DNA from: an uncultured Alphaproteobacteria bacterium
GTDB taxonomy: Bacteria; Pseudomonadota; Alphaproteobacteria; Methylaequorales; Methylaequoraceae
NCBI GenBank assembly: GCA_902526865.1
Contig: CABZMK010000001.1
Location: 45,768 to 109,767, forward strand
Direction: 5' to 3'
Length of the DNA stretch: 64,000 nucleotides
In this document: piece by piece, positions 1 to 64,000 of the stretch
How positions within the stretch are numbered: position 1 is the first letter of the stretch
Layout of the letters: every line of letters starts with the position of its first letter
Notes under the pieces: model-generated
Databases searched by the model: none
Seen by the model: only the letters and a program-made list of their open reading frames with translations
Told to the model about the DNA's origin: nothing
Position numbers and translations under genes: made by a program

Positions 1-135
1 AAATTACAGCAACTGAATGAAATATCAATGACTTGTTCTCCTTTGCATAAATAAAATTTGGATATAATTGTTATAACTGTTAAAAATAATATACATTATT
101 CCTAAACCTTAACTGAATTAATCTTTGATAATAAA

Positions 136-1092
136 ATGCTGTTAAGCATATCTACACTTTTAATAGGACTTTTGCTTTTGGTAAAGGGAGCAGAAATACT
201 TATATCGTGTGCAATCGCAATTGGCAAAAAACTTAGAGTTTCAGAATTCTTTATTGGATTAATAGTCGTAGGTTTTGGAACTTCACTTTGTGAACTGGTT
301 GTCTCAATAGATGCCGTCATTAAAGGATCGCCTGATATTTCAGTGGGAAATGTCATTGGTTCAAATATTGCTAATATTTTTCTAGTGACATTTGCAGCAG
401 GTCTGACATCTGAGTTAAAATCTATTAAAGTATCAAAGTTTGACCTTTTTTTTCATCTTAGTGCACACCTTATTTTTGCATTAATATTCATATTAGCTTT
501 TTTAAGTACAAAATACGGATTATTTTTCATTTTTTTATTTACTTTTTATCTATTTAGGAGTTTTAAAAATTCTGATTCAAAAAGCAAAAATGAAATTGTG
601 TTAGAAAAAGATTTTTTTTCAAAAATTTCTTTTAAGAACCCTTTTTTTTATGGATTACCAGTGGCAGGAGGTTCCATTGGTATTACGCTTTTTGGTGCAG
701 ACATAACTGTTGATTCTGCTATATCTATCTCAACCATTCTAAATATTTCAGACTCGTTTATTGGCTTGACTATAATTGCTCTAGGAACATCTTTACCCGA
801 AATTGCTACATCGATTTCAGCGGCAAGAAAAGGAAAATCTAACATTATTGTTGGGAACATTATCGGATCTAATATATATAATTTATTACTTATTCTTGGT
901 TTTACATCACTATTTAACTCTTTCTCATACAGCAAAGACGTTTTATCAGATGATGTTTATTTTTTAAGTATAGCTGCCATTATTTTTACTTTATTTATTT
1001 TTAAAAGAATTGACATTGATAGAAAAGTCTCTGTCACGTGCTTTTTAATTTATTTAATGTACATCGGAAATCTCTATTTAACTAATTTTTAA
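136..1092 (+). CDS. CaCA-family Na+/Ca2+ antiporter (YrbG-like), polytopic membrane protein
   Basis: 318 aa hydrophobic ORF with two internal alpha-repeat motifs (GTSLCELVVS and ALGTSLPEIATS) typical of CaCA exchangers. Confidence 0.7.
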   Translation: MLLSISTLLIGLLLLVKGAEILISCAIAIGKKLRVSEFFIGLIVVGFGTSLCELVVSIDAVIKGSPDISVGNVIGSNIANIFLVTFAAGLTSELKSIKVSKFDLFFHLSAHLIFALIFILAFLSTKYGLFFIFLFTFYLFRSFKNSDSKSKNEIVLEKDFFSKISFKNPFFYGLPVAGGSIGITLFGADITVDSAISISTILNISDSFIGLTIIALGTSLPEIATSISAARKGKSNIIVGNIIGSNIYNLLLILGFTSLFNSFSYSKDVLSDDVYFLSIAAIIFTLFIFKRIDIDRKVSVTCFLIYLMYIGNLYLTNF

Positions 1093-1168
1093 AAAGTTAT
1101 ACTCATTATCCACTTAATTAACAGGCAAATAATAAATGCTTAATTATAGAGATTTGTTATTATAAATT

Positions 1169-2632
1169 ATGACTACTTCAGAAAGTAATAAATTAACTAA
1201 TATAGTCTCATCCAAAAATTTAAATCTTACAAGAGAAGTCCCAGTTAATGCTGGTGCAGAACAAGCTCTATTAGGGGCAATTCTCTCTAATAACCTTGCT
1301 TATGAAAAAGTAGAGGAATTTTTAGAACCTGAGTATTTTTCAAGCAAGATTAATAGTATAATTTTTAAATCAATAAAAAAATTGATCGGTAATGATCAAA
1401 TTGCTGATTTAAATACCGTTAAGGCCCAACTTGATGGAAATGACGAGTTTGGAGAAAGCGGTGGATTATCTTATCTTTTAAAGCTTTGCGAAAACACAGT
1501 AAGTATAATAAATTCTAAACAATACGGAGAACTAATTTATGACCTTTATCTGAGAAGAAGACTAATAGACCTTGGTACAAATTTGATAAACAATTCTTAT
1601 AATACAGAAGAAGCCAACGACTCAAGAACTTTAATCGAAAAAACTGAGCAAAATCTTTTTAATCTTATTCAAAACAATGAATTTGATAGTGGTCCTAGAG
1701 ATTTTGAAGAAATAGTGTCAAGAACTATTGATTATGCTGAAAAAGCATTTAAAAAAAGTGAAGATGTGATAGGTCTAAAAACAGGTTTAAGCGATTTTGA
1801 TAAGAAGATAGGAGGGCTTCACAAATCTGATTTAATTATTATTGCAGGCAGACCATCAATGGGTAAAACAGCATTCGCAACAAATATAGCTTCAAATATC
1901 TCAAGAGAATTTAAAAATGACAAAAACAAAAAAAATGTTCTGTTCTTTTCACTTGAAATGTCTTCCGAACAACTAGCGACAAGATTATTAGGTGAGCTTT
2001 CAGAAATTTCATCAGAAAACATAAGGACTGGTAATCTCTCAAAAAAAGATTTTAGTAAGATTTTATCATCAAGCGATGATTTAAAAAATCTCAATTTATT
2101 TATAGATGACACACCAGCATTAAATATTACTTCGATTAGAACGAGAGCAAGAAGATTAAAGAGAAAATTTGGTCTGGATCTAATTATTTTAGATTATCTT
2201 CAACTAGTAAATGGTGAATCAAAAAAAATGAATGATAATCGCGTTCAGGAAATTTCTGAAATAACAAGAGGACTGAAAGCTATTGCCAAAGAACTGGATT
2301 TACCTGTTATTGCTTTATCTCAATTGTCCAGAAAAGTAGAAGATAGAGAAGAGAAAAGACCACAACTCGCAGATCTTCGTGAATCAGGAGCTATAGAGCA
2401 AGATGCTGATTTAGTTGTCTTTCTATACAGAGAGGAATATTACCTAGCTCGAACAGAGCCCCCCGAAGGGACAGACAAACATGAAATGTGGACAAATAAA
2501 ATGGAAAAAATCCATAATATTGCAGAAGTCATAATTGCAAAACATAGACATGGACCAATTTCTAAAGTAAAACTTCATTTTAATCCAAGTTGGACAAAGT
2601 TTTCTGATTTGGCTGAAAATAATTTTACGTAA
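1169..2632 (+). CDS. dnaB: Replicative DNA helicase DnaB
   Basis: 487 aa; N-terminal AEQALLGAIL motif; Walker A GRPSMGKTAF; DnaB C-terminal RecA-like domain motifs (ALSQLSR, ESGAIEQDADLV). Confidence 0.92.
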   Translation: MTTSESNKLTNIVSSKNLNLTREVPVNAGAEQALLGAILSNNLAYEKVEEFLEPEYFSSKINSIIFKSIKKLIGNDQIADLNTVKAQLDGNDEFGESGGLSYLLKLCENTVSIINSKQYGELIYDLYLRRRLIDLGTNLINNSYNTEEANDSRTLIEKTEQNLFNLIQNNEFDSGPRDFEEIVSRTIDYAEKAFKKSEDVIGLKTGLSDFDKKIGGLHKSDLIIIAGRPSMGKTAFATNIASNISREFKNDKNKKNVLFFSLEMSSEQLATRLLGELSEISSENIRTGNLSKKDFSKILSSSDDLKNLNLFIDDTPALNITSIRTRARRLKRKFGLDLIILDYLQLVNGESKKMNDNRVQEISEITRGLKAIAKELDLPVIALSQLSRKVEDREEKRPQLADLRESGAIEQDADLVVFLYREEYYLARTEPPEGTDKHEMWTNKMEKIHNIAEVIIAKHRHGPISKVKLHFNPSWTKFSDLAENNFT

Positions 2633-2706
2633 AATTATTTTTTTCCTTGAAGCAAAGAGAATAGTAAATTTTATTATTATTTATTTATAATAAAAAAAAC
2701 AATATA

Positions 2707-3513
2707 TTGGCAATAATGACAAGATTGCTTTCCAGCGCCTTAGCTTTAACAAAAAGATTATTTAAAATTATATTTTCTTTTTTTCATTCCATTGGTGAGA
2801 TAGTTGACTTTTTTTTAAACTGTGTAAAATATTCAATTACTGAAAAATTCTATGTAAATATTTTTCTCAAACAATTCTTGAAGATTGGTTTTAACTCTTT
2901 ACCAGTCGTAGGTTTAACTTCTATATTCACTGGGATGGTTTTAGCACTTCAATCTTATACTGGATTTTCAAGATTTTCTGCAGAAAGTGCAATTCCAAAC
3001 GTTGTTGTTTTGTCCATTACAAGAGAACTAGCACCAGTATTGGCTGGTCTGATGGTTGCAGGAAGATCAGGTGCAGCTATTGCAGCTGAAATTGGAACAA
3101 TGAAGGTTACTGAACAAATTGACGCACTCAAAACACTATCAACAAATCCATTTAATTATCTTATTATCCCAAGAATTTTAGCAGGTATTATTTCACTCCC
3201 ACTTCTTGTTATAGTTGGGGATATTATTGGGGTTATGGGTGGTTATTTAATTTGCGTAAATCTATTAAACTTTAATCCTACCGTATACCTTCAAAATACA
3301 TATAATTTTGTTCAATTTATTGACGTTTTTAGCGGCTTAGTTAAGGCTTCAGTTTTTGGTTTTTTAATAACCTTTATGGGTTGCTATCACGGATTTAATG
3401 CAAAAGGAGGTGCACAAGGAGTTGGTCAATCAACTACATATTCTGTTGTTTCATCTTCTATTCTGATTTTATTGATGAATTACATAATCACTTCTTTCTT
3501 CTTTAGACTATGA
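2707..3513 (+). CDS. mlaE: MlaE-like ABC transporter permease (phospholipid/toluene-tolerance family)
   Basis: 268 aa polytopic protein; conserved MlaE-family segments (ITRELAPVLAGLMVAGRSGAAIAAEIGTMKVTEQIDAL). Confidence 0.75.
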   Translation: MAIMTRLLSSALALTKRLFKIIFSFFHSIGEIVDFFLNCVKYSITEKFYVNIFLKQFLKIGFNSLPVVGLTSIFTGMVLALQSYTGFSRFSAESAIPNVVVLSITRELAPVLAGLMVAGRSGAAIAAEIGTMKVTEQIDALKTLSTNPFNYLIIPRILAGIISLPLLVIVGDIIGVMGGYLICVNLLNFNPTVYLQNTYNFVQFIDVFSGLVKASVFGFLITFMGCYHGFNAKGGAQGVGQSTTYSVVSSSILILLMNYIITSFFFRL

Positions 3514-4223
3514 GAAAAAAAAAAATAATCGTTAAAAATATTTATAAAAGTTTTAAAGATAAGGTTGTATTAAATAAACTAAATCTTGACGTTTATGAAT
3601 CTGAGTCTCTCTCAATTATTGGAGAGTCAGGATCTGGAAAGTCAATTCTTACAAGATGTATAGTTGGTTTACTAAAATATGATAATGGATCGATTAGTTT
3701 TGGGAATCTTAATAATATTAACACTTTAAATGATAAAGAAAAAATGAATTACATGTCAAAATTTGGGATATTATTTCAGAATTCAGCTCTTCTTGACAGT
3801 TTGAGCATAAGAGAAAACCTTAAATTTGCAAGTAAACAAGACTCCTTTAATAAAATTTTGAATGAAGTAGGTCTTCCTAATTCAATCTTAGAGAAATATC
3901 CCTCTGAACTTTCAGTTGGAATGCAAAAAAGAGTAGGTCTTGCAAGAGCAATTCTAAAAAAACCAGAGGTTCTAATTTTAGACGAGCCAACAACCGGTTT
4001 AGATCCAATCATTGCTAGACAAATAAACTTACTAATTAAAAATTTAGTCAAAAAAAATAAGATTACCACAATAACGGTTACTCATGACATGGAGAGTGTC
4101 TATGAGTTTGCTGATTATGTTGCTTTTTTAAAAAACGGGATTATCGAATGGTATGGAAATGCAAGAAAAATAAATAAATCAAGAAATAACTCAATGATTA
4201 ATTTTATAAAAGGAATCAATTAA
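3510..4223 (+). CDS. mlaF: MlaF-like ABC transporter ATP-binding protein
   Basis: Walker A GESGSGKS, ABC signature LSVGMQKRV, Walker B ILILDEPT; 4-bp overlap with upstream permease. Confidence 0.75.
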   Translation: MRKKKIIVKNIYKSFKDKVVLNKLNLDVYESESLSIIGESGSGKSILTRCIVGLLKYDNGSISFGNLNNINTLNDKEKMNYMSKFGILFQNSALLDSLSIRENLKFASKQDSFNKILNEVGLPNSILEKYPSELSVGMQKRVGLARAILKKPEVLILDEPTTGLDPIIARQINLLIKNLVKKNKITTITVTHDMESVYEFADYVAFLKNGIIEWYGNARKINKSRNNSMINFIKGIN

Positions 4224-4224
4224 G

Positions 4225-4860
4225 ATGTTTGATGTAATACTTTTAGTTTTAATATTTATTTCCGCTTCATTTGCATTTTTTAGAGGCTTATCTCTAGAGT
4301 TATTATCAATTAGTGTTTGGATAATATCTTTTTTTGTATCCTATGCCTATGGTAACAATTTAATTAATTTTTTTAACAAAATAATAAATAATATTTTGAT
4401 ATCAACTGCGATATCTTACGTTGTGGTATTCTTAATAATTTTTGTTATTTTTTCTTTTTTAACAAGAAAGTTTTCAGTTTTTATAAAGGATAGTTATGTT
4501 GGACTTATTGATAAAAGTCTTGGTTTTATATTTGGAATTTTGAGAGGATACGTAATAGTTAGTCTGTGTTTTTTTTTATTTGACTATTTCTATAATGGAA
4601 AAAAATTGAAATTTATTGATAATTCAAAAATTATTCCGGTTATAAAAATAACGAATAATGAAATATTTCTATTTCTCAAAATTGATAATAAATATTCTGA
4701 AAATTTGAGTACTGAATTAAAAAAAAAGTCTGATCTTCTTTTTGAAAAAAGTATTGACTCAAAACTTCGTATAAAAAAAAATAGTAAAAATCAAGAAAAC
4801 ATTTATAACGAGAGTGGAAGAAAAAATATTGAAAATATTATAGAAAATAATTTAGAATAA
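4225..4860 (+). CDS. cvpA: CvpA-family (colicin V production) membrane protein
   Basis: 211 aa, N-terminal multi-TM domain; sits directly upstream of purF, the classic cvpA-purF arrangement. Confidence 0.6.
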   Translation: MFDVILLVLIFISASFAFFRGLSLELLSISVWIISFFVSYAYGNNLINFFNKIINNILISTAISYVVVFLIIFVIFSFLTRKFSVFIKDSYVGLIDKSLGFIFGILRGYVIVSLCFFLFDYFYNGKKLKFIDNSKIIPVIKITNNEIFLFLKIDNKYSENLSTELKKKSDLLFEKSIDSKLRIKKNSKNQENIYNESGRKNIENIIENNLE

Positions 4861-4861
4861 A

Positions 4862-6322
4862 GTGAAATATCTCTTTTCAAAATCAAAACCAAGAGACGAA
4901 TGCGGTGTCTATGGAGTTTACAATCATGATAAAGCTGCAAATCTTACTGCACTGGGTCTGCATGCTCTTCAACATAGAGGACAAGACTCTGCAGGAATAG
5001 TTACATCAAATAATCATAAATTCTTTGCTCATAGAGGAATGGGTCAAGTTTCCGATGTTTTTTCAAATAAAGAAATAATCCCAAAACTAATAGGAAGATT
5101 ATCGATTGGACATAACCGTTATGGAACAACGGGTGAATCAGCACTTAAAAATGTTCAACCGCTTTTCTCTGAATTAGACTTTGGGGGTATTGCAATCGCA
5201 CACAATGGGAATTTAACAAACACGAATCAAATAAAAGAAAAACTAATTAAGAATGGAGCTATTTTTCAATCAACATCTGATACAGAGGTAATTCTTCATT
5301 TGATTTCAACTGCCAAAGGTAACTTAATCGATAGAATTGTGTACGCCCTCCAGTCTATTACTGGTGCATTCTCATTAGTTTTGCTAACAAATGATTCTCT
5401 TATTGGAGTAAGAGATCCATTTGGCATTAGACCACTGGTTTTAGGAAAACTCAATAATACATATATATTAAGTTCTGAAAGTTGCGGACTAGATATAATT
5501 GGTGCAGATTTGATAAGAGATGTTGAGCCTGGTGAAATTCTAATTATTAAAAATCATAAAATTGATTCAATTAAACCTTTTAAAAAAACATATCTTAGGC
5601 CATGTCTTTTTGAATATATTTATTTTTCAAGACCAGATAGTATTCTTGAAGGAAGAAATGTTTACGATGTTCGAAAAAGCATAGGACATCAGTTAGCAAT
5701 TGAAAATCCAAACGACAACAAAATTATTGATGTCGTAATTCCTATCCCTGACTCTGGCAACGCATCTGCATTAGGTTATTCTGAAAAAATAAAAAAACCT
5801 TTTGAATTCGGAATAATAAGAAATCACTATACTGGAAGAACTTTCATTGAAGATTCCATTTCAGTAAGAAATCTGTCAGTCAAATTAAAGCATAATCCAA
5901 ATATTTTTTCATTTAAAGACAAAAGTATTGCCTTAGTTGATGATTCAATTGTTAGAGGCACGACATCCGTAAAAATTGTAGAAATGTTAAGAAATTGTGG
6001 TGTCAAGAATGTTCATATGAGAATTGCAAGCCCTCCAGTAAAACATCCTTGTTTCTATGGAATCGATACTCCTACCAAAGAAGAACTACTAGCATCAAAA
6101 TTTACAATAGACCAAATAAAAAAATATATTGGTGCAGATAGCCTAAAATTTGTTACATTAGACGGTGTTTACAAAGCACTAGGATTTCAAAATGGAAGAG
6201 AAAAAGAAAAGCCAATGTTTACTGACCATTATTTCAGTGGTGATTATCCAGTTAAACTAATTGATCAAGACGCGGGTATTTATCCTGCACAACTCTCATT
6301 ACTAATTGAACCAACAAAATAA
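4862..6322 (+). CDS. purF: Amidophosphoribosyltransferase (glutamine PRPP amidotransferase)
   Basis: 486 aa; N-terminal CGVYGV Ntn-hydrolase cysteine; PRTase motif ALVDDSIVRGTT; C-terminal Fe-S cysteines. Confidence 0.9.
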   Translation: MKYLFSKSKPRDECGVYGVYNHDKAANLTALGLHALQHRGQDSAGIVTSNNHKFFAHRGMGQVSDVFSNKEIIPKLIGRLSIGHNRYGTTGESALKNVQPLFSELDFGGIAIAHNGNLTNTNQIKEKLIKNGAIFQSTSDTEVILHLISTAKGNLIDRIVYALQSITGAFSLVLLTNDSLIGVRDPFGIRPLVLGKLNNTYILSSESCGLDIIGADLIRDVEPGEILIIKNHKIDSIKPFKKTYLRPCLFEYIYFSRPDSILEGRNVYDVRKSIGHQLAIENPNDNKIIDVVIPIPDSGNASALGYSEKIKKPFEFGIIRNHYTGRTFIEDSISVRNLSVKLKHNPNIFSFKDKSIALVDDSIVRGTTSVKIVEMLRNCGVKNVHMRIASPPVKHPCFYGIDTPTKEELLASKFTIDQIKKYIGADSLKFVTLDGVYKALGFQNGREKEKPMFTDHYFSGDYPVKLIDQDAGIYPAQLSLLIEPTK

Positions 6323-6989
6323 TAACGTGAAACAAAATATACTTAGTAATGGGATCATCTTTGGTTCAACAGGAACTTTAGGTTCAAGAATATCTTTAGA
6401 TCTAGCAAAGATGAATACGAATCTTATTCTCCATGGGAAGTCTTTGGAAAAACTTATCAAATTAGACAATGAAATAAAAAAAGTTAATAAGAATGTTACA
6501 CTTCTTCAAGCTGATATAACACACAAGGATTTTGCAGCAAATCTTTTGAGTAAAGTTGCCTCAAGATTCTCAAGAATTGATTTTATGATAAATTTAGTCG
6601 GAGTTTTTTTCGGATTGAGACCTTTAACGAATTTTTCACATAAAGAATGGGATAATCTTATTGAAGTAAACCTCTCTTCTTATTGGAGAATCATAAAAGA
6701 GTTAGAACCCTTAATCAGAAAATCGCAAAACGCAAAAATTGTTTTTCTTGAAAACAAAGATATTTCAAGTGGGAAAACATATCATAATACATTCAGTATT
6801 TGCCAAACAGCCAAAAAAACAATGTTAGAAATTTTTAACAAAGAAAATTCAAAATTCAAAATTAAAGTACACTTTGTTGAAATCGAAAAAGTCAATGCAG
6901 GTATGTCCTTATCCCTTGCTGGAAAAAATATGTATGATGAAAGAAAAATGAAAGAGGTATCAGAAATGGTGATGAAAAAATGTCTTTAG
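6306..6989 (+). CDS. Short-chain dehydrogenase/reductase family protein
   Basis: 227 aa; N-terminal Rossmann glycine motif GSTGTLGSRI; SDR-like length. Confidence 0.5.
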   Translation: MNQQNNNVKQNILSNGIIFGSTGTLGSRISLDLAKMNTNLILHGKSLEKLIKLDNEIKKVNKNVTLLQADITHKDFAANLLSKVASRFSRIDFMINLVGVFFGLRPLTNFSHKEWDNLIEVNLSSYWRIIKELEPLIRKSQNAKIVFLENKDISSGKTYHNTFSICQTAKKTMLEIFNKENSKFKIKVHFVEIEKVNAGMSLSLAGKNMYDERKMKEVSEMVMKKCL

Positions 6990-6991
6990 TT

Positions 6992-8290
6992 CTATATGAA
7001 AAGATCGTTAACCATTGTTTCGTACCATCCAAAGGCATGTTTAGCCTCTAATTTTCTGTCGCTATTATTTGCGTTTACATTACTTTCACTGCTTCCTAAT
7101 GAGATAATTTTATCTTTTTTAACATTTAACCTATACCAAGCAGATATTGAAAATGCTCGGTCTTCCTTAGAAAAACTATAACAAGTGTTCAAAAACACTG
7201 GATCAACATATTCCTTTTCCAAAATTTTATTAATCAAATTTACAGCCAATACCTTTGCTTGACTGTTTGCTGAAAATGCAGATTTAGGCATTGCCCAAGC
7301 ATCTATTGAGTCTCCGACTGCATAAATATCTCTGAAATGATGTAATTCAAATGATATTGGATTGATTTGACACCAGTCTTTACCTTCATTTAACAAACCT
7401 GAATCATAAAAAATATTAGCTGCTTTTTGTTCAGGTATAATATGTACAAAATCACCTCTAAAAATTTGACCATCCGAATTTTTTACTAGATTTTTTTTTT
7501 GGTCATAAAAAGTTACTTTTCCTCCCTTACGCCGGGGTATCCACTCTATTACGTCGCTATAATTTATTTTCCATTCTCGAAAATAGTTTTCTTGCTTGGT
7601 GAATGAATTCTTTGAATCAAGAATTAAAATTTTCACTTTTTTATTTAGTTTTCTCAGATAATTCGCGATTAAAGAAGCTCTTTCATATGGCGCAGGAGGA
7701 CATCTATATGGATAGTCGGGTGACGATATTATAATTTTTGAATTATTTTCTAAATCTGTTAGTCGTTCTTTAAACTGAATAATGTTACTTTCTCCGTCCC
7801 AACAATGGGGAACATTTTTTTTGTCCGTGACACTATACCCTTGTAAAATATCGTTTTTGTAACTAATTCCAGGAGATAAAATTAAAAAATCATAATTTAT
7901 TTTTAAATCTTTAGAGAATCTCACACTTTTACTTTTAACATCAATTGAAATAACATTTTCATAAATAAATTTAACTTTTTCATATTTTTTTTTATTTATT
8001 TTAAAACAAATCTCTTTTCGTTTTAAGATATTGCCTATCACAAGATTTGAAAGAGGCCCCGTTTGGTATTCATTTTGTTTTTCCACAACAATTATGTCAA
8101 CAAGACTAGAGATTTTATTCAAATATTGAAGGCAGGTTGCCCCTCCTATACCTAGACCAACGATAACAATTTTTGGTCTTGTTTTGGCATTTAGTCTTTT
8201 TAATAAAAAGGTGTTGGCAAGAAAAAAAAATGCTAGATTCCCTGCAATATTAGAAAGAAATTCTCTTCTACTAAACTTATTTTTTACCAT
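6992..8290 (-). CDS. fccB: Flavocytochrome c sulfide dehydrogenase flavoprotein subunit (FccB-like, FAD-dependent pyridine nucleotide-disulfide oxidoreductase)
   Basis: 432 aa; Tat-type signal (SRREFLSNIAGNLAFF); FAD-binding GLGIGGATC; followed in the operon by a monoheme cytochrome c. Confidence 0.6.
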   Translation of the reverse strand: MVKNKFSRREFLSNIAGNLAFFFLANTFLLKRLNAKTRPKIVIVGLGIGGATCLQYLNKISSLVDIIVVEKQNEYQTGPLSNLVIGNILKRKEICFKINKKKYEKVKFIYENVISIDVKSKSVRFSKDLKINYDFLILSPGISYKNDILQGYSVTDKKNVPHCWDGESNIIQFKERLTDLENNSKIIISSPDYPYRCPPAPYERASLIANYLRKLNKKVKILILDSKNSFTKQENYFREWKINYSDVIEWIPRRKGGKVTFYDQKKNLVKNSDGQIFRGDFVHIIPEQKAANIFYDSGLLNEGKDWCQINPISFELHHFRDIYAVGDSIDAWAMPKSAFSANSQAKVLAVNLINKILEKEYVDPVFLNTCYSFSKEDRAFSISAWYRLNVKKDKIISLGSSESNVNANNSDRKLEAKHAFGWYETMVNDLFI

Positions 8291-8564
8291 AAATTTTATC
8301 CGCCATTTTTAAAATATCCCTATTTGTCAAGACTCTAGAAATTCTATTCATTACACTATTATCATTGTCGTTTTTATATTTCTTCATTAGTTTAACAAAT
8401 TCATCCTTATCTAAATTATTTATAGATGGGATTTTTTTAGTAGTATCTCTATTTAGGTTATGGCAGGATTTACAATTTTCAACGATTAAGTTTATAGTTT
8501 GATCCTCACCAGCAAACAAAGAAATAGAAAAAAAGAGAATAAAATAAAATGAAATTTTATTCAT
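8277..8564 (-). CDS. Small monoheme c-type cytochrome (probable FccA-like partner subunit)
   Basis: 95 aa; signal peptide plus single CKSCH heme-binding motif; overlaps fccB start by 14 nt. Confidence 0.6.
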   Translation of the reverse strand: MNKISFYFILFFSISLFAGEDQTINLIVENCKSCHNLNRDTTKKIPSINNLDKDEFVKLMKKYKNDNDNSVMNRISRVLTNRDILKMADKIYGKK

Positions 8565-9873
8565 AAGGATTATTTGTTTTTTTGAATCTAACTTTTATTG
8601 GTATGTCTTCTAAATGAAAACTTTTCTTGAGCTTGTTAGATAAATACTTTTTATATTGGTTATTAATTTCACGAGGATGATTGGAAAAAATATTAAACTT
8701 TGGAGGAGAAACACTAACCTGAGATGCGAACTTCAGTTTCACGGGCCTACCGTTTTTTAAAGGAGGAGGATTTTCTGTCATTATTTTTCCTAACCATTCA
8801 TTTAAATCACTGGTTTTAATTCTCTTTTTCCATGATTTTAATTGTTTCTGGATAATAGAATGCAAATTCTCAAATCCAATATTCTCTTGTGCTGAAACAA
8901 ATAATACAGGTGTTTCTCTGATCTGTGGGTTTAAATCTTGAAGATGTTTTTTAATTTTTTGTTGTTGTAGATCATTGACGGTATCGATTTTATTCATCAA
9001 TAATACATGGCATCTATTCTCAGAGTTAACTAAACTTAAAATCTTAGAGTTTATTTTTTCGTAATAATTATTAATATCAAATACAATTAACAAAACATTG
9101 CATAGTCTGATTTTTTTTAGTGTCTGATTAATTGCCAATTCATGAATATGTTCTTTATTATTTTTTGAAAAACCAGCTGTATCAAACATTTTAAAATTAG
9201 AATTTTTTAAACTTACATTTGTCTCTACTGAATCTCTTGTGAGATTTGGCTCAGATCCTGTAATTGCGATCTTTTTTTTTTTTATCAAATTAAATATCGT
9301 TGATTTACCTGAATTAGTCTTACCTATAATTGCAATTGAAAAGTCATTAAATTGTTTTTTCTTTTCACTTATTGTTTCTAAGTCCTTAACAAATTCATAT
9401 ATTTTCCATTTCAATTGGTCAATTGACTGATTATGCGCTGCAGAAACAAGAACTGGTATTCCTAAACCAGATTTATTTAATTCATTAAAAACATTTTGTG
9501 AATAATTCCCTTCAGTTTTGTTAACTACTAATAAAATGGGTTTATTAAATTTTCTTGCTAAAGCTATTATATCCGAATCTTCAAATGATAGATCAAATTT
9601 TCCATCAAAGACAATAATTATCAAATCAGATAATTTTGAGTACTCGATAGTATTATTTTTCATTTTATTTTCAATTTCGTTTGATGCATTTACGAGACCA
9701 GGTGAATCTGCAAATTCACACTCTAAATCCCATAGATTTATTTTTTTTTTTCTTAAGTCTCTAGTTAAACCTGGATGATTATCTACAATTGCGATATTTT
9801 TTTTTAAAATCATATTAAACAATGATGATTTCCCAACATTTGGCTTACCGAGTATAATTATTTTAATTGGCAT
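8557..9873 (-). CDS. der: Ribosome-associated GTPase Der/EngA (tandem GTPase domains)
   Basis: 438 aa; two G domains (GKPNVGKSSLFN and GKTNSGKSTIFN) plus KH-like C-terminus. Confidence 0.9.
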   Translation of the reverse strand: MPIKIIILGKPNVGKSSLFNMILKKNIAIVDNHPGLTRDLRKKKINLWDLECEFADSPGLVNASNEIENKMKNNTIEYSKLSDLIIIVFDGKFDLSFEDSDIIALARKFNKPILLVVNKTEGNYSQNVFNELNKSGLGIPVLVSAAHNQSIDQLKWKIYEFVKDLETISEKKKQFNDFSIAIIGKTNSGKSTIFNLIKKKKIAITGSEPNLTRDSVETNVSLKNSNFKMFDTAGFSKNNKEHIHELAINQTLKKIRLCNVLLIVFDINNYYEKINSKILSLVNSENRCHVLLMNKIDTVNDLQQQKIKKHLQDLNPQIRETPVLFVSAQENIGFENLHSIIQKQLKSWKKRIKTSDLNEWLGKIMTENPPPLKNGRPVKLKFASQVSVSPPKFNIFSNHPREINNQYKKYLSNKLKKSFHLEDIPIKVRFKKTNNPYE

Positions 9874-9875
9874 TT

Positions 9876-11159
9876 TTAACCCAAAATAAATAATGTACCT
9901 TTTTTTGAAATTAGAATTATTTGCTCTCCTATATTAATTGGATTTGATACAAGTTCTTCAAAGAAATTAATTTTACTTAATAATTTTCCAGTAAATGGTG
10001 AAATTGAAATTACTTGTCCATCAGAATTATTTAAAATCAATTTATTTGAACTTAGAAGTGGCCCATACCAACTAACTTCTTCTCCATCATTAGAAACTTT
10101 TAACTGGACAGCCCACAACAATTTTCCGTTCATTTTATCGATACACAATAGTCTTCCTAAAGTATCTATTAAATAAATTGAACTTCCAGAAACAACAAAA
10201 GGATTTATTGAAGATAATTTAAGGTTCCATATTTTATCTCCATTACTAATTTCATAAGCTATAAATTTGTCTGAAAATGATGGAACAAATACCTTATCCC
10301 CTACAATTGAAATAGGTGATTGAATATCATTTAAAGATGATTTATTAAAAAAATTTCCGGAGGTTACATTATCGAACCATATTAAAGTTCCATCATTATG
10401 ATCAAGTGCATAAATTTCACCAGAAGAATAAGAAATTATTACAATATTCTCTGTAACTACCGGTTTTGAACCACCAATGATCGAAACTTCCTCGAGATTA
10501 CCAACATGGGACCACATTAGATTCCCATCTTTTGTATTTAAAGAGAAAGTTTGATTGTCATCGGATACAACAATTATTTTATTTTTAAATACAAGAGGAG
10601 GTCTTGAAAATTGAACTAATAATTTTTTTTTCCACAATATCTTTCCGTTTTCTGCATTTATAGAATAAATGTTTCCCAAACCAGAAGTAATAAATAATTC
10701 ATTTTTATGCAGAGAAAAACCACCTATAAACGGCAAATTTTCTGTTTTTTCATTTTCCAGTCTAACAATCCAATTAATTTTTCCATTATCTAGCCTTGTG
10801 GAATAAACGTTAAAGTCGTTGTCTGCATAATATACGTTGTTTAAATCAAAAACTGGGATCGTAACATGATCTATCTTATCAAAGGCAATATCATTGAGTT
10901 TTATTTTTTTTTTTAGTGAAAGTTTTGATTTACTCTTAAAATGGAATAAATGATTTCGTTCGTTTTGATATTGCTGTGACCACGAATCAACAGAAATACT
11001 TTTGTCTATTTTGATTCTTTGGTTTGACTTAAGGATTATGTCATCTTCAAACTTAAAAACATTTTCTCTTTTTCCTGGAAGAATTTCTTCAGTTTCATCA
11101 AAGTAAGCACATGAATTAAAAAAAAAAAACCAGATTATTATTATAATTTTTTTTTTCAA
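9876..11159 (-). CDS. bamB: PQQ-repeat beta-propeller lipoprotein, BamB-like
   Basis: 427 aa; signal/lipobox-like N-terminus (FFFNSCAYF); repeated PQQ-like beta-propeller motifs; conserved position between yfgM-like and der. Confidence 0.65.
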   Translation of the reverse strand: MKKKIIIIIWFFFFNSCAYFDETEEILPGKRENVFKFEDDIILKSNQRIKIDKSISVDSWSQQYQNERNHLFHFKSKSKLSLKKKIKLNDIAFDKIDHVTIPVFDLNNVYYADNDFNVYSTRLDNGKINWIVRLENEKTENLPFIGGFSLHKNELFITSGLGNIYSINAENGKILWKKKLLVQFSRPPLVFKNKIIVVSDDNQTFSLNTKDGNLMWSHVGNLEEVSIIGGSKPVVTENIVIISYSSGEIYALDHNDGTLIWFDNVTSGNFFNKSSLNDIQSPISIVGDKVFVPSFSDKFIAYEISNGDKIWNLKLSSINPFVVSGSSIYLIDTLGRLLCIDKMNGKLLWAVQLKVSNDGEEVSWYGPLLSSNKLILNNSDGQVISISPFTGKLLSKINFFEELVSNPINIGEQIILISKKGTLFILG

Positions 11160-11160
11160 T

Positions 11161-11805
11161 TTATTCTTTCTTTAAAAAATCAATCATATTTTGGGCTCTT
11201 AAACCTAATGAAGCTGGTTTATTTGGAAGCATTTTAATTTCTTCAAAAGTTTCTAATGCTTCTTTCTTTTTATCATTTTTTAAATAAATGAAAGCAGTCA
11301 ATTCAAGTGCTGATGATTTCCAGATCAAACTATTTTTTAATGGACCCAATTTATCTAAAAGTTTTTCTGGCGGTTCAAAATCTAAAGAATTCATTACAAA
11401 AAGGATTGTAGCGATGTCTCTGAATGATTGATCAACTGCATTTTTTTCAAGATCTAAATAAATATCAAGTCCTTCATTTCTATCGCCTTTAGCAATTAGT
11501 ATGGATGCTTTTTTTATTTTTGCCATAGTTACATATCCATCTGAACCTTTATCTACTATTCTGTCTAGTGCAAGCAATGCCGCGTCAATATCTTCTTCAT
11601 TTGAAAGTTCAACTGCTGCAGAGAAATCATCACCGAGTTGTTGTTTAGTTTTATTTGTGTAATTTTCCCAAAATACATATCCGCTTGTACTTAAAATTAC
11701 ACCTAAAGAAATACTGACAACATAAGGAAGTATTCTTTTCCAAAGTTTAAGTCTTTTCTCTTCTTTTAAATCCTCATCAACTTCTCTAATAAATTCTTCG
11801 CTCAT
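11161..11805 (-). CDS. YfgM-like membrane-anchored TPR protein
   Basis: 214 aa; single N-terminal TM and TPR-like helical domain; conserved yfgM-bamB-der gene order. Confidence 0.45.
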   Translation of the reverse strand: MSEEFIREVDEDLKEEKRLKLWKRILPYVVSISLGVILSTSGYVFWENYTNKTKQQLGDDFSAAVELSNEEDIDAALLALDRIVDKGSDGYVTMAKIKKASILIAKGDRNEGLDIYLDLEKNAVDQSFRDIATILFVMNSLDFEPPEKLLDKLGPLKNSLIWKSSALELTAFIYLKNDKKKEALETFEEIKMLPNKPASLGLRAQNMIDFLKKE

Positions 11806-11890
11806 TTTTTTATTTATTTTCTCAATTTGTTTAATATCATATATGTAATGTATTTATATTCTATCAAATTAAAATTTCAATTTTATATTT

Positions 11891-12199
11891 ATGAATAATT
11901 TAAAGAAATCCAAAATCATTAGGTTTAAAAAAGAAGAAATACATGAAATTATGGAATTATATTCGAAAAAAATTTCGATAGGTGAATGGAAAGATTATTC
12001 AATAACTTTTCAAAACAGTTACGCTGTATTTGCGATTCATAGATCATTTAAGCACGGACCTTCCTTAGAGATAAAAAAGAATTACAAAAATGACAGTTTT
12101 TTTACACTTTCATCTCAAAATAATATTTTAACAAGTTCTAAAAGTTTAAGAAAAGTGATTAATTACTTAAAGAAACCATATTTAAAGTTAGTCAAATAG
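11891..12199 (+). CDS. Hypothetical small protein (102 aa)
   Basis: ORF only; basic; no recognised motif. Confidence 0.3.
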   Translation: MNNLKKSKIIRFKKEEIHEIMELYSKKISIGEWKDYSITFQNSYAVFAIHRSFKHGPSLEIKKNYKNDSFFTLSSQNNILTSSKSLRKVINYLKKPYLKLVK

Positions 12200-12670
12200 T
12201 TTTTTCATTCCAGAGGTATAACTATCATTTCTACTTTTTGAAAGTCTTTGATAACCCATAACTCCACTGAAGAGATAATCCTTAGTTCCAGATTCCCAAA
12301 TAATTTGTAAGTTTCCATCAACAATTGTCCAATTACCTTTTTCTCCATTTCCATAATTAGTTAAAGCTGTGCCATCATCATTTATTTCAATCAGGAATTC
12401 TGATTGCCATTTATCCAATGCTTTCCATTTACCTACCCATAACTCATTTGAAAAGCATTCAGTAAAAAAAATCAAAAATAAAACTATTATAGTTGTTAAC
12501 TTTCTATTTTTTAAAATAGAAATTATATTTCTTTTCTTATTATCTGAATATTTAGACCAATTACTAATTTCTTCGGGAGTCCTCAAGCAACCCTCACATA
12601 AATTGTTTTTTGGATTTAATTTACATACATTTGTACATGGAGATTTTGTTATCATGTTGTTAGATTCCAT
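12188..12670 (-). CDS. DUF1289-like Cys-rich (Fe-S?) N-domain protein with TM and C-terminal periplasmic domain
   Basis: N-terminal CTNVCKLNPKNNLCEGC four-Cys motif characteristic of DUF1289/YdhL-type proteins; one TM. Confidence 0.45.
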   Translation of the reverse strand: MESNNMITKSPCTNVCKLNPKNNLCEGCLRTPEEISNWSKYSDNKKRNIISILKNRKLTTIIVLFLIFFTECFSNELWVGKWKALDKWQSEFLIEINDDGTALTNYGNGEKGNWTIVDGNLQIIWESGTKDYLFSGVMGYQRLSKSRNDSYTSGMKKLFD

Positions 12671-13272
12671 CCTCTTATTACATATTCAACTGCTAAAGCA
12701 CCTAAAATTAATCCAAATAACTTTTGTAGGACATTCAAAATAGTTTTGTTAAACAGCTTCATAAAAAAATTAGAAAAGATGATAATTATAGAAGTCAAAA
12801 ATAATGTCAATACTATTGGAAAGATTTGGGTATAAAAACTCACCATTGTGTAGTTAATATCTTTTGAAATTAAAACTGATAGTGTGATAGCTGAAGGACC
12901 AGCAACTAATGGAATTGAAATAGGAAATACAGCCAAATTATTCAATTCATGCTCATCAATTAATTCATTGGCGATTGTTGTCTTTCTTTTAACCCTTTTT
13001 TCAAATACCATTTCATAAGAAATAATTAAAAGGAAGAAACCTCCAATAATTTGGAAAGATGATATAGATATACCCATAAAGACTAAAAAAGAATTACCAT
13101 ATAATGAAAAAAAGATTAATACACCACATGTAATCAAAAATACAAAACCAGAGAGTTTAATTGTTTTTTTTGTATTTAAACCTTGAGTGATTATTGTTAA
13201 AATAGGTATTAAAGAAATAGGATCAATAGCAACGAATGCTTTTAAAAAATTCTGGAGAAACAAATCATGCAT
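12652..13272 (-). CDS. marC: MarC-family (UPF0056) integral membrane protein
   Basis: 206 aa, six predicted TM segments; MarC family-like N-terminus (FVAIDPISLIPILT). Confidence 0.6.
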   Translation of the reverse strand: MHDLFLQNFLKAFVAIDPISLIPILTIITQGLNTKKTIKLSGFVFLITCGVLIFFSLYGNSFLVFMGISISSFQIIGGFFLLIISYEMVFEKRVKRKTTIANELIDEHELNNLAVFPISIPLVAGPSAITLSVLISKDINYTMVSFYTQIFPIVLTLFLTSIIIIFSNFFMKLFNKTILNVLQKLFGLILGALAVEYVIRGWNLTT

Positions 13273-14178
13273 AAAAAAAAATTTATAGTATCCAGCTTTT
13301 ATAAATTTGTCTATCTAAGAAATCCTGCTGTAATTAAAAAAAAACTATTAATTAATTTAGAAAAATTCAAAATTAAAGGAACCTTCATCCTTGGAACAGA
13401 AGGTATCAATGCTTCTTTTTCTGTGTCAACAGAACAATTTGATAAAGTTAAAGATTCAATACGAAATTTAATTTCAACTGAAATTAAATTTAAAAATCAA
13501 TTTAATAATAATCATTCTTTTTTAAGACTGAAAATCAAAGAAAAACAAGAAATTATATCTCTAGGACAAAAAAATGTTTCTCCAGAAGAAACAACTGGTT
13601 TTTTTGTTGCCCCTGATTCGTGGGACAAGTTTATTTGTGATCCAGATTCTATAATTATTGATACAAGAAATGAATATGAATCTGATATAGGTTCTTTTAA
13701 AAAGTCTGTAAAAACTAAAACTAATAATTTTAGAGAATTTCCAATTTGGTTTGAAAAACATAAGAAAAAACTTTTTGAAAAAAAAATCGGAATGTTTTGT
13801 ACTGGCGGGATCAGATGTGAAAAAGCAAGTAATTTTTTAATCAATAAGGGATATAAAAACATCTTTCAACTTGATGGTGGAATTATTGAATATTTAAATA
13901 AAACTAAAAATAAGAGTAAGATGTGGAAAGGTGAATGTTTCGTTTTTGATGAAAGAGTTTCATTAAATGATAAACTTGAAAAAGGATTGTATTCACAATG
14001 TTTTGCTTGTAGAGCTGCTTTAACTTACGTTGACACTAAATCAAGGTATTTTAAATTAGGAGTATCGTGCCCAAAATGTTTTAAAGAAAAATCGAAAAAG
14101 CAAAAAGCTAGGTATAAGGAACGACGAAGACAAATGCAAATTGCAAAAAAAAAAGGAATGAAACATATAGGTAGTTAG
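13267..14178 (+). CDS. trhO: Rhodanese-domain protein TrhO/YceA family (tRNA U34 hydroxylase-like)
   Basis: 303 aa; UPF0176 N-domain, rhodanese domain with active-site Cys ([12 protein letters not shown]), C-terminal Cys pairs and Lys-rich tail. Confidence 0.7.
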
Positions 14179-15239
14179 TCATTTCCGAGTTTTGGAATTG
14201 AGTATTTTTTCATTTTTTCAATTAAAGTTGTTCTATTTATTTTCAAGCATTTTGAGGCCTCAGTTACAGATCCGTTGCTTTTTTTTAGTGCTCCTTCTAT
14301 TAAATTAAATTCAACATCGCTTAAGTGTCTTCTAAGATCTATTTTATCTAAAAAGTCGAACCATTTTTTATAATGATTTGGGTGTGGCATTGAATCAGAA
14401 TGAGAACTTGCTTCAATTTGAATTGGAGAAAGGTCGGAGGTCATTGTCCATAACTCCTCTTTCTCCTGTGAGATGTCAGGTAGATTAATTTTTAAAAGAT
14501 TTTCTTTAATATTTTTGCCATTGATTTTTTTATCTGGAAAAATTATTACTGCTCTCTCAATAACATTTTTTAACTCTCTTACATTACCTGGCCATACATA
14601 TTCCTGAAGTGCTTTTATGCCTGTATTATCAATTTGAGGAATAATAGATCCATTGTATTTTAAATCGTCTAAAATATGATTTACAAGAATTGGGATATCA
14701 TCCTTTCTCTCTGCAAGCGAAGGAATTTCAATTGGAAAAACGTTTATCCTAAAAAATAAATCTGCCCTAAAATGACCCTCATCAATTTTTTTTTCAATGT
14801 CTTGGTGTGTAGCACAAATCAGTCTTAAATTAAGATCAATTTCTTTTCTGCCTCCAACACGTTGAATTTTTCTAGTTTCAATTGCCCTTAGTAATTTAGC
14901 CTGAAGTGCCATAGGCATGTCACCTATTTCATCCAAAAATAAGGTGCCATTGTTAGAGGCCTCAAATCTTCCTTCTCTTTTTGAGTCTGCACCAGTAAAT
15001 GCACCTTTTTCATGACCAAATAGCTCAGATTCTAAAAGCTCGGACGGGATTGCTGCACAATTAACGTTTATTAATTCACCATTTCTTTTTGATGATTCAT
15101 GAATAGCCCTAGCAACTACATCTTTACCACACCCTGTCTCACCTCTGAGTAAAACTGTTGAGTTTGATTTTGCAACCATCTCTACAAGTTTTTTTAATTG
15201 TAAAGTTACCTCACATTTTCCTTTGATGATTTCTGACAT
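14175..15239 (-). CDS. Sigma54-dependent transcriptional activator (AAA+ domain plus Fis-type HTH, no receiver domain); FleQ-like flagellar master regulator candidate
   Basis: 354 aa; Walker [15 protein letters not shown] motif ([10 protein letters not shown]), C-terminal HTH ([16 protein letters not shown]); divergent from the fleT-fliE operon. Confidence 0.8.
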
Positions 15240-15269
15240 AATAAATTAACTTATTTATAAATAAAATAA

Positions 15270-15285
15270 TGTCAGAAAACTGACA
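15270..15285. promoter_or_regulatory. 16-bp palindrome TGTCAGAAAACTGACA, candidate enhancer-binding-protein upstream activator site, about 110 bp upstream of a sigma54 promoter
   Basis: Perfect inverted repeat TGTCAG-N4-CTGACA in the divergent regulator intergenic region; near-identical copy at 25803-25818. Confidence 0.5.
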
Positions 15286-15381
15286 ATAATCAAATTTTAA
15301 AAAAAATAAAAAAAAAAAAAAGTTTCTAAGTAATTGATATCGCAAATTAAAATTAATTTAGTAAAAATTTATTTTCTTATT

Positions 15382-15397
15382 TGGCAATATTTTTGCT
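15382..15397 (+). promoter_or_regulatory. Sigma54 (-24/-12) promoter TGGCAA-N5-TTGCT
   Basis: GG-N10-GC spacing with TGGCA and TTGC flanks, immediately upstream of the second activator gene. Confidence 0.6.
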
Positions 15398-15430
15398 TTT
15401 AGATTGAAAACGAAAATAAAGGATTTAAAT

Positions 15431-16588
15431 ATGAAGGAAATATTTATTATTAAAGATTGTTTTGAAGTACACAATGATATACGCGATTTTTTTAGTAAAA
15501 AAGGAAAGGAAATAAAATTAATTGATTCTGATGAAATCAGCGAAATTAAAAGCTCTCAATCCATACTGATTATTGATAAAAAATTCGAAAACAAACAAGG
15601 TGGTAAATCAAATATTCTTAAAGTTGCTAGAAATATAGGTTCTACAAAGTTAATAGTTTTGGATTCAGGAAATGATTGTAGTTATGATTTAAAAAAAGAA
15701 ATGGGCGGAGCTTACATTCAAATTTCTTTCAAAATTATTGATGAGGTTATAAAAGAAATTATTTTTCAAATTATATCTAAGGAAAAGTACAGTTTCTCTG
15801 ATAAGAAAACACTTTCTTTAATAAACATGGTTGAAAAAGTTTCGAAAACTGATGTTACAGTATTCATTCATGGGCCAACCGGAACTGGAAAAGAAGTTAT
15901 TTCAAATCTTATTCATAAAAAGTCGGATAGACATGAAAAGCCTTTTATTGCGATTAATTGTGCTGCAATTCCAGAAAATATGCTTGAAGCAATGTTATTT
16001 GGACATGAAAAAGGCGCTTTTACAGGAGCTTCTTCTGCCAATAAAGGAATTTTTCGAGCTGCGGATAATGGCACACTACTTCTTGATGAAGTATCTGAAA
16101 TGCCGCTGTCCCTCCAAGCAAAACTTCTCAGGGTTCTCCAAGAAAAAAAAGTTACTCCCATTGGCGGACAAAGAGATATTGATGTAAATGTAAGAGTAAT
16201 TGCAACAACGAATAGAGATATGTTAGACGAAGTAAGAGAAAAAAAATTTAGAGAGGATTTATATTATAGACTTAATGTATTCCCAATAGAAACACATAAT
16301 TTATCTGAAAGACCTGATGATATTTTACCAATAAGTATTGCTCTGTTGAATAGACACACAGAAAACAGCCCCTTACCTTACATCAATAAAGATGCTCAAA
16401 AATTATTAAGAGAGTATAGTTGGCCTGGAAATGTTAGAGAGTTAGAAAATGTTCTACAAAGAGCCATAGTTCTTTGTGAAAAAAATATTATTGAGGGTAA
16501 AGACATAATGATAGATGTGTCAAAACAAAGTAATTTTTATAATAACATTCAAGAAAATTTATCAGAAAAAAAATTGATGCAAGCTTAA
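15431..16588 (+). CDS. Sigma54-dependent activator lacking an obvious C-terminal DNA-binding domain, with REC-like N-domain (FleT-like)
   Basis: AAA+ sigma54-interaction domain ([18 protein letters not shown]); no HTH after the AAA+ domain. ATG at 15431 has SD AAGGA; the ORF-track TTG at 15404 would precede the predicted transcription start. Confidence 0.75.
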   Translation: MKEIFIIKDCFEVHNDIRDFFSKKGKEIKLIDSDEISEIKSSQSILIIDKKFENKQGGKSNILKVARNIGSTKLIVLDSGNDCSYDLKKEMGGAYIQISFKIIDEVIKEIIFQIISKEKYSFSDKKTLSLINMVEKVSKTDVTVFIHGPTGTGKEVISNLIHKKSDRHEKPFIAINCAAIPENMLEAMLFGHEKGAFTGASSANKGIFRAADNGTLLLDEVSEMPLSLQAKLLRVLQEKKVTPIGGQRDIDVNVRVIATTNRDMLDEVREKKFREDLYYRLNVFPIETHNLSERPDDILPISIALLNRHTENSPLPYINKDAQKLLREYSWPGNVRELENVLQRAIVLCEKNIIEGKDIMIDVSKQSNFYNNIQENLSEKKLMQA

Positions 16589-16604
16589 TTTTGAAGGAGA
16601 AATC

Positions 16605-16943
16605 ATGAAACCAAATCTTACTAATTTAAAACCAACAGTGACTACACCGAACAATCTAAATGAAATAAAAAAAGTTCAAGAAGAGGTTGCAAATCTGTCT
16701 CCAAAAATAATGGAACCACAAGATGGTGGTTTTTTGGATAATATTAAGTCAGCGATTCAAGAGGTTTCTGATACTCAGAAACAAAGCGCTGAATTAACGA
16801 AAAACTTTGAGCTTGGTATAGAGAACGATCTAACCAAAGTTATGATTCAACAACAATTGTCCAGTTTAGGTTTTCAAATGACTTTAAACGTAAGAAATAA
16901 AGTCTTGAGCGCATATAAAGACATTATGAATATGCCTGTTTAA
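16605..16943 (+). CDS. fliE: Flagellar hook-basal body protein FliE
   Basis: 112 aa; C-terminus ...VRNKVLSAYKDIMNMPV matches the FliE signature; position before fliF. Confidence 0.75.
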   Translation: MKPNLTNLKPTVTTPNNLNEIKKVQEEVANLSPKIMEPQDGGFLDNIKSAIQEVSDTQKQSAELTKNFELGIENDLTKVMIQQQLSSLGFQMTLNVRNKVLSAYKDIMNMPV

Positions 16944-16960
16944 ATTAAAAGGAAAAAATT

Positions 16961-18685
16961 ATGGCTGAAGAAATTCAAACTACTGAAGTAACAAAAAATT
17001 CAATATCAAATCAAGGAATGCTATCAAATATAAGCAACTCTTTAGAAAAAATTAAAAAATTTTCTAATGAACCTGCTGTCCAAAGATCTATCCCAGTTAT
17101 GATAACCTTATTTGTTATTTTTCTTGGTTTAGTTTTTTTTATATCTTTCAAGGAACCACCTAGAACAAGTTTATTTGCATCATTACCTGAACATGAGAAA
17201 TCTAGAGTAATTGATGTTTTAAGGTCTAATGGTATTGATGTTTCAATTGACAGAACTACAGGTGAAATTTTAGTTCCATCACCAGAATATTATGAAGCAA
17301 AAATGAAGCTTGCCGCAGAGGGTTTGCCGAGTTCAGTTCCTCAGGGCTATGATATTCTTGAAAAAATCCCAATGGGAACAAGCAGATCAGTTGAATTTAT
17401 GAAAATGAAACAGACACAAGAAATAGAGCTTGCCAGATCGATAAATGAAATATCTAACATTATTGGTGCAAGGGTACATCTAGCAATTCCTGAAAAATCT
17501 GTTTTTGTCAGAGACTCCTCTCCGCCCACTGCATCTGTATTTGTAAAACTAGCTGATGGAAGAGCTTTAGGATTAGAGCAAATTAGATCAATTGTTCATA
17601 TAGTATCATCATCAATTCCTAATATGACTTCCGACAACGTAACAGTTGTAGATCAATATGGTTCGTTATTATCAAAACCAGAGGATGACCCCAATTTAGC
17701 GATGACAGAGAAACAATTATCTCATAGAGTAAAAATTGAATCTATATACAGAGAAAGAATTTTATCATTAGTTTCTCCAATCGTTGGTGCAGGTAATTTA
17801 ACAGCACAAGTAAATGTTGAAATGGATTTTACAAGCAATCAAACAACAGAAGAAATTTTTGATCCAGAGAGCATTTCAACTAGAAGTGAACAAAATAGTC
17901 AAGACGAATCCACTGATAGACCAGCAAGAGGTATTCCTGGTGCTGTAGCTAACCAAGCACCTCTAGCTGCTGATTTACAGGTTGCAGCTCCTGAAATTGG
18001 GGAGTCAGCAGAATTCAAGCAAAGATCATCCAGTAATGTTAAAAACTATGAAGTTAGTAAAAAACTTAGTACAACCGTTGGTCAAATTGGAAAAATTAAG
18101 AAAGTTAAGACGGCTGTTTTAGTTAAAAACAAAATGATTGAAACTCCAGAGGGCACAGTTGTCTCTGAGCCTATAAGTGAAGAAGATAGAGAAAAAATTA
18201 CTTCTCTTGTTAAAGAAGCGGTTGGTTTCAATGAGGATAGAGAAGACACAATTGTTGTAACCAGTGGAGATTTTATCCAAGAAATGGATGTTATTACAAC
18301 AAAATGGTATGAACAATCATGGTTTCAAAATATGATTGGTCAGTTATCGACTGTTCTAATTCTTGCAATCGTAACATTCGGTGCATTAAAGCCATTGTTA
18401 AATAGAATTTTAGTTCCTTCAGCTGGAACAGCTGCAGGTCCAGGTGGTACTTCTGAAGCTGATCTTGAGGCAGAAGAAGCAGAAGATGAAGTTCAAGTTC
18501 AAGAAGGCGAATCTCTTGAAGACATAAAAGCTAAACTTAAACCAAAAAAATCAACTATTTCAGCAGATATGCTCGATACGGCCAACACTTACGACGATAA
18601 AGTTGCGGTTATAAGGATGATAGTTGGAGATGAAGCTGGAAAAGTTTCAAATGTATTCAGACAACTTATGAAAAAAGATGTATAA
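16961..18685 (+). CDS. fliF: Flagellar M-ring protein FliF
   Basis: 574 aa; N-terminal TM, YscJ/FliF domain, C-terminal TM and acidic tail; followed by fliG. Confidence 0.85.
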   Translation: MAEEIQTTEVTKNSISNQGMLSNISNSLEKIKKFSNEPAVQRSIPVMITLFVIFLGLVFFISFKEPPRTSLFASLPEHEKSRVIDVLRSNGIDVSIDRTTGEILVPSPEYYEAKMKLAAEGLPSSVPQGYDILEKIPMGTSRSVEFMKMKQTQEIELARSINEISNIIGARVHLAIPEKSVFVRDSSPPTASVFVKLADGRALGLEQIRSIVHIVSSSIPNMTSDNVTVVDQYGSLLSKPEDDPNLAMTEKQLSHRVKIESIYRERILSLVSPIVGAGNLTAQVNVEMDFTSNQTTEEIFDPESISTRSEQNSQDESTDRPARGIPGAVANQAPLAADLQVAAPEIGESAEFKQRSSSNVKNYEVSKKLSTTVGQIGKIKKVKTAVLVKNKMIETPEGTVVSEPISEEDREKITSLVKEAVGFNEDREDTIVVTSGDFIQEMDVITTKWYEQSWFQNMIGQLSTVLILAIVTFGALKPLLNRILVPSAGTAAGPGGTSEADLEAEEAEDEVQVQEGESLEDIKAKLKPKKSTISADMLDTANTYDDKVAVIRMIVGDEAGKVSNVFRQLMKKDV

Positions 18686-18709
18686 TATAAATTAATAAGG
18701 AGTACCCAA

Positions 18710-19759
18710 ATGGCTGAAAAAGCTAAGGAAGAAAATAAAGAAGAAGAAGAAAAGTCGCAATATGAAAAATTAACAAGCACTCAAAAATGTGCTATTTTGA
18801 TGATGCTTTTAGGTGAGGAAGAGGCTTCAGAAATTTTAAAAAATTTGGGGCCAAAAGAAGTGCAGCAACTCGGTAAAGAGATGTACAATGTTCAAGGTTT
18901 AGATCAGGAAACTGTCAATAGAGTTTTAGACGAATTTTTAGCCATCATTAAAACACAAACTGATCTGGGAATGGGTTCTACAAACTACATTAGAAATGTA
19001 ATGACAAAAGCCTTAGGTGAAAATAAAGCTCAGTCTGTTCTTGGAAGAATTACTCCTACTGAAAGTGACAAACCAATAGAAATTTTAGATTGGATGGATG
19101 CCAGATCAGTCGCAGAATTAATTTCTGATGAACATCCACAAATAATGGCTTTGATAATTTCGTATTTAGAGCCTGGTGTTGCAGCAGATGTTTTAACTTT
19201 GCTACCTGAAGAAACTCAATCTGATATTATTCATCGTATTGCAACCCTAGAAACAGTTCAACCAGACGCTTTGGCAGAGTTGGAAAGAGTTATGCAACTT
19301 AAATTTAAAACAAACACTTCATTGCGAGCCTCCTCAGTCGGGGGAATAAAAGATGCTGCATCAATAATGAATTTTACAAAGCAGAATATGGAACAAAGAA
19401 TCATGAAAACGTTAGGTGAAAAGGATAGAAATTTAGCTAAAGAAATTCAGGAAAGTATGTTTACCTTTGATACATTAATTTTAATGGATGATAGAAGCAT
19501 GCAAACTTTATTAAGAAATGTTGATCAAGAAATTCTTATAATTGCCCTTAAAGGAACAGAAGACGAATTAAAAGACAAGATTTTCTCGTGCATGTCTCAA
19601 AGAGCTTCGGCAAACATCAGAGATGAAATGGAAGTACTTGGCCCACTGAGACTTACAGAGGTTCAAGAGGCTCAGAAGGCTATAATCAATGTAGCAAGAA
19701 CTATGTCAGACGAAGGAACAATTGTGCTTGCTGGAAGAGGTGGAGATGACTTCGTATGA
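18710..19759 (+). CDS. fliG: Flagellar motor switch protein FliG
   Basis: 349 aa; FliG N/M/C domains (AILMMLLGEEEASEILKNL; torque helix region). Confidence 0.85.
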   Translation: MAEKAKEENKEEEEKSQYEKLTSTQKCAILMMLLGEEEASEILKNLGPKEVQQLGKEMYNVQGLDQETVNRVLDEFLAIIKTQTDLGMGSTNYIRNVMTKALGENKAQSVLGRITPTESDKPIEILDWMDARSVAELISDEHPQIMALIISYLEPGVAADVLTLLPEETQSDIIHRIATLETVQPDALAELERVMQLKFKTNTSLRASSVGGIKDAASIMNFTKQNMEQRIMKTLGEKDRNLAKEIQESMFTFDTLILMDDRSMQTLLRNVDQEILIIALKGTEDELKDKIFSCMSQRASANIRDEMEVLGPLRLTEVQEAQKAIINVARTMSDEGTIVLAGRGGDDFV

Positions 19760-20622
19760 TGCCACTCACAGATAAAACCGTAGCTCAGCAAAAAAGTGAT
19801 GAAAAAATTTCTGGAGCACTAAGCACTGAAGAAATTGTTAGTTTATTAAATAAAAGTAATAAAGACTTCGTAAAAGAGTCAGATATTACTTCTAACATTA
19901 CCAATTTGTTTAAAAAAGTTACTCCGTTATCCCTCGCACAAAAAAATAAAGAAATAACATCAGAAAAAAAAGAAGAAGTAACAAAAGATTTGAATGAGGT
20001 TTCTGAAAGTAAGGATAAGGAACCAACAAGTGACATTATTGATGAAAAAAAACCAGAAAATGAAAAAGTATATACAGAAATAGAAGCACAAAAATTAGCC
20101 AATGATTTAGCAAAACAATATTACAATAATGGTTATAAACTTGGAGTAAAAAAAACTACTGAAGAGCTTCAAAAAGGAGAAAAATCTCTTGCTGTAACAC
20201 TTAAAAATACAACTGATAATATTTTTAAAATGACGCCAGAATTTGTAGATGAATTAAACAAATCAATAACAAATTTACTTTCAAATTTATCAAAAGAAGT
20301 TTTAGGTTACGAGATAGATAATAACAATAAATTATTTCAAGAAAAAATTAAGCAAGTTGTCAATTCAGTTGAAAACTCAATTGAAAAAATTGTAGTTTTT
20401 TTAAATCCTAAAGATTTTGAAGCTATAAAAGTTTACAACAGTAAAAATAATTTAAGTTTATCATTTGAAATAAATCAAGATGCAAAACTTGAACGAGGTG
20501 ATATGAGAATAAAATCGGGATCAATAGAGATGAGTGACATTGTTTCTAAAAAAATCAAATATTCAATACCTAATGAAATTGAGAAAGATCTTGAAGATGT
20601 CAAATTAAATGCTCAAAAATAA
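19756..20622 (+). CDS. fliH: Flagellar export protein FliH (by position and composition)
   Basis: 288 aa charged coiled-coil protein between fliG and fliI; 4-bp overlap with fliG. Confidence 0.55.
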   Translation: MMPLTDKTVAQQKSDEKISGALSTEEIVSLLNKSNKDFVKESDITSNITNLFKKVTPLSLAQKNKEITSEKKEEVTKDLNEVSESKDKEPTSDIIDEKKPENEKVYTEIEAQKLANDLAKQYYNNGYKLGVKKTTEELQKGEKSLAVTLKNTTDNIFKMTPEFVDELNKSITNLLSNLSKEVLGYEIDNNNKLFQEKIKQVVNSVENSIEKIVVFLNPKDFEAIKVYNSKNNLSLSFEINQDAKLERGDMRIKSGSIEMSDIVSKKIKYSIPNEIEKDLEDVKLNAQK

Positions 20623-20646
20623 ACTTTTATTTAGAATTAAACATAA

Positions 20647-21966
20647 ATGGTTATAGCAAAAAAAATACTCCAGACTATAGATTCACATACTATAACTCAA
20701 AATAGGATCTATAAGAGTAAAACATCAAAATTTGATGGTAAAGTTGTCGAATGTGAAGCATTTCCCTCACCAATCGGCACAACATGTGAAATAGAATGTA
20801 ATGACAAAACTATAGTCACGGGAGAAATTATTGGTTTCAAAGAAAATAAAAATATTATTGCCGTTCATGAACATAATGCAAACATAATTTTAGGATCTGA
20901 AATAAGAGTCTTAAATTCATCAAATGATGTAATTGTGGGTTCTCATTTACTTGGAAGGGTTTTAGATGCTTTTGGGAATCCAATAGATGGTGGCGCAAAA
21001 ATAAATGACTCTGCAGAAACATGGCCGATTAATGGAAAACCCAATAATCCAATGTCAAAAAAACCGATAAATGAAGTGCTAGATGTTGGTATTAGAGCGA
21101 TCAATTCACTTTTTACTGTAGGAAGAGGCCAAAGGCTTGGAATTATTGCAGGTTCTGGAGTTGGAAAATCTATTTTACTTGGAATGATGACTAAGTTTAC
21201 TAACGCAGATGTTGTTGTTGTAGCACTAATCGGAGAAAGAGGAAGAGAATTAGGTAATTTTGTATCAGAGATATTGAATGACGAATCAAGAAAAAGGACT
21301 GTCACCTTAGCTGTACCAGCAGACAAATCTCCATTGTTAAGAATTAAAGGAGCAGAAAGAGCAACTTCAATCGCAGAATATTTTAGGTCTAAAGGAAAAA
21401 ACGTTTTGCTTATCATGGACTCTCTTACCAGAATAGCTCACGCTAAACGAGAGGTGGGGTTGGCACTGGGTGAACAACCTACTTCAAAAGGATACCCAAC
21501 ATCTGTAATTTCAATGATTCCAAATCTAATTGAAAGAACAGGAGCCGGTTCAAAAAATGAAGGAACTATAACAAGTTTCTATACAATACTGGCAGATTCT
21601 GATGACACGAACGACCCTGTGGTAGACACTGCTAGGGCAATATTAGACGGACATATTGTATTATCTAGAGAACTTGCACAACTTGGAATCTTTCCTGCAA
21701 TTGATTTAAATCAATCATTAAGTAGAGTAATGAATTCTATTGTTAACGAAGAACATCAAAATCAGTCTGAATTAGTAAAAAAATTATACTCCATATACCA
21801 AGAAAACAAAGATCTCATTCTTATGGGTGGATATGCCCAAGGGCAAAACCCTGAAATTGATAGTGCATTAAATAATTGGAATAAAATTTGCAACCATATA
21901 AAACAGCATTTTAAAAAAAAATCAAGTTTTGAAGACAGCATATCAAGCTTGAAGAAGATTAACTGA
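20647..21966 (+). CDS. fliI: Flagellum-specific ATP synthase FliI
   Basis: 439 aa; Walker A GSGVGKS, F1/T3SS ATPase-like core. Confidence 0.9.
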   Translation: MVIAKKILQTIDSHTITQNRIYKSKTSKFDGKVVECEAFPSPIGTTCEIECNDKTIVTGEIIGFKENKNIIAVHEHNANIILGSEIRVLNSSNDVIVGSHLLGRVLDAFGNPIDGGAKINDSAETWPINGKPNNPMSKKPINEVLDVGIRAINSLFTVGRGQRLGIIAGSGVGKSILLGMMTKFTNADVVVVALIGERGRELGNFVSEILNDESRKRTVTLAVPADKSPLLRIKGAERATSIAEYFRSKGKNVLLIMDSLTRIAHAKREVGLALGEQPTSKGYPTSVISMIPNLIERTGAGSKNEGTITSFYTILADSDDTNDPVVDTARAILDGHIVLSRELAQLGIFPAIDLNQSLSRVMNSIVNEEHQNQSELVKKLYSIYQENKDLILMGGYAQGQNPEIDSALNNWNKICNHIKQHFKKKSSFEDSISSLKKIN

Positions 21967-21970
21967 TGAC

Positions 21971-22384
21971 ATGAAAAAAAGAAAATATGATATTTTTTTA
22001 ATCCTTAAAAAATTAAAGAAAAATAAGCTGCTTAACAATTTATCTACACTACATAATGAAAAAAAAAGGCTAGATTTTGTAAAAGAAACGCTGAATGAAA
22101 TGTTAAATCAAAGCTCTGTAAACAAACTTGGTGAACTTTCAGGTTCAGATTTAAAGTTTAGAGCTTCTTTTACAAGCAATTTAATTAATAAACTGGAGGT
22201 TTCAAAAAATAGGGAAAATCATGTATTAGACGAAATTAGTTATAATTTAAAAGAAATAGTAAAAATTGAAAAACAAAAAGAAAAAATAAGTGAAAAAAAG
22301 AAATTTATCAAAATACAAGAGGATAAAGTAAAAGAATTAAAAAAAGAAAATTATTTCAACCCTAAAAATTCAGTTTCTCTTTGA
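21971..22384 (+). CDS. fliJ: Flagellar export chaperone FliJ (by position; coiled coil)
   Basis: 137 aa K/E-rich coiled-coil ORF directly after fliI. Confidence 0.5.
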   Translation: MKKRKYDIFLILKKLKKNKLLNNLSTLHNEKKRLDFVKETLNEMLNQSSVNKLGELSGSDLKFRASFTSNLINKLEVSKNRENHVLDEISYNLKEIVKIEKQKEKISEKKKFIKIQEDKVKELKKENYFNPKNSVSL

Positions 22385-22387
22385 TAG

Positions 22388-22403
22388 TGGCATTATAATT
22401 GCA
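22388..22403 (+). promoter_or_regulatory. Sigma54 promoter TGGCAT-N5-TTGCA
   Basis: GG-N10-GC, excellent match, 25 bp upstream of the fliK-like ATG. Confidence 0.6.
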
Positions 22404-22427
22404 CAATTGCTTTAACAAGGGGCAGTT

Positions 22428-23738
22428 ATGGTTGCAATAAAAAATGATACTAGCAAAAACATAAATTTCGTAAACTCAACTTTACATTCTGAAAAAACAA
22501 ATGAGCTATTTGCTGAACTCTTTGCACTAATAAATACAAATAGTTTAGATCCTGAAAATAAAAATTTACTGAAAGATGTAGTCTTACAAAAACCTGAAAC
22601 TAAAGAATTTTTGGATGTAAATAAAAATATCCCTGAAAATAGTTTGTTGAAAGTTACTTCCGAGCAGAAAAATAAATTTGAGGTTACAGATTCTGAATAC
22701 GAGACTGCAAAATCACTTATAGAGGTATTTTATAAAGAAATTGGTATTGTCGAACCTTTGAATCAAACAAAAAATGCTAATCCAAACAGTTTAAATCAAA
22801 ATCCAAAATCATTATTAAATAAAAATTTTACAACAGGAAAAAAAAAAATAGCTGTAGAGAATAAATTGGATTCTAATGAGTTTGATTTAGCTCTAAAAAA
22901 TGATAATTCAAAAAAAATTGTTATAAACATAATTAAAGATCCTTCACATTACAAAAAAATTAATAAAGATGATCACCGTCCAAAATTTTTTACAGAAAAT
23001 AAAAGTCAGATTGATAATAAAGTACTAAAGCAGCAAAATGAGTTTAATTACAAAGCAAATAACACAAACTTTGAAACTGCGAGTATTAACAAAAAAATAA
23101 ACAAAAAAAATAAACAATTTAAAGTTTCAGCAAAGGATAAAATTGAACACAACCACCTAATTACAAAACAAGTTAAAATTGAGAATAGAAAAAATACTAA
23201 TTTTACTCAAATTATGAAAAAATCAGGAGAAATTCAAATAGGTCAGAAAAGAGAAATCAGCAATAAAGATTTTTTAAAAACCGTGGAAACTAAAGATAAT
23301 CAGATGCAAAATAAAGGGCAAATCTTTTTGGATTTATTGGAGAGTAGCTGGGGCGAAAAATTCTCTCGAATTGTAAAAAATGCGGTCAATAACGGTGTAA
23401 ACAAATTAGAAATTCAAGTTAAACCAAAGAATTTAGGCAAATTAAATCTCGAGGTTTCTGTGAAAAATAGTGTCACAGCCATTAATATTGGATCAGAGAA
23501 TCAAGATGTTGTAAGTCTTCTTAATGACAACCTTCCAAAACTTTTAGAATCAATTGATAAAGAAAGCAAAAGTTTCTCAAGTAATATGAATAATGAAGAT
23601 AACAATAGTAATTATTTTAACCAAAGAAATGAAAAAGAAAATTTTTTGTCGAACAATGAAATTTCCAAAAAGAATAAAAAAGAAGTTGAAAATAAAAATC
23701 AAAAATTTAGTAATCATAATATTGATGTGAATGCCTAA
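22428..23738 (+). CDS. fliK: Flagellar hook-length control protein FliK-like
   Basis: 436 aa low-complexity N/K-rich protein with C-terminal Flg_hook-like domain (LEIQVKPKNLGKLNLEVSV...AINIGSENQDVVSLL). Confidence 0.65.
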   Translation: MVAIKNDTSKNINFVNSTLHSEKTNELFAELFALINTNSLDPENKNLLKDVVLQKPETKEFLDVNKNIPENSLLKVTSEQKNKFEVTDSEYETAKSLIEVFYKEIGIVEPLNQTKNANPNSLNQNPKSLLNKNFTTGKKKIAVENKLDSNEFDLALKNDNSKKIVINIIKDPSHYKKINKDDHRPKFFTENKSQIDNKVLKQQNEFNYKANNTNFETASINKKINKKNKQFKVSAKDKIEHNHLITKQVKIENRKNTNFTQIMKKSGEIQIGQKREISNKDFLKTVETKDNQMQNKGQIFLDLLESSWGEKFSRIVKNAVNNGVNKLEIQVKPKNLGKLNLEVSVKNSVTAINIGSENQDVVSLLNDNLPKLLESIDKESKSFSSNMNNEDNNSNYFNQRNEKENFLSNNEISKKNKKEVENKNQKFSNHNIDVNA

Positions 23739-23765
23739 TTAATTTAAAGTATTAAGGAGAGAATA

Positions 23766-24398
23766 ATGGCAGAAGAGAATAATCAAGAAACTGAAAAGAA
23801 GTCACCCTTAAAATTAATTTTGATGATTGTAGGTGGCATAGTCCTTCTAGGAACAGGTATTGGAGTTGGAATTTTCATGGGTGGGGGAGAGGATACAGAT
23901 CCATCAGCTGAGATATCTCAGATTATTGAAAAAAAAGAAAACCCTGAACCATCAAAAAATGAAGACGATGAAAATATTGATGAGGCTGCTGCTGAATGTG
24001 CGGAAGAAGAAAAAGACGAAGAAGGCAACTGTCCTTCAGGTCCAAAGAAGATTCCAAAGATCACACCTGAAGAAGAAATATTTACAACAACGTATTATGA
24101 ATTTCCTGGTAATTTCACAGCCAATTTAAAGGGTTCAAAAAAGTTTCTTCAACTCTCAGTCGGAGTTTCAACTCAATATGACGAACAAGTAATGGTAAAT
24201 GTAGAGAGTCATCAACTTGCTCTTAGATCTGAAATATTGACCATCATGTCGGAATTTTCTTCTGAAGATATTGCTGGTAAAGAGGGTAAAAATAACTTGG
24301 CTGAATCATTGAGAGATGGAATTAATGAGGTTCTTGTAAAAGTTGAAGGCTTTGGTGGAATCGAAAATGTTCATTTTACCTCATTTGTAGTACAATAG
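23766..24398 (+). CDS. fliL: Flagellar basal body-associated protein FliL
   Basis: 210 aa; single N-terminal TM then FliL periplasmic domain (YYEFPGNFTANLKGSKKFLQLSVGVS). Confidence 0.7.
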   Translation: MAEENNQETEKKSPLKLILMIVGGIVLLGTGIGVGIFMGGGEDTDPSAEISQIIEKKENPEPSKNEDDENIDEAAAECAEEEKDEEGNCPSGPKKIPKITPEEEIFTTTYYEFPGNFTANLKGSKKFLQLSVGVSTQYDEQVMVNVESHQLALRSEILTIMSEFSSEDIAGKEGKNNLAESLRDGINEVLVKVEGFGGIENVHFTSFVVQ

Positions 24399-24410
24399 GA
24401 AATTAAAATT

Positions 24411-25388
24411 ATGTCTGAACCATCAAGGAAATTATCAACCGAAGAAGTCAACGCCTTAATGGACGGTCTTAAATCAGGAGATTTAAGTGCATCAACTTCA
24501 GTTAAAGATGGAACTGCGATTGAGTACAAAAAATTTAATTTTGGCTCAGACGATCTTTCACTTTTAGGAGACTATTACGCTTTAAGACTGATAAATGAGA
24601 GGTTCGCAAGAACGGTTAGAGGAGTATTTCTCCCATTGCTAAGAGTTCAACCTAGAATAAGTTCGTTTCCCCCAGAAGTAAAATCTTTCGAAGAATACAG
24701 TTCGGGTTTAGATGCATTTATGAGTTTAACAAATAGTAGAATAGACGAGTTAAGAGGTTCCATGCTGACTGTTCTGCCACCATCTTTTGTTAGCCTTTGT
24801 ACTAGTAGTAGATATGGAGGAAAATTAGAGGTTAATGACGCTTCGAGAAGTGAATTTACTGCAACCGAAGAAAAAATAATCGAAGTTATAAATAATGGAA
24901 TCTCAGAGGTTCTTGAACAATGTTGGAAAGATCTAACGCCTATTTCAATCAAATTTCAAAGTAGAGAGCAAAATCCACAGTTTGCTGCTTTTGTAGAATC
25001 TACAGATTTAGTTATAGTATGTTCATTTGTAATGCAGTTACCTAACATTGACTCAATGTCTTTCGATGTAGTTTACCCACTTCAAACACTTAAACCAGTT
25101 TCATCTTTACTGAGATCCAGAGTTCAATCTGATGTAGTTGAGTCTAACATGACGTGGAGAGATAAGCTAGAAAAAGCAATATTAGAAATTCCTTTATTAG
25201 TCAAAAGTAATCTAAGTGAACCGGTTGTCTCAATGTCTAAATTGCTGAGAATGAAGGCAGGAGACACGTTAAACGTAAATTTAGAAGATAAGGTCGATTT
25301 TTATGTTGAAAATCAAAAATACTTTAAAGCTGAAATGGGAGAACTTAACGGCAATGCTTCAGTAAAGCTTGCTACACGAAATAATTAA
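24411..25388 (+). CDS. fliM: Flagellar motor switch protein FliM
   Basis: 325 aa; N-terminal CheY-binding-like LSTEEVNALM; FliM middle domain; C-terminal SpoA-like. Confidence 0.8.
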   Translation: MSEPSRKLSTEEVNALMDGLKSGDLSASTSVKDGTAIEYKKFNFGSDDLSLLGDYYALRLINERFARTVRGVFLPLLRVQPRISSFPPEVKSFEEYSSGLDAFMSLTNSRIDELRGSMLTVLPPSFVSLCTSSRYGGKLEVNDASRSEFTATEEKIIEVINNGISEVLEQCWKDLTPISIKFQSREQNPQFAAFVESTDLVIVCSFVMQLPNIDSMSFDVVYPLQTLKPVSSLLRSRVQSDVVESNMTWRDKLEKAILEIPLLVKSNLSEPVVSMSKLLRMKAGDTLNVNLEDKVDFYVENQKYFKAEMGELNGNASVKLATRNN

Positions 25389-25399
25389 GGAGAAAAATT

Positions 25400-25801
25400 A
25401 TGAATGCAGAAACCGCAGAAAAAGATAAAAATCAAACCGAGCAAGCTCAGGAAGAAACTAAGGCACCTGAAGCCTCAGCTGAAAATCAGGTCAATAAACC
25501 TGAGACAGAATCCACAAAGACCGCAGACAAAAATACTGCAGCAGTAAGTAATTTGAGACTTCTGGAAAACATAGAAGTAAAACTTACTGTTGAAGTTGGA
25601 AATACTGAAATTAAAATCAAAGACTTGTTAAGATTAAATGAAGGATCAGTTGTTGAACTAGATAGATTGGCTGGAGACGCTTTAGATATTTTAGCAAATG
25701 GGACAAAAATTGCTAAAGGCGAAGTTGTTATGGTTGGTGAAAAATTTGGTATAAGATTTACTGAAGTTGCTACCCCAGAGGAACTAATTGAAAACTTATA
25801 A
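25400..25801 (+). CDS. fliN: Flagellar motor switch protein FliN
   Basis: 133 aa; C-terminal SpoA domain (LLRLNEGSVVELDRLAGDALDILANGTKIAKGEVV). Confidence 0.85.
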   Translation: MNAETAEKDKNQTEQAQEETKAPEASAENQVNKPETESTKTADKNTAAVSNLRLLENIEVKLTVEVGNTEIKIKDLLRLNEGSVVELDRLAGDALDILANGTKIAKGEVVMVGEKFGIRFTEVATPEELIENL

Positions 25802-25802
25802 T

Positions 25803-25818
25803 TGTCAGGAAATTGACA
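25803..25818. promoter_or_regulatory. 16-bp palindrome TGTCAGGAAATTGACA, candidate activator (FleQ-box-like) site about 65 bp upstream of a sigma54 promoter
   Basis: Second copy of the TGTCAGnAAAnTGACA motif; followed by a T-run and could double as a weak terminator stem after fliN. Confidence 0.5.
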
Positions 25819-25880
25819 TCTTCTTTTTTAATCAATAATTTATAAATAAAATCAACAACTTACAATAAGTGTCGTTGTTA

Positions 25881-25896
25881 CGGCAAGGTTTTTGCA
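25881..25896 (+). promoter_or_regulatory. Sigma54 promoter CGGCAA-N5-TTGCA upstream of fliO
   Basis: GG-N10-GC spacing; lies in the fliN-fliO gap. Confidence 0.55.
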
Positions 25897-25929
25897 TTCC
25901 TCTTGTATTAACTAATCAAGAGGGGAAAA

Positions 25930-26256
25930 ATGCCAGAATATGTAGGTCCAAGTTTATCAAACTATTTACTCGTATTAGGATTTTTAGCTCTGCTTTTTGT
26001 AGGCTTGTATTATATAAAGAAAAACAAACACATAATCTCAAGAACCATTAATTCAAAAAAAAGAATGAAAGTATCTGAAGTTACCCTACTGGGACAAGGC
26101 GATAGAGCTTTAATCTTAAATTTAGATAATAAAGATTATCTTTTTATTTCTGGGAAAAATTCTGGTTCTTTATTGACAGAAATAAAAAATAACAGTCTTA
26201 AAGGTAACAATCTTGAGAAAGTATTTGAAAATAGGCTAAGAAATGAAAAAAATTAA
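25930..26256 (+). CDS. fliO: Flagellar biosynthesis protein FliO
   Basis: 108 aa with single TM; position before fliP, which it overlaps. Confidence 0.6.
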   Translation: MPEYVGPSLSNYLLVLGFLALLFVGLYYIKKNKHIISRTINSKKRMKVSEVTLLGQGDRALILNLDNKDYLFISGKNSGSLLTEIKNNSLKGNNLEKVFENRLRNEKN

Positions 26257-26989
26257 TTTTTTGATTTTAATTATTATTCTTTTTCCATTTTTTGGGTTTT
26301 CTCAAATGGCTCCTGAAGGATTAGAAGCATTAACTATTACTGAGTCAGAAAATGGCACAAAAACATATTCTGTGTCTCTAAAAATTTTAGCCTTGATGAC
26401 AGCTTTAACAATTCTGCCTTCACTCGTTTTAGGAATGACTGCTTTTACAAGAATTATTATTGTTATGTCTATTTTAAGACAAGCTCTTGGCACACAGCAA
26501 ACACCGCCTAACCAAATTTTAGTTGCTATATCCTTATTTCTTACTTTTTTTGTAATGGCACCCACCTTTAATAAAATTTACTCTGATGTTTCCGAACCTT
26601 ATAATAATGGAGAAATGAATTTATCTGAGGCAGTTGAAAGTGGCGGGGGAGAGCTAAAAAAATTCATGGTTAAAAATACAAGAAAAAATGACCTGCTAAT
26701 GTTTTCAGAGATGGCAAATGAGGGAAAGTTTGAAAATAGTTCTCAAATTCCCTTTTACATTGTTTTACCAGCATATATTACAAGTGAATTAAAAACTGCA
26801 TTTCAGATTGGTTTTTTACTTTTTTTACCTTTTTTGGTAATAGATATGGTTGTAGCTTCAGTTTTAATGTCGCTTGGTATGATGATGTTGTCTCCAATGT
26901 TAATTGCCCTTCCCTTTAAACTACTCCTTTTTGTTTTAGTTGATGGTTGGTCAATGACTGTGGGATCTCTGGTTGGAACGTTTTCATGA
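26243..26989 (+). CDS. fliP: Flagellar export apparatus protein FliP
   Basis: 248 aa; signal peptide; FliP core (MTAFTRIIIVMSILRQALGTQQTPPNQ). Confidence 0.9.
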   Translation: MKKINFLILIIILFPFFGFSQMAPEGLEALTITESENGTKTYSVSLKILALMTALTILPSLVLGMTAFTRIIIVMSILRQALGTQQTPPNQILVAISLFLTFFVMAPTFNKIYSDVSEPYNNGEMNLSEAVESGGGELKKFMVKNTRKNDLLMFSEMANEGKFENSSQIPFYIVLPAYITSELKTAFQIGFLLFLPFLVIDMVVASVLMSLGMMMLSPMLIALPFKLLLFVLVDGWSMTVGSLVGTFS

Positions 26990-27009
26990 ATTTAGTGTTT
27001 TAGGAGTAA

Positions 27010-27282
27010 TTGGTAATGGGATTTGATCAAAATGTTGAAATGATAAGATTAGCTTTTTATCAAGTTTTGATTTCTAGTGGCCCATTTCTAGGTGCAGCTC
27101 TTGCTATTGGCTTGGTTATTGGAATTATTCAAGCAGCCACTTCAATCCAGGAAATGACACTTAGTTTTGTTCCAAAAATTGTCATAGTTATCTTTGCAAT
27201 AGGATTTTTGGCTAATTTTCTTTTAGTAAGTTTAACCGATTATTTTCAATTTATTTTTGATACAATTTCAGGAATAAATTAA
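27010..27282 (+). CDS. fliQ: Flagellar export apparatus protein FliQ
   Basis: 90 aa, two TMs, FliQ-like. Confidence 0.8.
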   Translation: MVMGFDQNVEMIRLAFYQVLISSGPFLGAALAIGLVIGIIQAATSIQEMTLSFVPKIVIVIFAIGFLANFLLVSLTDYFQFIFDTISGIN

Positions 27283-28097
27283 TGTTTATTCCATTACCTT
27301 TTTACAGTCCTATGGATGCCCTACCAGGACTCGAATTAAACTCTCTTATTGAGTACTTATTTAAATTCTTTTTATGTTCGATAAGATTATCAGCATTTTT
27401 CATATCAAGCCCTTTTTTTGGTTCAAGAGTTATTCCTTTAAATGTAAAGATAATTTTTTCTTTAGTGATTTCATTTTTTTATTTTGGGTATCTCTCTGAT
27501 ATTCAAATATCAGAACAAATTCTTGATAACCTTGTTATTGTAGTAATTGCAGAAGCTTTGATTGGATTATCATTGGGTTTAACATTAACAATATGGTTTG
27601 CAGCAGCAAGTTTGGCTGGAGAGAAAATAGCAGCTACTACTGGGTTAGGTTTTTCCCAAATGGTTGATCCAGATACAGGCGGACAAACACCCGTAATTAG
27701 TCTAATATTAGACTTATTCTTAATTACTATTTTTTTATCGTTAAATGGACATTTAATTGCGATTGAATTTTTATTTAAAAGCTTTGAAATTTTTAATATT
27801 AATGACGGAATACCCCCATTTGGTCTTGTCGGTTTGGGCATAGAAGCTGCTGGTGCTATGTTTTATACGGGAGGATTAATAATGCTTCCAGTTGTTGGAG
27901 CACTTTTACTAACAAACATTGCAATAGGAATTATAACAAGAGCAGCTCCTCAATTAAATATGTTTTCGTTTGCATTTCCTGTAACTATGATTCTAGCTTT
28001 CTTTATAATGTATTTAGCTTCTCAATCTATAGGAAATGCATTTGCAGAGCTTACCAATAGTTCTTTAGAATCGATAGAAAATATACTCGTTAATTAA
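27282..28097 (+). CDS. fliR: Flagellar export apparatus protein FliR
   Basis: 271 aa polytopic; follows fliQ with start/stop overlap. Confidence 0.8.
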   Translation: MFIPLPFYSPMDALPGLELNSLIEYLFKFFLCSIRLSAFFISSPFFGSRVIPLNVKIIFSLVISFFYFGYLSDIQISEQILDNLVIVVIAEALIGLSLGLTLTIWFAAASLAGEKIAATTGLGFSQMVDPDTGGQTPVISLILDLFLITIFLSLNGHLIAIEFLFKSFEIFNINDGIPPFGLVGLGIEAAGAMFYTGGLIMLPVVGALLLTNIAIGIITRAAPQLNMFSFAFPVTMILAFFIMYLASQSIGNAFAELTNSSLESIENILVN

Positions 28098-28112
28098 AAA
28101 GGATATAATTGA

Positions 28113-29264
28113 ATGGCAGAAGACAAAGACGAAAGTCAAGAAAAAACCGAGGAACCAACCGCCCGAAGACTTGAAAAAGCAAAAGAGGATGGGAAAGTTC
28201 TGTCTTCAAAAGAAGCTTTTGTTTTTAGTTCAATGTTCATGGGAGTATTACTATTTTATCTAGCTCCAATGCTTTTAGACGATTTTTTAAAAATTTGTAA
28301 ATCTCTATTTTCGTTTGGGCCAGAGTTAGCCTCTGGAAAGTCTCCTCTGGAATCTGTTACTGTAGTTGTAAAATTTTTCATTCAAGTATTTTTAATTTTT
28401 TCAATACCACTATTAGTAGTAAGTGTTCTAACGCAATTTTTAATCGGTGGAATAAACTTCTCCTTAAAGTCAGTTTACTGGAAGTTTGAAAAAATGAATC
28501 CAATTAAAGGATTAAAAAGAATATTTTCACTTAAAGGATTAGTAGAGTTAGTTAAAGCTATATTGAAAGTCAGTCTTCTTGGTCTGGTAGCTTTTTATCT
28601 GATTGAAAATAATTTATCTGATTTAGTCAACTTAACAACTGCTAATATTTTTTCCGCAGTAAATAGACTTTTTTCTTTTTTTCCAGAAATAATTGCCTAT
28701 CTCCTTGTCGTTCTCGCATTCATAGCTTTTATAGATGTGGTTTACCAAAAGTATGATTATATTAAGCAACTAAGAATGTCTCATCAAGACCTCAAAGACG
28801 AATACAAAGAAACTGATGGACAACCAGAAGTCAAACAAAAAATAAGAAAACTTCAAGCCGAAGCTGCAACAAAAAGTAGAAAAGAAGCATCGTCTGTTGA
28901 TAACCTTGAAGAAGCTACTGCAATAATTACAAACCCAACACACTTTGCCGTAGCTCTGAAATATGAGGTTGGGGACGCAAAAGCTCCTACAATTATATCA
29001 AAAGGAAGAGGTAAAATTGCTGAATCTATAATTAAGAAAGGAAAAGAACTTAAGATTGGTACAATGCAAAGTCCTAAACTGGCAAGAGCAATATACTATA
29101 CATCTGAAATTGGTGATGAAATTATGAGTAAGCTTTACAATGCTGTTGCTATTGCCTTAGCATATATTTATAAAATAGATAATGGAGAAGAAATTGAGAA
29201 ACCAGAGATAGAGGTACCTGAAGATATGATTTTTGATGAGTTTGGGAGAAAAAATGATCAATAG
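28113..29264 (+). CDS. flhB: Flagellar export apparatus switch protein FlhB
   Basis: 383 aa; four TMs then cytoplasmic domain with NPTH autocleavage motif (ITNPTHFAVAL). Confidence 0.9.
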   Translation: MAEDKDESQEKTEEPTARRLEKAKEDGKVLSSKEAFVFSSMFMGVLLFYLAPMLLDDFLKICKSLFSFGPELASGKSPLESVTVVVKFFIQVFLIFSIPLLVVSVLTQFLIGGINFSLKSVYWKFEKMNPIKGLKRIFSLKGLVELVKAILKVSLLGLVAFYLIENNLSDLVNLTTANIFSAVNRLFSFFPEIIAYLLVVLAFIAFIDVVYQKYDYIKQLRMSHQDLKDEYKETDGQPEVKQKIRKLQAEAATKSRKEASSVDNLEEATAIITNPTHFAVALKYEVGDAKAPTIISKGRGKIAESIIKKGKELKIGTMQSPKLARAIYYTSEIGDEIMSKLYNAVAIALAYIYKIDNGEEIEKPEIEVPEDMIFDEFGRKNDQ

Positions 29265-29475
29265 AAATATTTCACAACTAATTGTTACTGTTGCATTTCT
29301 TTACAGCTCACTAATATGCCACTTTAAGGCTATCGAAGTGTTCGAAGAGAAAAATTTTTTGCTTGCTTTATTTCTTTGGTTTTGTGCTTTAACTTCTTTT
29401 TGTGGTGCGTTAAGATTCCAAATTGCAAAACTATATTATAAAATAAGAGATCTAACAAAAAATGAACCAAAATAA
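29233..29475 (+). CDS. Small membrane protein (80 aa), translationally coupled to flhB
   Basis: Two hydrophobic helices; overlaps the flhB 3' end; no homology recognised. Confidence 0.35.
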   Translation: MMSLGEKMINRNISQLIVTVAFLYSSLICHFKAIEVFEEKNFLLALFLWFCALTSFCGALRFQIAKLYYKIRDLTKNEPK

Positions 29476-29662
29476 CTGTAATAACTGCACGCACTTTTAT
29501 GTGACCCACAAGAAAAACTTTCCTTATGGTTGTAAAGCATTTGGTGTAATTTCAAAAAATAATCCATATTTAGAAATAAAGAAAGTTTCTGGCACAGATT
29601 GTGCACTATTTCAAAAAAAACAAAAAAGTGTTAAAACATTTAATAAAGGAAGAATTGCATGA
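29462..29662 (+). CDS. Cys4 mini-protein (66 aa), possible zinc ribbon
   Basis: CNNC...C...C spacing (Cys 6, 9, 24, 47); overlaps neighbouring ORFs by stop/start. Confidence 0.35.
   Translation: MNQNNCNNCTHFYVTHKKNFPYGCKAFGVISKNNPYLEIKKVSGTDCALFQKKQKSVKTFNKGRIA
29590..29605 (+). promoter_or_regulatory. Sigma54 promoter-like element TGGCAC-N5-GTGCA inside the Cys4 ORF
   Basis: Perfect -24 TGGCAC and GG-N10-GC spacing, about 55 bp upstream of the coiled-coil gene start. Confidence 0.4.
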
Positions 29663-30384
29663 CACAACAACTTAATGCAATGCAAGAAAGCATAAAAATA
29701 GCTTTGGATGCGGCCGACGCAGCCACTGATGTGACCTCAGAATATAAAAGAATTAAAAACGAATATTTAAAGACGGAGCAAAAAATGAAAGAAATTCACA
29801 AATATACAACAATCATTTTTTCAAGTTCAATTGCCACAGCTGTAATAGCAATTATTTTAACAGGATTATTATATTTTAAATCACTTTCAGAACTTGAAGA
29901 TATGACAAGTACTAGTCGAGAAGCTCTAGTTGTATTTGCTGAAAATGTTGAAAATGTTAACAAAGCTGTAGATAATATGAATCAAAGTTTGGCTAGACAT
30001 ACTGATCTATTAAATGCTAGTGACGAGATGAAAGTTAAACTTGAAGAACTTTCAAACGCAATTAATTCAAATGATAAAAAACTTATGCTAAATTTATCAA
30101 AGGAAATATCAAACCTATCATCCGGGCTTTCTAAATCAATTAAAAACGAGGCAGACAAACTCAATAAGTCAATTCAAGAGTCAGGTGTAGTCACCTCCGC
30201 TAGTGTTAACAAAGAAATTGGTAAACTGTTGAAAGATAATAAGAAGAATCAAAATGTTAAACTTTTAAAAGAACTTTCTAATAGCACCTCTTCATTAAAT
30301 GCAGCACTCGAAGCGATTTCTAGCCAAAATAAACAGTTAGTTAAGGAAATAACAGATCAAAAAGAAAGCATAACTTTCCCATAA
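29659..30384 (+). CDS. Membrane-anchored coiled-coil protein (241 aa)
   Basis: One TM (IIFSSSIATAVIAIILTGLLYF) followed by long heptad-rich domain; unknown function. Confidence 0.45.
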   Translation: MTQQLNAMQESIKIALDAADAATDVTSEYKRIKNEYLKTEQKMKEIHKYTTIIFSSSIATAVIAIILTGLLYFKSLSELEDMTSTSREALVVFAENVENVNKAVDNMNQSLARHTDLLNASDEMKVKLEELSNAINSNDKKLMLNLSKEISNLSSGLSKSIKNEADKLNKSIQESGVVTSASVNKEIGKLLKDNKKNQNVKLLKELSNSTSSLNAALEAISSQNKQLVKEITDQKESITFP

Positions 30385-30391
30385 TAATATT

Positions 30392-31192
30392 ATGTCTGAA
30401 ACAAAAGAAGGAAATTTTTTCTTAAAAATTAATAAAATAAATGGTGGAAGTCATGCAGCAAATAATTTCTTAAAGCCAGACGATATAATTGTTGCACTTG
30501 ATAATCAGATTTATACTTTCGGTGAAAAACAACTAACTTCTGATTTAAAAGAATTAAAAAAAAGTAATCAAAAGTCTATGCTCACAGTTTTAAGAGAGGA
30601 TATATTTTTTAATTTGTTAATAGAAAATAGTTTAGGTTGCAAATTTACCACAACTACAGCTGAGGAAACCAATAAAATTAAATCTGATTATTTATCACAA
30701 GAAGTAAATGATCTTGACGAATTAAAAGAATTTATTGGAATGAGAGACGTTTACAGAAACTACGAAGTCATTGAAAATGCTAATTCTTTATCAGCAGGCA
30801 TTTTTCCCCCACTTTGGTTAGCTTATTCACAAAAATGGTGGCTTTTGTTTCTATTTACAGCAATTATGGCAGTATCCTTATCAGTTAATATTTATGTTTT
30901 TTTCTTGGGGTGGTTACTAACTTCAATTTACTGTTATAAAGCCCAATTAAACCTTCTCTTCAGCTTTTCCATGCTAGAGGGAAAAGTTTTTTGTGTAAAA
31001 TTGTTGTCTAAATCAATTGATGAGGCTCAAAAAACCATAAGAAAGCTTGACCCAAAATCCAAATTTAAATTTTCAAAACTACCAAAACCACTTGTAGAAG
31101 AGGTTGAAAAAGATAAAAAAGACGACAACGTTAACAAAAAAGACAGTAATAAAGAAAACATTGTTGATGAAAATCAGACAGTAATAGTATAA
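30392..31192 (+). CDS. Membrane protein with N-terminal PDZ-like segment and DUF2628-like TM region
   Basis: INKINGGSHAANNFLKPDDIIVALDNQ resembles the PDZ ligand-binding region; FPPLWLAYSQKWWLLFLF resembles the DUF2628 motif; Lys-rich tail. Confidence 0.4.
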   Translation: MSETKEGNFFLKINKINGGSHAANNFLKPDDIIVALDNQIYTFGEKQLTSDLKELKKSNQKSMLTVLREDIFFNLLIENSLGCKFTTTTAEETNKIKSDYLSQEVNDLDELKEFIGMRDVYRNYEVIENANSLSAGIFPPLWLAYSQKWWLLFLFTAIMAVSLSVNIYVFFLGWLLTSIYCYKAQLNLLFSFSMLEGKVFCVKLLSKSIDEAQKTIRKLDPKSKFKFSKLPKPLVEEVEKDKKDDNVNKKDSNKENIVDENQTVIV

Positions 31193-31201
31193 ACTATACA
31201 T

Positions 31202-31801
31202 ATGGTAGCTGATAAATATACAATCCAAGCTGAAACTTTAATGAAGGCAGCGATTGAGGAATATACTGAAGTAATTCAAGAAGTGAAGTCATCTGATGCT
31301 AATTTAACGACGCTTAAAGGCATCAGAATCAATATTCAAGGCAAACCAAGACGATTGGTGGATGTCGGAGATATAAAAAAAACTGAAAACGAAAATGTTG
31401 TTCAAATTTTAGTTTTCAACACAGATCATATACCTCTATTAACTGAAAAAATCGATGAAGTTGAGTTCAATTACGAAGTTGATGGACAATTCATTAACAT
31501 TGATCTGCCAGAACCCAGTTATAAACAATTAATGGAAGTTGTCGACGATCTAAATAGAAAGAAAAATTCTGGTTTAGCCAGACTGACTAAGGCTAAATCC
31601 GAAGCAACCACAAGGGCAAGAACAGCACTCGAAAATGATTTCATTACTCAGGGTGTTGCTAATGCAGTTTCCAGGAAATGTTCAGAAATGCACGAGCTAT
31701 ATTCGTCTAAAGTCAACGAACTTACAATTGAGAAGATAAAGGAAATTCTTGGTAACGAATATTTTGAAAAATATAAAAACGAAGAACTTGAATATGAGTG
31801 A
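31202..31801 (+). CDS. Divergent ribosome recycling factor (RRF/Frr)-like protein
   Basis: 199 aa. Pattern alignment to RRF: (IQGKPRRL vs YYGTPTPL), (ILVFNTDHIPLLTEKI vs INVFDRSMSPAVEKAI), (INIDLPEPSYKQL...ARLTKAKSEATTRARTALEND vs IRVPLPPLTEERRKDL...ARVAVRNVRRDANDK). Confidence 0.35.
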   Translation: MVADKYTIQAETLMKAAIEEYTEVIQEVKSSDANLTTLKGIRINIQGKPRRLVDVGDIKKTENENVVQILVFNTDHIPLLTEKIDEVEFNYEVDGQFINIDLPEPSYKQLMEVVDDLNRKKNSGLARLTKAKSEATTRARTALENDFITQGVANAVSRKCSEMHELYSSKVNELTIEKIKEILGNEYFEKYKNEELEYE

Positions 31802-32725
31802 TTAAAGTTTCAAATTTAAGTTTGACCCAATATTTTCATTTTTAAGATCCATATATTTTTTATTAATTAAGTCTTTGTTTTTCAGAACATTTTTATTTTT
31901 TTCAACTTCCAGAGAGCTAGGACTCCAGCTCGGATAATGAAAATTGATTTCTCCAAATTTTTCTTCTTTAAACTTTTTATTTTCGTTTTTATCTTTTATC
32001 AACCCAGATATTTGATTATTTATTTTTACTAACTCAGACTTACCATCAAAAGCTAAAGTAATATTTTGTTTATTTTCCAAAACAACTGGTTTAGTCGAAT
32101 ATTTATTTATATTACTTTCAATAGCCTTATTTTTATTTTCGATACCTATATTTTTGAAGTTGGAATAGTTAGTTTTTTCAAAATTATTTTTAGTAGATGC
32201 TACATAATTTTTAATGCCAGGTTTTTGGTTACCTTTCCACCATTCTCCGTAATTATTTTTATTAGCAATAACCACTGAAGAATTTTTGTTATCATCTATT
32301 TTATTATTTTCTGCAATCTGACTCTCTTTTTTCTTATCGTCTTTCCAAAGATTGCTTATTCCTGTGGCATCTAGCGCCAGTTCTGACGGTGTTTTATCAA
32401 ATATTTTATTAAAAACCCAGTTTCCAAAACCAACAATCGCTCCAATCGGACCACCATACATAAAACCACCGAGACTATTTTGAACTAAGTCTCTATCGGA
32501 TTTACTATCTTCAGAATTTATGCTTGAATAAATTCCACTTATAATTGGAAGATTTTGGAAAGGGTTAACCAACCCTCTAAACCAATCCCAAAAAGAGAAA
32601 TCGTCTTTTCCGGGTTCATTAACCTTTATATCGTTTAAAAGGTGTTGATTTTTAGGTTCTATATTTTCTTTTACAGGGGAAACGGTATTTTTAGAAATAT
32701 GAAATGGACTATTTTCTATTATCAT
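31802..32725 (-). CDS. Hypothetical protein (307 aa) co-transcribed downstream of motB
   Basis: Glycine-zipper-like hydrophobic segment GGFMYGGPIGAIVGFGNWVF; N/K-rich C-terminal half; start abuts the motB stop. Confidence 0.45.
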   Translation of the reverse strand: MIIENSPFHISKNTVSPVKENIEPKNQHLLNDIKVNEPGKDDFSFWDWFRGLVNPFQNLPIISGIYSSINSEDSKSDRDLVQNSLGGFMYGGPIGAIVGFGNWVFNKIFDKTPSELALDATGISNLWKDDKKKESQIAENNKIDDNKNSSVVIANKNNYGEWWKGNQKPGIKNYVASTKNNFEKTNYSNFKNIGIENKNKAIESNINKYSTKPVVLENKQNITLAFDGKSELVKINNQISGLIKDKNENKKFKEEKFGEINFHYPSWSPSSLEVEKNKNVLKNKDLINKKYMDLKNENIGSNLNLKL

Positions 32726-32726
32726 T

Positions 32727-33911
32727 TTAATAATTTATCTCAATTTCAATTCTTCTATTTTTTGCTCTTCCCTGAGAAGTGTCATTTGACTCTACTGGTC
32801 TTGTCTCTCCGTAACTGATCGCCTTCATTCTTTTTGGATCAAGAGTAGCGTTTCTTGATAGTTGTTGAACCACTGAGGCAGATCTTGCTGCTGCGAGATC
32901 CCAATTGTCTCTATAATTTGACCCAAATGTAAGTGGCACGTTGTCCGTATGACCCATAACCAATATCTCGCTTCTACCTTTTTTATTTTGTTCTGCTATT
33001 TTAGACATTATATCTCTTGCCTTGTTGGTAAGTTCAGCAGATCCTGACTTGAACGCACCAGCAGACCCAACAGTTATTATCACTTTATCGTCCTCTCTAT
33101 CAACATTAACAAGACCTTCCCCAATTTCTTGTTTCAGTGCAATTTTTAATTTGTCCTCAGCCAACTCTGCTTTTTTAGCCTCTTCTTTTGCTGATTGGCT
33201 TTGTTCAGATTGACCTACACTTTCCCCATCTTCCCCTTCAGCCTCATTTTTACCTTTTTGAGAAGACGCAGTTGCAAGATCAGCAAGCTGTTTTTCTAAG
33301 CCACCAATTAAAATTTCAGATTCTGATTTTCCTGATGCAGCCTTAACAGATTCCACAGCATTTAAAGTCTCTTGAAGAAGTTGAGGTAGTTCTTTCTCGT
33401 CTGCCTCTGTTGGTGTAAAGTTAACAACAACTTTACTCCCCAGAGCTTCGACAGTTATATCACCTCTTGCAATAGCTTCTTGAATATTTTTGGCAAGTTC
33501 TTTTGCATCCTCAGTTTCACCGTCATCCTTTGTGTTATCTTCTTGCTTGGTTTGAAGTTCTACTTTAGGTTGATCAGTCTCTGTCGTTTGTTGTTTTAAA
33601 TTATCTTGAACTGCTGGAGTGGGGTTTGGACTAAAATTAAGAGATAGTATTGTCGTTCCTTTTGGTGGTTCGACAACAGGTATAACTCTTTGTATTCCAA
33701 AAGCATTCTTCATACTACCACTTATTTGTTTAAATTTTGGTACATTAAATTCTGCAAAAGAGAGGATTAAAACAAAAAAAGCCATTAATAGTGTTGCCAT
33801 ATCGGCAAAGGTTGCCATCCAGGCTGGCGCCCCCTTCGGAGGACATTCTGGGCATTCATGTTCCTCTTCCTCGTTAGAGGTCTCTTGATTTTCGGTTTTT
33901 TCCTCAGCCAT
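32727..33911 (-). CDS. motB: Flagellar motor stator protein MotB (OmpA-like peptidoglycan-binding C-terminus)
   Basis: 394 aa; single TM after acidic N-terminus; OmpA/MotB domain (ILVMGHTDNVPL...NWDLAAARSASV...GRAKNRRIEI). Confidence 0.85.
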   Translation of the reverse strand: MAEEKTENQETSNEEEEHECPECPPKGAPAWMATFADMATLLMAFFVLILSFAEFNVPKFKQISGSMKNAFGIQRVIPVVEPPKGTTILSLNFSPNPTPAVQDNLKQQTTETDQPKVELQTKQEDNTKDDGETEDAKELAKNIQEAIARGDITVEALGSKVVVNFTPTEADEKELPQLLQETLNAVESVKAASGKSESEILIGGLEKQLADLATASSQKGKNEAEGEDGESVGQSEQSQSAKEEAKKAELAEDKLKIALKQEIGEGLVNVDREDDKVIITVGSAGAFKSGSAELTNKARDIMSKIAEQNKKGRSEILVMGHTDNVPLTFGSNYRDNWDLAAARSASVVQQLSRNATLDPKRMKAISYGETRPVESNDTSQGRAKNRRIEIEINY

Positions 33912-33921
33912 GATTTAAACT

Positions 33922-34695
33922 TTAGCCTCCAGCTGCAGCTTCCAAGAGTTTTTGTTTTTCTTTTGGAGGCAGATTTGCAACAAGTTGGTCTTGGATATTT
34001 CTAGGGCTTTCACCTCTTGAAATGAATTGTAAACCTGTAATAATCATCTCCCTGTAGGTAGTTTCGTAAGCTGAATAGCCTTTTAACTTTATCACAATCG
34101 GCATGAAAATCGTATTTGCGATCATAGCCCCATAAAGCGTGGTTAAAAGAGCAACAGCCATTGCAGGACCTATTGCTTTTGGATCAGCCATATTTCCTAA
34201 CATCGCAACTAATCCTACTAAAGTTCCAATCATTCCCATAGCGGGTGCTATGTCTACCCAAGATTGAGCACAACCAATGTTTTTCTCATGACGAACTTGC
34301 ATAGCCTTAAGTTCTTTTTTTAATTGAACAGTTAGTTTTGATTCGTCTGCTCCGTCAACAAGCATTTGTAAACCATTATCAAAAAACGGATCAGGCGTCT
34401 CTTGACCTTCAAGTGCCATCATTCCGTCTTTTCTTGCAATACCTGCTAACTCGACTATCCTTTCAATAAGTTCATCCATTTTTTTCACTGGCGGTTTAAA
34501 AGCCTTACCAAAGGCTCCGAAAGAACCGAGGTAAACGGGTAAAGGAGCTGTATACATCACAGCGAAAAAAGAACCACCAAAAACAATTAAAATTGAGGGA
34601 ACGTCAATGTAAGATCCCAAACCTCCGGCCGAAATCATCGCACCTGCAATCATACCTATTGTGCCAAGAAATCCTATTATTGTAGCTAAATCCAT
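33922..34695 (-). CDS. motA: Flagellar motor stator protein MotA
   Basis: 257 aa; MotA/TolQ/ExbB proton-channel family TM pattern. Confidence 0.85.
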   Translation of the reverse strand: MDLATIIGFLGTIGMIAGAMISAGGLGSYIDVPSILIVFGGSFFAVMYTAPLPVYLGSFGAFGKAFKPPVKKMDELIERIVELAGIARKDGMMALEGQETPDPFFDNGLQMLVDGADESKLTVQLKKELKAMQVRHEKNIGCAQSWVDIAPAMGMIGTLVGLVAMLGNMADPKAIGPAMAVALLTTLYGAMIANTIFMPIVIKLKGYSAYETTYREMIITGLQFISRGESPRNIQDQLVANLPPKEKQKLLEAAAGG

Positions 34696-34733
34696 TTATT
34701 TTTCCATTTGCAATTAATATATAATTAATATTT

Positions 34734-34749
34734 TGGTATAGATTCTGCA
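34734..34749 (+). promoter_or_regulatory. Sigma54 promoter-like element (plus strand: TGGTAT-N5-CTGCA) sharing its -12 TGCA with the motA promoter
   Basis: GG-N10-GC on the plus strand; about 60 bp upstream of the DUF1566 gene. Confidence 0.4.
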
Positions 34750-34762
34750 ACTTTAATACCAA
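34746..34762 (-). promoter_or_regulatory. Sigma54 promoter (minus strand: TGGTAT-N5-TTGCA) upstream of motA
   Basis: GG-N10-GC on the minus strand; about 50 bp upstream of the motA ATG. Confidence 0.5.
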
Positions 34763-34810
34763 AATAGAAAATATTTTTATTAATCTACATAATTATTGTA
34801 ATATACAGAT

Positions 34811-35284
34811 ATGATTAAAAAGCAACTCATAATATGTTTTTCACTGTTATTTTTTAAAAGTGTCTTCGCTTCTAATTTCATAGACAAAGGATATTATGTC
34901 ATAGATTTAAAAAATAAGATCGAATGGCTAAAATGTACTACTGGTCAACAGTGGAGTGACGAAAAACAAGCATGTCTGGGAACTGCTGTAAAATTGGACT
35001 TGAAATCTGTTGAAGAGGCAAATAATCTTCTCAATGAGCAAATTGAGGGTGAGTGGAGATTGCCATCACGAAAAGAGCTTGAAAGCTTAATTTGTAAAAG
35101 TTGTGAGGGAGCAAAAATTGATAAAACTTTTTTTCCTAACACACCAGCGGAACCTTTTTGGACTTCGCAAAGAAATTGGTGGTCGCCCAAGTTTTTTTGG
35201 TCGGTAAATTTCTTTACGGGACATTCTTACGGAAGATTTGTCCCCGAAAAAGAACTCTTTATAAGATTCGTGAAGGATCGTTAA
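34811..35284 (+). CDS. Secreted DUF1566 (Lcl C-terminal domain-like) protein
   Basis: 157 aa; signal peptide; GEWRLPSRKELESL motif typical of DUF1566. Confidence 0.55.
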   Translation: MIKKQLIICFSLLFFKSVFASNFIDKGYYVIDLKNKIEWLKCTTGQQWSDEKQACLGTAVKLDLKSVEEANNLLNEQIEGEWRLPSRKELESLICKSCEGAKIDKTFFPNTPAEPFWTSQRNWWSPKFFWSVNFFTGHSYGRFVPEKELFIRFVKDR

Positions 35285-35499
35285 TCTTTCTGATTAAAAT
35301 GCTCAATTAATTTAAATAAAAATAGACAAATACCAGCTACAAAAATTAATATTGCCGCATTCCAAGGTGTTACAAACGAAAGATAGCCTAAATTGTCCTT
35401 AAAAGTCAGTGAAATAATAATCAACAGCAGAACAAATGCTAAAAAAAATCTTATGTAGGAACATATTCTACAGTTTTTCATCTTTTTAAAATCAAACAA
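35281..35499 (-). CDS. Small hydrophobic protein (72 aa), uncertain
   Basis: Two predicted TM helices; overlaps neighbours; may be spurious. Confidence 0.25.
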   Translation of the reverse strand: MFDFKKMKNCRICSYIRFFLAFVLLLIIISLTFKDNLGYLSFVTPWNAAILIFVAGICLFLFKLIEHFNQKD

Positions 35500-36068
35500 T
35501 TTAGTTGTATAGATTTAGAATAATCACATATTACTTCACTACTTGAAAGATTATCTGCAGAATAAATAAGTTTGAACAAATTGTTTTCTTCTAAAATTCC
35601 AAATTTTCTCTCAAAATTTGGAAACTTTGTGGACAACAAACTCAGAATTTTTATTTTTTGTTTTTCAGCATTTTTCAATTTTGAAAATGCACCAAATTGA
35701 ATTTTTAAAGCATTATCTTTATGTATTTGAGTAGGTTTAGATTTAATTTCTGGAATTTTATTATTTATTTTTATTTCTTGGATATCCTTTGAATCATTTT
35801 CAGATCTAGATTTCCCGCTTTTAGATAAAACAGTTTTAGAATCTTTTATAGAATCATACAATTTTGTTTCAGCGTTTTTATAGCTTAAATTTTCATTTGA
35901 AATTTGTATTTCTTCTTCCTTTTTGTTTTCAAAAACAGTGTCTTCACTAATTTCTAATACCGGAAGAATTTCTAATTTATTGTCTAATTTAACCGTCAAA
36001 TTTTCAACATTTAAAAAAAATATTAAAAAAAGCTGTGGAACAATCAATAATGGTAATACTTTATTCAT
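35478..36068 (-). CDS. Secreted SPOR-domain-like protein
   Basis: 196 aa; signal peptide; C-terminal SPOR-like sequence (LKIQFGAFSKLKNAEKQ...FKLIYSADNLSSSEVICDY). Confidence 0.45.
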   Translation of the reverse strand: MNKVLPLLIVPQLFLIFFLNVENLTVKLDNKLEILPVLEISEDTVFENKKEEEIQISNENLSYKNAETKLYDSIKDSKTVLSKSGKSRSENDSKDIQEIKINNKIPEIKSKPTQIHKDNALKIQFGAFSKLKNAEKQKIKILSLLSTKFPNFERKFGILEENNLFKLIYSADNLSSSEVICDYSKSIQLNCLILKR

Positions 36069-36247
36069 TAAGAATATAATAGATTATATCCTCAAATAAG
36101 CCAGTATATATGAAGATAAATAAGAGTTTTGTTAATTTCTTTTTTTATTATTATGAGTGTCAAGTATCTGACTTAATAAAAGTGTCAAATTAAAGTTTTG
36201 CATTTCTTAGCAAAAAATTGTGAAATAATATTGAAAGGAAAAGAATT

Positions 36248-37708
36248 ATGCAAATTTCTCAGAATCTCAAATTAAAACAGAGTCAATCTTTAGTTATGAC
36301 TCCTCAGTTACAGCAAGCAATAAAATTACTCCAGTTGAATAATTTAGAATTAACAAATCTAGTTAATAAAGAGCTTGAAGAAAATCCTTTTTTAGAGAAT
36401 GAAAACGATGAATTGGATAATCAAAACGATCAAGACACAGAAAAAACGAATGAGTTAGATGAATCTTTTGAAAATGGCGAATCAATTTCAGATGAACCTT
36501 GTAATGATGATTTTGAAAATAGATGGGATAATGATGCGACTTTTGAATTTAATAGTAAACATTCATCCACTGACAGTGTTGATGTTGGAAGCGTAATAGA
36601 GCAGACACTTAGCAATAAAGTTTCTTTAAAATCTATATTAAGTAATCAAGCAGATTTAGAATTCAATGACGATGATGATAAGAAAATTGCAGAAATATTA
36701 ATTGACTACGTTGACGAAAATGGTTGGATCACTGAAAGTTTAGAAGACATTGAGGAATTTAGTGGATTTAACTTTAAACAAATTGAAAAAGTTTTAGAAA
36801 GAATGCAATGTTTTGAGCCAAATGGGGTATTTGCTAGAAATCTGAAAGAATGTCTCAAAATTCAACTTATTAATGAAAACAACTTGGATTCAAAGAAAGA
36901 AATTATTATCGAAAATATTGATTTACTTGGAAGTGGAAATATTAAAGGACTTCAAAAACTAACAGGACTAAAAGAAGAAAAGCTAAAAGACGAAATAAGG
37001 CTTATTAGAGCTCTAAACCCAAAACCAGGAAGCAAGTATTCAACAGATAATGACAATATCTTCCATCCAGATGTAATTGTAACAAAAAATAATTCTGATT
37101 GGGCAGTGGAATTAAATCATGGCACACTTCCGAAAATTAATATTAATAATGACTATGTCAAAGAAATAGAAAGACTTCAATGTGGAGAATCGGATAAAAA
37201 ATTTATAAATGAATCTTTAAATTCTGCAAGATGGTTGCTTAAAGCAATCCAACAACGAAACGTTACAACACTAAAAATTAGTTCCGAAATTGTTAATCAA
37301 CAAAAGGAATTTTTCGAAAAGGGAAAAAAATATCTAAAACCAATGGTTCTTAAAGATGTTGCAAAAAAAATTAATATGCATGAGAGCACAGTTAGTAGAG
37401 TCACATCAGACAAATTAATGCTAACACCAAGAGGTGTTTTAGAAATGAAACTATTTTTTAGTGCTTCGATAAGTAGTACCAAGAAAGGTGAGACTCATTC
37501 AGCAGAGTCAGTAAGAGAATCACTTAAAAAATTAATTAGCAGTGAACCCTTAAACAACCCATTGAGTGATGAAATGTTGGTAGAAAAACTTCAAGATGAA
37601 GGTATTGATTTAGCTAGAAGAACAGTTGCAAAATATAGGGAGTTGCTTAATATACCAGCCTCTTCGGTTAGAAGAAAAATTATGAAAATTCAAAATATGA
37701 ATATTTAG
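36248..37708 (+). CDS. rpoN: RNA polymerase sigma-54 factor RpoN
   Basis: 486 aa; N-terminal region I (LKQSQSLVMTPQLQQAIKLLQLNNLEL), acidic region II, C-terminal RpoN box (ARRTVAKYRE). Confidence 0.92.
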   Translation: MQISQNLKLKQSQSLVMTPQLQQAIKLLQLNNLELTNLVNKELEENPFLENENDELDNQNDQDTEKTNELDESFENGESISDEPCNDDFENRWDNDATFEFNSKHSSTDSVDVGSVIEQTLSNKVSLKSILSNQADLEFNDDDDKKIAEILIDYVDENGWITESLEDIEEFSGFNFKQIEKVLERMQCFEPNGVFARNLKECLKIQLINENNLDSKKEIIIENIDLLGSGNIKGLQKLTGLKEEKLKDEIRLIRALNPKPGSKYSTDNDNIFHPDVIVTKNNSDWAVELNHGTLPKININNDYVKEIERLQCGESDKKFINESLNSARWLLKAIQQRNVTTLKISSEIVNQQKEFFEKGKKYLKPMVLKDVAKKINMHESTVSRVTSDKLMLTPRGVLEMKLFFSASISSTKKGETHSAESVRESLKKLISSEPLNNPLSDEMLVEKLQDEGIDLARRTVAKYRELLNIPASSVRRKIMKIQNMNI

Positions 37709-37813
37709 TTTCATTAAAATTAATTTTGTAGATTTTATATTTTTACTAATAATTTAATAAATATTAACAAAAATAAAATTAAGATTTCGTCTATGCAGAA
37801 CCAATTTTATTTT

Positions 37814-37984
37814 TCAGGAATATACAATACTTTTAATTTCTCTAGAAGATCTATCCAAGAAATGCGAAACTGGATAAACATCAGTTTTAACACATTTGTC
37901 ATTGTCAAAATGAGTAATTTTTATAACTGGATAAGAATTAGGGATGTTACCATTAATTTCGTCTGATCTAATATATTTGTTCAT
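37814..37984 (-). CDS. Unannotated small ORF (56 aa) with strong Shine-Dalgarno
   Basis: ATG preceded by AAGGAGAAAAAA on the minus strand; below the 60-aa ORF-track cutoff; sequence MNKYIRSDEINGNIPNSYPVIKITHFDNDKCVKTDVYPVSHFLDRSSREIKSIVYS. Confidence 0.35.
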   Translation of the reverse strand: MNKYIRSDEINGNIPNSYPVIKITHFDNDKCVKTDVYPVSHFLDRSSREIKSIVYS

Positions 37985-38035
37985 TTTTTTCTCCTTGTTG
38001 AATTAAATGTGCAAATACTTTGCCAAAGTCATAAG

Positions 38036-38641
38036 TTAAATATTTTCTTTTTTTAAAATTTCTCTAAAAAATTTTATTTTGGCTTTTTCATCTCGTTTGT
38101 TGTAGCTATTTTTAATAACTATTTTTCGTTGTCTTAAATCATTCCAATAAGTATAGACTTTTTTAAGATAGTTCTTCTTTCTTTTTGGAATTGATGAATG
38201 ATATCTTGAAACTGCTTCGTTCCATGATTTATATTTTTTATAAAGTTTAAGCAGATAAATTGCCGCATATTTAACGTTTTCTTCAGGCTCGACTAAATGA
38301 GACAAATCTTTAAAATTTTTTAAATGATATTTTGTGTTAATTTGCATGCAACCCACATCGATACTTTTTTTTAAATCTATATTACTTTTTAAATATTCTA
38401 TCGTTTCCGACTTATTATCAAAGTACATTGATTTGCCTGAAACATTGAGTGTCCATGGCCATGACTTAAATTCACTTTTTTTGATGCCTGACTCTACAAG
38501 TGCAATAGAAGTTAACAATTTATTAGGAAGATTATAAATTTTTCCATACTTTTCAGTTAAGTAATTACAATTATCTAATTCTTTTGATTCAAGAAATGTA
38601 AATGTTAAGAAGCATAATAAAACAGCTAAAAATAATTTCAT
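38036..38641 (-). CDS. Lytic transglycosylase (SLT-domain, secreted)
   Basis: 201 aa; signal peptide; SLT catalytic region (ALVESGIKK...WPWTLNVSG...GCMQIN). Confidence 0.7.
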   Translation of the reverse strand: MKLFLAVLLCFLTFTFLESKELDNCNYLTEKYGKIYNLPNKLLTSIALVESGIKKSEFKSWPWTLNVSGKSMYFDNKSETIEYLKSNIDLKKSIDVGCMQINTKYHLKNFKDLSHLVEPEENVKYAAIYLLKLYKKYKSWNEAVSRYHSSIPKRKKNYLKKVYTYWNDLRQRKIVIKNSYNKRDEKAKIKFFREILKKENI

Positions 38642-38677
38642 AACTGTTATTCAGCAATTTGAGTGCCAAACTTTAGT

Positions 38678-40057
38678 TTATTTTTTAATTATTGAGCTAC
38701 TCAGTAGATCGCGTCCTACTGAAATAAAATCGTACGGGTTTACCGATTTACCATTCACTTTTATTTCATAATGAAGATGTGCGCCTACAGCTCTTCCTGT
38801 TGATCCCATTTTTCCAATTACTTCTCCCTCTGTGACACTCATTCCTTTTTTTACGTTCAATCTATGAAGATGTCCATACAATGTAGACACACCATGTTTA
38901 TGGACTATTTTAATTGTTTTACCAAAAGACCCATTTCTTCCTGAAAAAGAAACATATCCGTCAGCTGGTGCCCTGACCTCTTCTTGCCAAGTGCCAGCCA
39001 TATCAATTCCATGATGCATTTGCTTTCTTTTGCTTTTAGGATGAATTCTAAAGCCATAAGGACTAGACACATAGTAATATTGCATAGGTGGTTTTAAAGG
39101 TACGTAAATAATTGCATCTTTAAGATCTTGCAAAATTTGAAACCTGAGTGAAGTATGGTCCAACAAATCCTCGTTATCCTCGCTTACATTTATATTTTCA
39201 GCAAGCAAATTGTTTATCCTATGAATATCAAGTTTATCTGGATGAAGTTTCAATTGTTCAAAAACACTTAAAAGTTGGAAAATTTCAGTATCAATTTTCT
39301 TAGTAAAATTAATTATTTTCAGTTTTTTTGTTCTTGGAGCAACAAACGGTATCACAGGTAGCTTCCTATATGCAAATGATTCTATTTTGTCTTTGGAGGG
39401 TTTTGTTAAATCAGTCTTGTTCTTAAAGGCATGTTCAATTGCAACCATTTCCGGACTAGCAAGTTTGGAAAATTGTTCAAATTTGATTTCATCTGAATAA
39501 TTCACGTCATTAGGGAAACTAAGCTTTATGTTTCGCATCATACTTTTTAAATTTAATAATTTGTCCCTTAATTGATTTTGTAATTCATTTTGAATATTAT
39601 TGGTGTCAGTAAATTCGTCTTGTTGTTTTATTACTATTTCTGCTTTTTCAGAGTTAATTTCATGCTCGGATATATTTTTACCTTTTGCAATACTTTTTAA
39701 TGCTCTAATTTCCGATTCTGTAAAACTTTGTTCATTAATAATTGTATTTTTGTAGACCATGTAAGAAAAAAAAGACGAAACACCAACAAATAAAAGTTGA
39801 AGTATCTTGAAGATTAAAACAAGAAAAATGGCAACAGCTGACAGATAGTGTTTGATATTAAATACAACTTCTATAGGGCCTTTTTTCGTAAAATAAAGAA
39901 ATCTTCTTTCTTTGAGAATAAGTCTAAGGTTTTTTGAAAAAACACTTAAGTTTTTCGAAAAAATACTTGTTTCTCCAAACCTAGTACTTGATTTTAGATT
40001 TTTTAAAATGTCAGATTTGAACACACTTATGGAATTTTTTTTTGATAAATTTTCCAT
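38678..40057 (-). CDS. M23-family metallopeptidase (LytM-like) with N-terminal TM and long coiled/linker region
   Basis: 459 aa; C-terminal M23 motifs (HHGIDMAG, HLHYEI). Confidence 0.75.
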   Translation of the reverse strand: MENLSKKNSISVFKSDILKNLKSSTRFGETSIFSKNLSVFSKNLRLILKERRFLYFTKKGPIEVVFNIKHYLSAVAIFLVLIFKILQLLFVGVSSFFSYMVYKNTIINEQSFTESEIRALKSIAKGKNISEHEINSEKAEIVIKQQDEFTDTNNIQNELQNQLRDKLLNLKSMMRNIKLSFPNDVNYSDEIKFEQFSKLASPEMVAIEHAFKNKTDLTKPSKDKIESFAYRKLPVIPFVAPRTKKLKIINFTKKIDTEIFQLLSVFEQLKLHPDKLDIHRINNLLAENINVSEDNEDLLDHTSLRFQILQDLKDAIIYVPLKPPMQYYYVSSPYGFRIHPKSKRKQMHHGIDMAGTWQEEVRAPADGYVSFSGRNGSFGKTIKIVHKHGVSTLYGHLHRLNVKKGMSVTEGEVIGKMGSTGRAVGAHLHYEIKVNGKSVNPYDFISVGRDLLSSSIIKK

Positions 40058-40061
40058 TAAA

Positions 40062-40604
40062 TTATTTTAGGTATAGAACAACTACCAACATCATGTTGGT
40101 TAATAGTTGCATTAACATAATTAGCAACATAAGTTTCCATGAAATTGGATTACTAACATTTAAGCTAAACTGAGGGAATGGTTGTTTTTCGTCAAACTTT
40201 ACCGATTGTTTTTTTTCATCAACAACTCTATCATTTTGGTAACTATCATAGGTTTTATAATTTTGCTTTGCTTCAAAGTTCCTTCGTTTTTCAAATTCTA
40301 TTTTTTCAGTAATATCCGGTTCTTCAACTTCTTTTCGTTTAAGGTTTTGTACTTCAGAATCTACTGCTAATTTTTCTTTACTATCAAATCTAATATTTTC
40401 TTTATTGGTTGCTTCAGGTTTGTTTTTATCTATTTTTTTTTCTAAATTTTCTACATTAATGTTCGCAGCCTTATCGCTTGATACAGATTCAACGCTTTTT
40501 TTTTCAACTTTTATCTCTGTAGAAGAAACTTTAGAAGCCGGAACAGTCATCTGATTTCTCATTTTTTCTATTCTATCTCTTATATCAATTACTGGTTCGG
40601 TCAT
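40062..40604 (-). CDS. Hypothetical tail-anchored charged protein (180 aa), first gene of the sigma54-driven PG-hydrolase operon
   Basis: K/E-rich, C-terminal TM (LMLLIMLMQLLTNMMLVVVLYL). Confidence 0.4.
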   Translation of the reverse strand: MTEPVIDIRDRIEKMRNQMTVPASKVSSTEIKVEKKSVESVSSDKAANINVENLEKKIDKNKPEATNKENIRFDSKEKLAVDSEVQNLKRKEVEEPDITEKIEFEKRRNFEAKQNYKTYDSYQNDRVVDEKKQSVKFDEKQPFPQFSLNVSNPISWKLMLLIMLMQLLTNMMLVVVLYLK

Positions 40605-40645
40605 ATAGAGTTAACTTACAATAAAATTTGTTAAAAGTAAATTTA

Positions 40646-40661
40646 TGCATTTAGTAAGCCA
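40646..40661 (-). promoter_or_regulatory. Sigma54 promoter (minus strand TGGCTT-N5-ATGCA) for the orf180-M23-SLT operon
   Basis: GG-N10-GC on the minus strand, about 40 bp upstream of the orf180 start. Confidence 0.5.
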
Positions 40662-40724
40662 AAATATAAATAATAAAACTTTTTTTTTAATTTTTTTTAT
40701 GATAAGCATAAAATTAATACAAAT

Positions 40725-40740
40725 TGGCAAAATTATTGCA
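40725..40740 (+). promoter_or_regulatory. Sigma54 promoter TGGCAA-N5-TTGCA for the bactofilin operon
   Basis: GG-N10-GC, near-consensus; 12 bp upstream of the first bactofilin ATG. Confidence 0.55.
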
Positions 40741-40751
40741 AAAATAGAAAT

Positions 40752-41174
40752 ATGTTTTCTAGAAATCCAGATAAAACTGTAAAAAAAACCTCAACTTCTT
40801 CTAGTGTAATTGGTACCGAAATGCAAATTAATGGTAATATAAAGTGTAGTGGAAAATTAGTGCTTAAAGGAATTGTTAAAGGTAATATTGAATGTGAACA
40901 TGTTCATATTTCTGCTGAAGGAAATCAAAAAGGTAATATAAAAGCTTTCGAATGTATAATTGGAGGTAACTTTGAAGGAGATGTTACTGCTGAATCACTC
41001 TCAATCGAATCTGCAGCCAACATAAAAGGAAATATGTATTACAATAGTTTAAGTGCAAGACCTGGGGCTAATTTAGAGATTCAGCTTTTCCGTGGATTAG
41101 ATAAAAGAATTGAAGATAAAAGTTCAGAAAAAGAAAAAAAAAAGAAACAAACAAAAAAATCTAAGGGTATCTAA
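40752..41174 (+). CDS. Bactofilin (DUF583/CcmA) paralog 1 with Lys-rich C-terminal tail
   Basis: 140 aa; repeated beta-helical G-x-V/I-x-G pattern (GKLVLKGIVKGNIECEHVHISAEGNQKGNIKA...). Confidence 0.75.
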   Translation: MFSRNPDKTVKKTSTSSSVIGTEMQINGNIKCSGKLVLKGIVKGNIECEHVHISAEGNQKGNIKAFECIIGGNFEGDVTAESLSIESAANIKGNMYYNSLSARPGANLEIQLFRGLDKRIEDKSSEKEKKKKQTKKSKGI

Positions 41175-41176
41175 TA

Positions 41177-41530
41177 ATGGCAGATAATCAATCAATTATA
41201 GGAAGAGGAGCAATATTTAAGGGTAAAATTTCTAATGCATCAACTATAGAAATTAATGGAAGAGTCGAAGCAGATATTAAATCTGACAAGGTAACACTTG
41301 GAAAACATGCTTCACTTGAAGGTTCAATAATCTCTGAGTTAGTTGTAATCTCTGGAAATTATCAAGGTAAAATTAAAGCTGATTCTGTTTGGCTCACAGA
41401 TTCTTCTGTTATTACTGGAGAAATTAATTACAAATCACTTCAGATGGACAGAGGAGCGGCGCTTAACTGTAAGATCATCCACAATTGGGATGAAAATAAG
41501 TTAAAAAATAATAAACAGATCGAGGATTAA
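41177..41530 (+). CDS. Bactofilin paralog 2
   Basis: 117 aa; bactofilin beta-helix repeats (IGRGAIFKGKISNASTIEINGRVEADIKSDKVTLGKHASLEGSI). Confidence 0.8.
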   Translation: MADNQSIIGRGAIFKGKISNASTIEINGRVEADIKSDKVTLGKHASLEGSIISELVVISGNYQGKIKADSVWLTDSSVITGEINYKSLQMDRGAALNCKIIHNWDENKLKNNKQIED

Positions 41531-41532
41531 AC

Positions 41533-41850
41533 ATGAGTGATATCACTTACATTAACAAAAATCTTCTAATGGAAGGGCAATTAGAATCGAAAGATGGTCA
41601 AGTTGTTATAGCGGGAAATTTTAAAGGTAATATCGTTGCTAAATTCGTAATTATTGAACCTACTGCGTTATTTAATGGAAACATAAATGCGGAACACCTA
41701 AAAGTAGAGGGTAAAGTTGACGGAGATATTACAGCTGACCTTTTGGAAGTAGGTAACAGTGGGGTAATTGACGGTAAATTAAAAACAAATTCACTTTCGG
41801 TCGATACTGGAGCTCAAATTTCAGGTAATGTTGGTAGAATTTCTAGTTAG
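41533..41850 (+). CDS. Bactofilin paralog 3
   Basis: 105 aa; bactofilin repeats (VVIAGNFKGNIVAKFVIIEPTALFNGNINAEHLKVEGKVDGDITAD). Confidence 0.8.
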   Translation: MSDITYINKNLLMEGQLESKDGQVVIAGNFKGNIVAKFVIIEPTALFNGNINAEHLKVEGKVDGDITADLLEVGNSGVIDGKLKTNSLSVDTGAQISGNVGRISS

Positions 41851-42093
41851 TTCAAACTTTTTTTGAGTATCGATACAATTTTTAAAAAAATTAAGCGTCT
41901 CTTTTTCACCATCTAGCTTTTCAAGGTTAATTGAAGCAAATCTACCAGCAGCAAGTGAAACAGCCCATAAATCATGCTCATTGATTGCATAGTTAGTCAA
42001 AATTCTTTCAATTTCGTCTCTAATTTCAACCATTTTTTTTTTCTTTTTATTTAATAAATTTGGAAATTTAATTATGTTTTTCGTATCGTGCAT
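41821..42093 (-). CDS. Hypothetical 90-aa protein, uncertain
   Basis: ORF only; overlaps the bactofilin-3 3' end by 30 nt. Confidence 0.25.
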   Translation of the reverse strand: MHDTKNIIKFPNLLNKKKKKMVEIRDEIERILTNYAINEHDLWAVSLAAGRFASINLEKLDGEKETLNFFKNCIDTQKKFELTRNSTNIT

Positions 42094-42179
42094 GAATAAA
42101 TTAACGACAATATCTCAAAAATTTTAATAAATTAATGATTTATTTTAAGTTATGATTTAAAAATAAAGTAAATTTAACT

Positions 42180-42563
42180 ATGAAAAAGAAACAACAGAAT
42201 TTACCAGCCAAAACTAAACAAAACGAAGTTATAACTGTTAATCAAGAAAAAACCAAAACACTTGATATAACTAACAAACTTCATCATTTTAAAAATAGAT
42301 CTGAAGTCAGAAAATTTCTTCCAGATATACTTGGAAGAGTTCTAGCAAGAATTTGGATAGATTCGAAATTTAAAGAAGAGTTTGAGCAAGATCCTCAGAA
42401 AACCCTGGAATTTAACGGTGTATATCTTCCGGAAGATATGTCAATAGAATTTCAAAAGCCTAACTCTGATAGACCAAGAATTGTTGTGTATGAACAAAGA
42501 CCAAACTCCAAGTTTAGACTTAGAGTTTTATATCTGCAGTTGATAATGATGGCGGGAAGGTGA
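42180..42563 (+). CDS. NHLP (nitrile hydratase leader peptide)-like domain protein
   Basis: LARIWIDSKFKEEFEQDPQKTLEFNGVYLPEDMSIEF aligns with the NHLP/NHase-alpha N-terminal family pattern (AKAWxDxxFKxxLLxNPKxxLxExGxxLPE); no GG cleavage motif or obvious core. Confidence 0.45.
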   Translation: MKKKQQNLPAKTKQNEVITVNQEKTKTLDITNKLHHFKNRSEVRKFLPDILGRVLARIWIDSKFKEEFEQDPQKTLEFNGVYLPEDMSIEFQKPNSDRPRIVVYEQRPNSKFRLRVLYLQLIMMAGR

Positions 42564-43210
42564 AACAATTTATTTTAATTTCATTAGCTTTCATGCTCAT
42601 TAAGCAATTTTCTTTAGCAGAAACATCAACATCAGATTATAAATATCTAAATGATATGGACTACTATAATAGTGGGGTCGATCTCTATGAAAAGGGTGAG
42701 TTTAAAAAATCGTTTATTGTTTTTTTTAATCTTTCTGAAAAAGGGAATAAAAACGCAATATTTAATTTATCAAATATGTATTTTGAGGGTATCGGAACTG
42801 CTCAAGACTATAGTAATTCACTCAAGTATACTTGGCTTTGTTCATTAAACGGAAATAAAAAATGCTTAAATAAAATAAAATCAATAAAAGATAAACTAGA
42901 AGAAGACGAGTTTTTAAAAATTTCCACAACTATCCCTGAAATTCTTGAAAATGGGTATGTTAACGATAACAACCCAATATCAGCCTTTCAGTTGGGTTAT
43001 TGGTATGAAAAAATTTCTCCAGAAATTGATTTTGAAAAATCATATTTATGGTATTCTGTATCTGTAAGCTCAGGGCTTTATAAGGCTATGAAAATGAGAG
43101 ATAGAGTTGGTAAGTTAATTGAAAAAAAAAAAATAACTGAAATTCAACTTCAGGCTAACGAAATACTTACAAAAAATAAATATTTTAATTCAAAGAAGGA
43201 TGTGGAATGA
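42560..43210 (+). CDS. Secreted Sel1/TPR-like repeat protein
   Basis: 216 aa; signal peptide; Sel1-like repeats (AIFNLSNMYFEGIGTAQDYSNSLKYT; AFQLGYWYEKISPEIDFEKSYLWY); GTG start overlapping the upstream stop. Confidence 0.5.
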   Translation: MKQFILISLAFMLIKQFSLAETSTSDYKYLNDMDYYNSGVDLYEKGEFKKSFIVFFNLSEKGNKNAIFNLSNMYFEGIGTAQDYSNSLKYTWLCSLNGNKKCLNKIKSIKDKLEEDEFLKISTTIPEILENGYVNDNNPISAFQLGYWYEKISPEIDFEKSYLWYSVSVSSGLYKAMKMRDRVGKLIEKKKITEIQLQANEILTKNKYFNSKKDVE

Positions 43211-43449
43211 TTTTTAAAGTTCACTGGATTGTCGACGGACTAGCAGAAATAGAAGCTAAAAACAAAGAAGAGGCAGAAAAGATCTTACAAGAAGATCTAG
43301 AAGATTATGTTAAAAATTCTGATCCTCTAATGAATAAATTTGTTGCAAAGTCAATTCAAGGATCTGCATATATGCCTGGATCAGATGAAGAAACATCTAC
43401 AAAAACTAATATTGAGAATAAAGAAAAGCCTGATGAGGAAAATTCTTAG
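43207..43449 (+). CDS. Hypothetical acidic small protein (80 aa)
   Basis: ORF only; ATGA overlap with the upstream gene. Confidence 0.3.
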   Translation: MIFKVHWIVDGLAEIEAKNKEEAEKILQEDLEDYVKNSDPLMNKFVAKSIQGSAYMPGSDEETSTKTNIENKEKPDEENS

Positions 43450-43720
43450 CCTTTTTATATTATTTTGTTTTCTGACCCCCCTTTTGGTTGATTCCTTGCC
43501 AAAAACTAAGGGTAGAACCTATGCACCTGAAGAGGGAACATTCGACAGAAGGAAAAGAATTGTTATTCAACCAAAATGTAGACTGATTAGTGAGAGAAAA
43601 GTCCCTGGTGATGTTGTTTGTACTTATCAATCTCAGAAAAGAGGAGCCAAAGATAAAGAGATATACCTTGGTTCACCAGGGAACACATGTCAAAAAGAAA
43701 TAACCTGTCCTAAAAAATAA
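43433..43720 (+). CDS. Small secreted four-cysteine protein (96 aa from ATG 43433)
   Basis: Signal peptide MRKILSLFILFCFLTPLLVDSL; four Cys. The ORF-track start at 43340 overlaps the upstream gene and lacks a signal peptide. Confidence 0.4.
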   Translation: MRKILSLFILFCFLTPLLVDSLPKTKGRTYAPEEGTFDRRKRIVIQPKCRLISERKVPGDVVCTYQSQKRGAKDKEIYLGSPGNTCQKEITCPKK

Positions 43721-43837
43721 TTCCAGCGGAGTAACCGAATTAATATTAAACAAATACAATATAGATGTTGGCAATTACTTGAACCAGGACAAGATAAAGA
43801 TGTTGCAAGTAAGGTAACTGACCTTTTTCTTCTAACC

Positions 43838-44650
43838 TTGATAACATTAAATGTTTTTTCAGTAATTTTAGAAACTGTTGATTCAGTTTATGAAAGATTT
43901 GAACTTTATTTCAACTATTTCGAATATTTTTCTGTATTAATTTTTACTGTAGAATATCTACTTAGGCTGTGGTCTTGTGTTTCTAAAAAAAATGAGGAAG
44001 GAAGTGATTATAAAAAAAGAGTCAGATATATTTTTAGCTTTGGAGCTTTAATTGATGCTGTTGCGATACTTCCAAGTCTCATCGCATTGTTTTACCCATC
44101 TATTGATCTAAGATTTGTGAGAGCATTGAGGATAGTAAGGTTGTTAAAATTTTCAAGATATTCAGGTTCAATTAATAGTTTGATTTCAGTATTATGGGAT
44201 CAAAGAAGGTCCTTTGGGGCAGCATTTTTTTTATTGTTTATAGCTTTAATAATTGTATCAAGTGGAATGTACTTGGTTGAAAAGGACGTTCAACCAGAAA
44301 AATTTGGGAGCATACCACAATCCATGTGGTGGGCATTAGTTACTCTTACAACAGTTGGGTACGGAGATGTTTATCCAATTACTAATTTAGGAAAATTTTT
44401 TGGATCTATAAGTATTATTTTGGGAATCGGAACGGTTGCATTGCCGGCTGGAATCATGGCATCGGCTTTTACAGAATTCACAAGGAGGAATCAAAAAAAA
44501 TATGAAGACAAATTAAAGTTCATGCTAAAAGACGACGTTATTGATAAAGAGGAAAGAGAGGAACTTAGGTTATTATCGGAAAAACTCAATTTATCGGATA
44601 AAGACATAGGTGCAATTGAGGATGACTATAAAGCTGAAAAAAAGAAATAA
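43838..44650 (+). CDS. Potassium channel (voltage-gated-like, TVGYGD selectivity filter)
   Basis: 270 aa; charged S4-like helix RFVRALRIVRLLKFSRY; pore TTVGYGD; TTG start, and the frame stays open about 39 codons upstream without a start codon. Confidence 0.75.
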   Translation: MITLNVFSVILETVDSVYERFELYFNYFEYFSVLIFTVEYLLRLWSCVSKKNEEGSDYKKRVRYIFSFGALIDAVAILPSLIALFYPSIDLRFVRALRIVRLLKFSRYSGSINSLISVLWDQRRSFGAAFFLLFIALIIVSSGMYLVEKDVQPEKFGSIPQSMWWALVTLTTVGYGDVYPITNLGKFFGSISIILGIGTVALPAGIMASAFTEFTRRNQKKYEDKLKFMLKDDVIDKEEREELRLLSEKLNLSDKDIGAIEDDYKAEKKK

Positions 44651-44656
44651 CTCTAA

Positions 44657-47600
44657 CTAACCTACAGATCCTATGAAGTGATTAATCCCATTGCTAACTC
44701 GTCTTGCACATTCATATAAAGCTTCCAATTTTTGGAAAATACTTTTTTCTTCTTTTGTATAGTTAATATTACCCTCACTTAAATAATTTGATTTATCAGA
44801 AAAACCAATGTTAGAAGTTTTTACTTGGCCAACTGGGAAAATTTTTCTGAGAATTTCAACTGCATTAAAAACGTCAAATCTAATTAATTTTGCAATTACT
44901 TCATCTCTCGACGTACCTGCCTGATCACTAAACTTTGGAATTCTAACAGAGAGTAAAAAAATTTCATGAAAAATCGCAACTCGTATTCCATGCATTAATA
45001 ATAATTCGTCTCTGATCTCTTTTTCAATCACCCTTCCTCTTCCTACAGCAATTCTTCCCCTGAGTTTTCGACCTAGAATCCAGTTTCTTATTTCCATATA
45101 CTCCTGGTGCAGTCCTCTGTAAACTTTATTAAGCCTCCAATGAACATCAAATTTTTCAAGTAGATTTGCAACTTCTTTCATATTTTTACTTCTTTCAGAA
45201 TCTGCAGTTCTTGTTGACCATGACAACCACATCCCTGGATCAAAACAATCTATGTAAGCTTTTAATACTTCTATATCACTAAAGGCGAATGCATGTTGCA
45301 CTATGTCCATAATTCTTTTAAATCTGTCGGAATTGTTGTATACTTTGACGAATTTTTTTTGGTCTTTCCCTATAAATTTACCAACTCCCCCCAGAGAGTT
45401 TGCTAACATTCCGAGCTGTTGAAGAATCGAATTCTGAGGTATCGCTCTTGTCTGACTGGGATGATAAACAAGTGTCTTTATAGAAGAGTCAATATGACGC
45501 TTCACTGACCTTGATCCAGTTGAATGAGTTAAATTAGATCCAAATACATTTAAAAGTGCAGCATAATTAGGATCGTCCATTATTTCTGTATTAAAATTTT
45601 TAATTGTATTAACAAACTCTATACCAAAATCTACCGAATCATATAAAGCATCTGATTTTACAGAACTATCATTATAGCAAAATTCTGTAATTCTAGAAAC
45701 AGCAGCAAAAGCTAAATCATGATTCATAAAGTATTGATAACCGTCACCACCCTGAAAACTCATTTCTTGAATTAAATCAATCTTCCAATCCATAAGTTTT
45801 TTTCGAGTATAATGACAATTCACATATTTCAGTCTATCAATTAAGGATACAGGATGTCCGCCTCTTCCAATCGATTCTCCGTGTGTGTTAAAAATTAAAA
45901 GTTTTACGTTTGTTATATTCAAATCATGCATTGCTTTGGCAATTTTTCTTTGCAAATTTTCAATTGATAAAACTGCAGCAGATTGACCTAAGTATCTTCC
46001 AGCATCTGAAAATCCTGTTTGAACTGTAAGTTTCTTTCTTGCTAAGATATATTTTTTAAAATTTGAATTTCTTAAAAGTGTTCTAATTACATCGTCTCCA
46101 ATCTCAAGACCTTTCTCGGTCTCAAATAGAGGTGATATATCGATTTTACTTTCTACTCCAAATAATTTTGAGAAATATAACGCTGTCATAACAGTAAGTG
46201 GGTAATCACATTCAGCGATCAGAAACCTTATTGACTGATTCTCGTCTATATATTTCAAGATTTGTTTTGTTAACATAAAATATCTTCTTGCATTCATATT
46301 TTCTTCATAAATACTTCCAAAATTAATTTTTACAGGTTTAACATTGTCAATCATTTTTGAAATTATATTCAGATAGGTAAGTTTATTTGAGGGATCATTT
46401 GGATCTCCCATCAAATCAATTTCTTTGGATATGGCATTATTTAGTTGATTTGCATTAAGTCTTAATTGTGTTCTTCCTAAACCAAGTCCAAAATTTGATA
46501 ATTCAATTTTAAAAATTAATATTTCATTAATAGTATTTTTATTTTTACTCGAATCCTTTTCGACTAAAGTGTTTAAAACGGAAGTAATTTTTTTTAGAAT
46601 TAGCAAAGAGTTGGTAAGCAACTTATCTTTATTTTTGTGAAGAAAATTTGATACCTGCTTTATTGAATTTAAATCAGTAACGAAATCTTTTTCTGAAAAT
46701 TTTGTCAGTGCCTCAGTATTAATTTTAATTGCATCAGTAATTATGTTTTTTATTTGAGATAATTCAATTTCACAACCCTTATCTTTATTTAATTTAATAA
46801 TTTTGTTCACCTTTTGTTGGTAAATGTCTAGTTGTTCAACCTTAACCTGGAGTCTTTTTGAAAAACTGTCATTCCAGAATATATCACCTCTCCCATCAAC
46901 ATCATATCCAACCCAAGTGTGTAATCTAAAAATCTGTGGGGTTATTCTGTGATAATCACTTGGGAATAATTTTTTTGATGCATCTATGATTACCTCATAA
47001 AATGTTCTTAGTGAAGCTTGAAGAAATTTTAGAGCAGACATTGATAGACCGTGTTCAAAATCAAGTGTTATTTTCTTTTCTGGTCTTTGCTCTGTCTTGA
47101 AGACTTCTTTAACAATTCCCTTTAATTCTTTATCAGTGAGATTTTTATTATTATTTTTTGATGTAGCCAATTTTGCCAATTCTAACATCATATTATAGGT
47201 CATTCCAAAAGTTGGATGTGCTGTTAATACGATTCCAAAAATTTCTTTGGAAATTTTGCGGTTAAATTCTTGAAAGGTTATCTTTTTCTTTTCTTCGAAT
47301 GCTAGATCTTTAATTATTCTTTTGATGATTTCGATATTTTGTTTTTTGTCTATTTTACCAATATAAGACTTTAAACGATCAGCACGAAGACCAAATGACC
47401 CAACGGCTAGCCTTTGAATTAGAGCTTCAAGTGCAGAATAGTTGAGTTTATTCTTCTCTAATCTTCTGGATATATCGAGAGCTAACATTGTAATTGAATT
47501 GGAAAATGGATCTTTTTCTGCGCCCGATCTAATTTTATCTAAATCCTTTTGCAAAATTTTCCTAAGCTGTTGCGTATCAATATCTCTATCAACAGGAAAA

Positions 47601-47683
47601 CAACTCCATTTTTCTGGTAATAGAGGTTTCCTATATAAATCCATCTCAGAGTGAGATAATTTTCTTATATTAATACTTGTCAT
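44657..47683 (-). CDS. ppc: Phosphoenolpyruvate carboxylase, highly divergent
   Basis: 1008 aa; VLTAHPTF (PEPC VLTAHPTE motif), FNTHGESIGRGGHP (FHGRGGxxGRGGxP motif), VQTGFSDAGRYLG (GYSDSxKDxG motif). Confidence 0.6.
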   Translation of the reverse strand: MTSINIRKLSHSEMDLYRKPLLPEKWSCFPVDRDIDTQQLRKILQKDLDKIRSGAEKDPFSNSITMLALDISRRLEKNKLNYSALEALIQRLAVGSFGLRADRLKSYIGKIDKKQNIEIIKRIIKDLAFEEKKKITFQEFNRKISKEIFGIVLTAHPTFGMTYNMMLELAKLATSKNNNKNLTDKELKGIVKEVFKTEQRPEKKITLDFEHGLSMSALKFLQASLRTFYEVIIDASKKLFPSDYHRITPQIFRLHTWVGYDVDGRGDIFWNDSFSKRLQVKVEQLDIYQQKVNKIIKLNKDKGCEIELSQIKNIITDAIKINTEALTKFSEKDFVTDLNSIKQVSNFLHKNKDKLLTNSLLILKKITSVLNTLVEKDSSKNKNTINEILIFKIELSNFGLGLGRTQLRLNANQLNNAISKEIDLMGDPNDPSNKLTYLNIISKMIDNVKPVKINFGSIYEENMNARRYFMLTKQILKYIDENQSIRFLIAECDYPLTVMTALYFSKLFGVESKIDISPLFETEKGLEIGDDVIRTLLRNSNFKKYILARKKLTVQTGFSDAGRYLGQSAAVLSIENLQRKIAKAMHDLNITNVKLLIFNTHGESIGRGGHPVSLIDRLKYVNCHYTRKKLMDWKIDLIQEMSFQGGDGYQYFMNHDLAFAAVSRITEFCYNDSSVKSDALYDSVDFGIEFVNTIKNFNTEIMDDPNYAALLNVFGSNLTHSTGSRSVKRHIDSSIKTLVYHPSQTRAIPQNSILQQLGMLANSLGGVGKFIGKDQKKFVKVYNNSDRFKRIMDIVQHAFAFSDIEVLKAYIDCFDPGMWLSWSTRTADSERSKNMKEVANLLEKFDVHWRLNKVYRGLHQEYMEIRNWILGRKLRGRIAVGRGRVIEKEIRDELLLMHGIRVAIFHEIFLLSVRIPKFSDQAGTSRDEVIAKLIRFDVFNAVEILRKIFPVGQVKTSNIGFSDKSNYLSEGNINYTKEEKSIFQKLEALYECARRVSNGINHFIGSVG

Positions 47684-47759
47684 TTCTTAAAAAGTTATAT
47701 AATTAAGGTTTATATCATAATTATTATTCATTAATATGATGTTTTTTTGAAAAAATTTA

Positions 47760-48527
47760 ATGGCTCTTTTAAAAGAAAAAGTTACTGAAATCCATCACTG
47801 GACTGACAAAACATTTAGTTTCAAAACAACTAGAGACATGAGCTTCAGATTTAAAAATGGTGAGTTCGCAATGATAGGTCTTGAGATTGATGGAAAGCCA
47901 TTGTTAAGGGCATATTCTGTTGTTAGTCCTAATCATGAAGATCATTTAGAGTTTTTAAGTATTAAAGTTCCTAACGGACCTTTAACTAGTAAGCTTCAAC
48001 ATATAAAAATTGATGATGAGATAATTGTTAATTCAAAACCCACTGGAACACTTGTGTGTGACTACCTTCTGCCAGGAAGAAATCTTTTTTTATTTTCAAC
48101 TGGTACTGGGTTAGCTCCCTTCATGAGTATTGTTAGAGATCCTGAAACATACGAAAAATTTGAAAAGATTATTTTAACTCATACCGTTAGAACATCTAAA
48201 GAACTTGCTTATAAAGATTTACTCACAAATCTAAATAACGATGAGATTTATTCTGAGGTGACCAGAAATAATTTTATCTATTTTAACACTGTTACGAGAG
48301 AAAAATGGGATAATGAAGGAAGAATTACAGACTGGATAAAAGAAAATACATTATGGAATAAAGTTGGTGTAGAAAGCTTTAACTCAGAAATTGACAGAGT
48401 AATGATTTGTGGATCAGAAGAGATGACATTTGATTTAAAACAAATATTTGAAAAACTTGGTTCTAAAGAAGGTTCCACAAAAGTTCAAGGCGGATTTGTT
48501 ATTGAAAAAGCATTTGCAGAAAAATAA
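47760..48527 (+). CDS. fpr: Ferredoxin/flavodoxin-NADP+ reductase
   Basis: 255 aa; close pattern match to bacterial Fpr (HWTDKTFSF...GLEIDGKPLLRAYS...LEFLSIKVPNGPLTSKL). Confidence 0.8.
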   Translation: MALLKEKVTEIHHWTDKTFSFKTTRDMSFRFKNGEFAMIGLEIDGKPLLRAYSVVSPNHEDHLEFLSIKVPNGPLTSKLQHIKIDDEIIVNSKPTGTLVCDYLLPGRNLFLFSTGTGLAPFMSIVRDPETYEKFEKIILTHTVRTSKELAYKDLLTNLNNDEIYSEVTRNNFIYFNTVTREKWDNEGRITDWIKENTLWNKVGVESFNSEIDRVMICGSEEMTFDLKQIFEKLGSKEGSTKVQGGFVIEKAFAEK

Positions 48528-49162
48528 TGATAAAGCTTATTTATTTTGATTTTAATTTTTGGAGAATAGACATATTGAGATTATGTCTTTCTCACTCAAA
48601 AATACCTTATAAATATGTTAGAATTAATAGACAACAGTGGCCAAAAAAAAAAAAAGAATTTCCATTTGGTCAACTTCCAGTAATGATTGTTAATGATAAA
48701 CAGTATTCCCAAACACATACTATAGCAAAATTTTGTGCAAAGCGTGCCTCTCTGTACGATACAAATGAATTAAAAATATTAATTATAGATCAAGTATTAG
48801 ATTGGGCAAACGAAATAACAACTCACATTGCTCCCTCAATAAGAGCGGCAATGAGAGAAAAAAACCTTGCTAAGTCAAAGAAACTTCGTCAAGAGTTTAT
48901 AGAAAATGATTTGCATTTATGGTTTTCCTACTTAGAAAATTTATTAAAGAATTCTTCACTAAATAAAAAGTTTTTTACAGACAGATTTAGTATTGCGGAT
49001 ATAACAGCTTGGAGAGTAATTTTTTGGTTTTGTTCTGGTAAACTTGATCTAATAGATCCCTCATTTTTAACTCAAACTCCAACATTGAAAAGTTATTACA
49101 ATGAAATTTGTAACTATAAGCCATTGAATGAACTTGAGGAATTTAAATCTATTACAAATTAA
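48527..49162 (+). CDS. Glutathione S-transferase-like protein
   Basis: 211 aa; N-terminal thioredoxin-fold GST features (FGQLPVMIVNDKQYSQTHTIAKF). Confidence 0.5.
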   Translation: MIKLIYFDFNFWRIDILRLCLSHSKIPYKYVRINRQQWPKKKKEFPFGQLPVMIVNDKQYSQTHTIAKFCAKRASLYDTNELKILIIDQVLDWANEITTHIAPSIRAAMREKNLAKSKKLRQEFIENDLHLWFSYLENLLKNSSLNKKFFTDRFSIADITAWRVIFWFCSGKLDLIDPSFLTQTPTLKSYYNEICNYKPLNELEEFKSITN

Positions 49163-49165
49163 TAT

Positions 49166-50416
49166 CTAAGGAATCTGCATTTTAATTGGAAATCTTCGCT
49201 TCATCCAGAACAGTATAATTAAACCTGGTAAACCAAATATAGTTGATAGTGCAAAAAAATAACTCCATCCTAAAAACTCTACAATAAAACCAGATGGAGA
49301 AGATAAAAAAGTTCTTGCTACACCCATAACCGAAGATAAAAGTGCATACTGTGTTCCGGAAAATTCTTTTTTACAAAGAACTGATAAATATGCTACAAAA
49401 GCAGCTGAACCCAAACCACCTGAATAATTCTCACCTGCAATAGTAATTAAAAGAAAATTAAATTCAGGTCCAACTACATTTAATAAAACATATAGTAAAT
49501 TTGATACTATTTGAAAGAAACCTGAGATTATTAAAGAATTAATTAAACCAATTTTTTTCACTAAGTATCCCCCAGAAAAAACACCAAGTAAAGTCATAAG
49601 AACACCAAATATTTTACTTGCATTCGCGATATCTATATTTGAAAAACCAATTTTTACATAAAACGGATTTGCCATTATCCCTGCAACTACGTCTCCAAAT
49701 TTAAAGAAAAAAATGAAAAAAAGAATTACAATTAAATTTTTAAATGAGTTTCTTGAAATAAACTCTTTGAATGGAGCTAAAAGACTACCTTGATTCTTTT
49801 GTTTTCGGTAAGAATTAGTCTTTAGCACAAAAATACTTAAAATCATTAAAAATAAAATAACTACAGCAATTGATACAAAAACTTGCGACCAGCTAAAAAT
49901 ACTCTTTAGATATAGAGAACCTGCTCCTGCTATAATTCCTCCGACTCTATATCCAAACTGAGTCGCAGCAGCCCCCGCACCTTGAAGTTCGTCCTCAAGA
50001 ATTTCAATTCTAAAAGCATCTATGATTATATCCTGATTAGCTGAAAAGAAAGCAGTTAACAATGCAAAAGATGCAGTTAAAACCAGATTTTCAGCTGGAT
50101 TACAAAAACCTAAAAGGATCAAAGAAAAAATTAACAAAATTTGTGTTATCAGTAACCAGGATTTTCTTTGGCCTAAATAATTGCTTAGAATAGGTATTTG
50201 ATAATTATCTATAAAAGGTGCCCAAGTAAATTTTAAACTCCAAGGTATTTGTGTGAGTGCAAATAGACCAACAGTAGATATATCAATATTTTCTCTGGTT
50301 AGCCAAATAAATAAAGTCGATAAAATCATGTAAAGAGGTATCCCACTTGCAATACCCATTACAAATACCAAAAATATTTTTTTTGAATAATATATATTTA
50401 GGAATCCAATATTCAT
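49166..50416 (-). CDS. ampG: AmpG-family MFS permease (muropeptide/folate-biopterin transporter family)
   Basis: 416 aa, about 12 TM; N-terminal pattern GIASGIPLYMILSTLFIWLTRENIDISTVGLFAL...KFTWAPFID as in AmpG. Confidence 0.65.
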   Translation of the reverse strand: MNIGFLNIYYSKKIFLVFVMGIASGIPLYMILSTLFIWLTRENIDISTVGLFALTQIPWSLKFTWAPFIDNYQIPILSNYLGQRKSWLLITQILLIFSLILLGFCNPAENLVLTASFALLTAFFSANQDIIIDAFRIEILEDELQGAGAAATQFGYRVGGIIAGAGSLYLKSIFSWSQVFVSIAVVILFLMILSIFVLKTNSYRKQKNQGSLLAPFKEFISRNSFKNLIVILFFIFFFKFGDVVAGIMANPFYVKIGFSNIDIANASKIFGVLMTLLGVFSGGYLVKKIGLINSLIISGFFQIVSNLLYVLLNVVGPEFNFLLITIAGENYSGGLGSAAFVAYLSVLCKKEFSGTQYALLSSVMGVARTFLSSPSGFIVEFLGWSYFFALSTIFGLPGLIILFWMKRRFPIKMQIP

Positions 50417-50457
50417 TATATTGTTGAAATTTTCGTTTTTATAACAATAATAATAAT

Positions 50458-50850
50458 ATGTACATAAAAATAATCATCTACTCTTTTTTTGCATTCATCT
50501 TCATGAATACCAATAATGCTTACTCAACTGAGGATATTCCAAATATCGTTGGAACTTGGATTGGAGAAAATAAGACTATTTCAGAACAAAGAGGTTTTAG
50601 AACCTGGGAAAAAAAAGTTGAAATAATCGAGCAAAAAGGGCGCAGGTTTAAAGGTACTTTTTCCTACACTGATGGAACAAAAAATTTTTTCGGTGTTATT
50701 CACCCCGATAATTTAACAATTACTTGGGTTGCATCAAACAGCAGAGGTTATAACCTTGGAAAATTACTCACTAAAAATAGATTAAGTGCCTGTTATGTCG
50801 AGTCTGGGATAGATGCTACAGCAGGATGCGCAGATTTAATTAGAAAATAG
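50458..50850 (+). CDS. Secreted hypothetical protein (130 aa)
   Basis: Signal peptide; two C-terminal Cys; no family recognised. Confidence 0.35.
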   Translation: MYIKIIIYSFFAFIFMNTNNAYSTEDIPNIVGTWIGENKTISEQRGFRTWEKKVEIIEQKGRRFKGTFSYTDGTKNFFGVIHPDNLTITWVASNSRGYNLGKLLTKNRLSACYVESGIDATAGCADLIRK

Positions 50851-50851
50851 C

Positions 50852-51574
50852 CTAGACAACCTTTTCAAATAGTTTCTTCAGATGTTTCGTCGGCGTTTTT
50901 TTTGCCTGAGAGACAGAACCCCACCAGTGCAAACTTGAATTTTCAAGAACTAATACCTCTTCAAAATACTTTAAAACACCTCTCATGTCAGATGTTACAA
51001 CTATCAACGAAGTATTGTTTATTTTAGATAACTTCTTTATTATATTAAAAATAACATTTGTTTTAATTGGATCTAAACCTGCAGTAGGTTCGTCAAGCAC
51101 TAAAAACTTTGGATCGTGAGAAATTGCTCTTGCAATTGCAACTCTTTTTCTCATCCCACCGGAAAGCTCTGCAGGAAATAAAAAAGCATCATTTCTCTCC
51201 AAACCAACTTTTTTTAGAATTGAATAGGACTTTTTGATTAATTTTTCTTCTGAGAAGTTGTTTAAACTTCTAAACATAATATTTTCCCAGACTGTTAAAC
51301 TATCAAATAAGGCGTCTTTTTGGAACACAACTCCAAAAGTATTGAATATATCTTTTATTTTCTTGTCTGAAATTGATTTGCCATTTATGTAGATTGTACC
51401 TGAACTTATTTTAACGAGCCCTAGCATACTTTTTAGCAATGAACTTTTTCCTGATGAACCTGTCCCTATTATACATAACGATTTTTCTGGAGTGACAGAA
51501 AATGATAAATCTCTAAGAATAATTTTGCCATCTATTTTTAGAGATACTTTTTTAAAAACGATTGTATTTTTCAT
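50852..51574 (-). CDS. ABC transporter ATP-binding protein (orphan)
   Basis: Walker A GTGSSGKSS, signature LSGGMRKRV, Walker B LVLDEPT. Confidence 0.75.
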   Translation of the reverse strand: MKNTIVFKKVSLKIDGKIILRDLSFSVTPEKSLCIIGTGSSGKSSLLKSMLGLVKISSGTIYINGKSISDKKIKDIFNTFGVVFQKDALFDSLTVWENIMFRSLNNFSEEKLIKKSYSILKKVGLERNDAFLFPAELSGGMRKRVAIARAISHDPKFLVLDEPTAGLDPIKTNVIFNIIKKLSKINNTSLIVVTSDMRGVLKYFEEVLVLENSSLHWWGSVSQAKKTPTKHLKKLFEKVV

Positions 51575-51582
51575 GACTTTTA

Positions 51583-52332
51583 ATGCTACGATATCATATG
51601 AAGATTAATTATAAACTAAGTAATGTTATTTTTGAAAAAGGATCCGTAATTTTAGCTGGTGCAGGTCCTGGGAGTTTAGAGCAAGTAACATTAAAGGTCT
51701 ATGAAGCGATATCGCAAGCAGATGTAATTATATACGACTCTTTAGTCAATGAAAATATTCTAAAAAACTCAAATAAATCTGCGGTAAAAATATTTGGAGG
51801 TAAAACTAAAAATAAAAGAGCATGTTCTCAAAGTGAAATAAATGAATGGATGGTGTATCATGCAAAAAAAAACAAAAAAGTATTAAGACTTAAAGGTGGT
51901 GATCCAAGTTTTTTTAGTAGAGGGAGTCAAGAAATAGAATATCTTAAAAAATATAAGATAAAATATAAACTTTTTTCAGGAATCACATCATCGCAACCAG
52001 CCATAAAAAAAACGAATATTTCTTTTTTTAATCAAAATGATGTTTGTAACTTTATTACAGGGCATAGAAGAATAAAAAATAACTCTATTTCGCTTGATCT
52101 AGAGAAAATTGTAGGTAATGAGGGTAGAATAATAATATATATGGGAATCAGTCAAATAAAAAAGATTTCATCTGACTTAGTTGATCTAGGAATAGATTGT
52201 AAAACTAAAGTTTTCATAGTTTCAAATGCTTCAATGCCCTCCGAAAGAGTTTTTGAATCATCATTATACGAGGTTGAACAAACAATTAATCAAAACAGTA
52301 TTCTTCCACCATCTATAATAGTTATTGGTTAG
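51583..52332 (+). CDS. cobA: Uroporphyrinogen-III C-methyltransferase (SUMT; CobA/CysG C-domain-like)
   Basis: VILAGAGPGSLEQVTLKVYEAISQADVIIYDSLV and LKGGDPSFFSRG motifs. Confidence 0.75.
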   Translation: MLRYHMKINYKLSNVIFEKGSVILAGAGPGSLEQVTLKVYEAISQADVIIYDSLVNENILKNSNKSAVKIFGGKTKNKRACSQSEINEWMVYHAKKNKKVLRLKGGDPSFFSRGSQEIEYLKKYKIKYKLFSGITSSQPAIKKTNISFFNQNDVCNFITGHRRIKNNSISLDLEKIVGNEGRIIIYMGISQIKKISSDLVDLGIDCKTKVFIVSNASMPSERVFESSLYEVEQTINQNSILPPSIIVIG

Positions 52333-52349
52333 CGTTCATTGAGAGTTTT

Positions 52350-53210
52350 TTGAAAAATATTTTAGAATACATAGCTGTAACTTTCTTTTTTTTATTATTT
52401 AAATTCCTTGGGCTTAGACTATCTTCATTATTCGGAGGAATAGTTTTTTATTTATATGGTCTTTTTTCAAAAAGAAATTCTATCGCAAAAAAAAATATTC
52501 TGAGAGTCTTCCCAAAAATTAGCAAACGAGAACTTAATAATATTATCAGCAAGATGTGGTTTCATTTTGGAAGAGTTGTGGGTGAGTATCCAAATCTAAA
52601 TAAGATTAAACTAGGGAGAAAAAATAATATCATAATTGAAAATGAAAAAAACTTGATAAATGCACTAAAAAAATATTCAAATTGTTTATTTTTTTCTGCA
52701 CATATTGGTAACTGGGAATTAACTTCTCATCTTCTTATCCAAAAAGGTTATAAAATAAATTTTATATATAGGGCTCCAAATAATCATTTAGTTGATAATG
52801 TTCTGAGAAAGATTCGCTTTAGCTACGGTGTTGATTTAATTAGAAAAGGTAATCAAGGAGCAAAACAATGTCTCAAAATTTTAAATAGTAAAGGTGGACA
52901 TATTGGGATGCTCATTGATCAGAAAATGAATGACGGTATTTCTACAAAATTTTTTGGCGAAACGGTTAATTCACCATCTGCGATTGCAAAATTTGCTTTA
53001 AAATTCGATTGCCCCATTATTCCAGCAGTTTGTTTTAGAGAAAATTCTACGAATTTCAGAATTTCTTATGCAAAACCAATCACTCCTAATGAATTAAAAA
53101 AAATTGGTAATGAAAAAGAAATTATGAATTATTTAAATAATTATGTTGAAATATGGATCAAAAAGAAACCAGAGCAGTGGATTTGGTTTCATAATAGATG
53201 GAATAATTAA
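52350..53210 (+). CDS. lpxL: Lipid A biosynthesis lauroyl/myristoyl acyltransferase (LpxL/HtrB family)
   Basis: 286 aa; N-terminal TM; HX4D-type acyltransferase region (SAHIGNWE). Confidence 0.65.
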   Translation: MKNILEYIAVTFFFLLFKFLGLRLSSLFGGIVFYLYGLFSKRNSIAKKNILRVFPKISKRELNNIISKMWFHFGRVVGEYPNLNKIKLGRKNNIIIENEKNLINALKKYSNCLFFSAHIGNWELTSHLLIQKGYKINFIYRAPNNHLVDNVLRKIRFSYGVDLIRKGNQGAKQCLKILNSKGGHIGMLIDQKMNDGISTKFFGETVNSPSAIAKFALKFDCPIIPAVCFRENSTNFRISYAKPITPNELKKIGNEKEIMNYLNNYVEIWIKKKPEQWIWFHNRWNN

Positions 53211-54142
53211 ATAATCTTTTTTATAACGTTTGCGATTCTCTCTGATTCATTTATTTTTTTATATTTCCAACTTACAATATCACCATTAAAATATCTTACT
53301 ACACCTCTTTTTTCTAAATTTTGAACGAAGATTTTTATTTTTTTTTTCTTATTTTTTATCTTCACCATATAAACTGGTTTTCCTGTAAAGACTGCATCGG
53401 ATGTCATACTGACTGAATCTTCTGTTACTATGAAATGTGACGATTTATTTATTAAATACCAATAGGGATCATTATCTCTATAATTATAACAGTAATGTTT
53501 TAATTTTTTTCTTTTTTTTATAATTCTTTTTGTGATTGCGCTTGTTCTTCGTGAGAAACAATATACAACGGTATATCTCGCACTAATTAGATTTATTTTG
53601 TCGACAAGACTATTTATTTCAGAAACTTCTAATTTAGAACTTCTTCCATCACCGCCTATTAGACATGCGATGATATTTTTGTTTGATTCAAGTTCCTTGT
53701 AATTGTTAAGGTCTTTATTTACTAATTTTCTTTTACTAACAAATGTTCCCAGAAACTCTAAAACATTTTTGTAATTTGAGAGCTTAGAAAAATCATGAGA
53801 TGGAATAAGTATTTTATCAAAGCGATTTCTCAGACAATAAGGATCTAATATATGAAAGATTTTACATTTTTTGTTTAATTTTTTAAGTATTAAGCTATAA
53901 GGAGCACTGATTCTTCCACAGGAAATAATAAGATCTGCTTTCTTATTCTTATTTTTTTTAAAAAATGATCTAACTAATAAGTATATATAAATTGCATGGT
54001 TTGGAAGATTATGTATTAATCCCCTCTCAATTCTCAAATACTCTGTTTTTAGTTTAACCTTTTTTTTTAAATAATATAGAAGAGAATCACATTGATTATA
54101 ACTACTTTTTTTTTCATCAGTTATTATTAGAACTTTTTTCAT
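53207..54142 (-). CDS. Hypothetical protein, possibly DUF1022/ELM1-like glycosyltransferase-related
   Basis: 311 aa; weak recollection of ELM1/DUF1022 family features; sits in LPS-modification context (lpxL, PAP2). Confidence 0.3.
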   Translation of the reverse strand: MKKVLIITDEKKSSYNQCDSLLYYLKKKVKLKTEYLRIERGLIHNLPNHAIYIYLLVRSFFKKNKNKKADLIISCGRISAPYSLILKKLNKKCKIFHILDPYCLRNRFDKILIPSHDFSKLSNYKNVLEFLGTFVSKRKLVNKDLNNYKELESNKNIIACLIGGDGRSSKLEVSEINSLVDKINLISARYTVVYCFSRRTSAITKRIIKKRKKLKHYCYNYRDNDPYWYLINKSSHFIVTEDSVSMTSDAVFTGKPVYMVKIKNKKKKIKIFVQNLEKRGVVRYFNGDIVSWKYKKINESERIANVIKKII

Positions 54143-54231
54143 AAAATAGTTTCTTCTTTAAATGTAAATAAATTATATATTTGTATAATATCGCTAAATA
54201 AATCATAAAAATCATGGCAAAAATATTATCA

Positions 54232-54831
54232 CTAAAAAAAATGCCCTCCCATAGCAAGTCTACAAAAAAAAACAAAAAAACCCAGAAATACGTTTGACAA
54301 AAAAAAGATGGGATTTTTAAGTAATATTGTACCAACAGTTAAAGAAAAAGCTGCAGAGGTTTCACCACTTATCCAAGAGCAATTTTTTTCACACTGATCA
54401 GACTTAAGAAAAGCTGGTGTGAAAATTTTCTCTCCACCAAACTCCTCAATATGAACAGGTCTGGCTCTTCCCCAAGTATCCTTGAAATACAAGTTGGCAA
54501 TTATTCCGCAACCGAGAATTGGTCCAACAACTAATCCTATTAATGCAAACTTGGTTCTCTGATTTATTAATTTTTTTATATTTTGTCTTTTATTAATAAA
54601 GTTTATGAATAATATAATTAAAGATAGAACTGGAATAAAAATCATAAAATTTTTTAAATAGACCCGAAAAGCTTTAATTATTGTATATTTTTCTGAAACA
54701 AACTGATTTTCAATAAAAAAAAAATTTGAAACATAAATATCCAAACTCGGAAAAAATAAGAAAAGAAGACCAAAAAAAATAAAGGTAAAGGTGTTGTAAA
54801 AGATAATTTTTTTAATAAATTTTGAATTCAT
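54232..54831 (-). CDS. PAP2-family membrane phosphatase (lipid phosphate/lipid A phosphatase-like)
   Basis: 199 aa; motifs KDTWGRARP, SGETS, RLAMGGHF resembling PAP2 KX6RP/PSGH/SRX5HX3D. Confidence 0.55.
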   Translation of the reverse strand: MNSKFIKKIIFYNTFTFIFFGLLFLFFPSLDIYVSNFFFIENQFVSEKYTIIKAFRVYLKNFMIFIPVLSLIILFINFINKRQNIKKLINQRTKFALIGLVVGPILGCGIIANLYFKDTWGRARPVHIEEFGGEKIFTPAFLKSDQCEKNCSWISGETSAAFSLTVGTILLKNPIFFLSNVFLGFFVFFCRLAMGGHFF

Positions 54832-54844
54832 TAAGATTTAATAA

Positions 54845-55228
54845 TTACTTATAGTTCCTTTTTGGCTTAAGAAACGTCAAATATCTCAATCTCAATACGA
54901 TGATTGCTATAGCGATTATGAGTATTGCTACAGATTCATAAATAAGAATGGATGGATCGAGATCCTTTTTTTGCAGTATTATTAGTCTTGAAATGGCTGT
55001 TATTGCAATAATCAGAGGGTATGTAATTCGTATTTCTTCATTAAGAAGGTAAACTCTTATCATCCCCATAACCTCAACATAGATGAAAAGAAGTAAGAGA
55101 TCTGCAAGTTCAACTTTCATTTTTTCTATCATAAGATTTATTTCGCTAATAAAACCTATAACGGCACCTGTAAGAATTAACAGTACAGAAGCAACTTGAA
55201 TCAGTCTTATAAATTTCTCTACATTCAT
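54845..55228 (-). CDS. Small four-TM membrane protein, PsiE-like
   Basis: 127 aa; hydrophobic; weak PsiE-family resemblance. Confidence 0.3.
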   Translation of the reverse strand: MNVEKFIRLIQVASVLLILTGAVIGFISEINLMIEKMKVELADLLLLFIYVEVMGMIRVYLLNEEIRITYPLIIAITAISRLIILQKKDLDPSILIYESVAILIIAIAIIVLRLRYLTFLKPKRNYK

Positions 55229-55230
55229 AT

Positions 55231-56367
55231 TTATATAATTGCTTTTTTTTTCATTAAGTCAATTAAACATTTAACCAAATAGTTTATATCATCATAAGAA
55301 TTATATTGATGAAAAGAGATCCTTAGTAAATCCTTAACTTTAAGCTTTCTGAAATATAATAAGCTTGATGAAGATTTTGTTACAGAACAAAGAATTCTTT
55401 TGGACAGTAAGTACGTATAAATTTGAAGTGAATTTATGCCTTTGATTTTTAATGTATTAATGCCTGTTAATATATCTGAATTCTCAAAGAATGTAACTTG
55501 ATGAAAGTTTTCTAGTTTCTTTCTGAAATATTTGCTTTTACAAATAATATTTTGTTCAATTTTGTTTATTCCATAGTTATTAACTTTTTCGATAGCTTTA
55601 CTTAACCCTAATTGAAGAGATGGTGAGAATTCAAAATTTTCAAAAATATGAGATTTATTAATTTTAATTTTATCTCCAATTATTTCAGCATTTTTCATAT
55701 CCAAAATCATAGGATTAATTTTTTGTATTATTTTATCATTGATATAAATAAAACCTGTCCCCCGAGGACCTCTAAGATACTTTCTTCCCGAACCAACAAG
55801 AACATCACAGTTAATTTTCTTTACATCAACTTCAATCTGTCCAATGGATTGGCATGCATCAAGGACACAAATTACTTCCGGAAAAAGCTGTTTTACGAAA
55901 TTAAAAATCTTTTCTACTTCAATTCTGTTTCCGCATTGCGAGGCCACATGACACAAAGACACAACTTTGGTATTTTTATTAATTTTCTTTTTTAAATCTT
56001 CAAAGCAAACTTTTCCATTCTTTTTTATTTTTACAATTTTAATGTTATATCTTTTATTTTTGTAATAAATAAGATTGCTTCCATATTCATTTTCAAAAAT
56101 AAGAATGTTTTGATTTTTATCTATCTTCAGTGAATTAAAGAATAAATTCCAGGCCAGAGTTGTACTTGTTAAAAATGATATTTCTTTATATTTACAATTT
56201 ATTAATTTGGAGAGATTTATATAAAAACAATTTATTTTTGTTTCGTATTTAACAACTGCGTAATATCCACCATAATTCTTTTCAATTTCTAAAAAACTGT
56301 TTATCTCTTTATTAATGACATTTAATGGTCTGCTAGATCCCGCATTATTAAAATTAATATATCTCAA
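55231..56367 (-). CDS. egtE: PLP-dependent class V aminotransferase-fold enzyme, EgtE-like C-S lyase (last gene of the ergothioneine operon)
   Basis: 378 aa; LDACQSIGQ...GSGRKYLRGPRGTGFIYI (PLP-lysine region of the NifS/CsdA/EgtE fold); 4-bp overlap with egtD. Confidence 0.6.
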   Translation of the reverse strand: MRYINFNNAGSSRPLNVINKEINSFLEIEKNYGGYYAVVKYETKINCFYINLSKLINCKYKEISFLTSTTLAWNLFFNSLKIDKNQNILIFENEYGSNLIYYKNKRYNIKIVKIKKNGKVCFEDLKKKINKNTKVVSLCHVASQCGNRIEVEKIFNFVKQLFPEVICVLDACQSIGQIEVDVKKINCDVLVGSGRKYLRGPRGTGFIYINDKIIQKINPMILDMKNAEIIGDKIKINKSHIFENFEFSPSLQLGLSKAIEKVNNYGINKIEQNIICKSKYFRKKLENFHQVTFFENSDILTGINTLKIKGINSLQIYTYLLSKRILCSVTKSSSSLLYFRKLKVKDLLRISFHQYNSYDDINYLVKCLIDLMKKKAII

Positions 56368-57332
56368 ATACTTTTTACTTTCATAATAAAAACACCAAAG
56401 AATGATTTCTTATCTTTGAGGACATCTATAATTTCAAAATTTGACAACTCTGCCAAATTCTGAAAACTACTCACAGAATATTTGTAGGAATTTTCAGTAT
56501 GAATAGTCTCTCCTTCTCTAAAGTAAATTTTTGTATTTAATATTTCAACTACTTGCTTTTTTTTACTCACTAAATGCATCTCTATTCTACTTTTCTTTTC
56601 ATTGAAGAAAGCTTTATGAGAAAAAAGTGTTGAATCAAAAATGGTCCCACAAATTTTATTTACACCATTAAGAATATTTTTATTAAATTCAGCCGTTAAT
56701 CCTTCAGAGTCATTATAGGCTTTCTCTAAAACCTCTCTATCTTTTTTTAAATCTACACCAATTACAAGAAAACTTTCATTTCCTAGAATTCTTGAAAAAT
56801 TTATAAGTAATTTTTTTGCATCCTCTGGACTGTAATTTCCTACTGTGGAGCCGGGGAAAAAACCAATTTTTGATTTCTTTTTACCTATAATTTTTTGAAG
56901 CATATCTATTTGATTAAAATCTGCACAGATAGCTTTGATCTTTAAATCTGGAAAATCTTTTGCTGAGTCTTTAGCATTTTTAAATAAAAATTCCTTACTT
57001 ATATCAATTGGAATATATTCTATTGGTTTATCTATTGCTTCCATTAGTTTTTTAATTTTATTGTTCGAACCACTTCCAAATTCTATAACAACAGAATTTG
57101 AGGGTAATTTTTTTTTAAGGTGATCCTTATTTTTTTCTAAAATTTCACATTCAATTTTAGTAGGATAGTAGTCATCAAGTTTTGTTATTTTATCGAACAG
57201 TATAGACCCTTTTTCATCATAAAAATATTTAGAATTAATTTTTTTCTGTGTTTTTGAATCTAAGCCCTTTAAAACTTTCAAAGAATCATCCTCCACAGAA
57301 TCAAAAAAATTAATTAAATCTAAATTATTCAT
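56364..57332 (-). CDS. egtD: L-histidine N-alpha-methyltransferase EgtD (hercynine synthase)
   Basis: 322 aa; hallmark KYFYDEKGSILFDKITKLDDYYPTKIECEIL matching the EgtD YYDxxGSxLFExITxLPEYYxTRxE motif. Confidence 0.8.
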   Translation of the reverse strand: MNNLDLINFFDSVEDDSLKVLKGLDSKTQKKINSKYFYDEKGSILFDKITKLDDYYPTKIECEILEKNKDHLKKKLPSNSVVIEFGSGSNNKIKKLMEAIDKPIEYIPIDISKEFLFKNAKDSAKDFPDLKIKAICADFNQIDMLQKIIGKKKSKIGFFPGSTVGNYSPEDAKKLLINFSRILGNESFLVIGVDLKKDREVLEKAYNDSEGLTAEFNKNILNGVNKICGTIFDSTLFSHKAFFNEKKSRIEMHLVSKKKQVVEILNTKIYFREGETIHTENSYKYSVSSFQNLAELSNFEIIDVLKDKKSFFGVFIMKVKSI

Positions 57333-58585
57333 TAAATATCTTTAGCTAACCGTAAACCAGAAAACTGCCATCTATCTTCAGGATAATAAAAGTTTCGATA
57401 AGAAGCTCTTATGTGGCTTTTGGGTGATGCAAATGAACCGCCTTTAAGTACTAATTGATTGCACATAAATTTACCATTATATTCTGATAGTGAATCTTTA
57501 TAAGAATCATAATTTTTATATGGTAAATATGGACTAGATGACCAAACCCAAAGATTGCCGAAAAAATTATCAAAAAATTTTTCGGAATTATATGAATGCT
57601 CTTTAAAAAATTTATTTTCTAAAAAATTTCCGGATTTTTTTGAGGTTTTTAGTACATATTCTAGTTCAAATTCTGAAGGTAATCTGGTATTATTATACCT
57701 TGCGAATGCCATTGCCTCATAAAAACATATGTGCGAAACAGGGGAATTCATATTTATACTTTCAACTCCATTCAGATTGAATAAATAATTATTATCAATC
57801 CAATACATTGGCTTATTAATCTTATTTTTATTAATGAATTGCCAACCATCTGAAAGCCAAAGCTCTGGACGATTATAACCTTCATCTTCGATAAACTCCA
57901 TCCAATCTTGATTTGTTACAAAGTCCGTTAGAATAAATGGTGTTAATCTTATAGTTGACGTTGGTCTTTCATTATCAAAAGAAAATTGACATCCTTCATA
58001 ACCATATTTTGTTGCGACAGAGCTATCTAATATAAATTCATTCTTTTTATTTTTCTTTAAGTTACAATCTAGAACTTTTTTTTTTTTTATAAATACAGGT
58101 TTATTAATGTTTGAATATAGAATGTGTTTTATATCCATTAAAATGAGTTCTTGATGCTGTTGTTCGTGATTGAGAGCAATATTTAGTAAGTTTTCTAAAT
58201 TGACGTCATGAATATCAAAAAGCAGATCTAGATTTTTATCAACATACGACCTGTACCTTTTAACCTCAGAAAGACTTGGTCTACTTAAATTGCCTCTTTT
58301 TTCTCTCAAGTTAAAATGACTTACAGTTTCGTAATATGAATTGAAGATAAAATCGTAACCTTTACTGAATAGTTTATAATTTTTACAATACTTAGCTAAA
58401 ATAAATTTTTCGAAAAACCAACTGGTGTGACCGAGATGCCACTTAATCGGACTAACATAATTAGCTGTTTGAATCACTTGATCATCGATTTCTAAATTCT
58501 CAACTAATTTATTAGTTTGATTACGTGTTACTTTAATATTAAGTAATAAATCTTGAATTTTTTCTTTTTTTAAATAATCTTCCAT
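57332..58585 (-). CDS. egtB: Ergothioneine biosynthesis sulfoxide synthase EgtB (DinB_2 plus FGE-sulfatase domains)
   Basis: 417 aa; N-terminal DinB-like iron motif (HLGHTSWFFEKF, HEQQHQEL); C-terminal FGE-like GNLWVWSSSPY. Confidence 0.75.
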   Translation of the reverse strand: MEDYLKKEKIQDLLLNIKVTRNQTNKLVENLEIDDQVIQTANYVSPIKWHLGHTSWFFEKFILAKYCKNYKLFSKGYDFIFNSYYETVSHFNLREKRGNLSRPSLSEVKRYRSYVDKNLDLLFDIHDVNLENLLNIALNHEQQHQELILMDIKHILYSNINKPVFIKKKKVLDCNLKKNKKNEFILDSSVATKYGYEGCQFSFDNERPTSTIRLTPFILTDFVTNQDWMEFIEDEGYNRPELWLSDGWQFINKNKINKPMYWIDNNYLFNLNGVESINMNSPVSHICFYEAMAFARYNNTRLPSEFELEYVLKTSKKSGNFLENKFFKEHSYNSEKFFDNFFGNLWVWSSSPYLPYKNYDSYKDSLSEYNGKFMCNQLVLKGGSFASPKSHIRASYRNFYYPEDRWQFSGLRLAKDI

Positions 58586-58686
58586 ATAATAAATTAAAAG
58601 TATAAATAAATTTTGTTACATAATAATAATTTATTGAAAATAGTATAATCTTTTATAAATTTAATTTTTAGATATCAATAAGTTTT

Positions 58687-59064
58687 TTATTTTTTTTTAA
58701 GAAATGTCGCAATTGATACAACAAAGTCACCATCATTGCTTATCGAGATACTTGAAGACTCAATATTTCCTAATCTTTTCTTAGCTTTGCCGTATAAATT
58801 CACAGTTGGTTTTCCATTTTTAAGGTTAATTATTTCTATATCTTTTATTTTTATTCCATCTGAAAAACCAGTTCCCATTGCCTTTACTACTGCTTCCTTA
58901 GCGGAAAATTTTCCAGCGATTTTATAATATATCTTTTGATTCTTCTTTATTTGTTTGATTTCACTATCTGTAAGGATTTTCTTTAAAAATTTATTTTCAT
59001 AATTTAAATAAATCTTTTTAATCCTTTCTACTTTTAATAAGTCAATTCCCTGCAATATTTCCAT
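58687..59064 (-). CDS. acpS: Holo-[acyl-carrier-protein] synthase
   Basis: 125 aa; MEILQGIDLLKVERI N-terminus and FSAKEAVVKAMG core typical of AcpS. Confidence 0.8.
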   Translation of the reverse strand: MEILQGIDLLKVERIKKIYLNYENKFLKKILTDSEIKQIKKNQKIYYKIAGKFSAKEAVVKAMGTGFSDGIKIKDIEIINLKNGKPTVNLYGKAKKRLGNIESSSISISNDGDFVVSIATFLKKK

Positions 59065-59219
59065 TTCTATAATACCATATTACTCTAACTTTATATTCAT
59101 CCTAGAATCTCATCAAAATATTTCTATAAAAACTTCATAAAATTTCAAATATAATTTTAGCGAAAATAATTTCTGAATTATTTGTTTGTAAGACTATACA
59201 TTTTATTGCCAAACTTTAT

Positions 59220-60615
59220 TTACCTTTTTTTACTATAAAAATAATTTATAAAATTTATGTTTGACATAATAATTAGTGGATATACTACCATTAAATATCT
59301 TGGCGTTGATACATTTGTAAGGCTTGTAATAATCAAATATGATTGAATTAAGAATATTATCGAAGAATTAATAAAAATAGACTTCTTTACAATTGCTTTA
59401 GAAAAACAGAATAATATGTAAAAGCAATGAATAGTTAAAAAGAAAAGAAATAAGACAAAAAGTATTTGCGCAAACACTAAAGTAGTTTGATTGGGTAAAT
59501 TCATTGGTCCAGATGATTTAACTAGTTCTTGATACAAAGGAACTTCTTTATAATTAGCATTAAGAAACCTCTCTTTAGATCCGATAGACCAATTTCCTAA
59601 ATAGTGAAATAAGGAAAGTTTAAAATAGTCATAAAAATTATTTCTAATAATTTCAAAAAAAATATTGTTTGTATTCTCGAATACAATATTTTCTTCAAAT
59701 TCTGAATTTTTGATGGACTCAAGATTGAATGTTTGATACTGAGCAACAACTTCATAGTCAGATAATAATTCTGCTTTCAAAAGTGGGTTATCTAGATCAT
59801 CTAAAAAATTATGGACTATACTGAATTCTTTTTTGGTTTTTTCTAACAATGGTTGTAACTCTTCTGAATAATTACTAATTACAAAACTGTCCTTGCCTGA
59901 TAGGATAGCTAATTTTCCTACAACTATTTGTTTAAAGATAGTTGTCCTTTCTTTATACTGACTATAAAAAAAAAAGTTTTCGATAAGATTTGGGATAGAA
60001 AAAAAAAATTATAAAAATAAACGCTTTGTAATTTATTTTATTTTTTATAAAGAAAAGTATAAAAAGTATCGTAGACAATAGAATACCGATAGGCTTTAGT
60101 GATGCTATAGTTCCACAAATTAAAGCAAAAATTATAAGACCACCTCGTTTCTCTTCAAACAAATAAACAACGGCTAAATTTAGAAGACTAAAAAGAATCG
60201 ACTCAGGAAGTATAGTATAAGAATAAGATGTATAATAAGTATTTAATATAATTAAAATATAGCTTAATATCCCAAGTAATAATGAGGTCGTCCTTCCTAT
60301 AAAAAAAACAAGTAAAACAACACTAAAACTTAAAAGTATTTTTTGAAACAGAATTATACCAATACCGATTTTATTAAGTAAAGTAATTAAAAGATAGTAT
60401 AAGGTCTGTCTATTTTGTGTTGGATACATATAGCCGTAACTATCAGGCTGGATTTCATCAAAAAATGGTGAAGAAAATTGAATAATAGTAAATGACAGTA
60501 AAAATAAAGAAAAACTAAAAATTGCTTGTCGATTTTGATTTAAAATTTTTATTTTAATTTCCTTGATAACTGAATTAATGAAGAATTTGATTTTATATTC
60601 AAAATTAAATAAATA
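59220..60615 (-). pseudogene. Polytopic membrane glycosyltransferase-like (GT-C/ArnT-PMT-like?) gene interrupted by frameshift(s) at homopolymer tracts
   Basis: ORFs 59962-60429 and 59220-59849 lie in different frames, separated at A10 runs (59964-59973 and 60000-60009). Frame stays open about 62 codons upstream of the 155-aa ORF (to 60615) with a TM and a DE motif but no start codon. Confidence 0.35.
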
Positions 60616-60779
60616 TTAGCAGAAAAAGTGTAAATATGAAATTTAATTAAATTATCAAAATCAAAACTAATGTATTATCTAGCTTCTATTAAAATAATTT
60701 AAAGATATAAATGTAAAAGTTTTTATTTAATTAATATATTTGTTGTTAGTTTTATTTTGAGATTCAAGACTTTTTAATC

Positions 60780-62744
60780 TTATAAATATTCTTCAGCCCA
60801 AGAGTGAAGCATTAGAACGTTCCAAATAGGGTATTGCCAATTTTTCTCATTACTTTGATGTTGCTTCCACATTAATTGAATATCGTTTTTTTTTAGGAGT
60901 TGGTGTTTTTTAAAAACTTCATCAGATAGAAGATGAGACCCCCAATTTTTTAAATCTTTTCTTAACCAAGAATCAATTGGAACACCAAAACCCATTTTAG
61001 GTCTTTCAAAAAATTTTTCAGGAATATACTTTTTCAAAACCTGTCGTAAAATCCATTTACTTTGATTTTTTTTTATTTGTATTTTCTTTGGAAGCGTCCA
61101 CGAAAATTCAACTATTCTATGATCCAGAATAGGAACTCTTACCTCTAGAGAAACCGCCATACTAGACCTATCAACTTTAGTTAAAATATCATCCGGTAGG
61201 TAGGTCAACGTATCTAAAAGTTTTAACCTTTCAACATATTCTGTTATGTAAGATTCAAAGTTATTCTCCCATATCATTCCTTTTTCTTCTGTGCCTCTTA
61301 TCATGTAGGAGTCGGGATAGTCAAAAGAACTTATAAGAATTCTATAAAAATCTGGTTCTTCATCTTTAAGTATCTTTACAAGTTTATAAAGTTTATCTCC
61401 TAATTGAGGTGGTATAATTTTTTTTGGGAAAATTTTACTTAACATATTCCAGTGATTTGACGATCCTAAAGTTATAATACCAATAATTATTCTTTTAAAA
61501 AAATTTGGGAGTCTAAAAATCCAGTCCATATTCTCGGCAATCATATACCTGTTATATCCCATAAACATCTCGTCTCCACCATCACCTGATAATGCGACCT
61601 TTACTTTTTTGACTGCCATTTTACTGATTAAATAAGTTGGAATTTGTGAGGAATCTGCAAACGGCTCATCAAAATACCTTGGAATTAACGGAATAAATTC
61701 CTGAGCCTCATGAGCTGTTAAATATAACTCGTTATGATCGGTCCCCAAATAATGTGCAATTTCTTTAGCATATACTGCTTCATTATAATCAGATTCCTTA
61801 AACCCAATAGAAAATGTTTTAATTTTATTTAATGAATTTTTTTGCATGATTGCAGAAATAGTTGTTGAGTCTATTCCACCAGATAAAAATGAACCTACAG
61901 GTACATCTGCTATCATTCTTTTTGAGACTGAATCATTAAGTAAATCATCTAATTCCGTTACATATGATTGTTCATTCCTTTTTTTATCAAATTTTCTTTC
62001 CTTAATAATATCTTGTAAATTCCAAAAAGATTGAATTTTAGGATTAAAATCTTTCTTTGATATCTCTAAAATTTTACCAGGTTCAAGTTTAAAAACATTA
62101 TCATAAATAGAAAATGGAGCTGGAATATAACCATGTCTTAAGAAATTAGATATAGTATTACGATTTATTTTTTTTGAAACTAGAGGGTGAAGTATCAGAG
62201 GCTTTAATTCAGAGGAAAATACGAATTCATTATTCTTAATCAGGGTCCAATAAATTGGCTTTATTCCTAATCTATCCCTACACAAATAAATTTTTTTTTC
62301 TTTGCGATCGTATAATGCAAAACCAAACATTCCAATTAATTTCTTAAGTACATTTTCAATACCTAAAATTTCACAAAGCTCTAAAATTAACTCTGTATCA
62401 GAATGACCTCTTAAAGTGATATTATTTTCAGTTAAAATTTTTTTTAACTCTTGAGTATTATAAACTTCACCGTTATATGAAATTATAAATCTTGTACTTT
62501 TAGAAATCATTGGTTGTTTTCCAGTAACAGACAAATCAACAATTGATAATCTTCGATGAGCTAAAATGCATGAAAAGTCATTTTCATTCCAAACTCCAGA
62601 ATCGTCAGGACCTCTATGTTTTAATGAATTATTCATAGATTGAACTAATTTAATAACTTCAGGATTTTTCTTACTTAGACTAAAAATACCAGAAATACCA
62701 CACATAAAAGATAGCTTTAAAATTATACTATAATTAGTTATCAC
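60780..62744 (-). CDS. asnB: Asparagine synthetase (glutamine-hydrolysing), AsnB family
   Basis: 654 aa; N-terminal MCGISGIF Ntn cysteine; PP-loop SGGIDS. Confidence 0.85.
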   Translation of the reverse strand: MITNYSIILKLSFMCGISGIFSLSKKNPEVIKLVQSMNNSLKHRGPDDSGVWNENDFSCILAHRRLSIVDLSVTGKQPMISKSTRFIISYNGEVYNTQELKKILTENNITLRGHSDTELILELCEILGIENVLKKLIGMFGFALYDRKEKKIYLCRDRLGIKPIYWTLIKNNEFVFSSELKPLILHPLVSKKINRNTISNFLRHGYIPAPFSIYDNVFKLEPGKILEISKKDFNPKIQSFWNLQDIIKERKFDKKRNEQSYVTELDDLLNDSVSKRMIADVPVGSFLSGGIDSTTISAIMQKNSLNKIKTFSIGFKESDYNEAVYAKEIAHYLGTDHNELYLTAHEAQEFIPLIPRYFDEPFADSSQIPTYLISKMAVKKVKVALSGDGGDEMFMGYNRYMIAENMDWIFRLPNFFKRIIIGIITLGSSNHWNMLSKIFPKKIIPPQLGDKLYKLVKILKDEEPDFYRILISSFDYPDSYMIRGTEEKGMIWENNFESYITEYVERLKLLDTLTYLPDDILTKVDRSSMAVSLEVRVPILDHRIVEFSWTLPKKIQIKKNQSKWILRQVLKKYIPEKFFERPKMGFGVPIDSWLRKDLKNWGSHLLSDEVFKKHQLLKKNDIQLMWKQHQSNEKNWQYPIWNVLMLHSWAEEYL

Positions 62745-63105
62745 AAAGTCTGAGTTTAACGAAGCTATAAATTAATCTTAAATTTAGACTTTAAAAAAAA
62801 TTTTTAGTATTATCTTAAAAAAATTTCTATCAATATCCATTGAATTTCGATTCATGTCTATTCGAGTCGGAATAAGGTGTCATATATTTCATTATAAATT
62901 TAATATTTCTGTTTTCGGGAATTGCCTATTTCACACCTCCTCTATGATGATCAGCATCATTTTTCTTCCGGAAGTCAAATGAATATGAGAACGAATTATT
63001 GTTAACCCTACATTTTTTTTTTACAAATTTTAAAACTTGATTAATTTTTTTAAAAATTCAAGATAGTAATATTTTTAAAAATTAATCTTTAATGAACATA
63101 AGAAT

Positions 63106-64000
63106 TTGAAAAAAATAAGTCAAAAATCTCACAATATTAATACCTCTTACAATCCAAGATTAATGGGGCTCAGAGGTATAGCTGTAATACTGGTGTTATT
63201 TTATCATTTAGATTTAACTCATTTTTCAAAAGGTTATTATGGAGTAGACATTTTTTTTGTATTAAGTGGCTTCTTCATCAGTAAATCAATTATAGAAGGA
63301 TTAGAAAAAAATAATTTTTCTGTAAACTTATTTTATAAAAAAAGATTTTTAAGAATATTTCCACTTTTAATCATTGTGATAATAATTTCAAATCTTGCCG
63401 GATTTTTTTTGTTAACAGATTTACATCTTAAAAAATTAGGTGAGAGCAGTTTATTCAGTACAATAGGCCTAAGTAACTTTTATTTTTTAGGGGATGATAA
63501 TTATTTTTCTGATACAAGTGCATCCAAACCATTATTGCATCTATGGTCAATATCTATTGAAATGCAATTTTATGTATTTATACCACTTTTTTTAATTCTA
63601 TATTTTAAAAATAGAAAAATATTTCTTATTTTCTTTACATTAATTTTGTTATTAACGTTATTTTGTGGTTTCATTTTATCAGATGGTTTTTATAGAGTAG
63701 AAAGCTTAAAAAAATTTCTTGGTTTGGGCTTCAATAATTTTTTTTATTTAACACCTTTAAGAATTTATGGGTTTTTATTTGGAACTCTTGCTTTTTTAAT
63801 TTCTAGATATAATTTTTATACAAAATATCAAACCTCAAGTGTTGTGATTTTCAGTTTAATTATTGGATTTATAATCTTCTTAGATCTTTTTGAGAGGAAC
63901 AATTATTTTTGGGTTGAGGGAGTGATAGTGGTCTTTTCTATTTTTATAATTATTTTAAATGTTAATCATAAATTTTTGAAGTTACTTGAATTCAAATTTT
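63106..64000 (+). CDS. Acyltransferase family 3 (OafA/NolL-like) membrane protein, 3' partial
   Basis: RLMGLRGIAVILVLFYHL...VDIFFVLSGFFIS hallmark of acyltransferase-3. Start uncertain (TTG 63106 or ATG 63163); runs off the window end. Confidence 0.65.
   Translation, partial: MKKISQKSHNINTSYNPRLMGLRGIAVILVLFYHLDLTHFSKGYYGVDIFFVLSGFFISKSIIEGLEKNNFSVNLFYKKRFLRIFPLLIIVIIISNLAGFFLLTDLHLKKLGESSLFSTIGLSNFYFLGDDNYFSDTSASKPLLHLWSISIEMQFYVFIPLFLILYFKNRKIFLIFFTLILLLTLFCGFILSDGFYRVESLKKFLGLGFNNFFYLTPLRIYGFLFGTLAFLISRYNFYTKYQTSSVVIFSLIIGFIIFLDLFERNNYFWVEGVIVVFSIFIIILNVNHKFLKLLEFKF

Follow-up and report, generated by a model that had tools for sequence, protein, structure and literature searches.

The window that we analysed is a 64-kb stretch of DNA from an uncultured alphaproteobacterium. 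Its ORF listing shows five ORFs on the same strand directly downstream of flhB (Table 1). FlhB itself is a genuine match, with 339.8 bits against Pfam Bac_export_2 and 348.5 bits against TIGR00328, whose cutoff is 349.25 bits. According to the preliminary description of this DNA, each ORF overlaps its neighbour. We found this to hold at the first three junctions, where flhB and ORF1 overlap by 11 nt (counted from the conserved start of ORF1), ORF1 and ORF2 by 14 nt, and ORF2 and ORF3 by 4 nt (ATGA), while ORF3 and ORF4 are separated by 7 nt and ORF4 and ORF5 by 9 nt. On the plus strand, no terminator-like site was detected between flhB and ORF5 (28100-31800). Given the shared strand, the overlaps or very short spacers, the lack of a terminator and the preservation of this arrangement in relatives, the five ORFs qualify as members of the flhB operon. 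Downstream, the 307-aa last gene of the convergent motA-motB operon abuts the stop codon of ORF5 with zero spacer, as read from the junction sequence.

Table 1. Features of the region downstream of flhB (positions in the 64-kb window).
Feature	Position	Strand	Description	Profile matches
flhB	28113..29264	+	final recognised gene of the export-apparatus operon (fliK/L-fliR-flhB)	Pfam Bac_export_2, TIGR00328
ORF1	29254..29475	+	73-aa inner-membrane protein, two TM helices	
ORF2	29462..29662	+	66-aa basic soluble protein, four invariant Cys	
sigma54 -24/-12-type element	29590..29605	+	inside ORF2	
ORF3	29659..30384	+	241-aa bitopic membrane protein	
ORF4	30392..31192	+	266-aa membrane-anchored PDZ protein	
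ORF5	31202..31801	+	199-aa soluble acidic protein, RRF fold	
motA-motB-unknown (307 aa)	31802..34695	-	convergent operon	Pfam MotA_ExbB, MotB_plug, OmpA

Regarding the flagellar setting, the genes present include a FleQ/FleT-like activator pair, fliF-J, fliK-R, flhB, motAB, rpoN and an SltF-like transglycosylase. As had been noted before, neither flhA nor flhF/fleN follows flhB, and in fact none of flhA, flhF, flhG and fliA was found in the 64-kb window. The gene set is suggestive of a sigma54-dependent flagellum of the Rhodobacter Fla1-like or gamma type, an assignment that we make jointly with the overall explanation given below and to which we give an even chance of being right. The region also encodes bactofilins, an M23 peptidase, a SPOR protein and an Lcl_C protein. 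The preliminary description thus largely stands as regards the genes, their types and the missing flhA and flhF, and has to be corrected on the uniform overlap and on the start of ORF1.

The preliminary description had proposed looking for the cassette beside flhB in related genomes, and we found it syntenic and always adjoining flhB in 28 GTDB species representatives. Overlaps are also kept in relatives, ranging from 8 to 11 nt for flhB/ORF1 and from 4 to 14 nt for ORF1/ORF2, with a constant 4 nt for ORF2/ORF3. Purifying selection acts on each of the five ORFs, with dN/dS values from 0.02 to 0.23. All five are therefore genuine, conserved genes transcribed in the same direction as flhB, and start/stop overlaps link ORF1, ORF2 and ORF3 with flhB and with one another. 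These three were detected in this lineage only and match no recognisable flagellar family, so that their conserved coupling to flhB is the sole argument for a flagellar role. 'Lineage-specific', as the genes had tentatively been called, fits ORF1-3 and does not fit ORF5 or, in at least one case (locus L122), ORF4.

The first gene had been described as an 80-aa two-helix membrane protein that overlaps the end of flhB. Its two hydrophobic helices, predicted from hydropathy and the positive-inside rule to have an N-in/C-in orientation, and its overlap with the flhB stop, 8-11 nt in all relatives, agree with this. The TTG start at 29233 does not, as the conserved start is the ATG at 29254, giving 73 aa. 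Conserved motifs are AFFYS and LW.CA..SF.G.LRFQIAK, and dN/dS ranges from 0.07 to 0.20. ORF2, reported earlier as a Cys4 mini-protein, does carry four invariant cysteines (C6, C9, C24 and C47), and the codons of C6, C9 and C24 vary synonymously. The protein is very basic (12 K/R vs 2 D/E) and likely a zinc-binding mini-protein; dN/dS values are 0.08-0.23, and searches against Pfam and the PDB found no relative. Being small and basic, with four Cys, and encoded in a flagellar operon that depends on sigma54, ORF2 recalls HP0958 (FlgZ) and other flagellar regulators of the zinc-ribbon type. However, no sequence or profile similarity to these was found, and ORF2 has 66 aa and lacks a coiled-coil hairpin.

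One could argue that ORF1, ORF2 or both are not genes at all, and that their apparent conservation comes from the overlap with flhB and from a promoter and a Shine-Dalgarno sequence for ORF3 embedded in them. Both are indeed short, ORF2 carries a sigma54 element, and the KGR(L/I)A codons of its conserved C-terminus (...GR(L/I)A) coincide with the ORF3 ribosome-binding site. Yet dN/dS across the two is 0.07-0.23, the codons of invariant Cys, Pro and Gly residues vary synonymously, and length and frame are kept in 23 species at 45-97% identity, which makes this explanation extremely improbable.

The near-consensus sigma54 -24/-12 element reported at 29590 within ORF2 is present and conserved also at synonymous sites. 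Its sequence, TGGCACAGATTGTGCA, fits the GG-N10-GC pattern with TGGCAC and TTGCW-like hexamers with one mismatch (TGGCAC-N5-GTGCA), and occupies codons S43-G44-T45-D46-C47-A48 of ORF2. The ATG of ORF3 lies 54 nt downstream of its last base and is preceded by a conserved AAAGGA Shine-Dalgarno sequence. In the window we counted 7 sigma54-like sites against 0.87 expected, mostly located just upstream of flagellar genes. TCT-GGC...TGT-GC is invariant in 23/23 loci, synonymous positions included, although only 12% of the Gly codons are GGC and synonymous changes do occur at other invariant residues. Such a pattern indicates that the element is under nucleotide-level constraint beyond coding need, and it probably serves as an internal promoter for ORF3-5.

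ORF3 had been taken for a 241-aa membrane-anchored coiled-coil protein; the coiled coil stays putative, and one TM segment is indeed predicted at ~52-70, following a conserved 48-aa cytoplasmic N-terminus and preceding a helical periplasmic C-terminal part of ~170 aa (N-in according to charge bias). No other gene of the cassette is as well conserved: its length is invariably 241 aa, its identity of 63-99% is above that of FlhB in the same genomes, and its dN/dS is 0.02-0.03, compared with 0.04-0.06 for flhB. No family was matched in Pfam or the PDB. Compared by description only, ORF3 is similar in size and bitopic topology to MotF of the Rhodobacter (Cereibacter) sphaeroides Fla1 system (which also has FliL), a 24 kDa protein with a TM segment at 54-74 and a periplasmic C-terminus that is reported to be restricted to Rhodobacteraceae (PMC7277832). 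Unlike MotF, ORF3 sits after flhB and behind what would be its own sigma54 promoter.

The earlier assignment of ORF4 as a PDZ-like/DUF2628-like membrane protein is borne out by its predicted parts. A PDZ fold (~10-100) comes first, then a beta hairpin (112-128) and a hairpin of TM helices that resembles DUF2628 (149-183). Behind these lie a small C-terminal domain (185-219) and a disordered tail whose C-terminus is hydrophobic and conserved (...EALV/TVIV). The Pfam PDZ threshold (PF00595) is not reached, with weak matches in 3/40 members of the family (best E 0.0044). DUF2628 (PF10947) remains sub-threshold on ORF4 (18.5 bits vs a gathering score of 23), and 32/40 members have similar sub-threshold matches over this hairpin (best E 1e-4). 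ORF4 is a membrane-anchored PDZ protein, the PDZ domain being predicted cytoplasmic. Its closest known counterparts are PDZ domains of the RseP, MucP or GRASP type, from which it differs in that it lacks a protease domain and joins the predicted cytoplasmic PDZ to a TM hairpin of DUF2628-like character. The ORF4+ORF5 pair also occurs outside this lineage, in L122. Spacing between the two varies from 3 to 36 nt among loci and in L122 they are convergent, so they are neighbours that are not always co-translated. The picture of a uniform five-gene unit needs revising: the cassette is composite, with ORF1-2 coupled to flhB, ORF3-5 placed behind the putative internal promoter, and ORF4 and ORF5 forming a pair also found elsewhere.

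The resemblance of the 199-aa ORF5 to RRF, seen in the preliminary description, is supported by a match to Pfam RRF (PF01765) above the gathering score (46.2 vs 29.7 bits) that spans profile positions 5-164 of 164. ORF5 has the two-domain, L-shaped RRF fold (a three-helix bundle with an inserted beta/alpha/beta domain) and aligns end to end with solved RRFs in profile comparisons (E ~1e-10). It falls five-fold short of the NCBIfam frr equivalog cutoff (TIGR00496; 30.5 vs 149.1 bits), and distant members of its family score 23 bits or nothing. Most RRF signature residues (GRANP, YYG..TP, LTEERR, RNIRRD) are replaced. In the profile alignment, VSVRNIRRKA of the M. tuberculosis RRF pairs with s-r-l-t-k-i-K-s-d-t of ORF5; with the RNIRR motif thus replaced, one basic position is kept, the invariant K132, which aligns with an Arg of that canonical helix motif. 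Instead, ORF5 has conserved motifs of its own: an N-terminal YS.(E/Q)A, (K/R)RR(L/I).D within domain II and (L/V)EN(E/D)(F/Y)I where the bundle has its tip. It also carries a C-terminal acidic extension and is net acidic (27 K/R vs 37 D/E). The family is tiny, with only 70 phmmer matches among 1.84e9 representatives and no merging with canonical RRFs. Purifying selection on ORF5 is very strong (dN/dS 0.02-0.03). From these comparisons we conclude that ORF5 belongs to a diverged family of RRF paralogues that has the RRF fold and is not an frr equivalog.

Could ORF5 nevertheless be the housekeeping RRF, evolving fast in a streamlined AT-rich genome and placed by accident next to flagellar genes, as automated naming would have it? 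Its Pfam match exceeds the gathering score, several public sources name its homologues 'ribosome recycling factor', and we found no canonical frr in the window or in the homologous loci examined. Against this, Der, DnaB, RpoN and FliG of the same window exceed their own equivalog cutoffs, the first three comfortably, the family is as small and separate as described above, its members have repeatedly and independently been placed beside motor genes, and the housekeeping context pyrH-frr-uppS-cdsA is absent, the context being flhB/motB here and motB, fliG or flhA-fliA in relatives. We consider this possibility very unlikely, and the name 'ribosome recycling factor' is probably wrong for proteins of the ORF5 family.

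To place ORF5 in context, we inspected flagellar-linked relatives at 23-35% identity. In 41 metagenomic loci the RRF-like gene directly follows motB on the same strand (motA-motB-RRF-like), and in 32 loci the order is fliG, a small exported Cys4 protein, RRF-like, a trio that stands isolated among housekeeping genes in L045. Locus L123 reads flgT-flgP-flhA-flhF-flhG-fliA-flgF-...-RRF-like-...-rpoN. In the subfamily P0247 (35% identity; L126-L128) the gene is monocistronic, flanked by those for a Na/sulfate symporter and a GATase, with no flagellar gene in the 1.4-4 kb sequenced on either side. In most lineages sampled, then, the ORF5 family is linked in the genome with genes of the flagellar motor, and with an RRF-fold paralogue beside such genes in related lineages, the flagellum may have taken over the fold of a translation factor.

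P0247 is one of the points that speak for a non-flagellar cassette, that is, an envelope, cell-polarity or cell-shape module hitch-hiking on the flhB transcript. Genomes of this type are compact, with unrelated genes crowded together, the conserved neighbours include bactofilin, M23, SLT and Lcl_C genes, and ORF1-3 resemble no flagellar family. But the strictly conserved translational overlaps with flhB, the probable sigma54 promoter in ORF2, of the same type as those before flagellar genes, and the independent links of the ORF5 family to motB, fliG and the flhA-fliA cluster leave such a module quite unlikely. The earlier proposal of unrecognised flagellar accessory genes co-expressed with the export operon accordingly keeps its core, given the synteny in 28 species, the neighbours of the ORF5 family and the constraint on the sigma54 element, while placement, sheath and chaperone functions, which it had named as examples, are neither favoured nor disfavoured.

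Taking these results together, we suggest that the region may be a composite accessory module of a sigma54-dependent flagellar system, a reading that we hold to be neither more nor less probable than its opposite. ORF1-ORF3 would be inner-membrane components produced together with the export gate, ORF3 perhaps acting, by analogy, as a MotF- or FliL-like bitopic protein at the stator or basal body, and the internal promoter would provide extra expression of ORF3-5. With its PDZ domain and TM hairpin, ORF4 may hold soluble partners at the membrane beside the motor; candidate ligands are ORF5, possibly ORF2 through its C-terminus, or the ...EALV tail of ORF4 itself. ORF5 would have lost ribosome recycling and would work on the cytoplasmic face of the motor, where it would modulate the FliG-MotA (rotor-stator) interface or help to assemble it. 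Cytoplasmic motor-binding modulators such as YcgR, MotI/DgrA and EpsE offer a comparison in mode of action only: they are soluble and act on the FliG-MotA interface, the site to which the neighbours of the ORF5 family (motB, fliG) also point, but their PilZ or glycosyltransferase folds are unrelated to RRF, and ORF5 has no c-di-GMP-binding motif.

With the complete RRF architecture and K132 retained, ORF5 may still bind ribosomes. It might then act as a flagellum-dedicated translation factor that releases, recycles or parks the ribosomes engaged on flagellar proteins or couples them to the export gate, with ORF2 as an RNA- or ribosome-binding partner and ORF4 as a membrane anchor near FlhB. 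The E ~1e-10 alignment, the match of K132 to the RNIRR Arg, the basic character of ORF2 and the operon shared with the export-gate protein FlhB are in line with this, and the non-flagellar context of P0247 is easier to understand under a general ribosomal role. Nonetheless, we find it unlikely, considering the replaced signature residues, the net acidic charge of ORF5 and its neighbours elsewhere, which belong to torque generation (motB, fliG) and not to the export gate, flagellins or chaperones. The broader proposal, that an RRF paralogue was exapted into the flagellum and is held by a membrane PDZ protein, whether as a component or regulator at FliG-MotA or as a ribosome-binding factor linking translation to the export gate, is put forward tentatively, as somewhat less probable than not.

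Much of the diversity of flagellar motors is explained by lineage-specific accessory proteins such as FliL, MotF, FlgT/P and MotX/Y, and new ones keep changing views of torque generation and stator recruitment. The present locus adds five conserved, so far unnamed genes to the Fla1-like system of widespread uncultured marine alphaproteobacteria. Should the exaptation be real in either mode, no earlier case is known of a flagellar motor recruiting a translation-factor fold, and ORF5 would define a new conserved flagellar gene family in these abundant bacteria. Action at the motor would define a new class of motor-associated protein built on a repurposed core translation-factor fold, and action on ribosomes would point to flagellum-specific translational control. 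Meanwhile, where these genomes are assessed for completeness or for essential genes, the annotation 'ribosome recycling factor' could lead astray.

The preliminary description placed five same-strand ORFs downstream of flhB, and these are present in the window. It had also described every neighbouring pair as overlapping; the junction sequences, set beside those of 23 orthologous loci, uphold this for flhB/ORF1, ORF1/ORF2 and ORF2/ORF3, while the ORF3/ORF4 and ORF4/ORF5 junctions are gaps. The TTG first assigned as the ORF1 start gave way to a conserved ATG, which gives a protein of 73 aa. No terminator-like site was found on the + strand from flhB to the end of ORF5, and the ORF5 stop codon abuts that of a convergent 307-aa gene, with a spacer of 0. 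In their layout, the five genes extend the flhB operon.

Coordinates of the cassette and of other features of the window, with junctions to the preceding gene (window; 23 orthologous loci), identities of relatives to the window protein, and dN/dS computed against close relatives
Feature	Position	Strand	Junction	Identity	dN/dS	Remarks
der-bamB-TPR21	8557-11805					compared with L099 10761-14099
sigma54 activator with HTH_8 DNA-binding domain	14175-15239	-				divergent from second activator
sigma54 activator without HTH	15404-16588	+				immediately before fliF
fliF-G-H-I-(J)-K-L-M-N-O-P-Q-R-flhB	within 14-41 kb
flhB	28113-29264	+		58-98%	0.04-0.06
ORF1	29254-29475	+	11-nt overlap; 8-11 nt overlap	49-96%	0.07-0.20
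ORF2	29462-29662	+	14-nt overlap; 4-14 nt overlap	45-97%	0.08-0.23
ORF3	29659-30384	+	4-nt overlap (ATGA); invariant	63-99%	0.02-0.03
ORF4	30392-31192	+	7-nt gap; 4-12 nt gap	38-98%	0.09-0.13
ORF5	31202-31801	+	9-nt gap; 3-36 nt gap	57-98%	0.02-0.03
motA-motB-unknown operon						convergent to flhB and cassette
unknown 307-aa gene	31802-32725	-		29-88%		third gene of motA-motB operon
Lcl_C protein, rpoN, SLT transglycosylase, M23 peptidase, three bactofilins	within 14-41 kb
Lcl_C-domain protein	34811-35284	+				157 aa, signal peptide; between motA and rpoN
three tandem bactofilin genes	40752-41850					sigma54-like site in front
homologues of L123 flanking genes	42180-43720					127-aa protein (57% identical); Sel1-repeat protein; soluble-domain plus four-Cys protein
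soluble-domain plus four-Cys protein, two frames	43207-43449, 43340-43720
sigma54 element within ORF2	29590
six further sigma54-like sites	15382, 22388, 25699, 38010(-), 38653(-), 40725

Conservation of the cassette beside flhB, which had been left to comparative genomics, was borne out in a scan of one genome per GTDB species. An ORF5 homologue was found in 28 species, and the order fliR-flhB-ORF1-ORF2-ORF3-ORF4-ORF5 / unknown-motB-motA was kept wherever the contig was long enough. The closest relatives of the window (G+C ~30%) are single-cell genomes and MAGs labelled uncultured marine Alphaproteobacteria, 'Rickettsiales bacterium', 'MarineAlpha8' or 'Pelagibacteraceae bacterium'. The identities and dN/dS values show that all five ORFs are genuine coding genes, and it is hardly credible that ORF1 and ORF2 are spurious. 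ORF3 and ORF5 are under tighter constraint than FlhB; ORF3 is exactly 241 aa in all loci, with its first ~110 residues nearly invariant. In two long-read-derived assemblies (L001 and L037), the cassette is fragmented into many short ORFs, apparently by frameshift errors and not as evidence of pseudogenisation. The 307-aa gene is only weakly conserved and gave no Pfam or NCBIfam match.

The cassette belongs to a sigma54-dependent flagellar region at 14-41 kb. Its two activators, one with and one without an HTH, reproduce the FleQ/FleT arrangement of Rhodobacter sphaeroides Fla1 (Fla1 is described in PMC7277832), and the divergent pair marks the flagellar system as Fla1-like or gamma-type, in an alphaproteobacterium. 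The reported lack of flhA and flhF after flhB extends to the whole 64-kb window, where flhG, fliA, tRNAs and Rfam elements were not found either. Searching for TGGCAC-N5-TTGCW with at most one mismatch returned seven sites in the window, against 0.87 expected, and among them is the -24/-12 element that had been noticed inside the Cys4 ORF (ORF2). Most of the others stand 12-40 nt in front of genes of the flagellar region or its margins, these being fliK, the first bactofilin, the FleT-like activator and the SLT transglycosylase, whose site is a perfect match. At 25699, the site falls within fliN, upstream of fliO.

The element inside ORF2 lies in codons S43-G44-T45-D46-C47-A48, which read TCT-GGC-...-TGT-GCN in 23 of 23 orthologous loci, the codons for Ser, Gly and Cys being invariant. 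Just 12% of the Gly codons here are GGC, yet it is fixed within the element, and elsewhere in ORF2 the invariant Cys, Gly, Pro and Ala residues show free synonymous variation. The element is thus conserved at the nucleotide level, on top of the coding constraint. Downstream of it, directly before ORF3, there is a conserved AAAGGA Shine-Dalgarno, and we infer that the element is probably a functional internal sigma54 promoter for ORF3-5.

ORF5 scored 46.2 bits against Pfam RRF (gathering score 29.7). Against TIGR00496, the equivalog profile of the housekeeping gene frr, it reached 30.5 bits and fell below the cutoff of 149.1, a result that makes it very improbable that ORF5 is the housekeeping frr. 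Der, DnaB, RpoN and FliG of the window all exceed their own equivalog cutoffs, and therefore the lineage is not generally hyper-divergent. Public records name proteins of this family 'ribosome recycling factor' or 'hypothetical', and a tblastn search with canonical RRF over the window and the loci fetched by then (~650 kb) recovered only the RRF-like genes and no canonical frr. In an exhaustive phmmer search of 1.84 billion cluster representatives (E <= 0.001), ORF5 yielded only 70 matches, many of them fragments, with a canonical-type RRF (P0306, E 2.5e-4) among the weakest. An exact-sequence search gave no identical record for ORF5, and the best 120 matches of an ORF5-family profile search of proteins all came from the window lineage.

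The alignment of the family profile to solved RRFs runs from end to end (E ~1e-10), with the RRF signatures replaced: VSVRNIRRKA aligns with s-r-l-t-k-i-K-s-d-t, and one invariant Lys is kept. The family also has motifs of its own: an N-terminal YS.(E/Q)A, (K/R)RR(L/I).D within domain II, and (L/V)EN(E/D)(F/Y)I. In the structure model, the last of these takes up the end of helix 107-144 and the loop that leads to helix 150-196; from helix positions, not coordinates, we infer that it may lie at the bundle tip, close to the N-terminal motif, and so form a candidate new binding site. ORF5 thus has the RRF fold but falls short of frr in the equivalog comparison, and its family would be one of RRF paralogues.

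Distant family members (26-33% identical to ORF5) were used to scan metagenomes; the 80 loci recovered, together with individual look-ups, gave a classified set of 89, including 13 with too little upstream sequence to class. The RRF-like gene lies directly 3' of motB on the same strand in 41 of the 89, flanked on one side by Lcl_C, rpoN, M23 and bactofilins, as in the window, and on the other by der-bamB-TPR21, which the window likewise carries at 8.5-11.8 kb. In another 32, fliG is followed by a small exported four-Cys protein and then by the RRF-like gene. Such a trio, with a full-length fliG and a four-Cys protein of 103-108 aa, is found in L045 (8586-10648, from a 162-kb contig) and, as in about 30 similar loci (L042-L078), it is isolated amid housekeeping genes: a short-chain dehydrogenase and a radical SAM gene on one side, and a cNMP-binding protein, rhomboid and dinB on the other. 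No other flagellar gene was found within 10 kb of the L045-type trio. Two loci with RRF-like genes 23% identical to ORF5 gave further arrangements. L123 has the order flgT-flgP-flhA-flhF-flhG-fliA-flgF-(172-aa protein with the same four-Cys domain)-RRF-like-132 aa-Sel1-rpoN, and in L122 (41% G+C) the RRF-like gene converges with a neighbouring ORF4 homologue (HMM E 2.6e-18, ORF4 residues 137-243).

A subfamily 35% identical to ORF5 (P0247/P0244, loci L126-L128, 25-28% G+C), with no recorded Pfam RRF match, is monocistronic and flanked by a Na/sulfate symporter and a GATase gene; the 1.4-4 kb sequenced to each side contain no flagellar gene. Several distant representatives of the ORF5 family are on contigs of <= ~2 kb, with no usable context. 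Thus, the ORF5 family is tied to torque-generating and other flagellar genes in four arrangements, but not universally. That the cassette is not flagellar seems quite improbable.

Our preferred account, held with roughly even confidence, is that the cassette serves the flagellum as an accessory module and includes an RRF paralogue put to new use. ORF1 (two TM helices, N-in/C-in by charge bias), ORF2 and ORF3 would be inner-membrane proteins produced together with the export gate. ORF2 itself is a very basic soluble protein; its four Cys (C-x2-C-x14-C-x22-C) are invariant, and profile searches gave no Pfam or PDB relative. In ORF3, a cytoplasmic helix of 48 residues is followed by a single TM (52-70) and a ~170-residue helical C-terminal part, periplasmic by prediction; the protein evolves about as slowly as MotB. 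Because its size and topology agree with those published for MotF (PMC7277832), ORF3 may act at the stator or basal body in the manner of MotF and FliL. ORF4, which has a PDZ fold, could be a membrane scaffold whose cytoplasmic PDZ captures C-termini, the candidate partners being ORF5, the conserved ...GR(L/I)A C-terminus of ORF2, or the tail of ORF4 itself. ORF5 might work at the FliG-MotA interface, on the cytoplasmic side of the motor, a rotor-stator detail less likely than the accessory module in general. Under the main alternative, ORF5 would still act on ribosomes, as a translation factor dedicated to the flagellum, and the basic Cys4 protein ORF2 would be its partner. This would better fit the retained RRF fold, the position of K132 and the non-flagellar P0247/P0244 subfamily, but it accommodates the motB and fliG neighbourhoods less well, and we regard it as unlikely.

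PDB sequence-profile searches with ORF2, ORF3 and ORF4 gave nothing significant, and Pfam scans of the ORF2 and ORF3 alignments gave just scattered, weak and inconsistent matches to helical or helical-repeat proteins. HMMs of ORF1, ORF2 and ORF3 found no match in the 89 distant loci, nor did tblastn of ORF3 and ORF5 against plasmids. Homology of ORF2 to the small exported Cys4 protein beside RRF-like genes elsewhere was rejected: the cysteines are spaced differently in the two, ORF2 lacks a signal or TM segment, and the HMM gave no match. Lineage-specific flagellar accessory genes and the PDZ and RRF folds are kinds already known; neither this five-gene cassette nor any RRF paralogue linked to flagellar genes was found described in the searchable literature, which gave nothing relevant under the lineage names MarineAlpha8, AEGEAN-169 and HIMB59 either.

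Several observations concern the surroundings of the cassette. In a related, motB-linked lineage, the RRF-like gene occupies the post-motB slot instead of the 307-aa gene. There, der-bamB-TPR21 directly follows the RRF-like gene, and in the window it lies 17 kb off, on the opposite side of the flagellar cluster; this implies a putative rearrangement, by inversion or insertion, whose breakpoint falls between motB and the RRF-like gene. The genes flanking the RRF-like gene in L123 have homologues that are found together in the window, where the protein with a soluble N-terminal and an exported four-Cys C-terminal part is split over two frames, which could reflect a frameshift, two genes or an assembly error. 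The position of the Lcl_C gene is kept in the window lineage and in distant motB-linked loci. Bactofilins adjoin M23, rpoN, Lcl_C and motAB both in the window and in distant motB-linked loci (L096, L099, L105 and L115), and their apparent flagellar-type sigma54 control hints at a link between the flagellum and cell shape or polarity.

Follow-up and report, generated by a model that had tools for sequence, protein, structure and literature searches.

A very divergent homolog of ribosome recycling factor at the end of an alphaproteobacterial flagellar operon

Introduction

Ribosome recycling factor (RRF) is regarded as a universal, single-function translation factor of bacteria. Its gene, frr, is normally among the slowest-evolving genes, and in Proteobacteria it usually sits in a tsf-pyrH-frr-uppS-cdsA cluster. 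The 64,000-nucleotide stretch of DNA from an uncultured alphaproteobacterium that is analysed here (the window) carries an RRF-like gene directly behind a set of flagellar genes, and a preliminary description had raised the possibility that the RRF fold was repurposed there. The locus raises the question of whether this gene is the frr of the organism in an unusual place, a decaying copy of it, or a paralog with another role, and what that role could be.

Gene order at the locus

The flagellar cluster and its neighbours comprise the following features.

15404..16588, plus strand: sigma-54-dependent activator, head of the flagellar cluster
16605..29264, plus strand: fliE-fliF-fliG-fliH-fliI, two unassigned ORFs in the fliJ and fliK positions, and fliL-fliM-fliN-fliO-fliP-fliQ-fliR-flhB, assigned by NCBIfam
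28113-29264, plus strand: flhB, the last named flagellar gene before the small ORFs
29233..29475, plus strand: o80, small membrane ORF with a TTG start, overlapping the end of flhB by 32 nt
29462..29662, plus strand: o66, small Cys-rich ORF (CxxC...C...C), overlapping o80 by 14 nt and o241 by 4 nt
29659..30384, plus strand: o241, membrane and coiled-coil protein
30392..31192, plus strand: o266, membrane protein with a weak PDZ-like N-terminus and a weak DUF2628 match
31202..31801, plus strand: RRF-like gene, 199 aa, an ATG-to-stop ORF with exactly these bounds
31802..32725, minus strand: o307, last gene of a convergent motA-motB-o307 unit
32727-33911, minus strand: motB
33922-34695, minus strand: pomA/motA-type stator gene
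36248..37708, plus strand: rpoN (sigma-54), part of the conserved synteny block

From flhB through o80, o66, o241 and o266 to the RRF-like gene, all genes either overlap or are separated by gaps of at most 9 nt, and the o266 stop lies 9 nt before the RRF-like start codon. The RRF-like gene is last and co-oriented in this run, so its earlier placement at the end of the flagellar export operon is correct. On its other side, the o307 stop codon abuts the RRF-like stop codon with 0 nt between them. About 22 nt upstream of the activator gene at the head of the cluster there is a sigma-54-like promoter, TGGCAATATTTTTGCT, and the ORF in the fliK position has a Flg_hook match in relatives. An Rfam scan of the window found no RNA families. 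FlbT and FlaF families had no match among the window ORFs scanned, which covered all but a few small ORFs.

In 29 GTDB species, scanned with the close-family alignment, the gene order is invariant: fliM...flhB, the four small ORFs, the RRF-like gene, and convergent o307-motB-motA. By tblastn, the small ORF o80 is matched in 27 of the 29 species loci, and an 82-aa ORF that looks similar by eye is present in the syntenic locus L018. The proteins o66, o241 and o266 are 40%, 39% and 26% identical to L018 o90, o245 and o257, respectively; o66 matched no Pfam family, and o241 is 73-99% identical in the 28 species loci covering its position. The gene o307 is present in every species locus that reaches past the RRF-like gene (27/29) and is absent from L018. 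A mobile or defence origin of the RRF-like gene was also considered and rejected, with no phage tblastn match and no PADLOC family.

Homology to ribosome recycling factor

The product of the RRF-like gene is a real, very divergent RRF homolog. It matches the Pfam RRF model (PF01765) with 46.2 bits (E=5.6e-12; gathering score 29.7), and the match spans model positions 5-164 of 164, which is full length. In hhalign, it pairs with RRF at 98.4% probability (E=5e-15) over 174 columns. The AF2 model built from a diverse alignment reaches a pLDDT of 91.1 and a pTM of 0.77, and replaces a run with close homologs alone in which domain II was poor (pLDDT 77). Secondary-structure elements follow the order expected of RRF, with a three-helix bundle and an alpha/beta domain II inserted after helix 1, and the protein as modelled has the two-domain L-shaped RRF fold. 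When the model is compared with the PDB by Foldseek, the best 26 matches are all RRFs (E down to 1e-12); its matches include isolated RRF domain I (1y69) and isolated domain II (1wih). Because of the Pfam, hhalign and Foldseek scores, the resemblance is far beyond chance. The HMM search and structure prediction that the preliminary description had suggested are thus both significant for RRF, and the relationship that it had proposed is confirmed.

The divergence from canonical RRF is equally evident. The protein fails the NCBIfam frr equivalog TIGR00496, scoring 30.5 bits against a cutoff of 149.1, in agreement with the earlier statement that it is far more divergent than housekeeping frr. Moreover, E. 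coli RRF and the RRF-like protein score only 15 bits by phmmer. Among the motif pairs that the preliminary description had aligned, GKPRRL with GTPTPL, VFNTDHI... with VFDRSMS..., and LPEPSYKQL with LPPLTEERR reappear in HMM-based alignments, whereas the register of the last helix was 2 residues off.

Structural parts and ribosome-contact residues

Window and E. coli RRF numbering coincide for residues 87-163 in the phmmer and hhalign register, so that K132 pairs with R132. The parts of the protein are encoded as follows.

31205..31279, plus strand: helix 1 of domain I, aa 2-26 (DSSP on the model)
31295..31504, plus strand: domain II, aa 32-101, alpha/beta (model and 1wih match)
31508..31633, plus strand: hinge P103-x-P105 and helix 3, aa 107-144 (hhalign register, column counts)
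31634..31798, plus strand: tip loop E144-N-D-F-I148 and helix 4, aa 150-196 (model, column counts)

Helix 1 carries an N-terminal Y6-(S/T)7 that is specific to the family (Y6 in 27/27 sequences, S/T7 conserved), and its M14 corresponds to canonical RRF M13. Domain II contains the family motif G47-K-P-R50-R51-L-x-D54, with R50 and D54 each present in 26/27, and is without the canonical GRA and LGLNP motifs.

In E. coli RRF, R129 and R132, and also R110, anchor domain I on 23S H71, and Arg132 is the residue that matters most for 70S affinity (PMC6486771). In the RRF-like family, R110 is replaced by L (21/27), R129 by T, A, S, V or G, and canonical R132 by K in 26/27 sequences, the last being the sole conservative retention among the helix-3 arginines. 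Position 138, K in canonical RRF, is R138 in the RRF-like protein. The net charge of helix 3 is +4, compared with +5 in E. coli RRF. The arginine-rich helix, described earlier as kept, is therefore still net basic, but R110 and R129 are lost and R132 has become Lys.

The Ser-Glu-Asp tip of RRF contacts the P-loop, and the LGLNP/Pro segment of domain II faces S12 (PMC6486771). This tip is lost in the family, which has E/D/T in place of S149, Q/P/A in place of E150 and a variable residue at D151. G88, N90 and P91 of the S12-facing segment are not conserved, and of the tip and S12-facing residues P103 alone is kept. The window protein also has a 14-aa C-terminal tail past the canonical RRF end; across the examined family sequences the tail is 14 to about 80 aa long. 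Canonical invariants replaced family-wide are R110, R129, E108, K115, G30, Y45, D151 and LGLNP, while hinge Pro103, M13, I148, K178 and a basic residue at 132 are kept. From bacteria to organelles, RRFs conserve the residues that contact H71, the P-loop and S12 (PMC6486771); as read from the alignments, most canonical ribosome- and S12-contact residues are lost in the RRF-like family.

Extent of the RRF-like family

A profile search of 1.84 billion cluster representatives gives 114 matches, mostly of 200-245 aa and from uncultured Alphaproteobacteria. All named members come from uncultured Alphaproteobacteria except one partial record labelled Bacteroidota, and the samples are mostly marine. 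The family also occurs on contigs of 2.07-3.78 Mb with 53% GC that are labelled Parvibaculales. Canonical RRFs appear in the same search only at an E of 1e-7 or weaker and come from unrelated phyla, the closest being those of SAR202 (Chloroflexota) and Patescibacteria, with none from Alphaproteobacteria.

On a profile made from distant subgroups only, the window protein reaches 87 bits, and on a canonical profile 61 bits, whereas the family profile gives canonical RRFs just 8-30 bits. Its clade is the most canonical-like subgroup, as the others score 20-45 bits on the canonical profile. Most distant members reach 25-27 bits against Pfam RRF, which is below the threshold, or have no match. Family motifs are an N-terminal Y-S, G-x-x-R-R-L-x-D in domain II, the hinge P-x-P-T, K132-x-[DE]-[TA]-x-x-R138 in helix 3 of domain I, the tip E-x-[FY]-I, and the C-terminal tail; they hold family-wide down to about 18% identity. 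The profile and motif data show that the RRF-like proteins form a discrete family of their own.

One member, P0189, combines an RRF-like part and a BLUF domain (PF04940, 83.7 bits) in one protein; a Pfam scan finds no BLUF domain in the window protein. Another match, P0125 (2529 aa), is a surface protein rich in repeats that matched in 23 stretches, and was set aside as spurious. Databases name the members inconsistently, with 'ribosome recycling factor' in some pipelines and 'hypothetical protein' in others. The family is apparently not yet described: literature searches on RRF paralogs, on 'RRF-like' with flagella and on AEGEAN-169 with flagella returned nothing relevant.

Selection and rate of divergence

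The RRF-like gene is under strong purifying selection. Its dN/dS is 0.015-0.04 against five close relatives, and about 90 residues are invariant across 16 sequences with 68-89% identity to the window protein. Of the 29 species loci, 28 have an intact ORF; in the remaining one, L049, the tblastn match is split into segments. These data bear on the idea of a decaying or non-functional frr duplicate, with which the extreme divergence from canonical RRF would agree. Since the intact ORFs, the low dN/dS, the invariant residues and the motifs kept down to about 18% identity all speak of a maintained protein, a decaying duplicate is effectively refuted and is given practically no weight.

Between lineages the gene diverges quickly. 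Compared with syntenic L018, the window MotA is 72% identical, FliP 69%, FlhB 46% and RpoN 40%, whereas the RRF-like proteins have no BLASTP match and are about 18% identical in an alignment. The RRF-like protein thus outpaces all four in divergence, a rate unlike that of a core translation factor.

Housekeeping frr or paralog

The preliminary description had noted that the gene is not in a tsf-pyrH-frr-uppS cluster. This holds in the window and in 10/10 subgroup contexts, none of which has these neighbours. Searching all six-frame window ORFs by phmmer with E. coli Frr and with the RRF-like protein returns the RRF-like gene alone. Similarly, a canonical-RRF HMM finds only RRF-like genes among the six-frame ORFs of 49 related loci (784 kb), which cover about 20 kb around each gene. 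The absence of canonical frr from the window and from these loci would be expected by chance.

These searches would agree with a sole frr, that is, a relocated, fast-evolving and still functional RRF in a streamlined genome, as no other RRF is seen in the window or in the 784 kb of related loci. The full-length match above the Pfam threshold, the right length and fold, and the strong purifying selection also fit such a gene. In addition, relocation and divergence do occur in AT-rich, apparently small genomes such as these (about 30% GC), and the window clade is both the most canonical-like subgroup and named 'ribosome recycling factor' by some pipelines. On the other hand, 30.5 bits is far from the 149-bit equivalog cutoff, and the H71, P-loop and S12 contact residues conserved from bacteria to organelles are replaced (PMC6486771). 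A sole frr would also have to diverge between lineages faster than FlhB or RpoN, and the same family is found in genomes of 2-3.8 Mb with 53% GC and as a BLUF fusion. Moreover, it would require independent losses of canonical frr in several orders, and the nearest canonical RRFs are those of Chloroflexota and Patescibacteria, not of Alphaproteobacteria. A sole frr is accordingly considered quite improbable. The RRF-like protein is most likely not the housekeeping recycling factor, and the gene is probably a paralog that would stand alongside a canonical frr located elsewhere in the genome.

The flagellar setting across lineages

Of the 10 subgroups sampled, 4 have flagellar genes beside the RRF-like gene. 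In two lineages, whose RRF-like proteins are about 18% identical, it lies where the flhB and motAB operons meet, although in L018 it is co-directional with motAB and not with flhB. It adjoins fliG in a third lineage, and flhA, flhF, flhG, fliA and a rod gene are near it in a fourth. In five of the ten subgroups there is no flagellar gene within 10 kb, and one further subgroup keeps only an rpoN-M23-bactofilin block. The flagellar link is therefore real in the window lineage and does not seem to be family-wide. As to the flagellar repurposing proposed earlier, the tight co-oriented operon position stands in 29 species, but the 4/10 count and the L018 orientation weaken a specifically flagellar role. 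No sigma-54 or sigma-28 consensus above background was found upstream of stand-alone family members. Genes for cNMP-binding proteins or cyclases lie adjacent or within a few kb at L012, L010, L015 and L007. Small neighbour genes common to the subgroups were sought and discarded: neither the 69-aa ORF upstream of P0132 nor the 94- and 128-aa ORFs flanking P0293 are homologous to o66, o241 or o266 of the window.

This setting could also be read as that of a signalling or motility adaptor off the ribosome, in which the RRF scaffold, a long three-helix bundle with a swivelling alpha/beta domain, would serve as a protein-protein interaction or output module. In the window clade, the target of such an adaptor would be the flagellar motor, stator or export gate; elsewhere it would respond to light through BLUF or to cyclic nucleotides. 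The flhB/motAB position in two such dissimilar lineages, the flagellar neighbours in the third and fourth, the one BLUF fusion and the cNMP-binding or cyclase genes near four members all fit this reading. So does the loss of most canonical rRNA and S12 contact residues; the family-conserved residues differ from the canonical set and, going by RRF topology, probably cluster at the domain I tip and one domain II loop. However, with half of the subgroups without nearby flagellar genes and a sixth with the rpoN-M23-bactofilin block only, the flagellar linkage may be mere inherited synteny. The stand-alone members have no flagellar-type promoter above background, and K132 at the Arg132 position and the net-basic helix 3 are unexplained if RNA binding was lost. 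An adaptor off the ribosome, with the motor-side targets and the light or nucleotide inputs just named, is thus rather unlikely, yet deserves attention.

Proposed function

The best guess for the RRF-like protein is a non-canonical ribosome-directed regulator. The whole reading, in which an RRF descendant and likely non-housekeeping paralog acts as a ribosome-directed regulator or specialised recycling factor and is coupled to the flagellum in the window lineage, is held at about even odds. The family descends from RRF, with the L-shaped fold kept. Because the fold, the hinge prolines, the net-basic helix 3 and a Lys at the Arg132 position are retained, the protein probably still docks on the tRNA-binding cleft of the ribosome near H71. 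It would not carry out EF-G-dependent subunit splitting, and may instead regulate ribosomes by occupying or silencing them, or serve as a specialised recycling factor. Its synthesis in the window lineage would be coupled to expression of the flagellar export gate, and elsewhere to different inputs, among them the BLUF light sensor fused to the protein in one lineage.

Some observations run counter to docking. None of the P-loop tip motif, R110, R129 and the S12-facing LGLNP segment has been retained, and a clash of the C-terminal tail with the canonical binding site is conceivable. A protein-protein signalling adaptor would account at least as well for the BLUF fusion and the cNMP-binding or cyclase neighbours.

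A wider reading is more tentative. A whole RRF-fold family in marine Alphaproteobacteria may have been repurposed to relay environmental or assembly signals, with either ribosome activity or the flagellar motor itself as the target. The signals would be export-gate expression in the window lineage and blue light through BLUF elsewhere, with cyclic nucleotides as a further possibility.

Comparison with known systems

Bacterial Frr: The RRF-like proteins resemble Frr (PF01765, TIGR00496) in full-length homology, L-shaped two-domain fold and similar length. In contrast, they have their own motifs, a C-terminal tail, and faster divergence than their flagellar neighbours.

Balon: This aeRF1-like hibernation factor is a translation-factor homolog repurposed for ribosome silencing. 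By analogy, it offers a precedent for the favoured mechanism, in which a translation-factor fold would keep ribosome docking and lose its catalytic or recycling role. Its fold and binding partner are different.

BLUF photoreceptors: In P0189, the RRF-like part sits where the output or effector module of a BLUF photoreceptor would be, whereas the window protein carries no such light-sensing domain. No BLUF protein paired with an RRF-type domain is known to have been described.

FlbT/FlaF and CsrA-FliW: FlbT/FlaF of Alphaproteobacteria and CsrA-FliW are flagellum-linked translational regulators. Their similarity to the RRF-like protein is conceptual only, as small proteins among flagellar genes that couple translation to assembly; there is no sequence or fold kinship.

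Organellar RRFs: Human mtRRF and chloroplast RRF are among the Foldseek matches and share the RRF fold, lineage-specific extensions and a specialised setting. They keep the helix-3 arginine pair, the tip motif and the Asn/Pro residues facing S12 (PMC6486771), contact residues that the RRF-like family has lost. The extension is N-terminal in organellar RRFs and C-terminal in the RRF-like family.

Implications

The frr gene, with PF01765 and TIGR00496, is used as a single-copy marker in phylogenomics and genome quality control. If a canonical frr coexists with the RRF-like gene, each genome would have a second PF01765 match, which could distort single-copy-marker estimates for MAGs and SAGs. The analysis describes a conserved, strongly selected RRF offshoot; abundant ocean bacteria carry it in flagellar operons, and one lineage has it joined to a light sensor. 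If the repurposing is true, the family would be the first of bacterial RRF paralogs to work outside recycling, and a new case of a translation factor recruited for regulation. In streamlined marine bacteria, it would also be a candidate link between translation and motility or light sensing.

Homology to ribosome recycling factor

The flagellar export operon ends with the following gene, which runs from an ATG to a stop codon:
31202-31801, + strand, RRF-like gene, 199 aa

Its product matches the Pfam ribosome recycling factor (RRF) model PF01765 at 46.2 bits (E=5.6e-12; gathering score 29.7) over model positions 5-164 of 164. The NCBIfam frr equivalog TIGR00496 gives 30.5 bits against a cutoff of 149.1, a divergence far outside the ordinary frr range. 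Plain sequence comparison to solved RRFs is marginal, with E=4e-6 for the Aquifex protein and E=0.12 (15 bits) for that of E. coli. Profile-profile alignment of the RRF-like family with canonical RRFs (hhalign) is nearly gapless over 174 columns, at 98.4% probability and E=5e-15. AlphaFold2 reached a pLDDT of 77, with a weak domain II, from close homologs only, and a pLDDT of 91.1 (pTM 0.77) from a 27-sequence alignment including distant family members. The model comprises a helix (residues 2-26), an alpha/beta domain (32-101), and two further helices (107-144 and 150-196). The 26 best Foldseek matches in the PDB are all ribosome recycling factors, with E down to 1e-12, and isolated RRF domain II (1wih) and domain I (1y69) are matched separately. 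Global TM-scores to RRFs are 0.54-0.60, as expected for a two-domain protein with a hinge. HMM search and structure prediction, which the preliminary description had named as checks, thus bear out both the RRF homology and the strong divergence that it had read from motifs. By Pfam and by fold alike, the protein is an RRF at the superfamily level. It should not be filed as Frr, the housekeeping factor, because equivalog score, functional residues and context were all tested and none agrees with that name.

A separate family

A profile of close homologs, scored exhaustively against 1.84 billion cluster representatives, matches only 114 proteins at E<=1e-3. For the most part these are fragments, or complete proteins of 192-268 aa, with shared motifs that canonical RRF lacks, namely an N-terminal (D/E)-S-Y-S, G-x-x-R-R-L-x-D, P-K-P-T, K-x-K-x-D-T-x-Q-R-I-x-A-A-x-x-x-E-Y-I-E, K-R-x-x-x-L-G, and a C-terminal tail. 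The few RRFs of canonical length (182-189 aa) among the matches reach no better than E=1e-7 to 1e-4, and those with a named source come from SAR202 (Chloroflexota) and Patescibacteria, none from Alphaproteobacteria. As a jackknife against circularity, a profile was built from distant subgroups only, leaving out the window's own clade; the window protein scores 87 bits on it, versus 61 bits on the canonical profile built here. On the family profile, canonical RRFs reach 8-30 bits. There is solid evidence that the RRF-like family is distinct, conserved and abundant.

In every subgroup the sources are named as uncultured 'Alphaproteobacteria bacterium', Rickettsiales, Pelagibacteraceae, Paracoccaceae and Parvibaculales MAGs or SAGs, the sole exception being a partial sequence in a Bacteroidota-labelled record. 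GC content of the family loci ranges from 29% to 53%. Many members are named 'hypothetical protein' at NCBI, and 'ribosome recycling factor' in JGI and some other records. The literature searched describes no bacterial RRF paralog family and no RRF-like flagellar protein.

The RRF-like profile also gives 164 bits, in 23 matched stretches, to P0125 (2529 aa), a giant repetitive protein of surface type. This match is spurious: it reflects a recurring segment of the 'AAIEEIQTELD' type, and it shows that profile searches with the family need care.

The flagellar operon around the gene

The flagellar cluster and the small ORFs between flhB and the RRF-like gene include:
15404-16588, + strand, sigma-54-dependent activator gene at the head of the cluster, upstream of fliE
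29233-29475, + strand, o80, small membrane protein, overlapping flhB
29462-29662, + strand, o66, Cys-rich protein with CxxC...C...C, possibly zinc-binding
29659-30384, + strand, o241, membrane protein with coiled coil
30392-31192, + strand, o266, weak PDZ-like and DUF2628 matches

The activator is followed by fliE, fliF, fliG, fliH, fliI, two unassigned ORFs in the fliJ and fliK positions, fliL, fliM, fliN, fliO, fliP, fliQ, fliR and flhB. From flhB to the RRF-like gene, neighbouring ORFs overlap or lie no more than 9 nt apart, and from this tight spacing we infer that flhB, o80, o66, o241, o266 and the RRF-like gene form one transcription unit. On the opposite strand, motA/pomA, motB and o307 converge on the RRF-like gene. 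At 31799-31804 its TGA and the minus-strand TAA of o307 abut with 0 nt between them, which leaves no space for terminators between the export and stator operons. The remainder of the window holds ordinary housekeeping and metabolism genes; tsf, pyrH, uppS, cdsA and a second RRF-like ORF are absent from it.

A sigma-54-type promoter match, TGGCAATATTTTTGCT, lies at ~15382-15397 (+) and starts 22 nt upstream of the activator gene. It agrees at 10/11 specified positions, a score reached by ~1% of background windows, and suggests that the activator gene may be autoregulated or controlled by another enhancer-binding protein.

Two loci outside the cluster were also recorded:
44657-47683, - strand, 1007-aa protein, weak partial PEP carboxylase Pfam match (70.7 bits; residues 115-611 aligned to model positions 99-623 of 919); possibly a PEP carboxylase that has diverged
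55231-58585, - strand, three neighbouring genes for a class-V aminotransferase, a histidine-specific SAM methyltransferase (Methyltransf_33, 322 bits) and an FGE-sulfatase-domain protein; they resemble an ergothioneine or ovothiol-type (egtD, egtB, egtE-like) biosynthesis cluster

Context in relatives

In a scan that took a single genome for each GTDB species, the close family occurs in 29 species, represented mostly by single-cell genomes of GORG and by MAGs from the Mediterranean or Tara; the nearest is AG-891-J16 (98% identical). Wherever the locus is long enough, the order fliM...fliP...fliR-flhB-o80-o66-o241-o266-RRF-like is invariant, with convergent o307-motB-motA and then Lcl_C, rpoN and M23 beyond. 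Each of the four small ORFs is present in 27-28 of the 29 loci, limited by locus length. Three of the four have BLASTP homologs in the distant syntenic locus L018 (26-40% identity), always after flhB; the counterparts of window 29233-31192 lie at L018 10721-12874 and L001 8235-9973. These ORFs are candidate new flagellar accessory genes.

In the distant lineage of L018 and L019 (45% GC) the RRF-like protein shares ~18% identity with that of the window, and BLASTP finds no match between the two. The same block is present there, with bactofilins, M23, rpoN, Lcl_C, motA-motB, RRF-like, o257, o245, o90, o82, flhB and others, but the RRF-like gene lies behind motB on the same strand and is convergent with the flhB operon. 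The position at the operon junction is therefore old, and operon membership is not fixed. Identities between window and L018 are 72% for MotA, 69% for FliP, 46% for FlhB, 40% for RpoN and 39% for o241, so the RRF-like protein evolves faster than its neighbours. Within the clade it diverges about as FlhB or RpoN do, and faster than FliM, FliP and MotA. Such fast evolution between lineages is unlike a core translation factor.

Among ten subgroups, four have flagellar neighbours, one a block remnant and five neither. P0132 (31% identical) lies immediately 3' of fliG (FliG_C 122 bits) and adjoins a cNMP-binding gene. P0189 (409 aa; L020 936-2165) carries an RRF-like domain (Pfam RRF 43.9 bits) and a C-terminal BLUF domain (83.7 bits), an intriguing natural fusion. 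Beside it are counterparts of the ORFs that the window has at 42.2-43.7 kb, and a malonyl-CoA decarboxylase gene follows it. At a distance of 3-10 kb there are a rod gene, fliA, flhG, an unassigned 382-aa ORF with no Pfam match on record, in the usual flhF position, and flhA. P0352 has rpoN, M23, bactofilins and an ion channel nearby and no flagellar genes in view. P0293, very abundant and on contigs up to 1.1 Mb, sits between a RuBisCO/CBB operon and GST plus htpG. P0401 (contigs of 2.07-3.78 Mb, 53% GC) is surrounded by metabolic genes and has an 89%-identical relative labelled Parvibaculales. P0467 and P0368 have metabolic or suf-operon surroundings, and P0234 adjoins an adenylate/guanylate cyclase gene on a short contig. 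Upstream of stand-alone members, no promoter of the sigma-54 or sigma-28 type is conspicuous. The flagellar link of the family may be inherited synteny.

Three further features of these loci were observed. The block 38036-43720 is conserved and accompanies the flagellar cluster in lineages of 29% to 47% GC (window, L001, L018, L051, L020); it holds genes for an SLT lytic transglycosylase and an M23 peptidase, three bactofilin genes in tandem, and four small ORFs. Its small ORFs (42180-43720) have L020 homologs 21-52% identical, and in L051 the M23 and bactofilin genes persist, with rpoN and an ion channel near, without visible flagellar genes. Immediately upstream of the P0293-subgroup gene, in an abundant low-GC (31%) marine alphaproteobacterium, L007-L009 2599-8497 holds the full CBB operon, which encodes both subunits (large and small) of form I RuBisCO, a CbbX-like AAA protein, aldolase, PRK and FBPase; a LysR regulator gene is divergent to it. 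Finally, small stand-alone cNMP-binding proteins or adenylate/guanylate cyclases recur near RRF-like genes of different subgroups (L012 1448-1879; L010 848-2125; L015 7477-8115; L007 15991-16395; L051 2044-2364). In L012 and L010 they adjoin the RRF-like gene, and in the other loci they lie 2-8 kb from it. The cNMP-binding copies of L012 and L007 are 30% identical, and the recurrence could be chance.

Residues and selection

In the register set by phmmer and hhalign, residues 87 to 163 have the same numbers in the window protein and in E. coli RRF. Positions invariant in the canonical set built here were read across the 27-sequence family alignment. R110 is Leu in 21/27 and K115 is Asp in 17/27; R129 is T, A, S, V or G, and E108 is variable. 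G30 is S, A or E, R31 is D or E in 21/27, and Y45 is Q, E or D. In LGLNP, G88, N90 and P91 are lost, and D151 of the tip motif is variable. M13, A32, I82, P103, I148 and K178 are kept, and K138 is Arg in 23/27. The earlier statement that the arginine-rich helix is kept holds in part: helix 3 remains net basic (+4, versus +5 in E. coli RRF) and R132 persists as Lys in 26/27, but R110 and R129 are replaced. Helix-3 residues lie along 23S H71, with only two arginines common to bacterial and mitochondrial RRF; the Ser-x-Asp tip, conserved in bacteria, mitochondria and chloroplasts, touches the P-loop, and the Asn/Pro-rich segment of domain II faces S12 (PMC6486771). Most determinants that even organellar RRFs keep are lost in the RRF-like family, yet a basic residue (Lys132) is conserved at the one RRF position most critical for affinity.

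Sixteen sequences 68-89% identical to the window protein have ~90 invariant residues in common, and dN/dS against five close relatives is 0.015-0.042. The gene is therefore functional rather than a decaying copy.

Paralog or sole frr

Indirect evidence makes the RRF-like gene probably a paralog that coexists with a canonical frr elsewhere in the genome. Its score is five-fold below the equivalog cutoff, residues kept even in organellar RRFs are lost, between lineages it has diverged more than FlhB and RpoN, a BLUF fusion occurs in one member, and no subgroup lies in the usual frr neighbourhood. The preliminary description had alternatively considered it the organism's only, fast-evolving frr. 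A canonical frr is absent from the window and from 49 loci (784 kb), which span only ~20 kb around each RRF-like gene. The family is also present in other orders whose genomes, at 2-3.8 Mb, are not streamlined, so a sole frr has to assume several independent losses of the canonical gene and is improbable.

Possible function

If the protein is a paralog, the likeliest reading, held tentatively, is that it would still dock in the ribosomal tRNA cleft along H71, given its RRF scaffold, hinge, net-basic helix 3 and Lys132. We infer every step of this reading. Without R110, R129, the tip motif for the P-loop and the segment that faces S12, and with a C-terminal extension at the hinge end, the protein would not split 70S ribosomes jointly with EF-G. 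It may instead regulate ribosomes by occupying them, or be a specialised recycling factor, and in the window's clade its production would follow that of the flagellar export gate. The main rival, somewhat less likely, is a protein that no longer binds ribosomes and whose scaffold works as an adaptor between proteins, or as an output module, at the motor, stator or export gate. Its recurrent location next to motAB, fliG and flhB fits such an adaptor, as do the fusion to BLUF and the cNMP-related neighbour genes; the conserved Lys132 would be left unexplained.

What the first reader, a model, noticed from the sequence alone, without database searches (positions are those of the whole stretch)
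40605..41850. Triplet of tandem bactofilin genes under a sigma54 promoter, divergent from a sigma54-driven PG-hydrolase operon
Three consecutive DUF583 bactofilin paralogs (140, 117 and 105 aa) are separated by 2-3 bp. They are preceded by a near-consensus TGGCAA-N5-TTGCA promoter 12 bp before the first ATG. The first paralog ends in a poly-Lys tail (EKEKKKKQTKKSKGI). In the same 147-bp intergenic region, a minus-strand TGGCTT-N5-ATGCA promoter points at orf180-M23 peptidase-SLT transglycosylase. Bactofilins are known cytoskeletal scaffolds: cell shape in Helicobacter, stalk enzymes in Caulobacter, and a reported requirement for flagellar assembly in Bacillus subtilis. A sigma54/flagellar-regulon-controlled bactofilin trio next to motAB and rpoN suggests a scaffold for positioning the flagellum or the peptidoglycan remodelling machinery.
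Basis: partly seen in the sequence, partly recalled or inferred. Interest (0 to 1): 0.65.

Follow-up and report, generated by a model that had tools for sequence, protein, structure and literature searches.

The report
Sigma-54-wired three-bactofilin and LmdC-like peptidase module
Three ancient bactofilin cytoskeleton genes lie back-to-back with a cell-wall peptidase of the kind known to dock on bactofilin filaments, and in this uncultured marine bacterium and its distant relatives the set always lies beside the flagellar motor genes and carries flagellar-type promoter motifs, which suggests (untested) that local cell-wall remodelling is switched on together with the flagellum.

Summary
Three Pfam bactofilin genes lie 2 nt apart. 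A near-consensus sigma-54 motif ends 11 nt before the first ATG, and a second motif on the other strand faces orf180-M23. The strict motif occurs 5 times against 0.63 expected, always in front of genes in the flagellar part of the window.

It has a conserved cytoplasmic beta-hairpin, one TM helix and an intact M23 domain. Its distant DUF5930 relatives sit in canonical lmdC-bacA pairs.

The variant here is new in three ways. It has three position-orthologous paralogues, of which only Bac1 has a membrane-targeting N-terminus. It includes a new tail-anchored protein (orf180). And it is fixed next to rpoN-Lcl_C-motAB in TMED127 and in 7 outgroup loci (RpoN 38-45% identical, GC 29-54%).

Sigma-54 motifs precede motA, SLT and orf180-M23 in every TMED127 locus, but precede bac1 in only 14 of 30 (4 of 6 outgroups).

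Verdict: a new variant of the bactofilin-M23 morphogenetic module, wired to a Fla1-like flagellar regulon. A flagellum-positioning role is possible but untested.

The parts
40725..40740 (+). sigma-54-type promoter motif TGGCAAAATTATTGCA, ending 11 nt before the bac1 ATG with no Shine-Dalgarno sequence (predicted leaderless mRNA)
   Evidence: at the same distance in 11 TMED127 sequences, at 25-35 nt in 3, absent in 16
40752..41174 (+). bac1: bactofilin with an MFSR membrane-targeting N-terminus and a Lys-rich C-tail
41177..41530 (+). bac2: bactofilin without a membrane-targeting sequence; the most conserved of the three (73-100% in the clade, 48-61% to outgroups)
41533..41850 (+). bac3: bactofilin without a membrane-targeting sequence
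40680..40709 (.). conserved T-tracts plus palindrome ATGATAAGCAT between the two divergent promoters; function unknown
40646..40661 (-). sigma-54-type promoter motif TGGCTTACTAAATGCA for orf180-M23
   Evidence: 30/30 TMED127 loci
40062..40604 (-). orf180: tail-anchored protein with a conserved N-terminal peptide (V/I)IDIR(D/E)RIEK, a variable low-complexity linker and a near-invariant C-terminal TM anchor; orthologue (orfX) in all outgroup blocks for which DNA was available
38678..40057 (-). LmdC-family M23 endopeptidase: cytoplasmic beta-hairpin 51-66, TM about 70-99, helical periplasmic region, M23 domain 346-441 with HxxxD and HxH intact
38653..38668 (-). sigma-54-type promoter motif TGGCACTCAAATTGCT, ending 11 nt before the SLT ATG
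   Evidence: 29/29
38036..38641 (-). SLT-domain lytic transglycosylase with an N-terminal signal-like segment (SltF-like by architecture)
38010..38025 (-). sigma-54-type promoter motif for orf56
   Evidence: 25/27
37814..37984 (-). orf56: conserved small protein of unknown function
36248..37708 (+). rpoN (sigma-54)
34811..35284 (+). Lcl_C/DUF1566-domain protein, always between rpoN and motA
34746..34761 (-). sigma-54-type motif TGGTATTAAAGTTGCA about 50 nt before motA
   Evidence: 25/25; also in outgroups
32727..34695 (-). motA-motB stator genes
14175..15239 (-). FleQ-like sigma-54 activator (AAA+ plus HTH_8, no receiver domain)
15382..16588 (+). sigma-54 motif (15382-15397) plus FleT-like activator (ATG 15431; no HTH detected), heading the fliEFGHI... 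operon

Best explanation
This is a three-subunit version of the conserved bactofilin-M23 (BacA-LmdC) morphogenetic module, and its transcription is tied to a Fla1-like sigma-54 flagellar hierarchy.

Inferred mechanism:
1. Bac1, Bac2 and Bac3 co-assemble into a filament or sheet under the inner membrane.
2. Only Bac1 carries the N-terminal membrane-targeting peptide (MFSR..K), so it anchors the polymer.
3. The bitopic M23 endopeptidase docks on the polymer through its cytoplasmic beta-hairpin (E50-RRFLYFTKKGPIEVVF) and cuts peptidoglycan cross-links in the periplasm at that site.
4. orf180 is an extra adaptor. It has a cytoplasmic N-terminal peptide, a long flexible linker and a C-terminal membrane anchor, and it is co-transcribed with the peptidase.
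5. Sigma-54 holoenzyme, activated by the FleQ/FleT-like activators, fires the promoters of orf180-M23, SLT, orf56 and motAB. In this genome it also fires the bactofilin operon, as a leaderless mRNA.

The outcome would be local wall remodelling (of the pole or of cell curvature) at the same time as the basal body and stators are made.

Shown here: gene content, family membership, motif enrichment and conservation, synteny.
Inferred: co-polymerisation, docking, enzyme activity, sigma-54 dependence, and what the remodelling is for.
For: Bactofilins:
- Three PF04519 hits.
- Paralogues share only 27-36% identity with each other, yet each is orthologous position by position to the outgroup triplets.
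- Bac1 matches the published membrane-targeting consensus MFSKKKK/MFSRKTE, in which F2 and K4/K7 are critical (PMC12448750). Bac2 and Bac3 lack it.

M23 protein as an LmdC relative:
- M23 domain E 1.5e-30; H348/D352 and H427/H429 invariant in 55 sequences.
- One hydrophobic span at about 70-99 with a net-positive N-terminus.
- AF2 with 55 sequences gives a hairpin at E51-57/E60-66 with pLDDT about 80 and a TM helix at about 92.
- E50 and R52 are at least 90% conserved across the family, including DUF5930 proteins.
- Three DUF5930+M23 relatives are each followed by a single bactofilin, as in R. rubrum and H. neptunium (PMC10945521).

Regulation:
- Motif enrichment.
- Motif present before motA 25/25, SLT 29/29, orf180 30/30, orf56 25/27 and bac1 14/30 TMED127 loci.
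- Motif present before bac1 in outgroups L034, L035, L036 and L042.
- GG and GC are invariant in an intergenic region that otherwise averages 49% column identity.
- FleQ/FleT-like gene layout, with rpoN in the locus.

Linkage:
- The block bac3-bac2-bac1 <> orfX-M23-x-rpoN-x-Lcl_C-motA-motB is kept in 7 outgroup loci with RpoN only 38-45% identical, GC 29-54% and different flanking genes.
Against: - There are no expression or interaction data of any kind.
- The bac1 motif is missing in about half of TMED127 and in outgroups L037 and L041. No sigma-54 motif was found before orfX in L034-L037 or L041, so which side is sigma-54-controlled differs between lineages.
- The M23 protein does not reach Pfam DUF5930 at E<=0.01. 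Its best NCBIfam hits (Pgp6, Pgp3) are far below cutoff.
- Synteny could be inherited rather than selected. A K+ channel gene also stays in the neighbourhood in L036 and L037.
- The genome-wide set of sigma-54 activators is unknown, so the activator could be non-flagellar.
- The organism is uncultured, and its cell shape and flagellation are unknown.
Confidence: 0.55

Rival explanations
1. Dedicated flagellar accessory. The bactofilin polymer marks the future flagellar site. With orf180 it concentrates the M23 endopeptidase, and indirectly the SltF-like transglycosylase, to open or reshape peptidoglycan for rod passage or stator (MotB) anchoring. The module would then be a structural or assembly part of the flagellum rather than a shape determinant.
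For: - The block is invariably next to rpoN-Lcl_C-motAB across deep divergence.
- Sigma-54 motifs are shared with motA and SLT.
- The SLT gene stays inside the block even when it changes position.
- There is precedent in B. subtilis, where BacE/BacF are required for hook and filament assembly (PMC4627819).
Against: - Characterised LmdC-BacA modules act on cell shape, not on flagella.
- In outgroups the main fli/flh cluster is not adjacent.
- The bac1 sigma-54 motif is dispensable in half of TMED127.
- No flagellar protein is known to bind bactofilin in Gram-negative bacteria.
Confidence: 0.25
2. Ordinary housekeeping shape module with incidental linkage. The triplet-LmdC module controls curvature or cell diameter constitutively. 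Its position beside rpoN and motAB is inherited synteny in streamlined genomes, and the bac1 sigma-54 motif is weak, redundant or non-functional.
For: - 16 of 30 TMED127 loci lack the bac1 motif and keep only the T-tract/TGATAAKCAT backbone; some of them have a Shine-Dalgarno sequence.
- Unrelated genes (K+ channel, Lcl_C) also remain nearby.
- Canonical lmdC-bacA loci have no flagellar context.
Against: - The orf180-M23 motif is found in 30/30 loci with invariant GG and GC.
- The bac-side motif recurs in four deeply divergent outgroups at a different distance, indicating turnover under selection.
- Flanking genes are reshuffled while the block stays intact.
Confidence: 0.15
3. BacNOP-like positioning scaffold for something other than the cell wall, such as the chromosome or ParABS, or another polar machine. 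The M23 link would be secondary.
For: Three tandem paralogues resemble M. xanthus bacN-O-P (from my own knowledge). Bac1 has a basic C-tail.
Against: No padC, parA or parB-like genes are in the block. The M23 hairpin motif and orfX are the conserved partners. The basic tail is not conserved in outgroups.
Confidence: 0.05

Closest known systems
BacA-LmdC bactofilin/M23 endopeptidase module (Hyphomonas neptunium, Rhodospirillum rubrum; Pohl et al. 2024, PMC10945521)
   Same: - A bactofilin gene clustered with a bitopic M23 peptidase.
- A short cytoplasmic tail with a conserved beta-hairpin just before the TM helix, a helical periplasmic region and a catalytically intact M23 domain.
- Sequence continuity from the window protein to DUF5930-M23 proteins that sit in lmdC-bacA pairs.
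   Different: - Three fixed paralogues instead of one adjacent bacA.
- Divergent rather than co-directional arrangement.
- An extra conserved tail-anchored gene (orf180/orfX) in front of the peptidase.
- No DUF5930 Pfam hit.
- Sigma-54 motifs, and constant linkage to rpoN-Lcl_C-motAB.
Helicobacter pylori / Campylobacter helical-shape complex (CcmA bactofilin with Csd1/Csd2/Csd3, Csd5, Csd7; Pgp3/Pgp6)
   Same: - A bactofilin working with M23 peptidases and small non-enzymatic membrane proteins.
- Csd1-Csd2 and Csd3 are among the best solved structural matches to the M23 domain.
- Pgp6 and Pgp3 are the top NCBIfam hits.
   Different: The similarities are limited to the generic M23 domain and fall below family cutoffs. 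orf180 shows no detectable homology to any family, Csd5 and Csd7 included. The regulation and gene order are different.
Rhodobacter (Cereibacter) sphaeroides Fla1 sigma-54 hierarchy (FleQ, FleT, RpoN2, SltF; PMC7277832)
   Same: - Two activators, one of them heading a fliEFGHI(J) operon.
- rpoN inside the motility region.
- motAB predicted to be sigma-54 dependent.
- A signal-peptide SLT enzyme in the regulon.
   Different: No bactofilin or M23 genes are reported in Fla1. Orthology of SLT to SltF was not tested. In R. sphaeroides motAB lie outside the cluster.
Bacillus subtilis BacE/BacF (PMC4627819)
   Same: Tandem bactofilin paralogues linked to flagellar biogenesis.
   Different: A Gram-positive organism with no sigma-54 control, no M23 partner reported and no evidence of orthology. 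The link there is experimental; here it is only genomic.
Myxococcus xanthus BacN-BacO-BacP
   Same: Three tandem bactofilin paralogues that probably co-polymerise (from my own knowledge).
   Different: That system works with PadC/ParABS and SofG. No such partners are present here, and it has no M23 or sigma-54 link.

Membership tests
Bactofilin (PF04519) | Bactofilin beta-helical core domain | tested here: met
   All three ORFs score 75.6-78.9 bits against a cutoff of 27.9 and cover 94-97 of 98 model positions. Bac2 matches Caulobacter BacA 2N3D at E 9e-9.
Bactofilin (PF04519) | N-terminal membrane-targeting sequence (consensus MFSKKKK; F2 and K4/K7 critical) | tested here: met
   Met for Bac1 only. 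MFSRNPDK, with M1-F2-S3 invariant in 19 orthologues. Bac2 (MADNQS) and Bac3 (MSDITY) lack it. Outgroup Bac1 N-termini vary: MFERDRK, MFKAQK, MMYKKQ, MAKLDK.
Bactofilin (PF04519) | Nucleotide-independent polymerisation | not testable with these tools
   Requires purified protein or imaging.
LmdC-type M23 endopeptidase (bactofilin client) | C-terminal M23 domain with intact Zn/catalytic motifs | tested here: met
   PF01551 E 1.5e-30 over residues 346-441. H348, D352, H427 and H429 are invariant in 55 sequences. The domain is modelled at pLDDT above 90 and matches M23 structures.
LmdC-type M23 endopeptidase (bactofilin client) | Bitopic topology: short cytoplasmic N-terminus, then a single TM helix | tested here: met
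   A single hydrophobic span at about 70-99. Residues 1-71 hold 15 K/R against 5 D/E. Helix 68-109 has pLDDT about 92.
LmdC-type M23 endopeptidase (bactofilin client) | Conserved cytoplasmic beta-hairpin that binds BacA | tested here: met
   Strands 51-57 and 60-66 at pLDDT about 80. The motif ERRFLYFTKKGPIEVVF aligns with ERRLFLKSDTDTRFIRL of DUF5930 proteins from lmdC-bacA loci, and E50 and R52 are at least 90% conserved. The spacing fits R. rubrum R25-H26-L27/R30-S31. Binding itself was not tested.
LmdC-type M23 endopeptidase (bactofilin client) | Periplasmic coiled-coil region | tested here: inconclusive
   Helices are predicted at 114-126, 152-179 and 244-316, but residues 127-240 have pLDDT below 50. 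No coiled-coil predictor was run.
LmdC-type M23 endopeptidase (bactofilin client) | Pfam DUF5930 N-terminal region | tested here: not met
   No DUF5930 hit at E<=0.01 for the window protein or for the nearer outgroups. It is present in the more distant relatives P0317, P0479, P0482 and P0485. The window protein is therefore a divergent subfamily.
LmdC-type M23 endopeptidase (bactofilin client) | Gene adjacent to a bactofilin gene | tested here: met
   Divergent from the bac operon and separated from it only by orf180 and the 147-bp intergenic region. The same holds in all 32 clade loci and 7 outgroup loci.
Sigma-54-dependent promoter | GG at -24 and GC at -12 with fixed spacing (TGGCAC-N5-TTGCW) | tested here: met
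   bac1 TGGCAAAATTATTGCA; SLT TGGCACTCAAATTGCT; orf56 TGGCAAAGTATTTGCA; orf180 TGGCTTACTAAATGCA; motA TGGTATTAAAGTTGCA. Enrichment is 5 against 0.63 and 14 against 2.18.
Sigma-54-dependent promoter | Conservation of the motif in orthologous positions | tested here: inconclusive
   For bac1: 14/30 TMED127 loci and 4/6 outgroups, at different distances. For motA, SLT and orf180: 25/25, 29/29 and 30/30.
Sigma-54-dependent promoter | rpoN and a cognate activator present; transcription depends on them | not testable with these tools
   rpoN and two activators are present. Dependence needs experiments.
Fla1-like sigma-54 flagellar regulon (R. sphaeroides type) | FleQ plus an HTH-less FleT heading fliEFGHIJ | tested here: met
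   The activator at 14175-15239 has HTH_8. The activator at 15431-16588 has no HTH hit, follows a sigma-54 motif and precedes fliE-F-G-H-I. The precedent is described in PMC7277832. Orthology to FleQ/FleT was not tested.
Fla1-like sigma-54 flagellar regulon (R. sphaeroides type) | Dedicated Sec-exported lytic transglycosylase (SltF) | tested here: inconclusive
   SLT domain plus an N-terminal hydrophobic segment and its own sigma-54 motif. The nearest named families are IagB and VirB1, both below cutoff. No SltF sequence was available for comparison.
M. xanthus BacNOP-PadC-ParAB system | Linked padC/parAB partners | tested here: not met
   No ParA, ParB or PadC-like domains in the block, in the window or in the outgroups.

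The most novel reading that the evidence does not exclude
The three-bactofilin/orf180/LmdC-like set is an integral, sigma-54-timed part of flagellar biogenesis in a large group of marine Alphaproteobacteria. In this reading a cytoplasmic cytoskeletal patch marks the flagellar site and directs a periplasmic endopeptidase, together with the SltF-like transglycosylase, to tailor peptidoglycan around the basal body and stators. That would be the first cytoskeleton-guided wall-remodelling device belonging to a Gram-negative flagellar regulon.
Probability: 0.25. Interest if true: 0.75.

Novelty: new variant of a known kind. Interest (0 to 1): 0.5.

Why it matters
Bactofilin-M23 modules were only recently recognised as general shape-building devices. 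How they are timed, and what else they serve, is still open.

This study finds a deeply conserved variant with three features:
- a fixed three-paralogue scaffold;
- a previously undescribed tail-anchored partner;
- promoter motifs and gene linkage that tie it to the sigma-54 flagellar hierarchy and the stator genes.

The variant occurs in TMED127/Methylaequorales, an abundant uncultured ocean methylotroph order (up to about 4% of marine metagenomes per genus, PMC12542740), and in related lineages.

If the link is functional, it connects wall remodelling or cell shape to motility at the level of one regulon. It also gives bactofilin researchers a defined heteromeric system and a new candidate adaptor. 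Separately, it shows that TMED127 carries flagellar genes, a trait that the paper describing the order does not discuss.

Tried and rejected
- **Rfam:** a scan of the whole window at gathering thresholds gave no hits, so there is no known RNA element in the intergenic regions.
- **Sigma-70 and terminator scan:** uninformative at 29% GC, with 22 promoter-like sites against 25 expected.
- **Palindrome as a recurring activator site:** ATGATAAKCAT gives 7 matches against 7.1 expected in the window. It is specific to this intergenic region and remains unexplained.
- **First AF2 model of M23:** 21 close orthologues gave pLDDT 51, too poor to use. It was replaced by a 55-sequence model with pLDDT 71.
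- **Fold search:** afdb50 was unavailable. The PDB search returned only generic M23 domains.
- **First M23 homology search:** it returned only the window's own clade. The outgroups were reached through the exhaustive profile search and a second alignment.
- **NCBIfam naming of M23 and SLT:** all hits were far below cutoff.
- **orf180 and orf56:** no family in Pfam or NCBIfam.
- **HIMB59/AEGEAN-169 as the source:** considered and dropped. The MAG names place the clade in TMED127.
- **Literature:** no paper in the library links bactofilins to sigma-54, FlbD or TacA control.
- **orfX promoter in outgroups:** no sigma-54 motif was found before orfX in L034-L037 or L041.
Full report
**1. Observation.**

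The window is 29.4% GC. It encodes three consecutive + strand ORFs at 40752-41174, 41177-41530 and 41533-41850, each separated by 2 nt. Each is a full-length Pfam bactofilin, with E-values of 3.8e-21, 2.6e-21 and 3.5e-22. Bac2 also matches the solved Caulobacter BacA structure 2N3D.

The 147-bp region upstream contains TGGCAAAATTATTGCA at 40725-40740, ending 11 nt before the ATG. On the other strand it contains TGGCTTACTAAATGCA at 40661-40646, 41 nt before orf180.

The strict pattern TGGC-N7-TTGCW occurs 5 times against 0.63 expected, and none of 100 shuffles reaches 5. A relaxed pattern occurs 14 times against 2.18. All seven intergenic matches lie upstream of, and on the same strand as, fleT, fliK, motA, orf56, SLT, orf180 and bac1.

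Two corrections apply. SLT has its own motif ending 11 nt before its ATG, so it is a separate unit. A conserved 56-aa gene (37984-37814) with a Shine-Dalgarno sequence and a further strict motif follows it.

**2. Surroundings.**

The window carries a large motility region:
- an activator with an HTH domain (14175-15239, minus strand);
- divergent from it, an HTH-less activator that follows a sigma-54 motif and heads fliE-F-G-H-I-(J);
- then fliK-L-M-N-(O)-P...R-flhB;
- then motB-motA, an Lcl_C protein and rpoN;
- then the block studied here.

This is the layout described for R. sphaeroides Fla1. There, FleQ with sigma-54 activates fleT-fliEFGHIJ. FleQ/FleT then activate class III genes, which include motAB. 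rpoN2 lies in the flagellar locus. A signal-peptide lytic transglycosylase, SltF, opens the wall for the rod (PMC7277832).

**3. Source and relatives.**

Bac1 homologues come from marine metagenomes and single-cell genomes. A genome scan returned 32 syntenic loci. Their MAG names (MED652, MED657, MED715, TMED13) place the clade in the uncultured order TMED127/Methylaequorales. These are marine methylotrophs with genomes of about 1.5 Mb, and the paper describing them does not mention flagella.

All 32 loci keep the same gene order from motAB to the bactofilins and beyond. Bac2 is the best conserved at 73-100% identity, Bac3 is 65-98% and Bac1 is 49-99%.

**4. The bactofilins.**

The paralogues share only 27-36% identity with one another. 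They are nevertheless orthologous position by position to triplets in distant outgroups, so the three-subunit set and its gene order are ancient.

Bac1 begins MFSRNPDK, and M1-F2-S3 is invariant. This matches the experimentally defined membrane-targeting sequence, whose consensus is MFSKKKK (MFSRKTE in Pseudomonadota) and in which F2 and K4/K7 are critical. Bac2 and Bac3 lack it. None of the three has a hydrophobic segment.

I infer a heteropolymer anchored through Bac1.

**5. The M23 protein belongs to the LmdC family.**

Pohl et al. (PMC10945521) showed three things. Bactofilin genes lie next to M23 peptidase genes in 226 species. LmdC is bitopic, with a short cytoplasmic tail, a TM helix, a periplasmic coiled coil and a C-terminal M23 domain. 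A conserved cytoplasmic beta-hairpin binds BacA.

The window protein has the following features:
- a net-positive N-terminus and one hydrophobic span at about 70-99;
- invariant HxxxD and HxH motifs;
- a nearly invariant segment E50-RRFLYFTKKGPIEVVFNIKHY just before the TM helix.

A 55-sequence AlphaFold model (mean pLDDT 71) places strands at 51-57 and 60-66 with pLDDT about 80. It gives the TM helix about 92 and the M23 domain above 90. Residues 127-240 remain unresolved.

An exhaustive profile search found full-length relatives with the same element, for example ERRFLLMTRRGPVELVF and ERRYLIITRHGPMELVL. In the family alignment the element lines up with ERRLFLKSDTDTRFIRL of DUF5930-M23 proteins, and E50 and R52 are at least 90% conserved. 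Three such DUF5930 proteins are each followed by a single bactofilin gene and have no flagellar genes nearby, which is the canonical lmdC-bacA pair.

The window protein itself does not hit DUF5930, so it represents a divergent subfamily. Solved-structure and NCBIfam matches reach only the generic M23 domain (Csd1/2, Csd3, Pgp3/6, ShyA, NMB0315).

**6. orf180.**

orf180 has three parts:
- a conserved N-terminal peptide, MTE(P/Q)VIDIRDRIEKMRNQM;
- a variable low-complexity linker of about 110 aa;
- an almost invariant C-terminal membrane anchor.

The anchor is its only hydrophobic segment. Outgroups carry an orthologue, orfX, with (V/I)IDIR(E/K)RI at the N-terminus and ..Q(I/L)L(T/S)N.. in the anchor. 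It always lies directly upstream of the M23 gene. No family matches it. I read it as a tail-anchored adaptor of the module.

**7. Depth of the linkage.**

Seven outgroup loci were sampled through M23 homologues: L034, L035, L036, L037, L041, L042 and one JGI contig. All show the same block: bac3-bac2-bac1 <> orfX-M23-(small ORF)-rpoN-(small ORF)-Lcl_C-motA-motB.

These lineages have 29-54% GC. Their identity to the window is RpoN 38-45%, MotA 67-74% and Bac2 48-61%. Their flanking genes differ, and the main fli/flh cluster is usually not adjacent. The SLT gene stays in the block but moves to the far side of the bactofilin operon in L034 and L035.

The boundary with the canonical form is sharp. 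Every non-DUF5930 subfamily sampled has the triplet plus rpoN-motAB. Every DUF5930 protein sampled has one bactofilin and no motility genes.

**8. Promoter conservation.**

| Motif upstream of | TMED127 loci with motif |
|---|---|
| motA | 25/25 |
| SLT | 29/29 |
| orf180 | 30/30 |
| orf56 | 25/27 |
| bac1 | 14/30 |

For bac1, 11 sequences carry the motif at 10-11 nt from the ATG and 3 carry it at 25-35 nt.

The intergenic alignment shows a conserved backbone. It consists of the orf180 motif with invariant GG and GC, T-tracts and TGATAAKCAT. The bac1 motif sits inside lineage-specific insertions.

In the outgroups a strict motif precedes the bactofilin operon in L034, L035, L036 and L042, at about 125-141 nt, but not in L037 or L041. 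TGGT(A/C)...TTGC(A/T) precedes motA in all six loci with DNA. A motif precedes SLT, or its positional equivalent, in L034-L036.

A motif before orfX was seen only in L042. At least one side of the divergent pair therefore carries a sigma-54 motif in all lineages examined except L037 and L041, but which side carries it turns over.

**9. Leaderless geometry.**

For both bac1 and SLT the motif ends 11 nt before the first possible start codon, and there is no Shine-Dalgarno sequence. With GC at -12, transcription would start within a nucleotide or two of the A of the ATG.

Some loci that lack the proximal bac1 motif do have an AAGGA Shine-Dalgarno sequence, which is consistent with this reading. 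It remains an inference.

**10. Interpretation.**

The best-supported reading (confidence 0.55) is a new variant of the bactofilin-LmdC morphogenetic module. It would consist of a Bac1-anchored Bac1/2/3 scaffold, an LmdC-like endopeptidase docked through its hairpin, and orf180 as an added adaptor. It would be transcribed under the Fla1-like sigma-54 hierarchy, so that local wall remodelling accompanies flagellar and stator synthesis.

The rivals are:
- a dedicated flagellar assembly or positioning device (0.25);
- a housekeeping shape module with merely inherited linkage (0.15);
- a BacNOP-like non-wall scaffold (0.05).

Nothing here measures expression, binding, enzyme activity, cell shape or flagellation, and the organism is uncultured.

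**11. Novelty and score.**

The bactofilin-M23 pairing is known. Four things appear new: the fixed three-paralogue form, the conserved orf180/orfX partner, the constant linkage to rpoN-Lcl_C-motAB across deep divergence, and the sigma-54 motifs. A literature search found no report of sigma-54-controlled bactofilins.

I rate it a new variant of a known kind, with interest 0.5. It yields a concrete, testable link between a cytoskeletal wall-remodelling module and the flagellar regulon in very abundant ocean bacteria. The evidence is purely genomic and the mechanism is extrapolated from relatives.

Noticed in passing
window 37814-38025 (minus strand): orf56 is a conserved 56-aa protein with a Shine-Dalgarno sequence (AAGGAG) and its own strict sigma-54 motif (38025-38010). 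The motif is present in 25/27 TMED127 loci. An analogous small ORF preceded by a sigma-54 motif follows M23 in outgroups L035, L041 and L042. It matches no known family.
   Followed up: partly
window 38653-38668 and 40725-40740: The sigma-54 motifs of SLT and bac1 both end exactly 11 nt before the first possible ATG, with no Shine-Dalgarno sequence, which predicts leaderless sigma-54 transcripts. The SLT geometry recurs in outgroups L035 (11 nt) and L036 (13 nt).
   Followed up: partly
window 40680-40709: Two T-tracts plus the palindrome ATGATAAGCAT are conserved through TMED127 and are recognisable in the 54%-GC outgroup L036 (TTTTTTCTTGATAAGCAATC). The element is not enriched elsewhere in the window. 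It could be a bend or IHF/UAS-like element for the orf180 promoter, or a sigma-70 promoter for bac. Its role is unexplained.
   Followed up: partly
window 31202-31801: A divergent ribosome-recycling-factor-like protein (PF01765 at only E 5.6e-12) sits next to motB within the motility region. It is conserved in all TMED127 loci and is also next to motB in outgroup L042.
   Followed up: no
window 34811-35284: An Lcl_C/DUF1566-domain protein lies between rpoN and motA in TMED127 and in all seven outgroup blocks. It may be an unrecognised motility-associated protein.
   Followed up: no
window 25882-25896 and 29591-29605: Further sigma-54-like motifs lie before orf108 (a possible fliO) and before two unknown genes, o241 and o266 (29659-31192), which are conserved in the TMED127 loci.
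   Followed up: no
window 41821-42093 (minus strand): A 90-aa ORF converges on bac3 and overlaps its 3' end by 30 nt. It is conserved as a protein in TMED127 (42-97% identity) but is absent from the outgroup blocks.
   Followed up: no
whole window; loci L001-L032: TMED127/Methylaequorales genomes carry a flagellar and stator gene set with a FleQ/FleT-like sigma-54 hierarchy. The paper describing the order (PMC12542740) does not mention motility.
   Followed up: partly
L042 8578-13257 compared with window 8557-31801: In the 29%-GC outgroup L042, motB is followed directly by RRF-like, EngA, BamB, TPR and DUF2794 genes. The window's 14-31 kb fleQ...flhB cluster is therefore missing from that position: it was either inserted here or moved or lost there.
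   Followed up: no
window 43838-44650; L036 5831-7554; L037 12489-14175: A voltage-gated-type K+ channel gene stays in the neighbourhood of the block in the window and in two outgroups, where it is accompanied by cNMP-binding proteins. This is a reminder that some of the synteny may simply be inherited.
   Followed up: no
window 44657-47683 (minus strand): A 1008-aa protein matches the PEP carboxylase Pfam model only weakly and partially (E 8.8e-20, residues 116-612). It is a divergent PEPC-like enzyme conserved across the clade.
   Followed up: no
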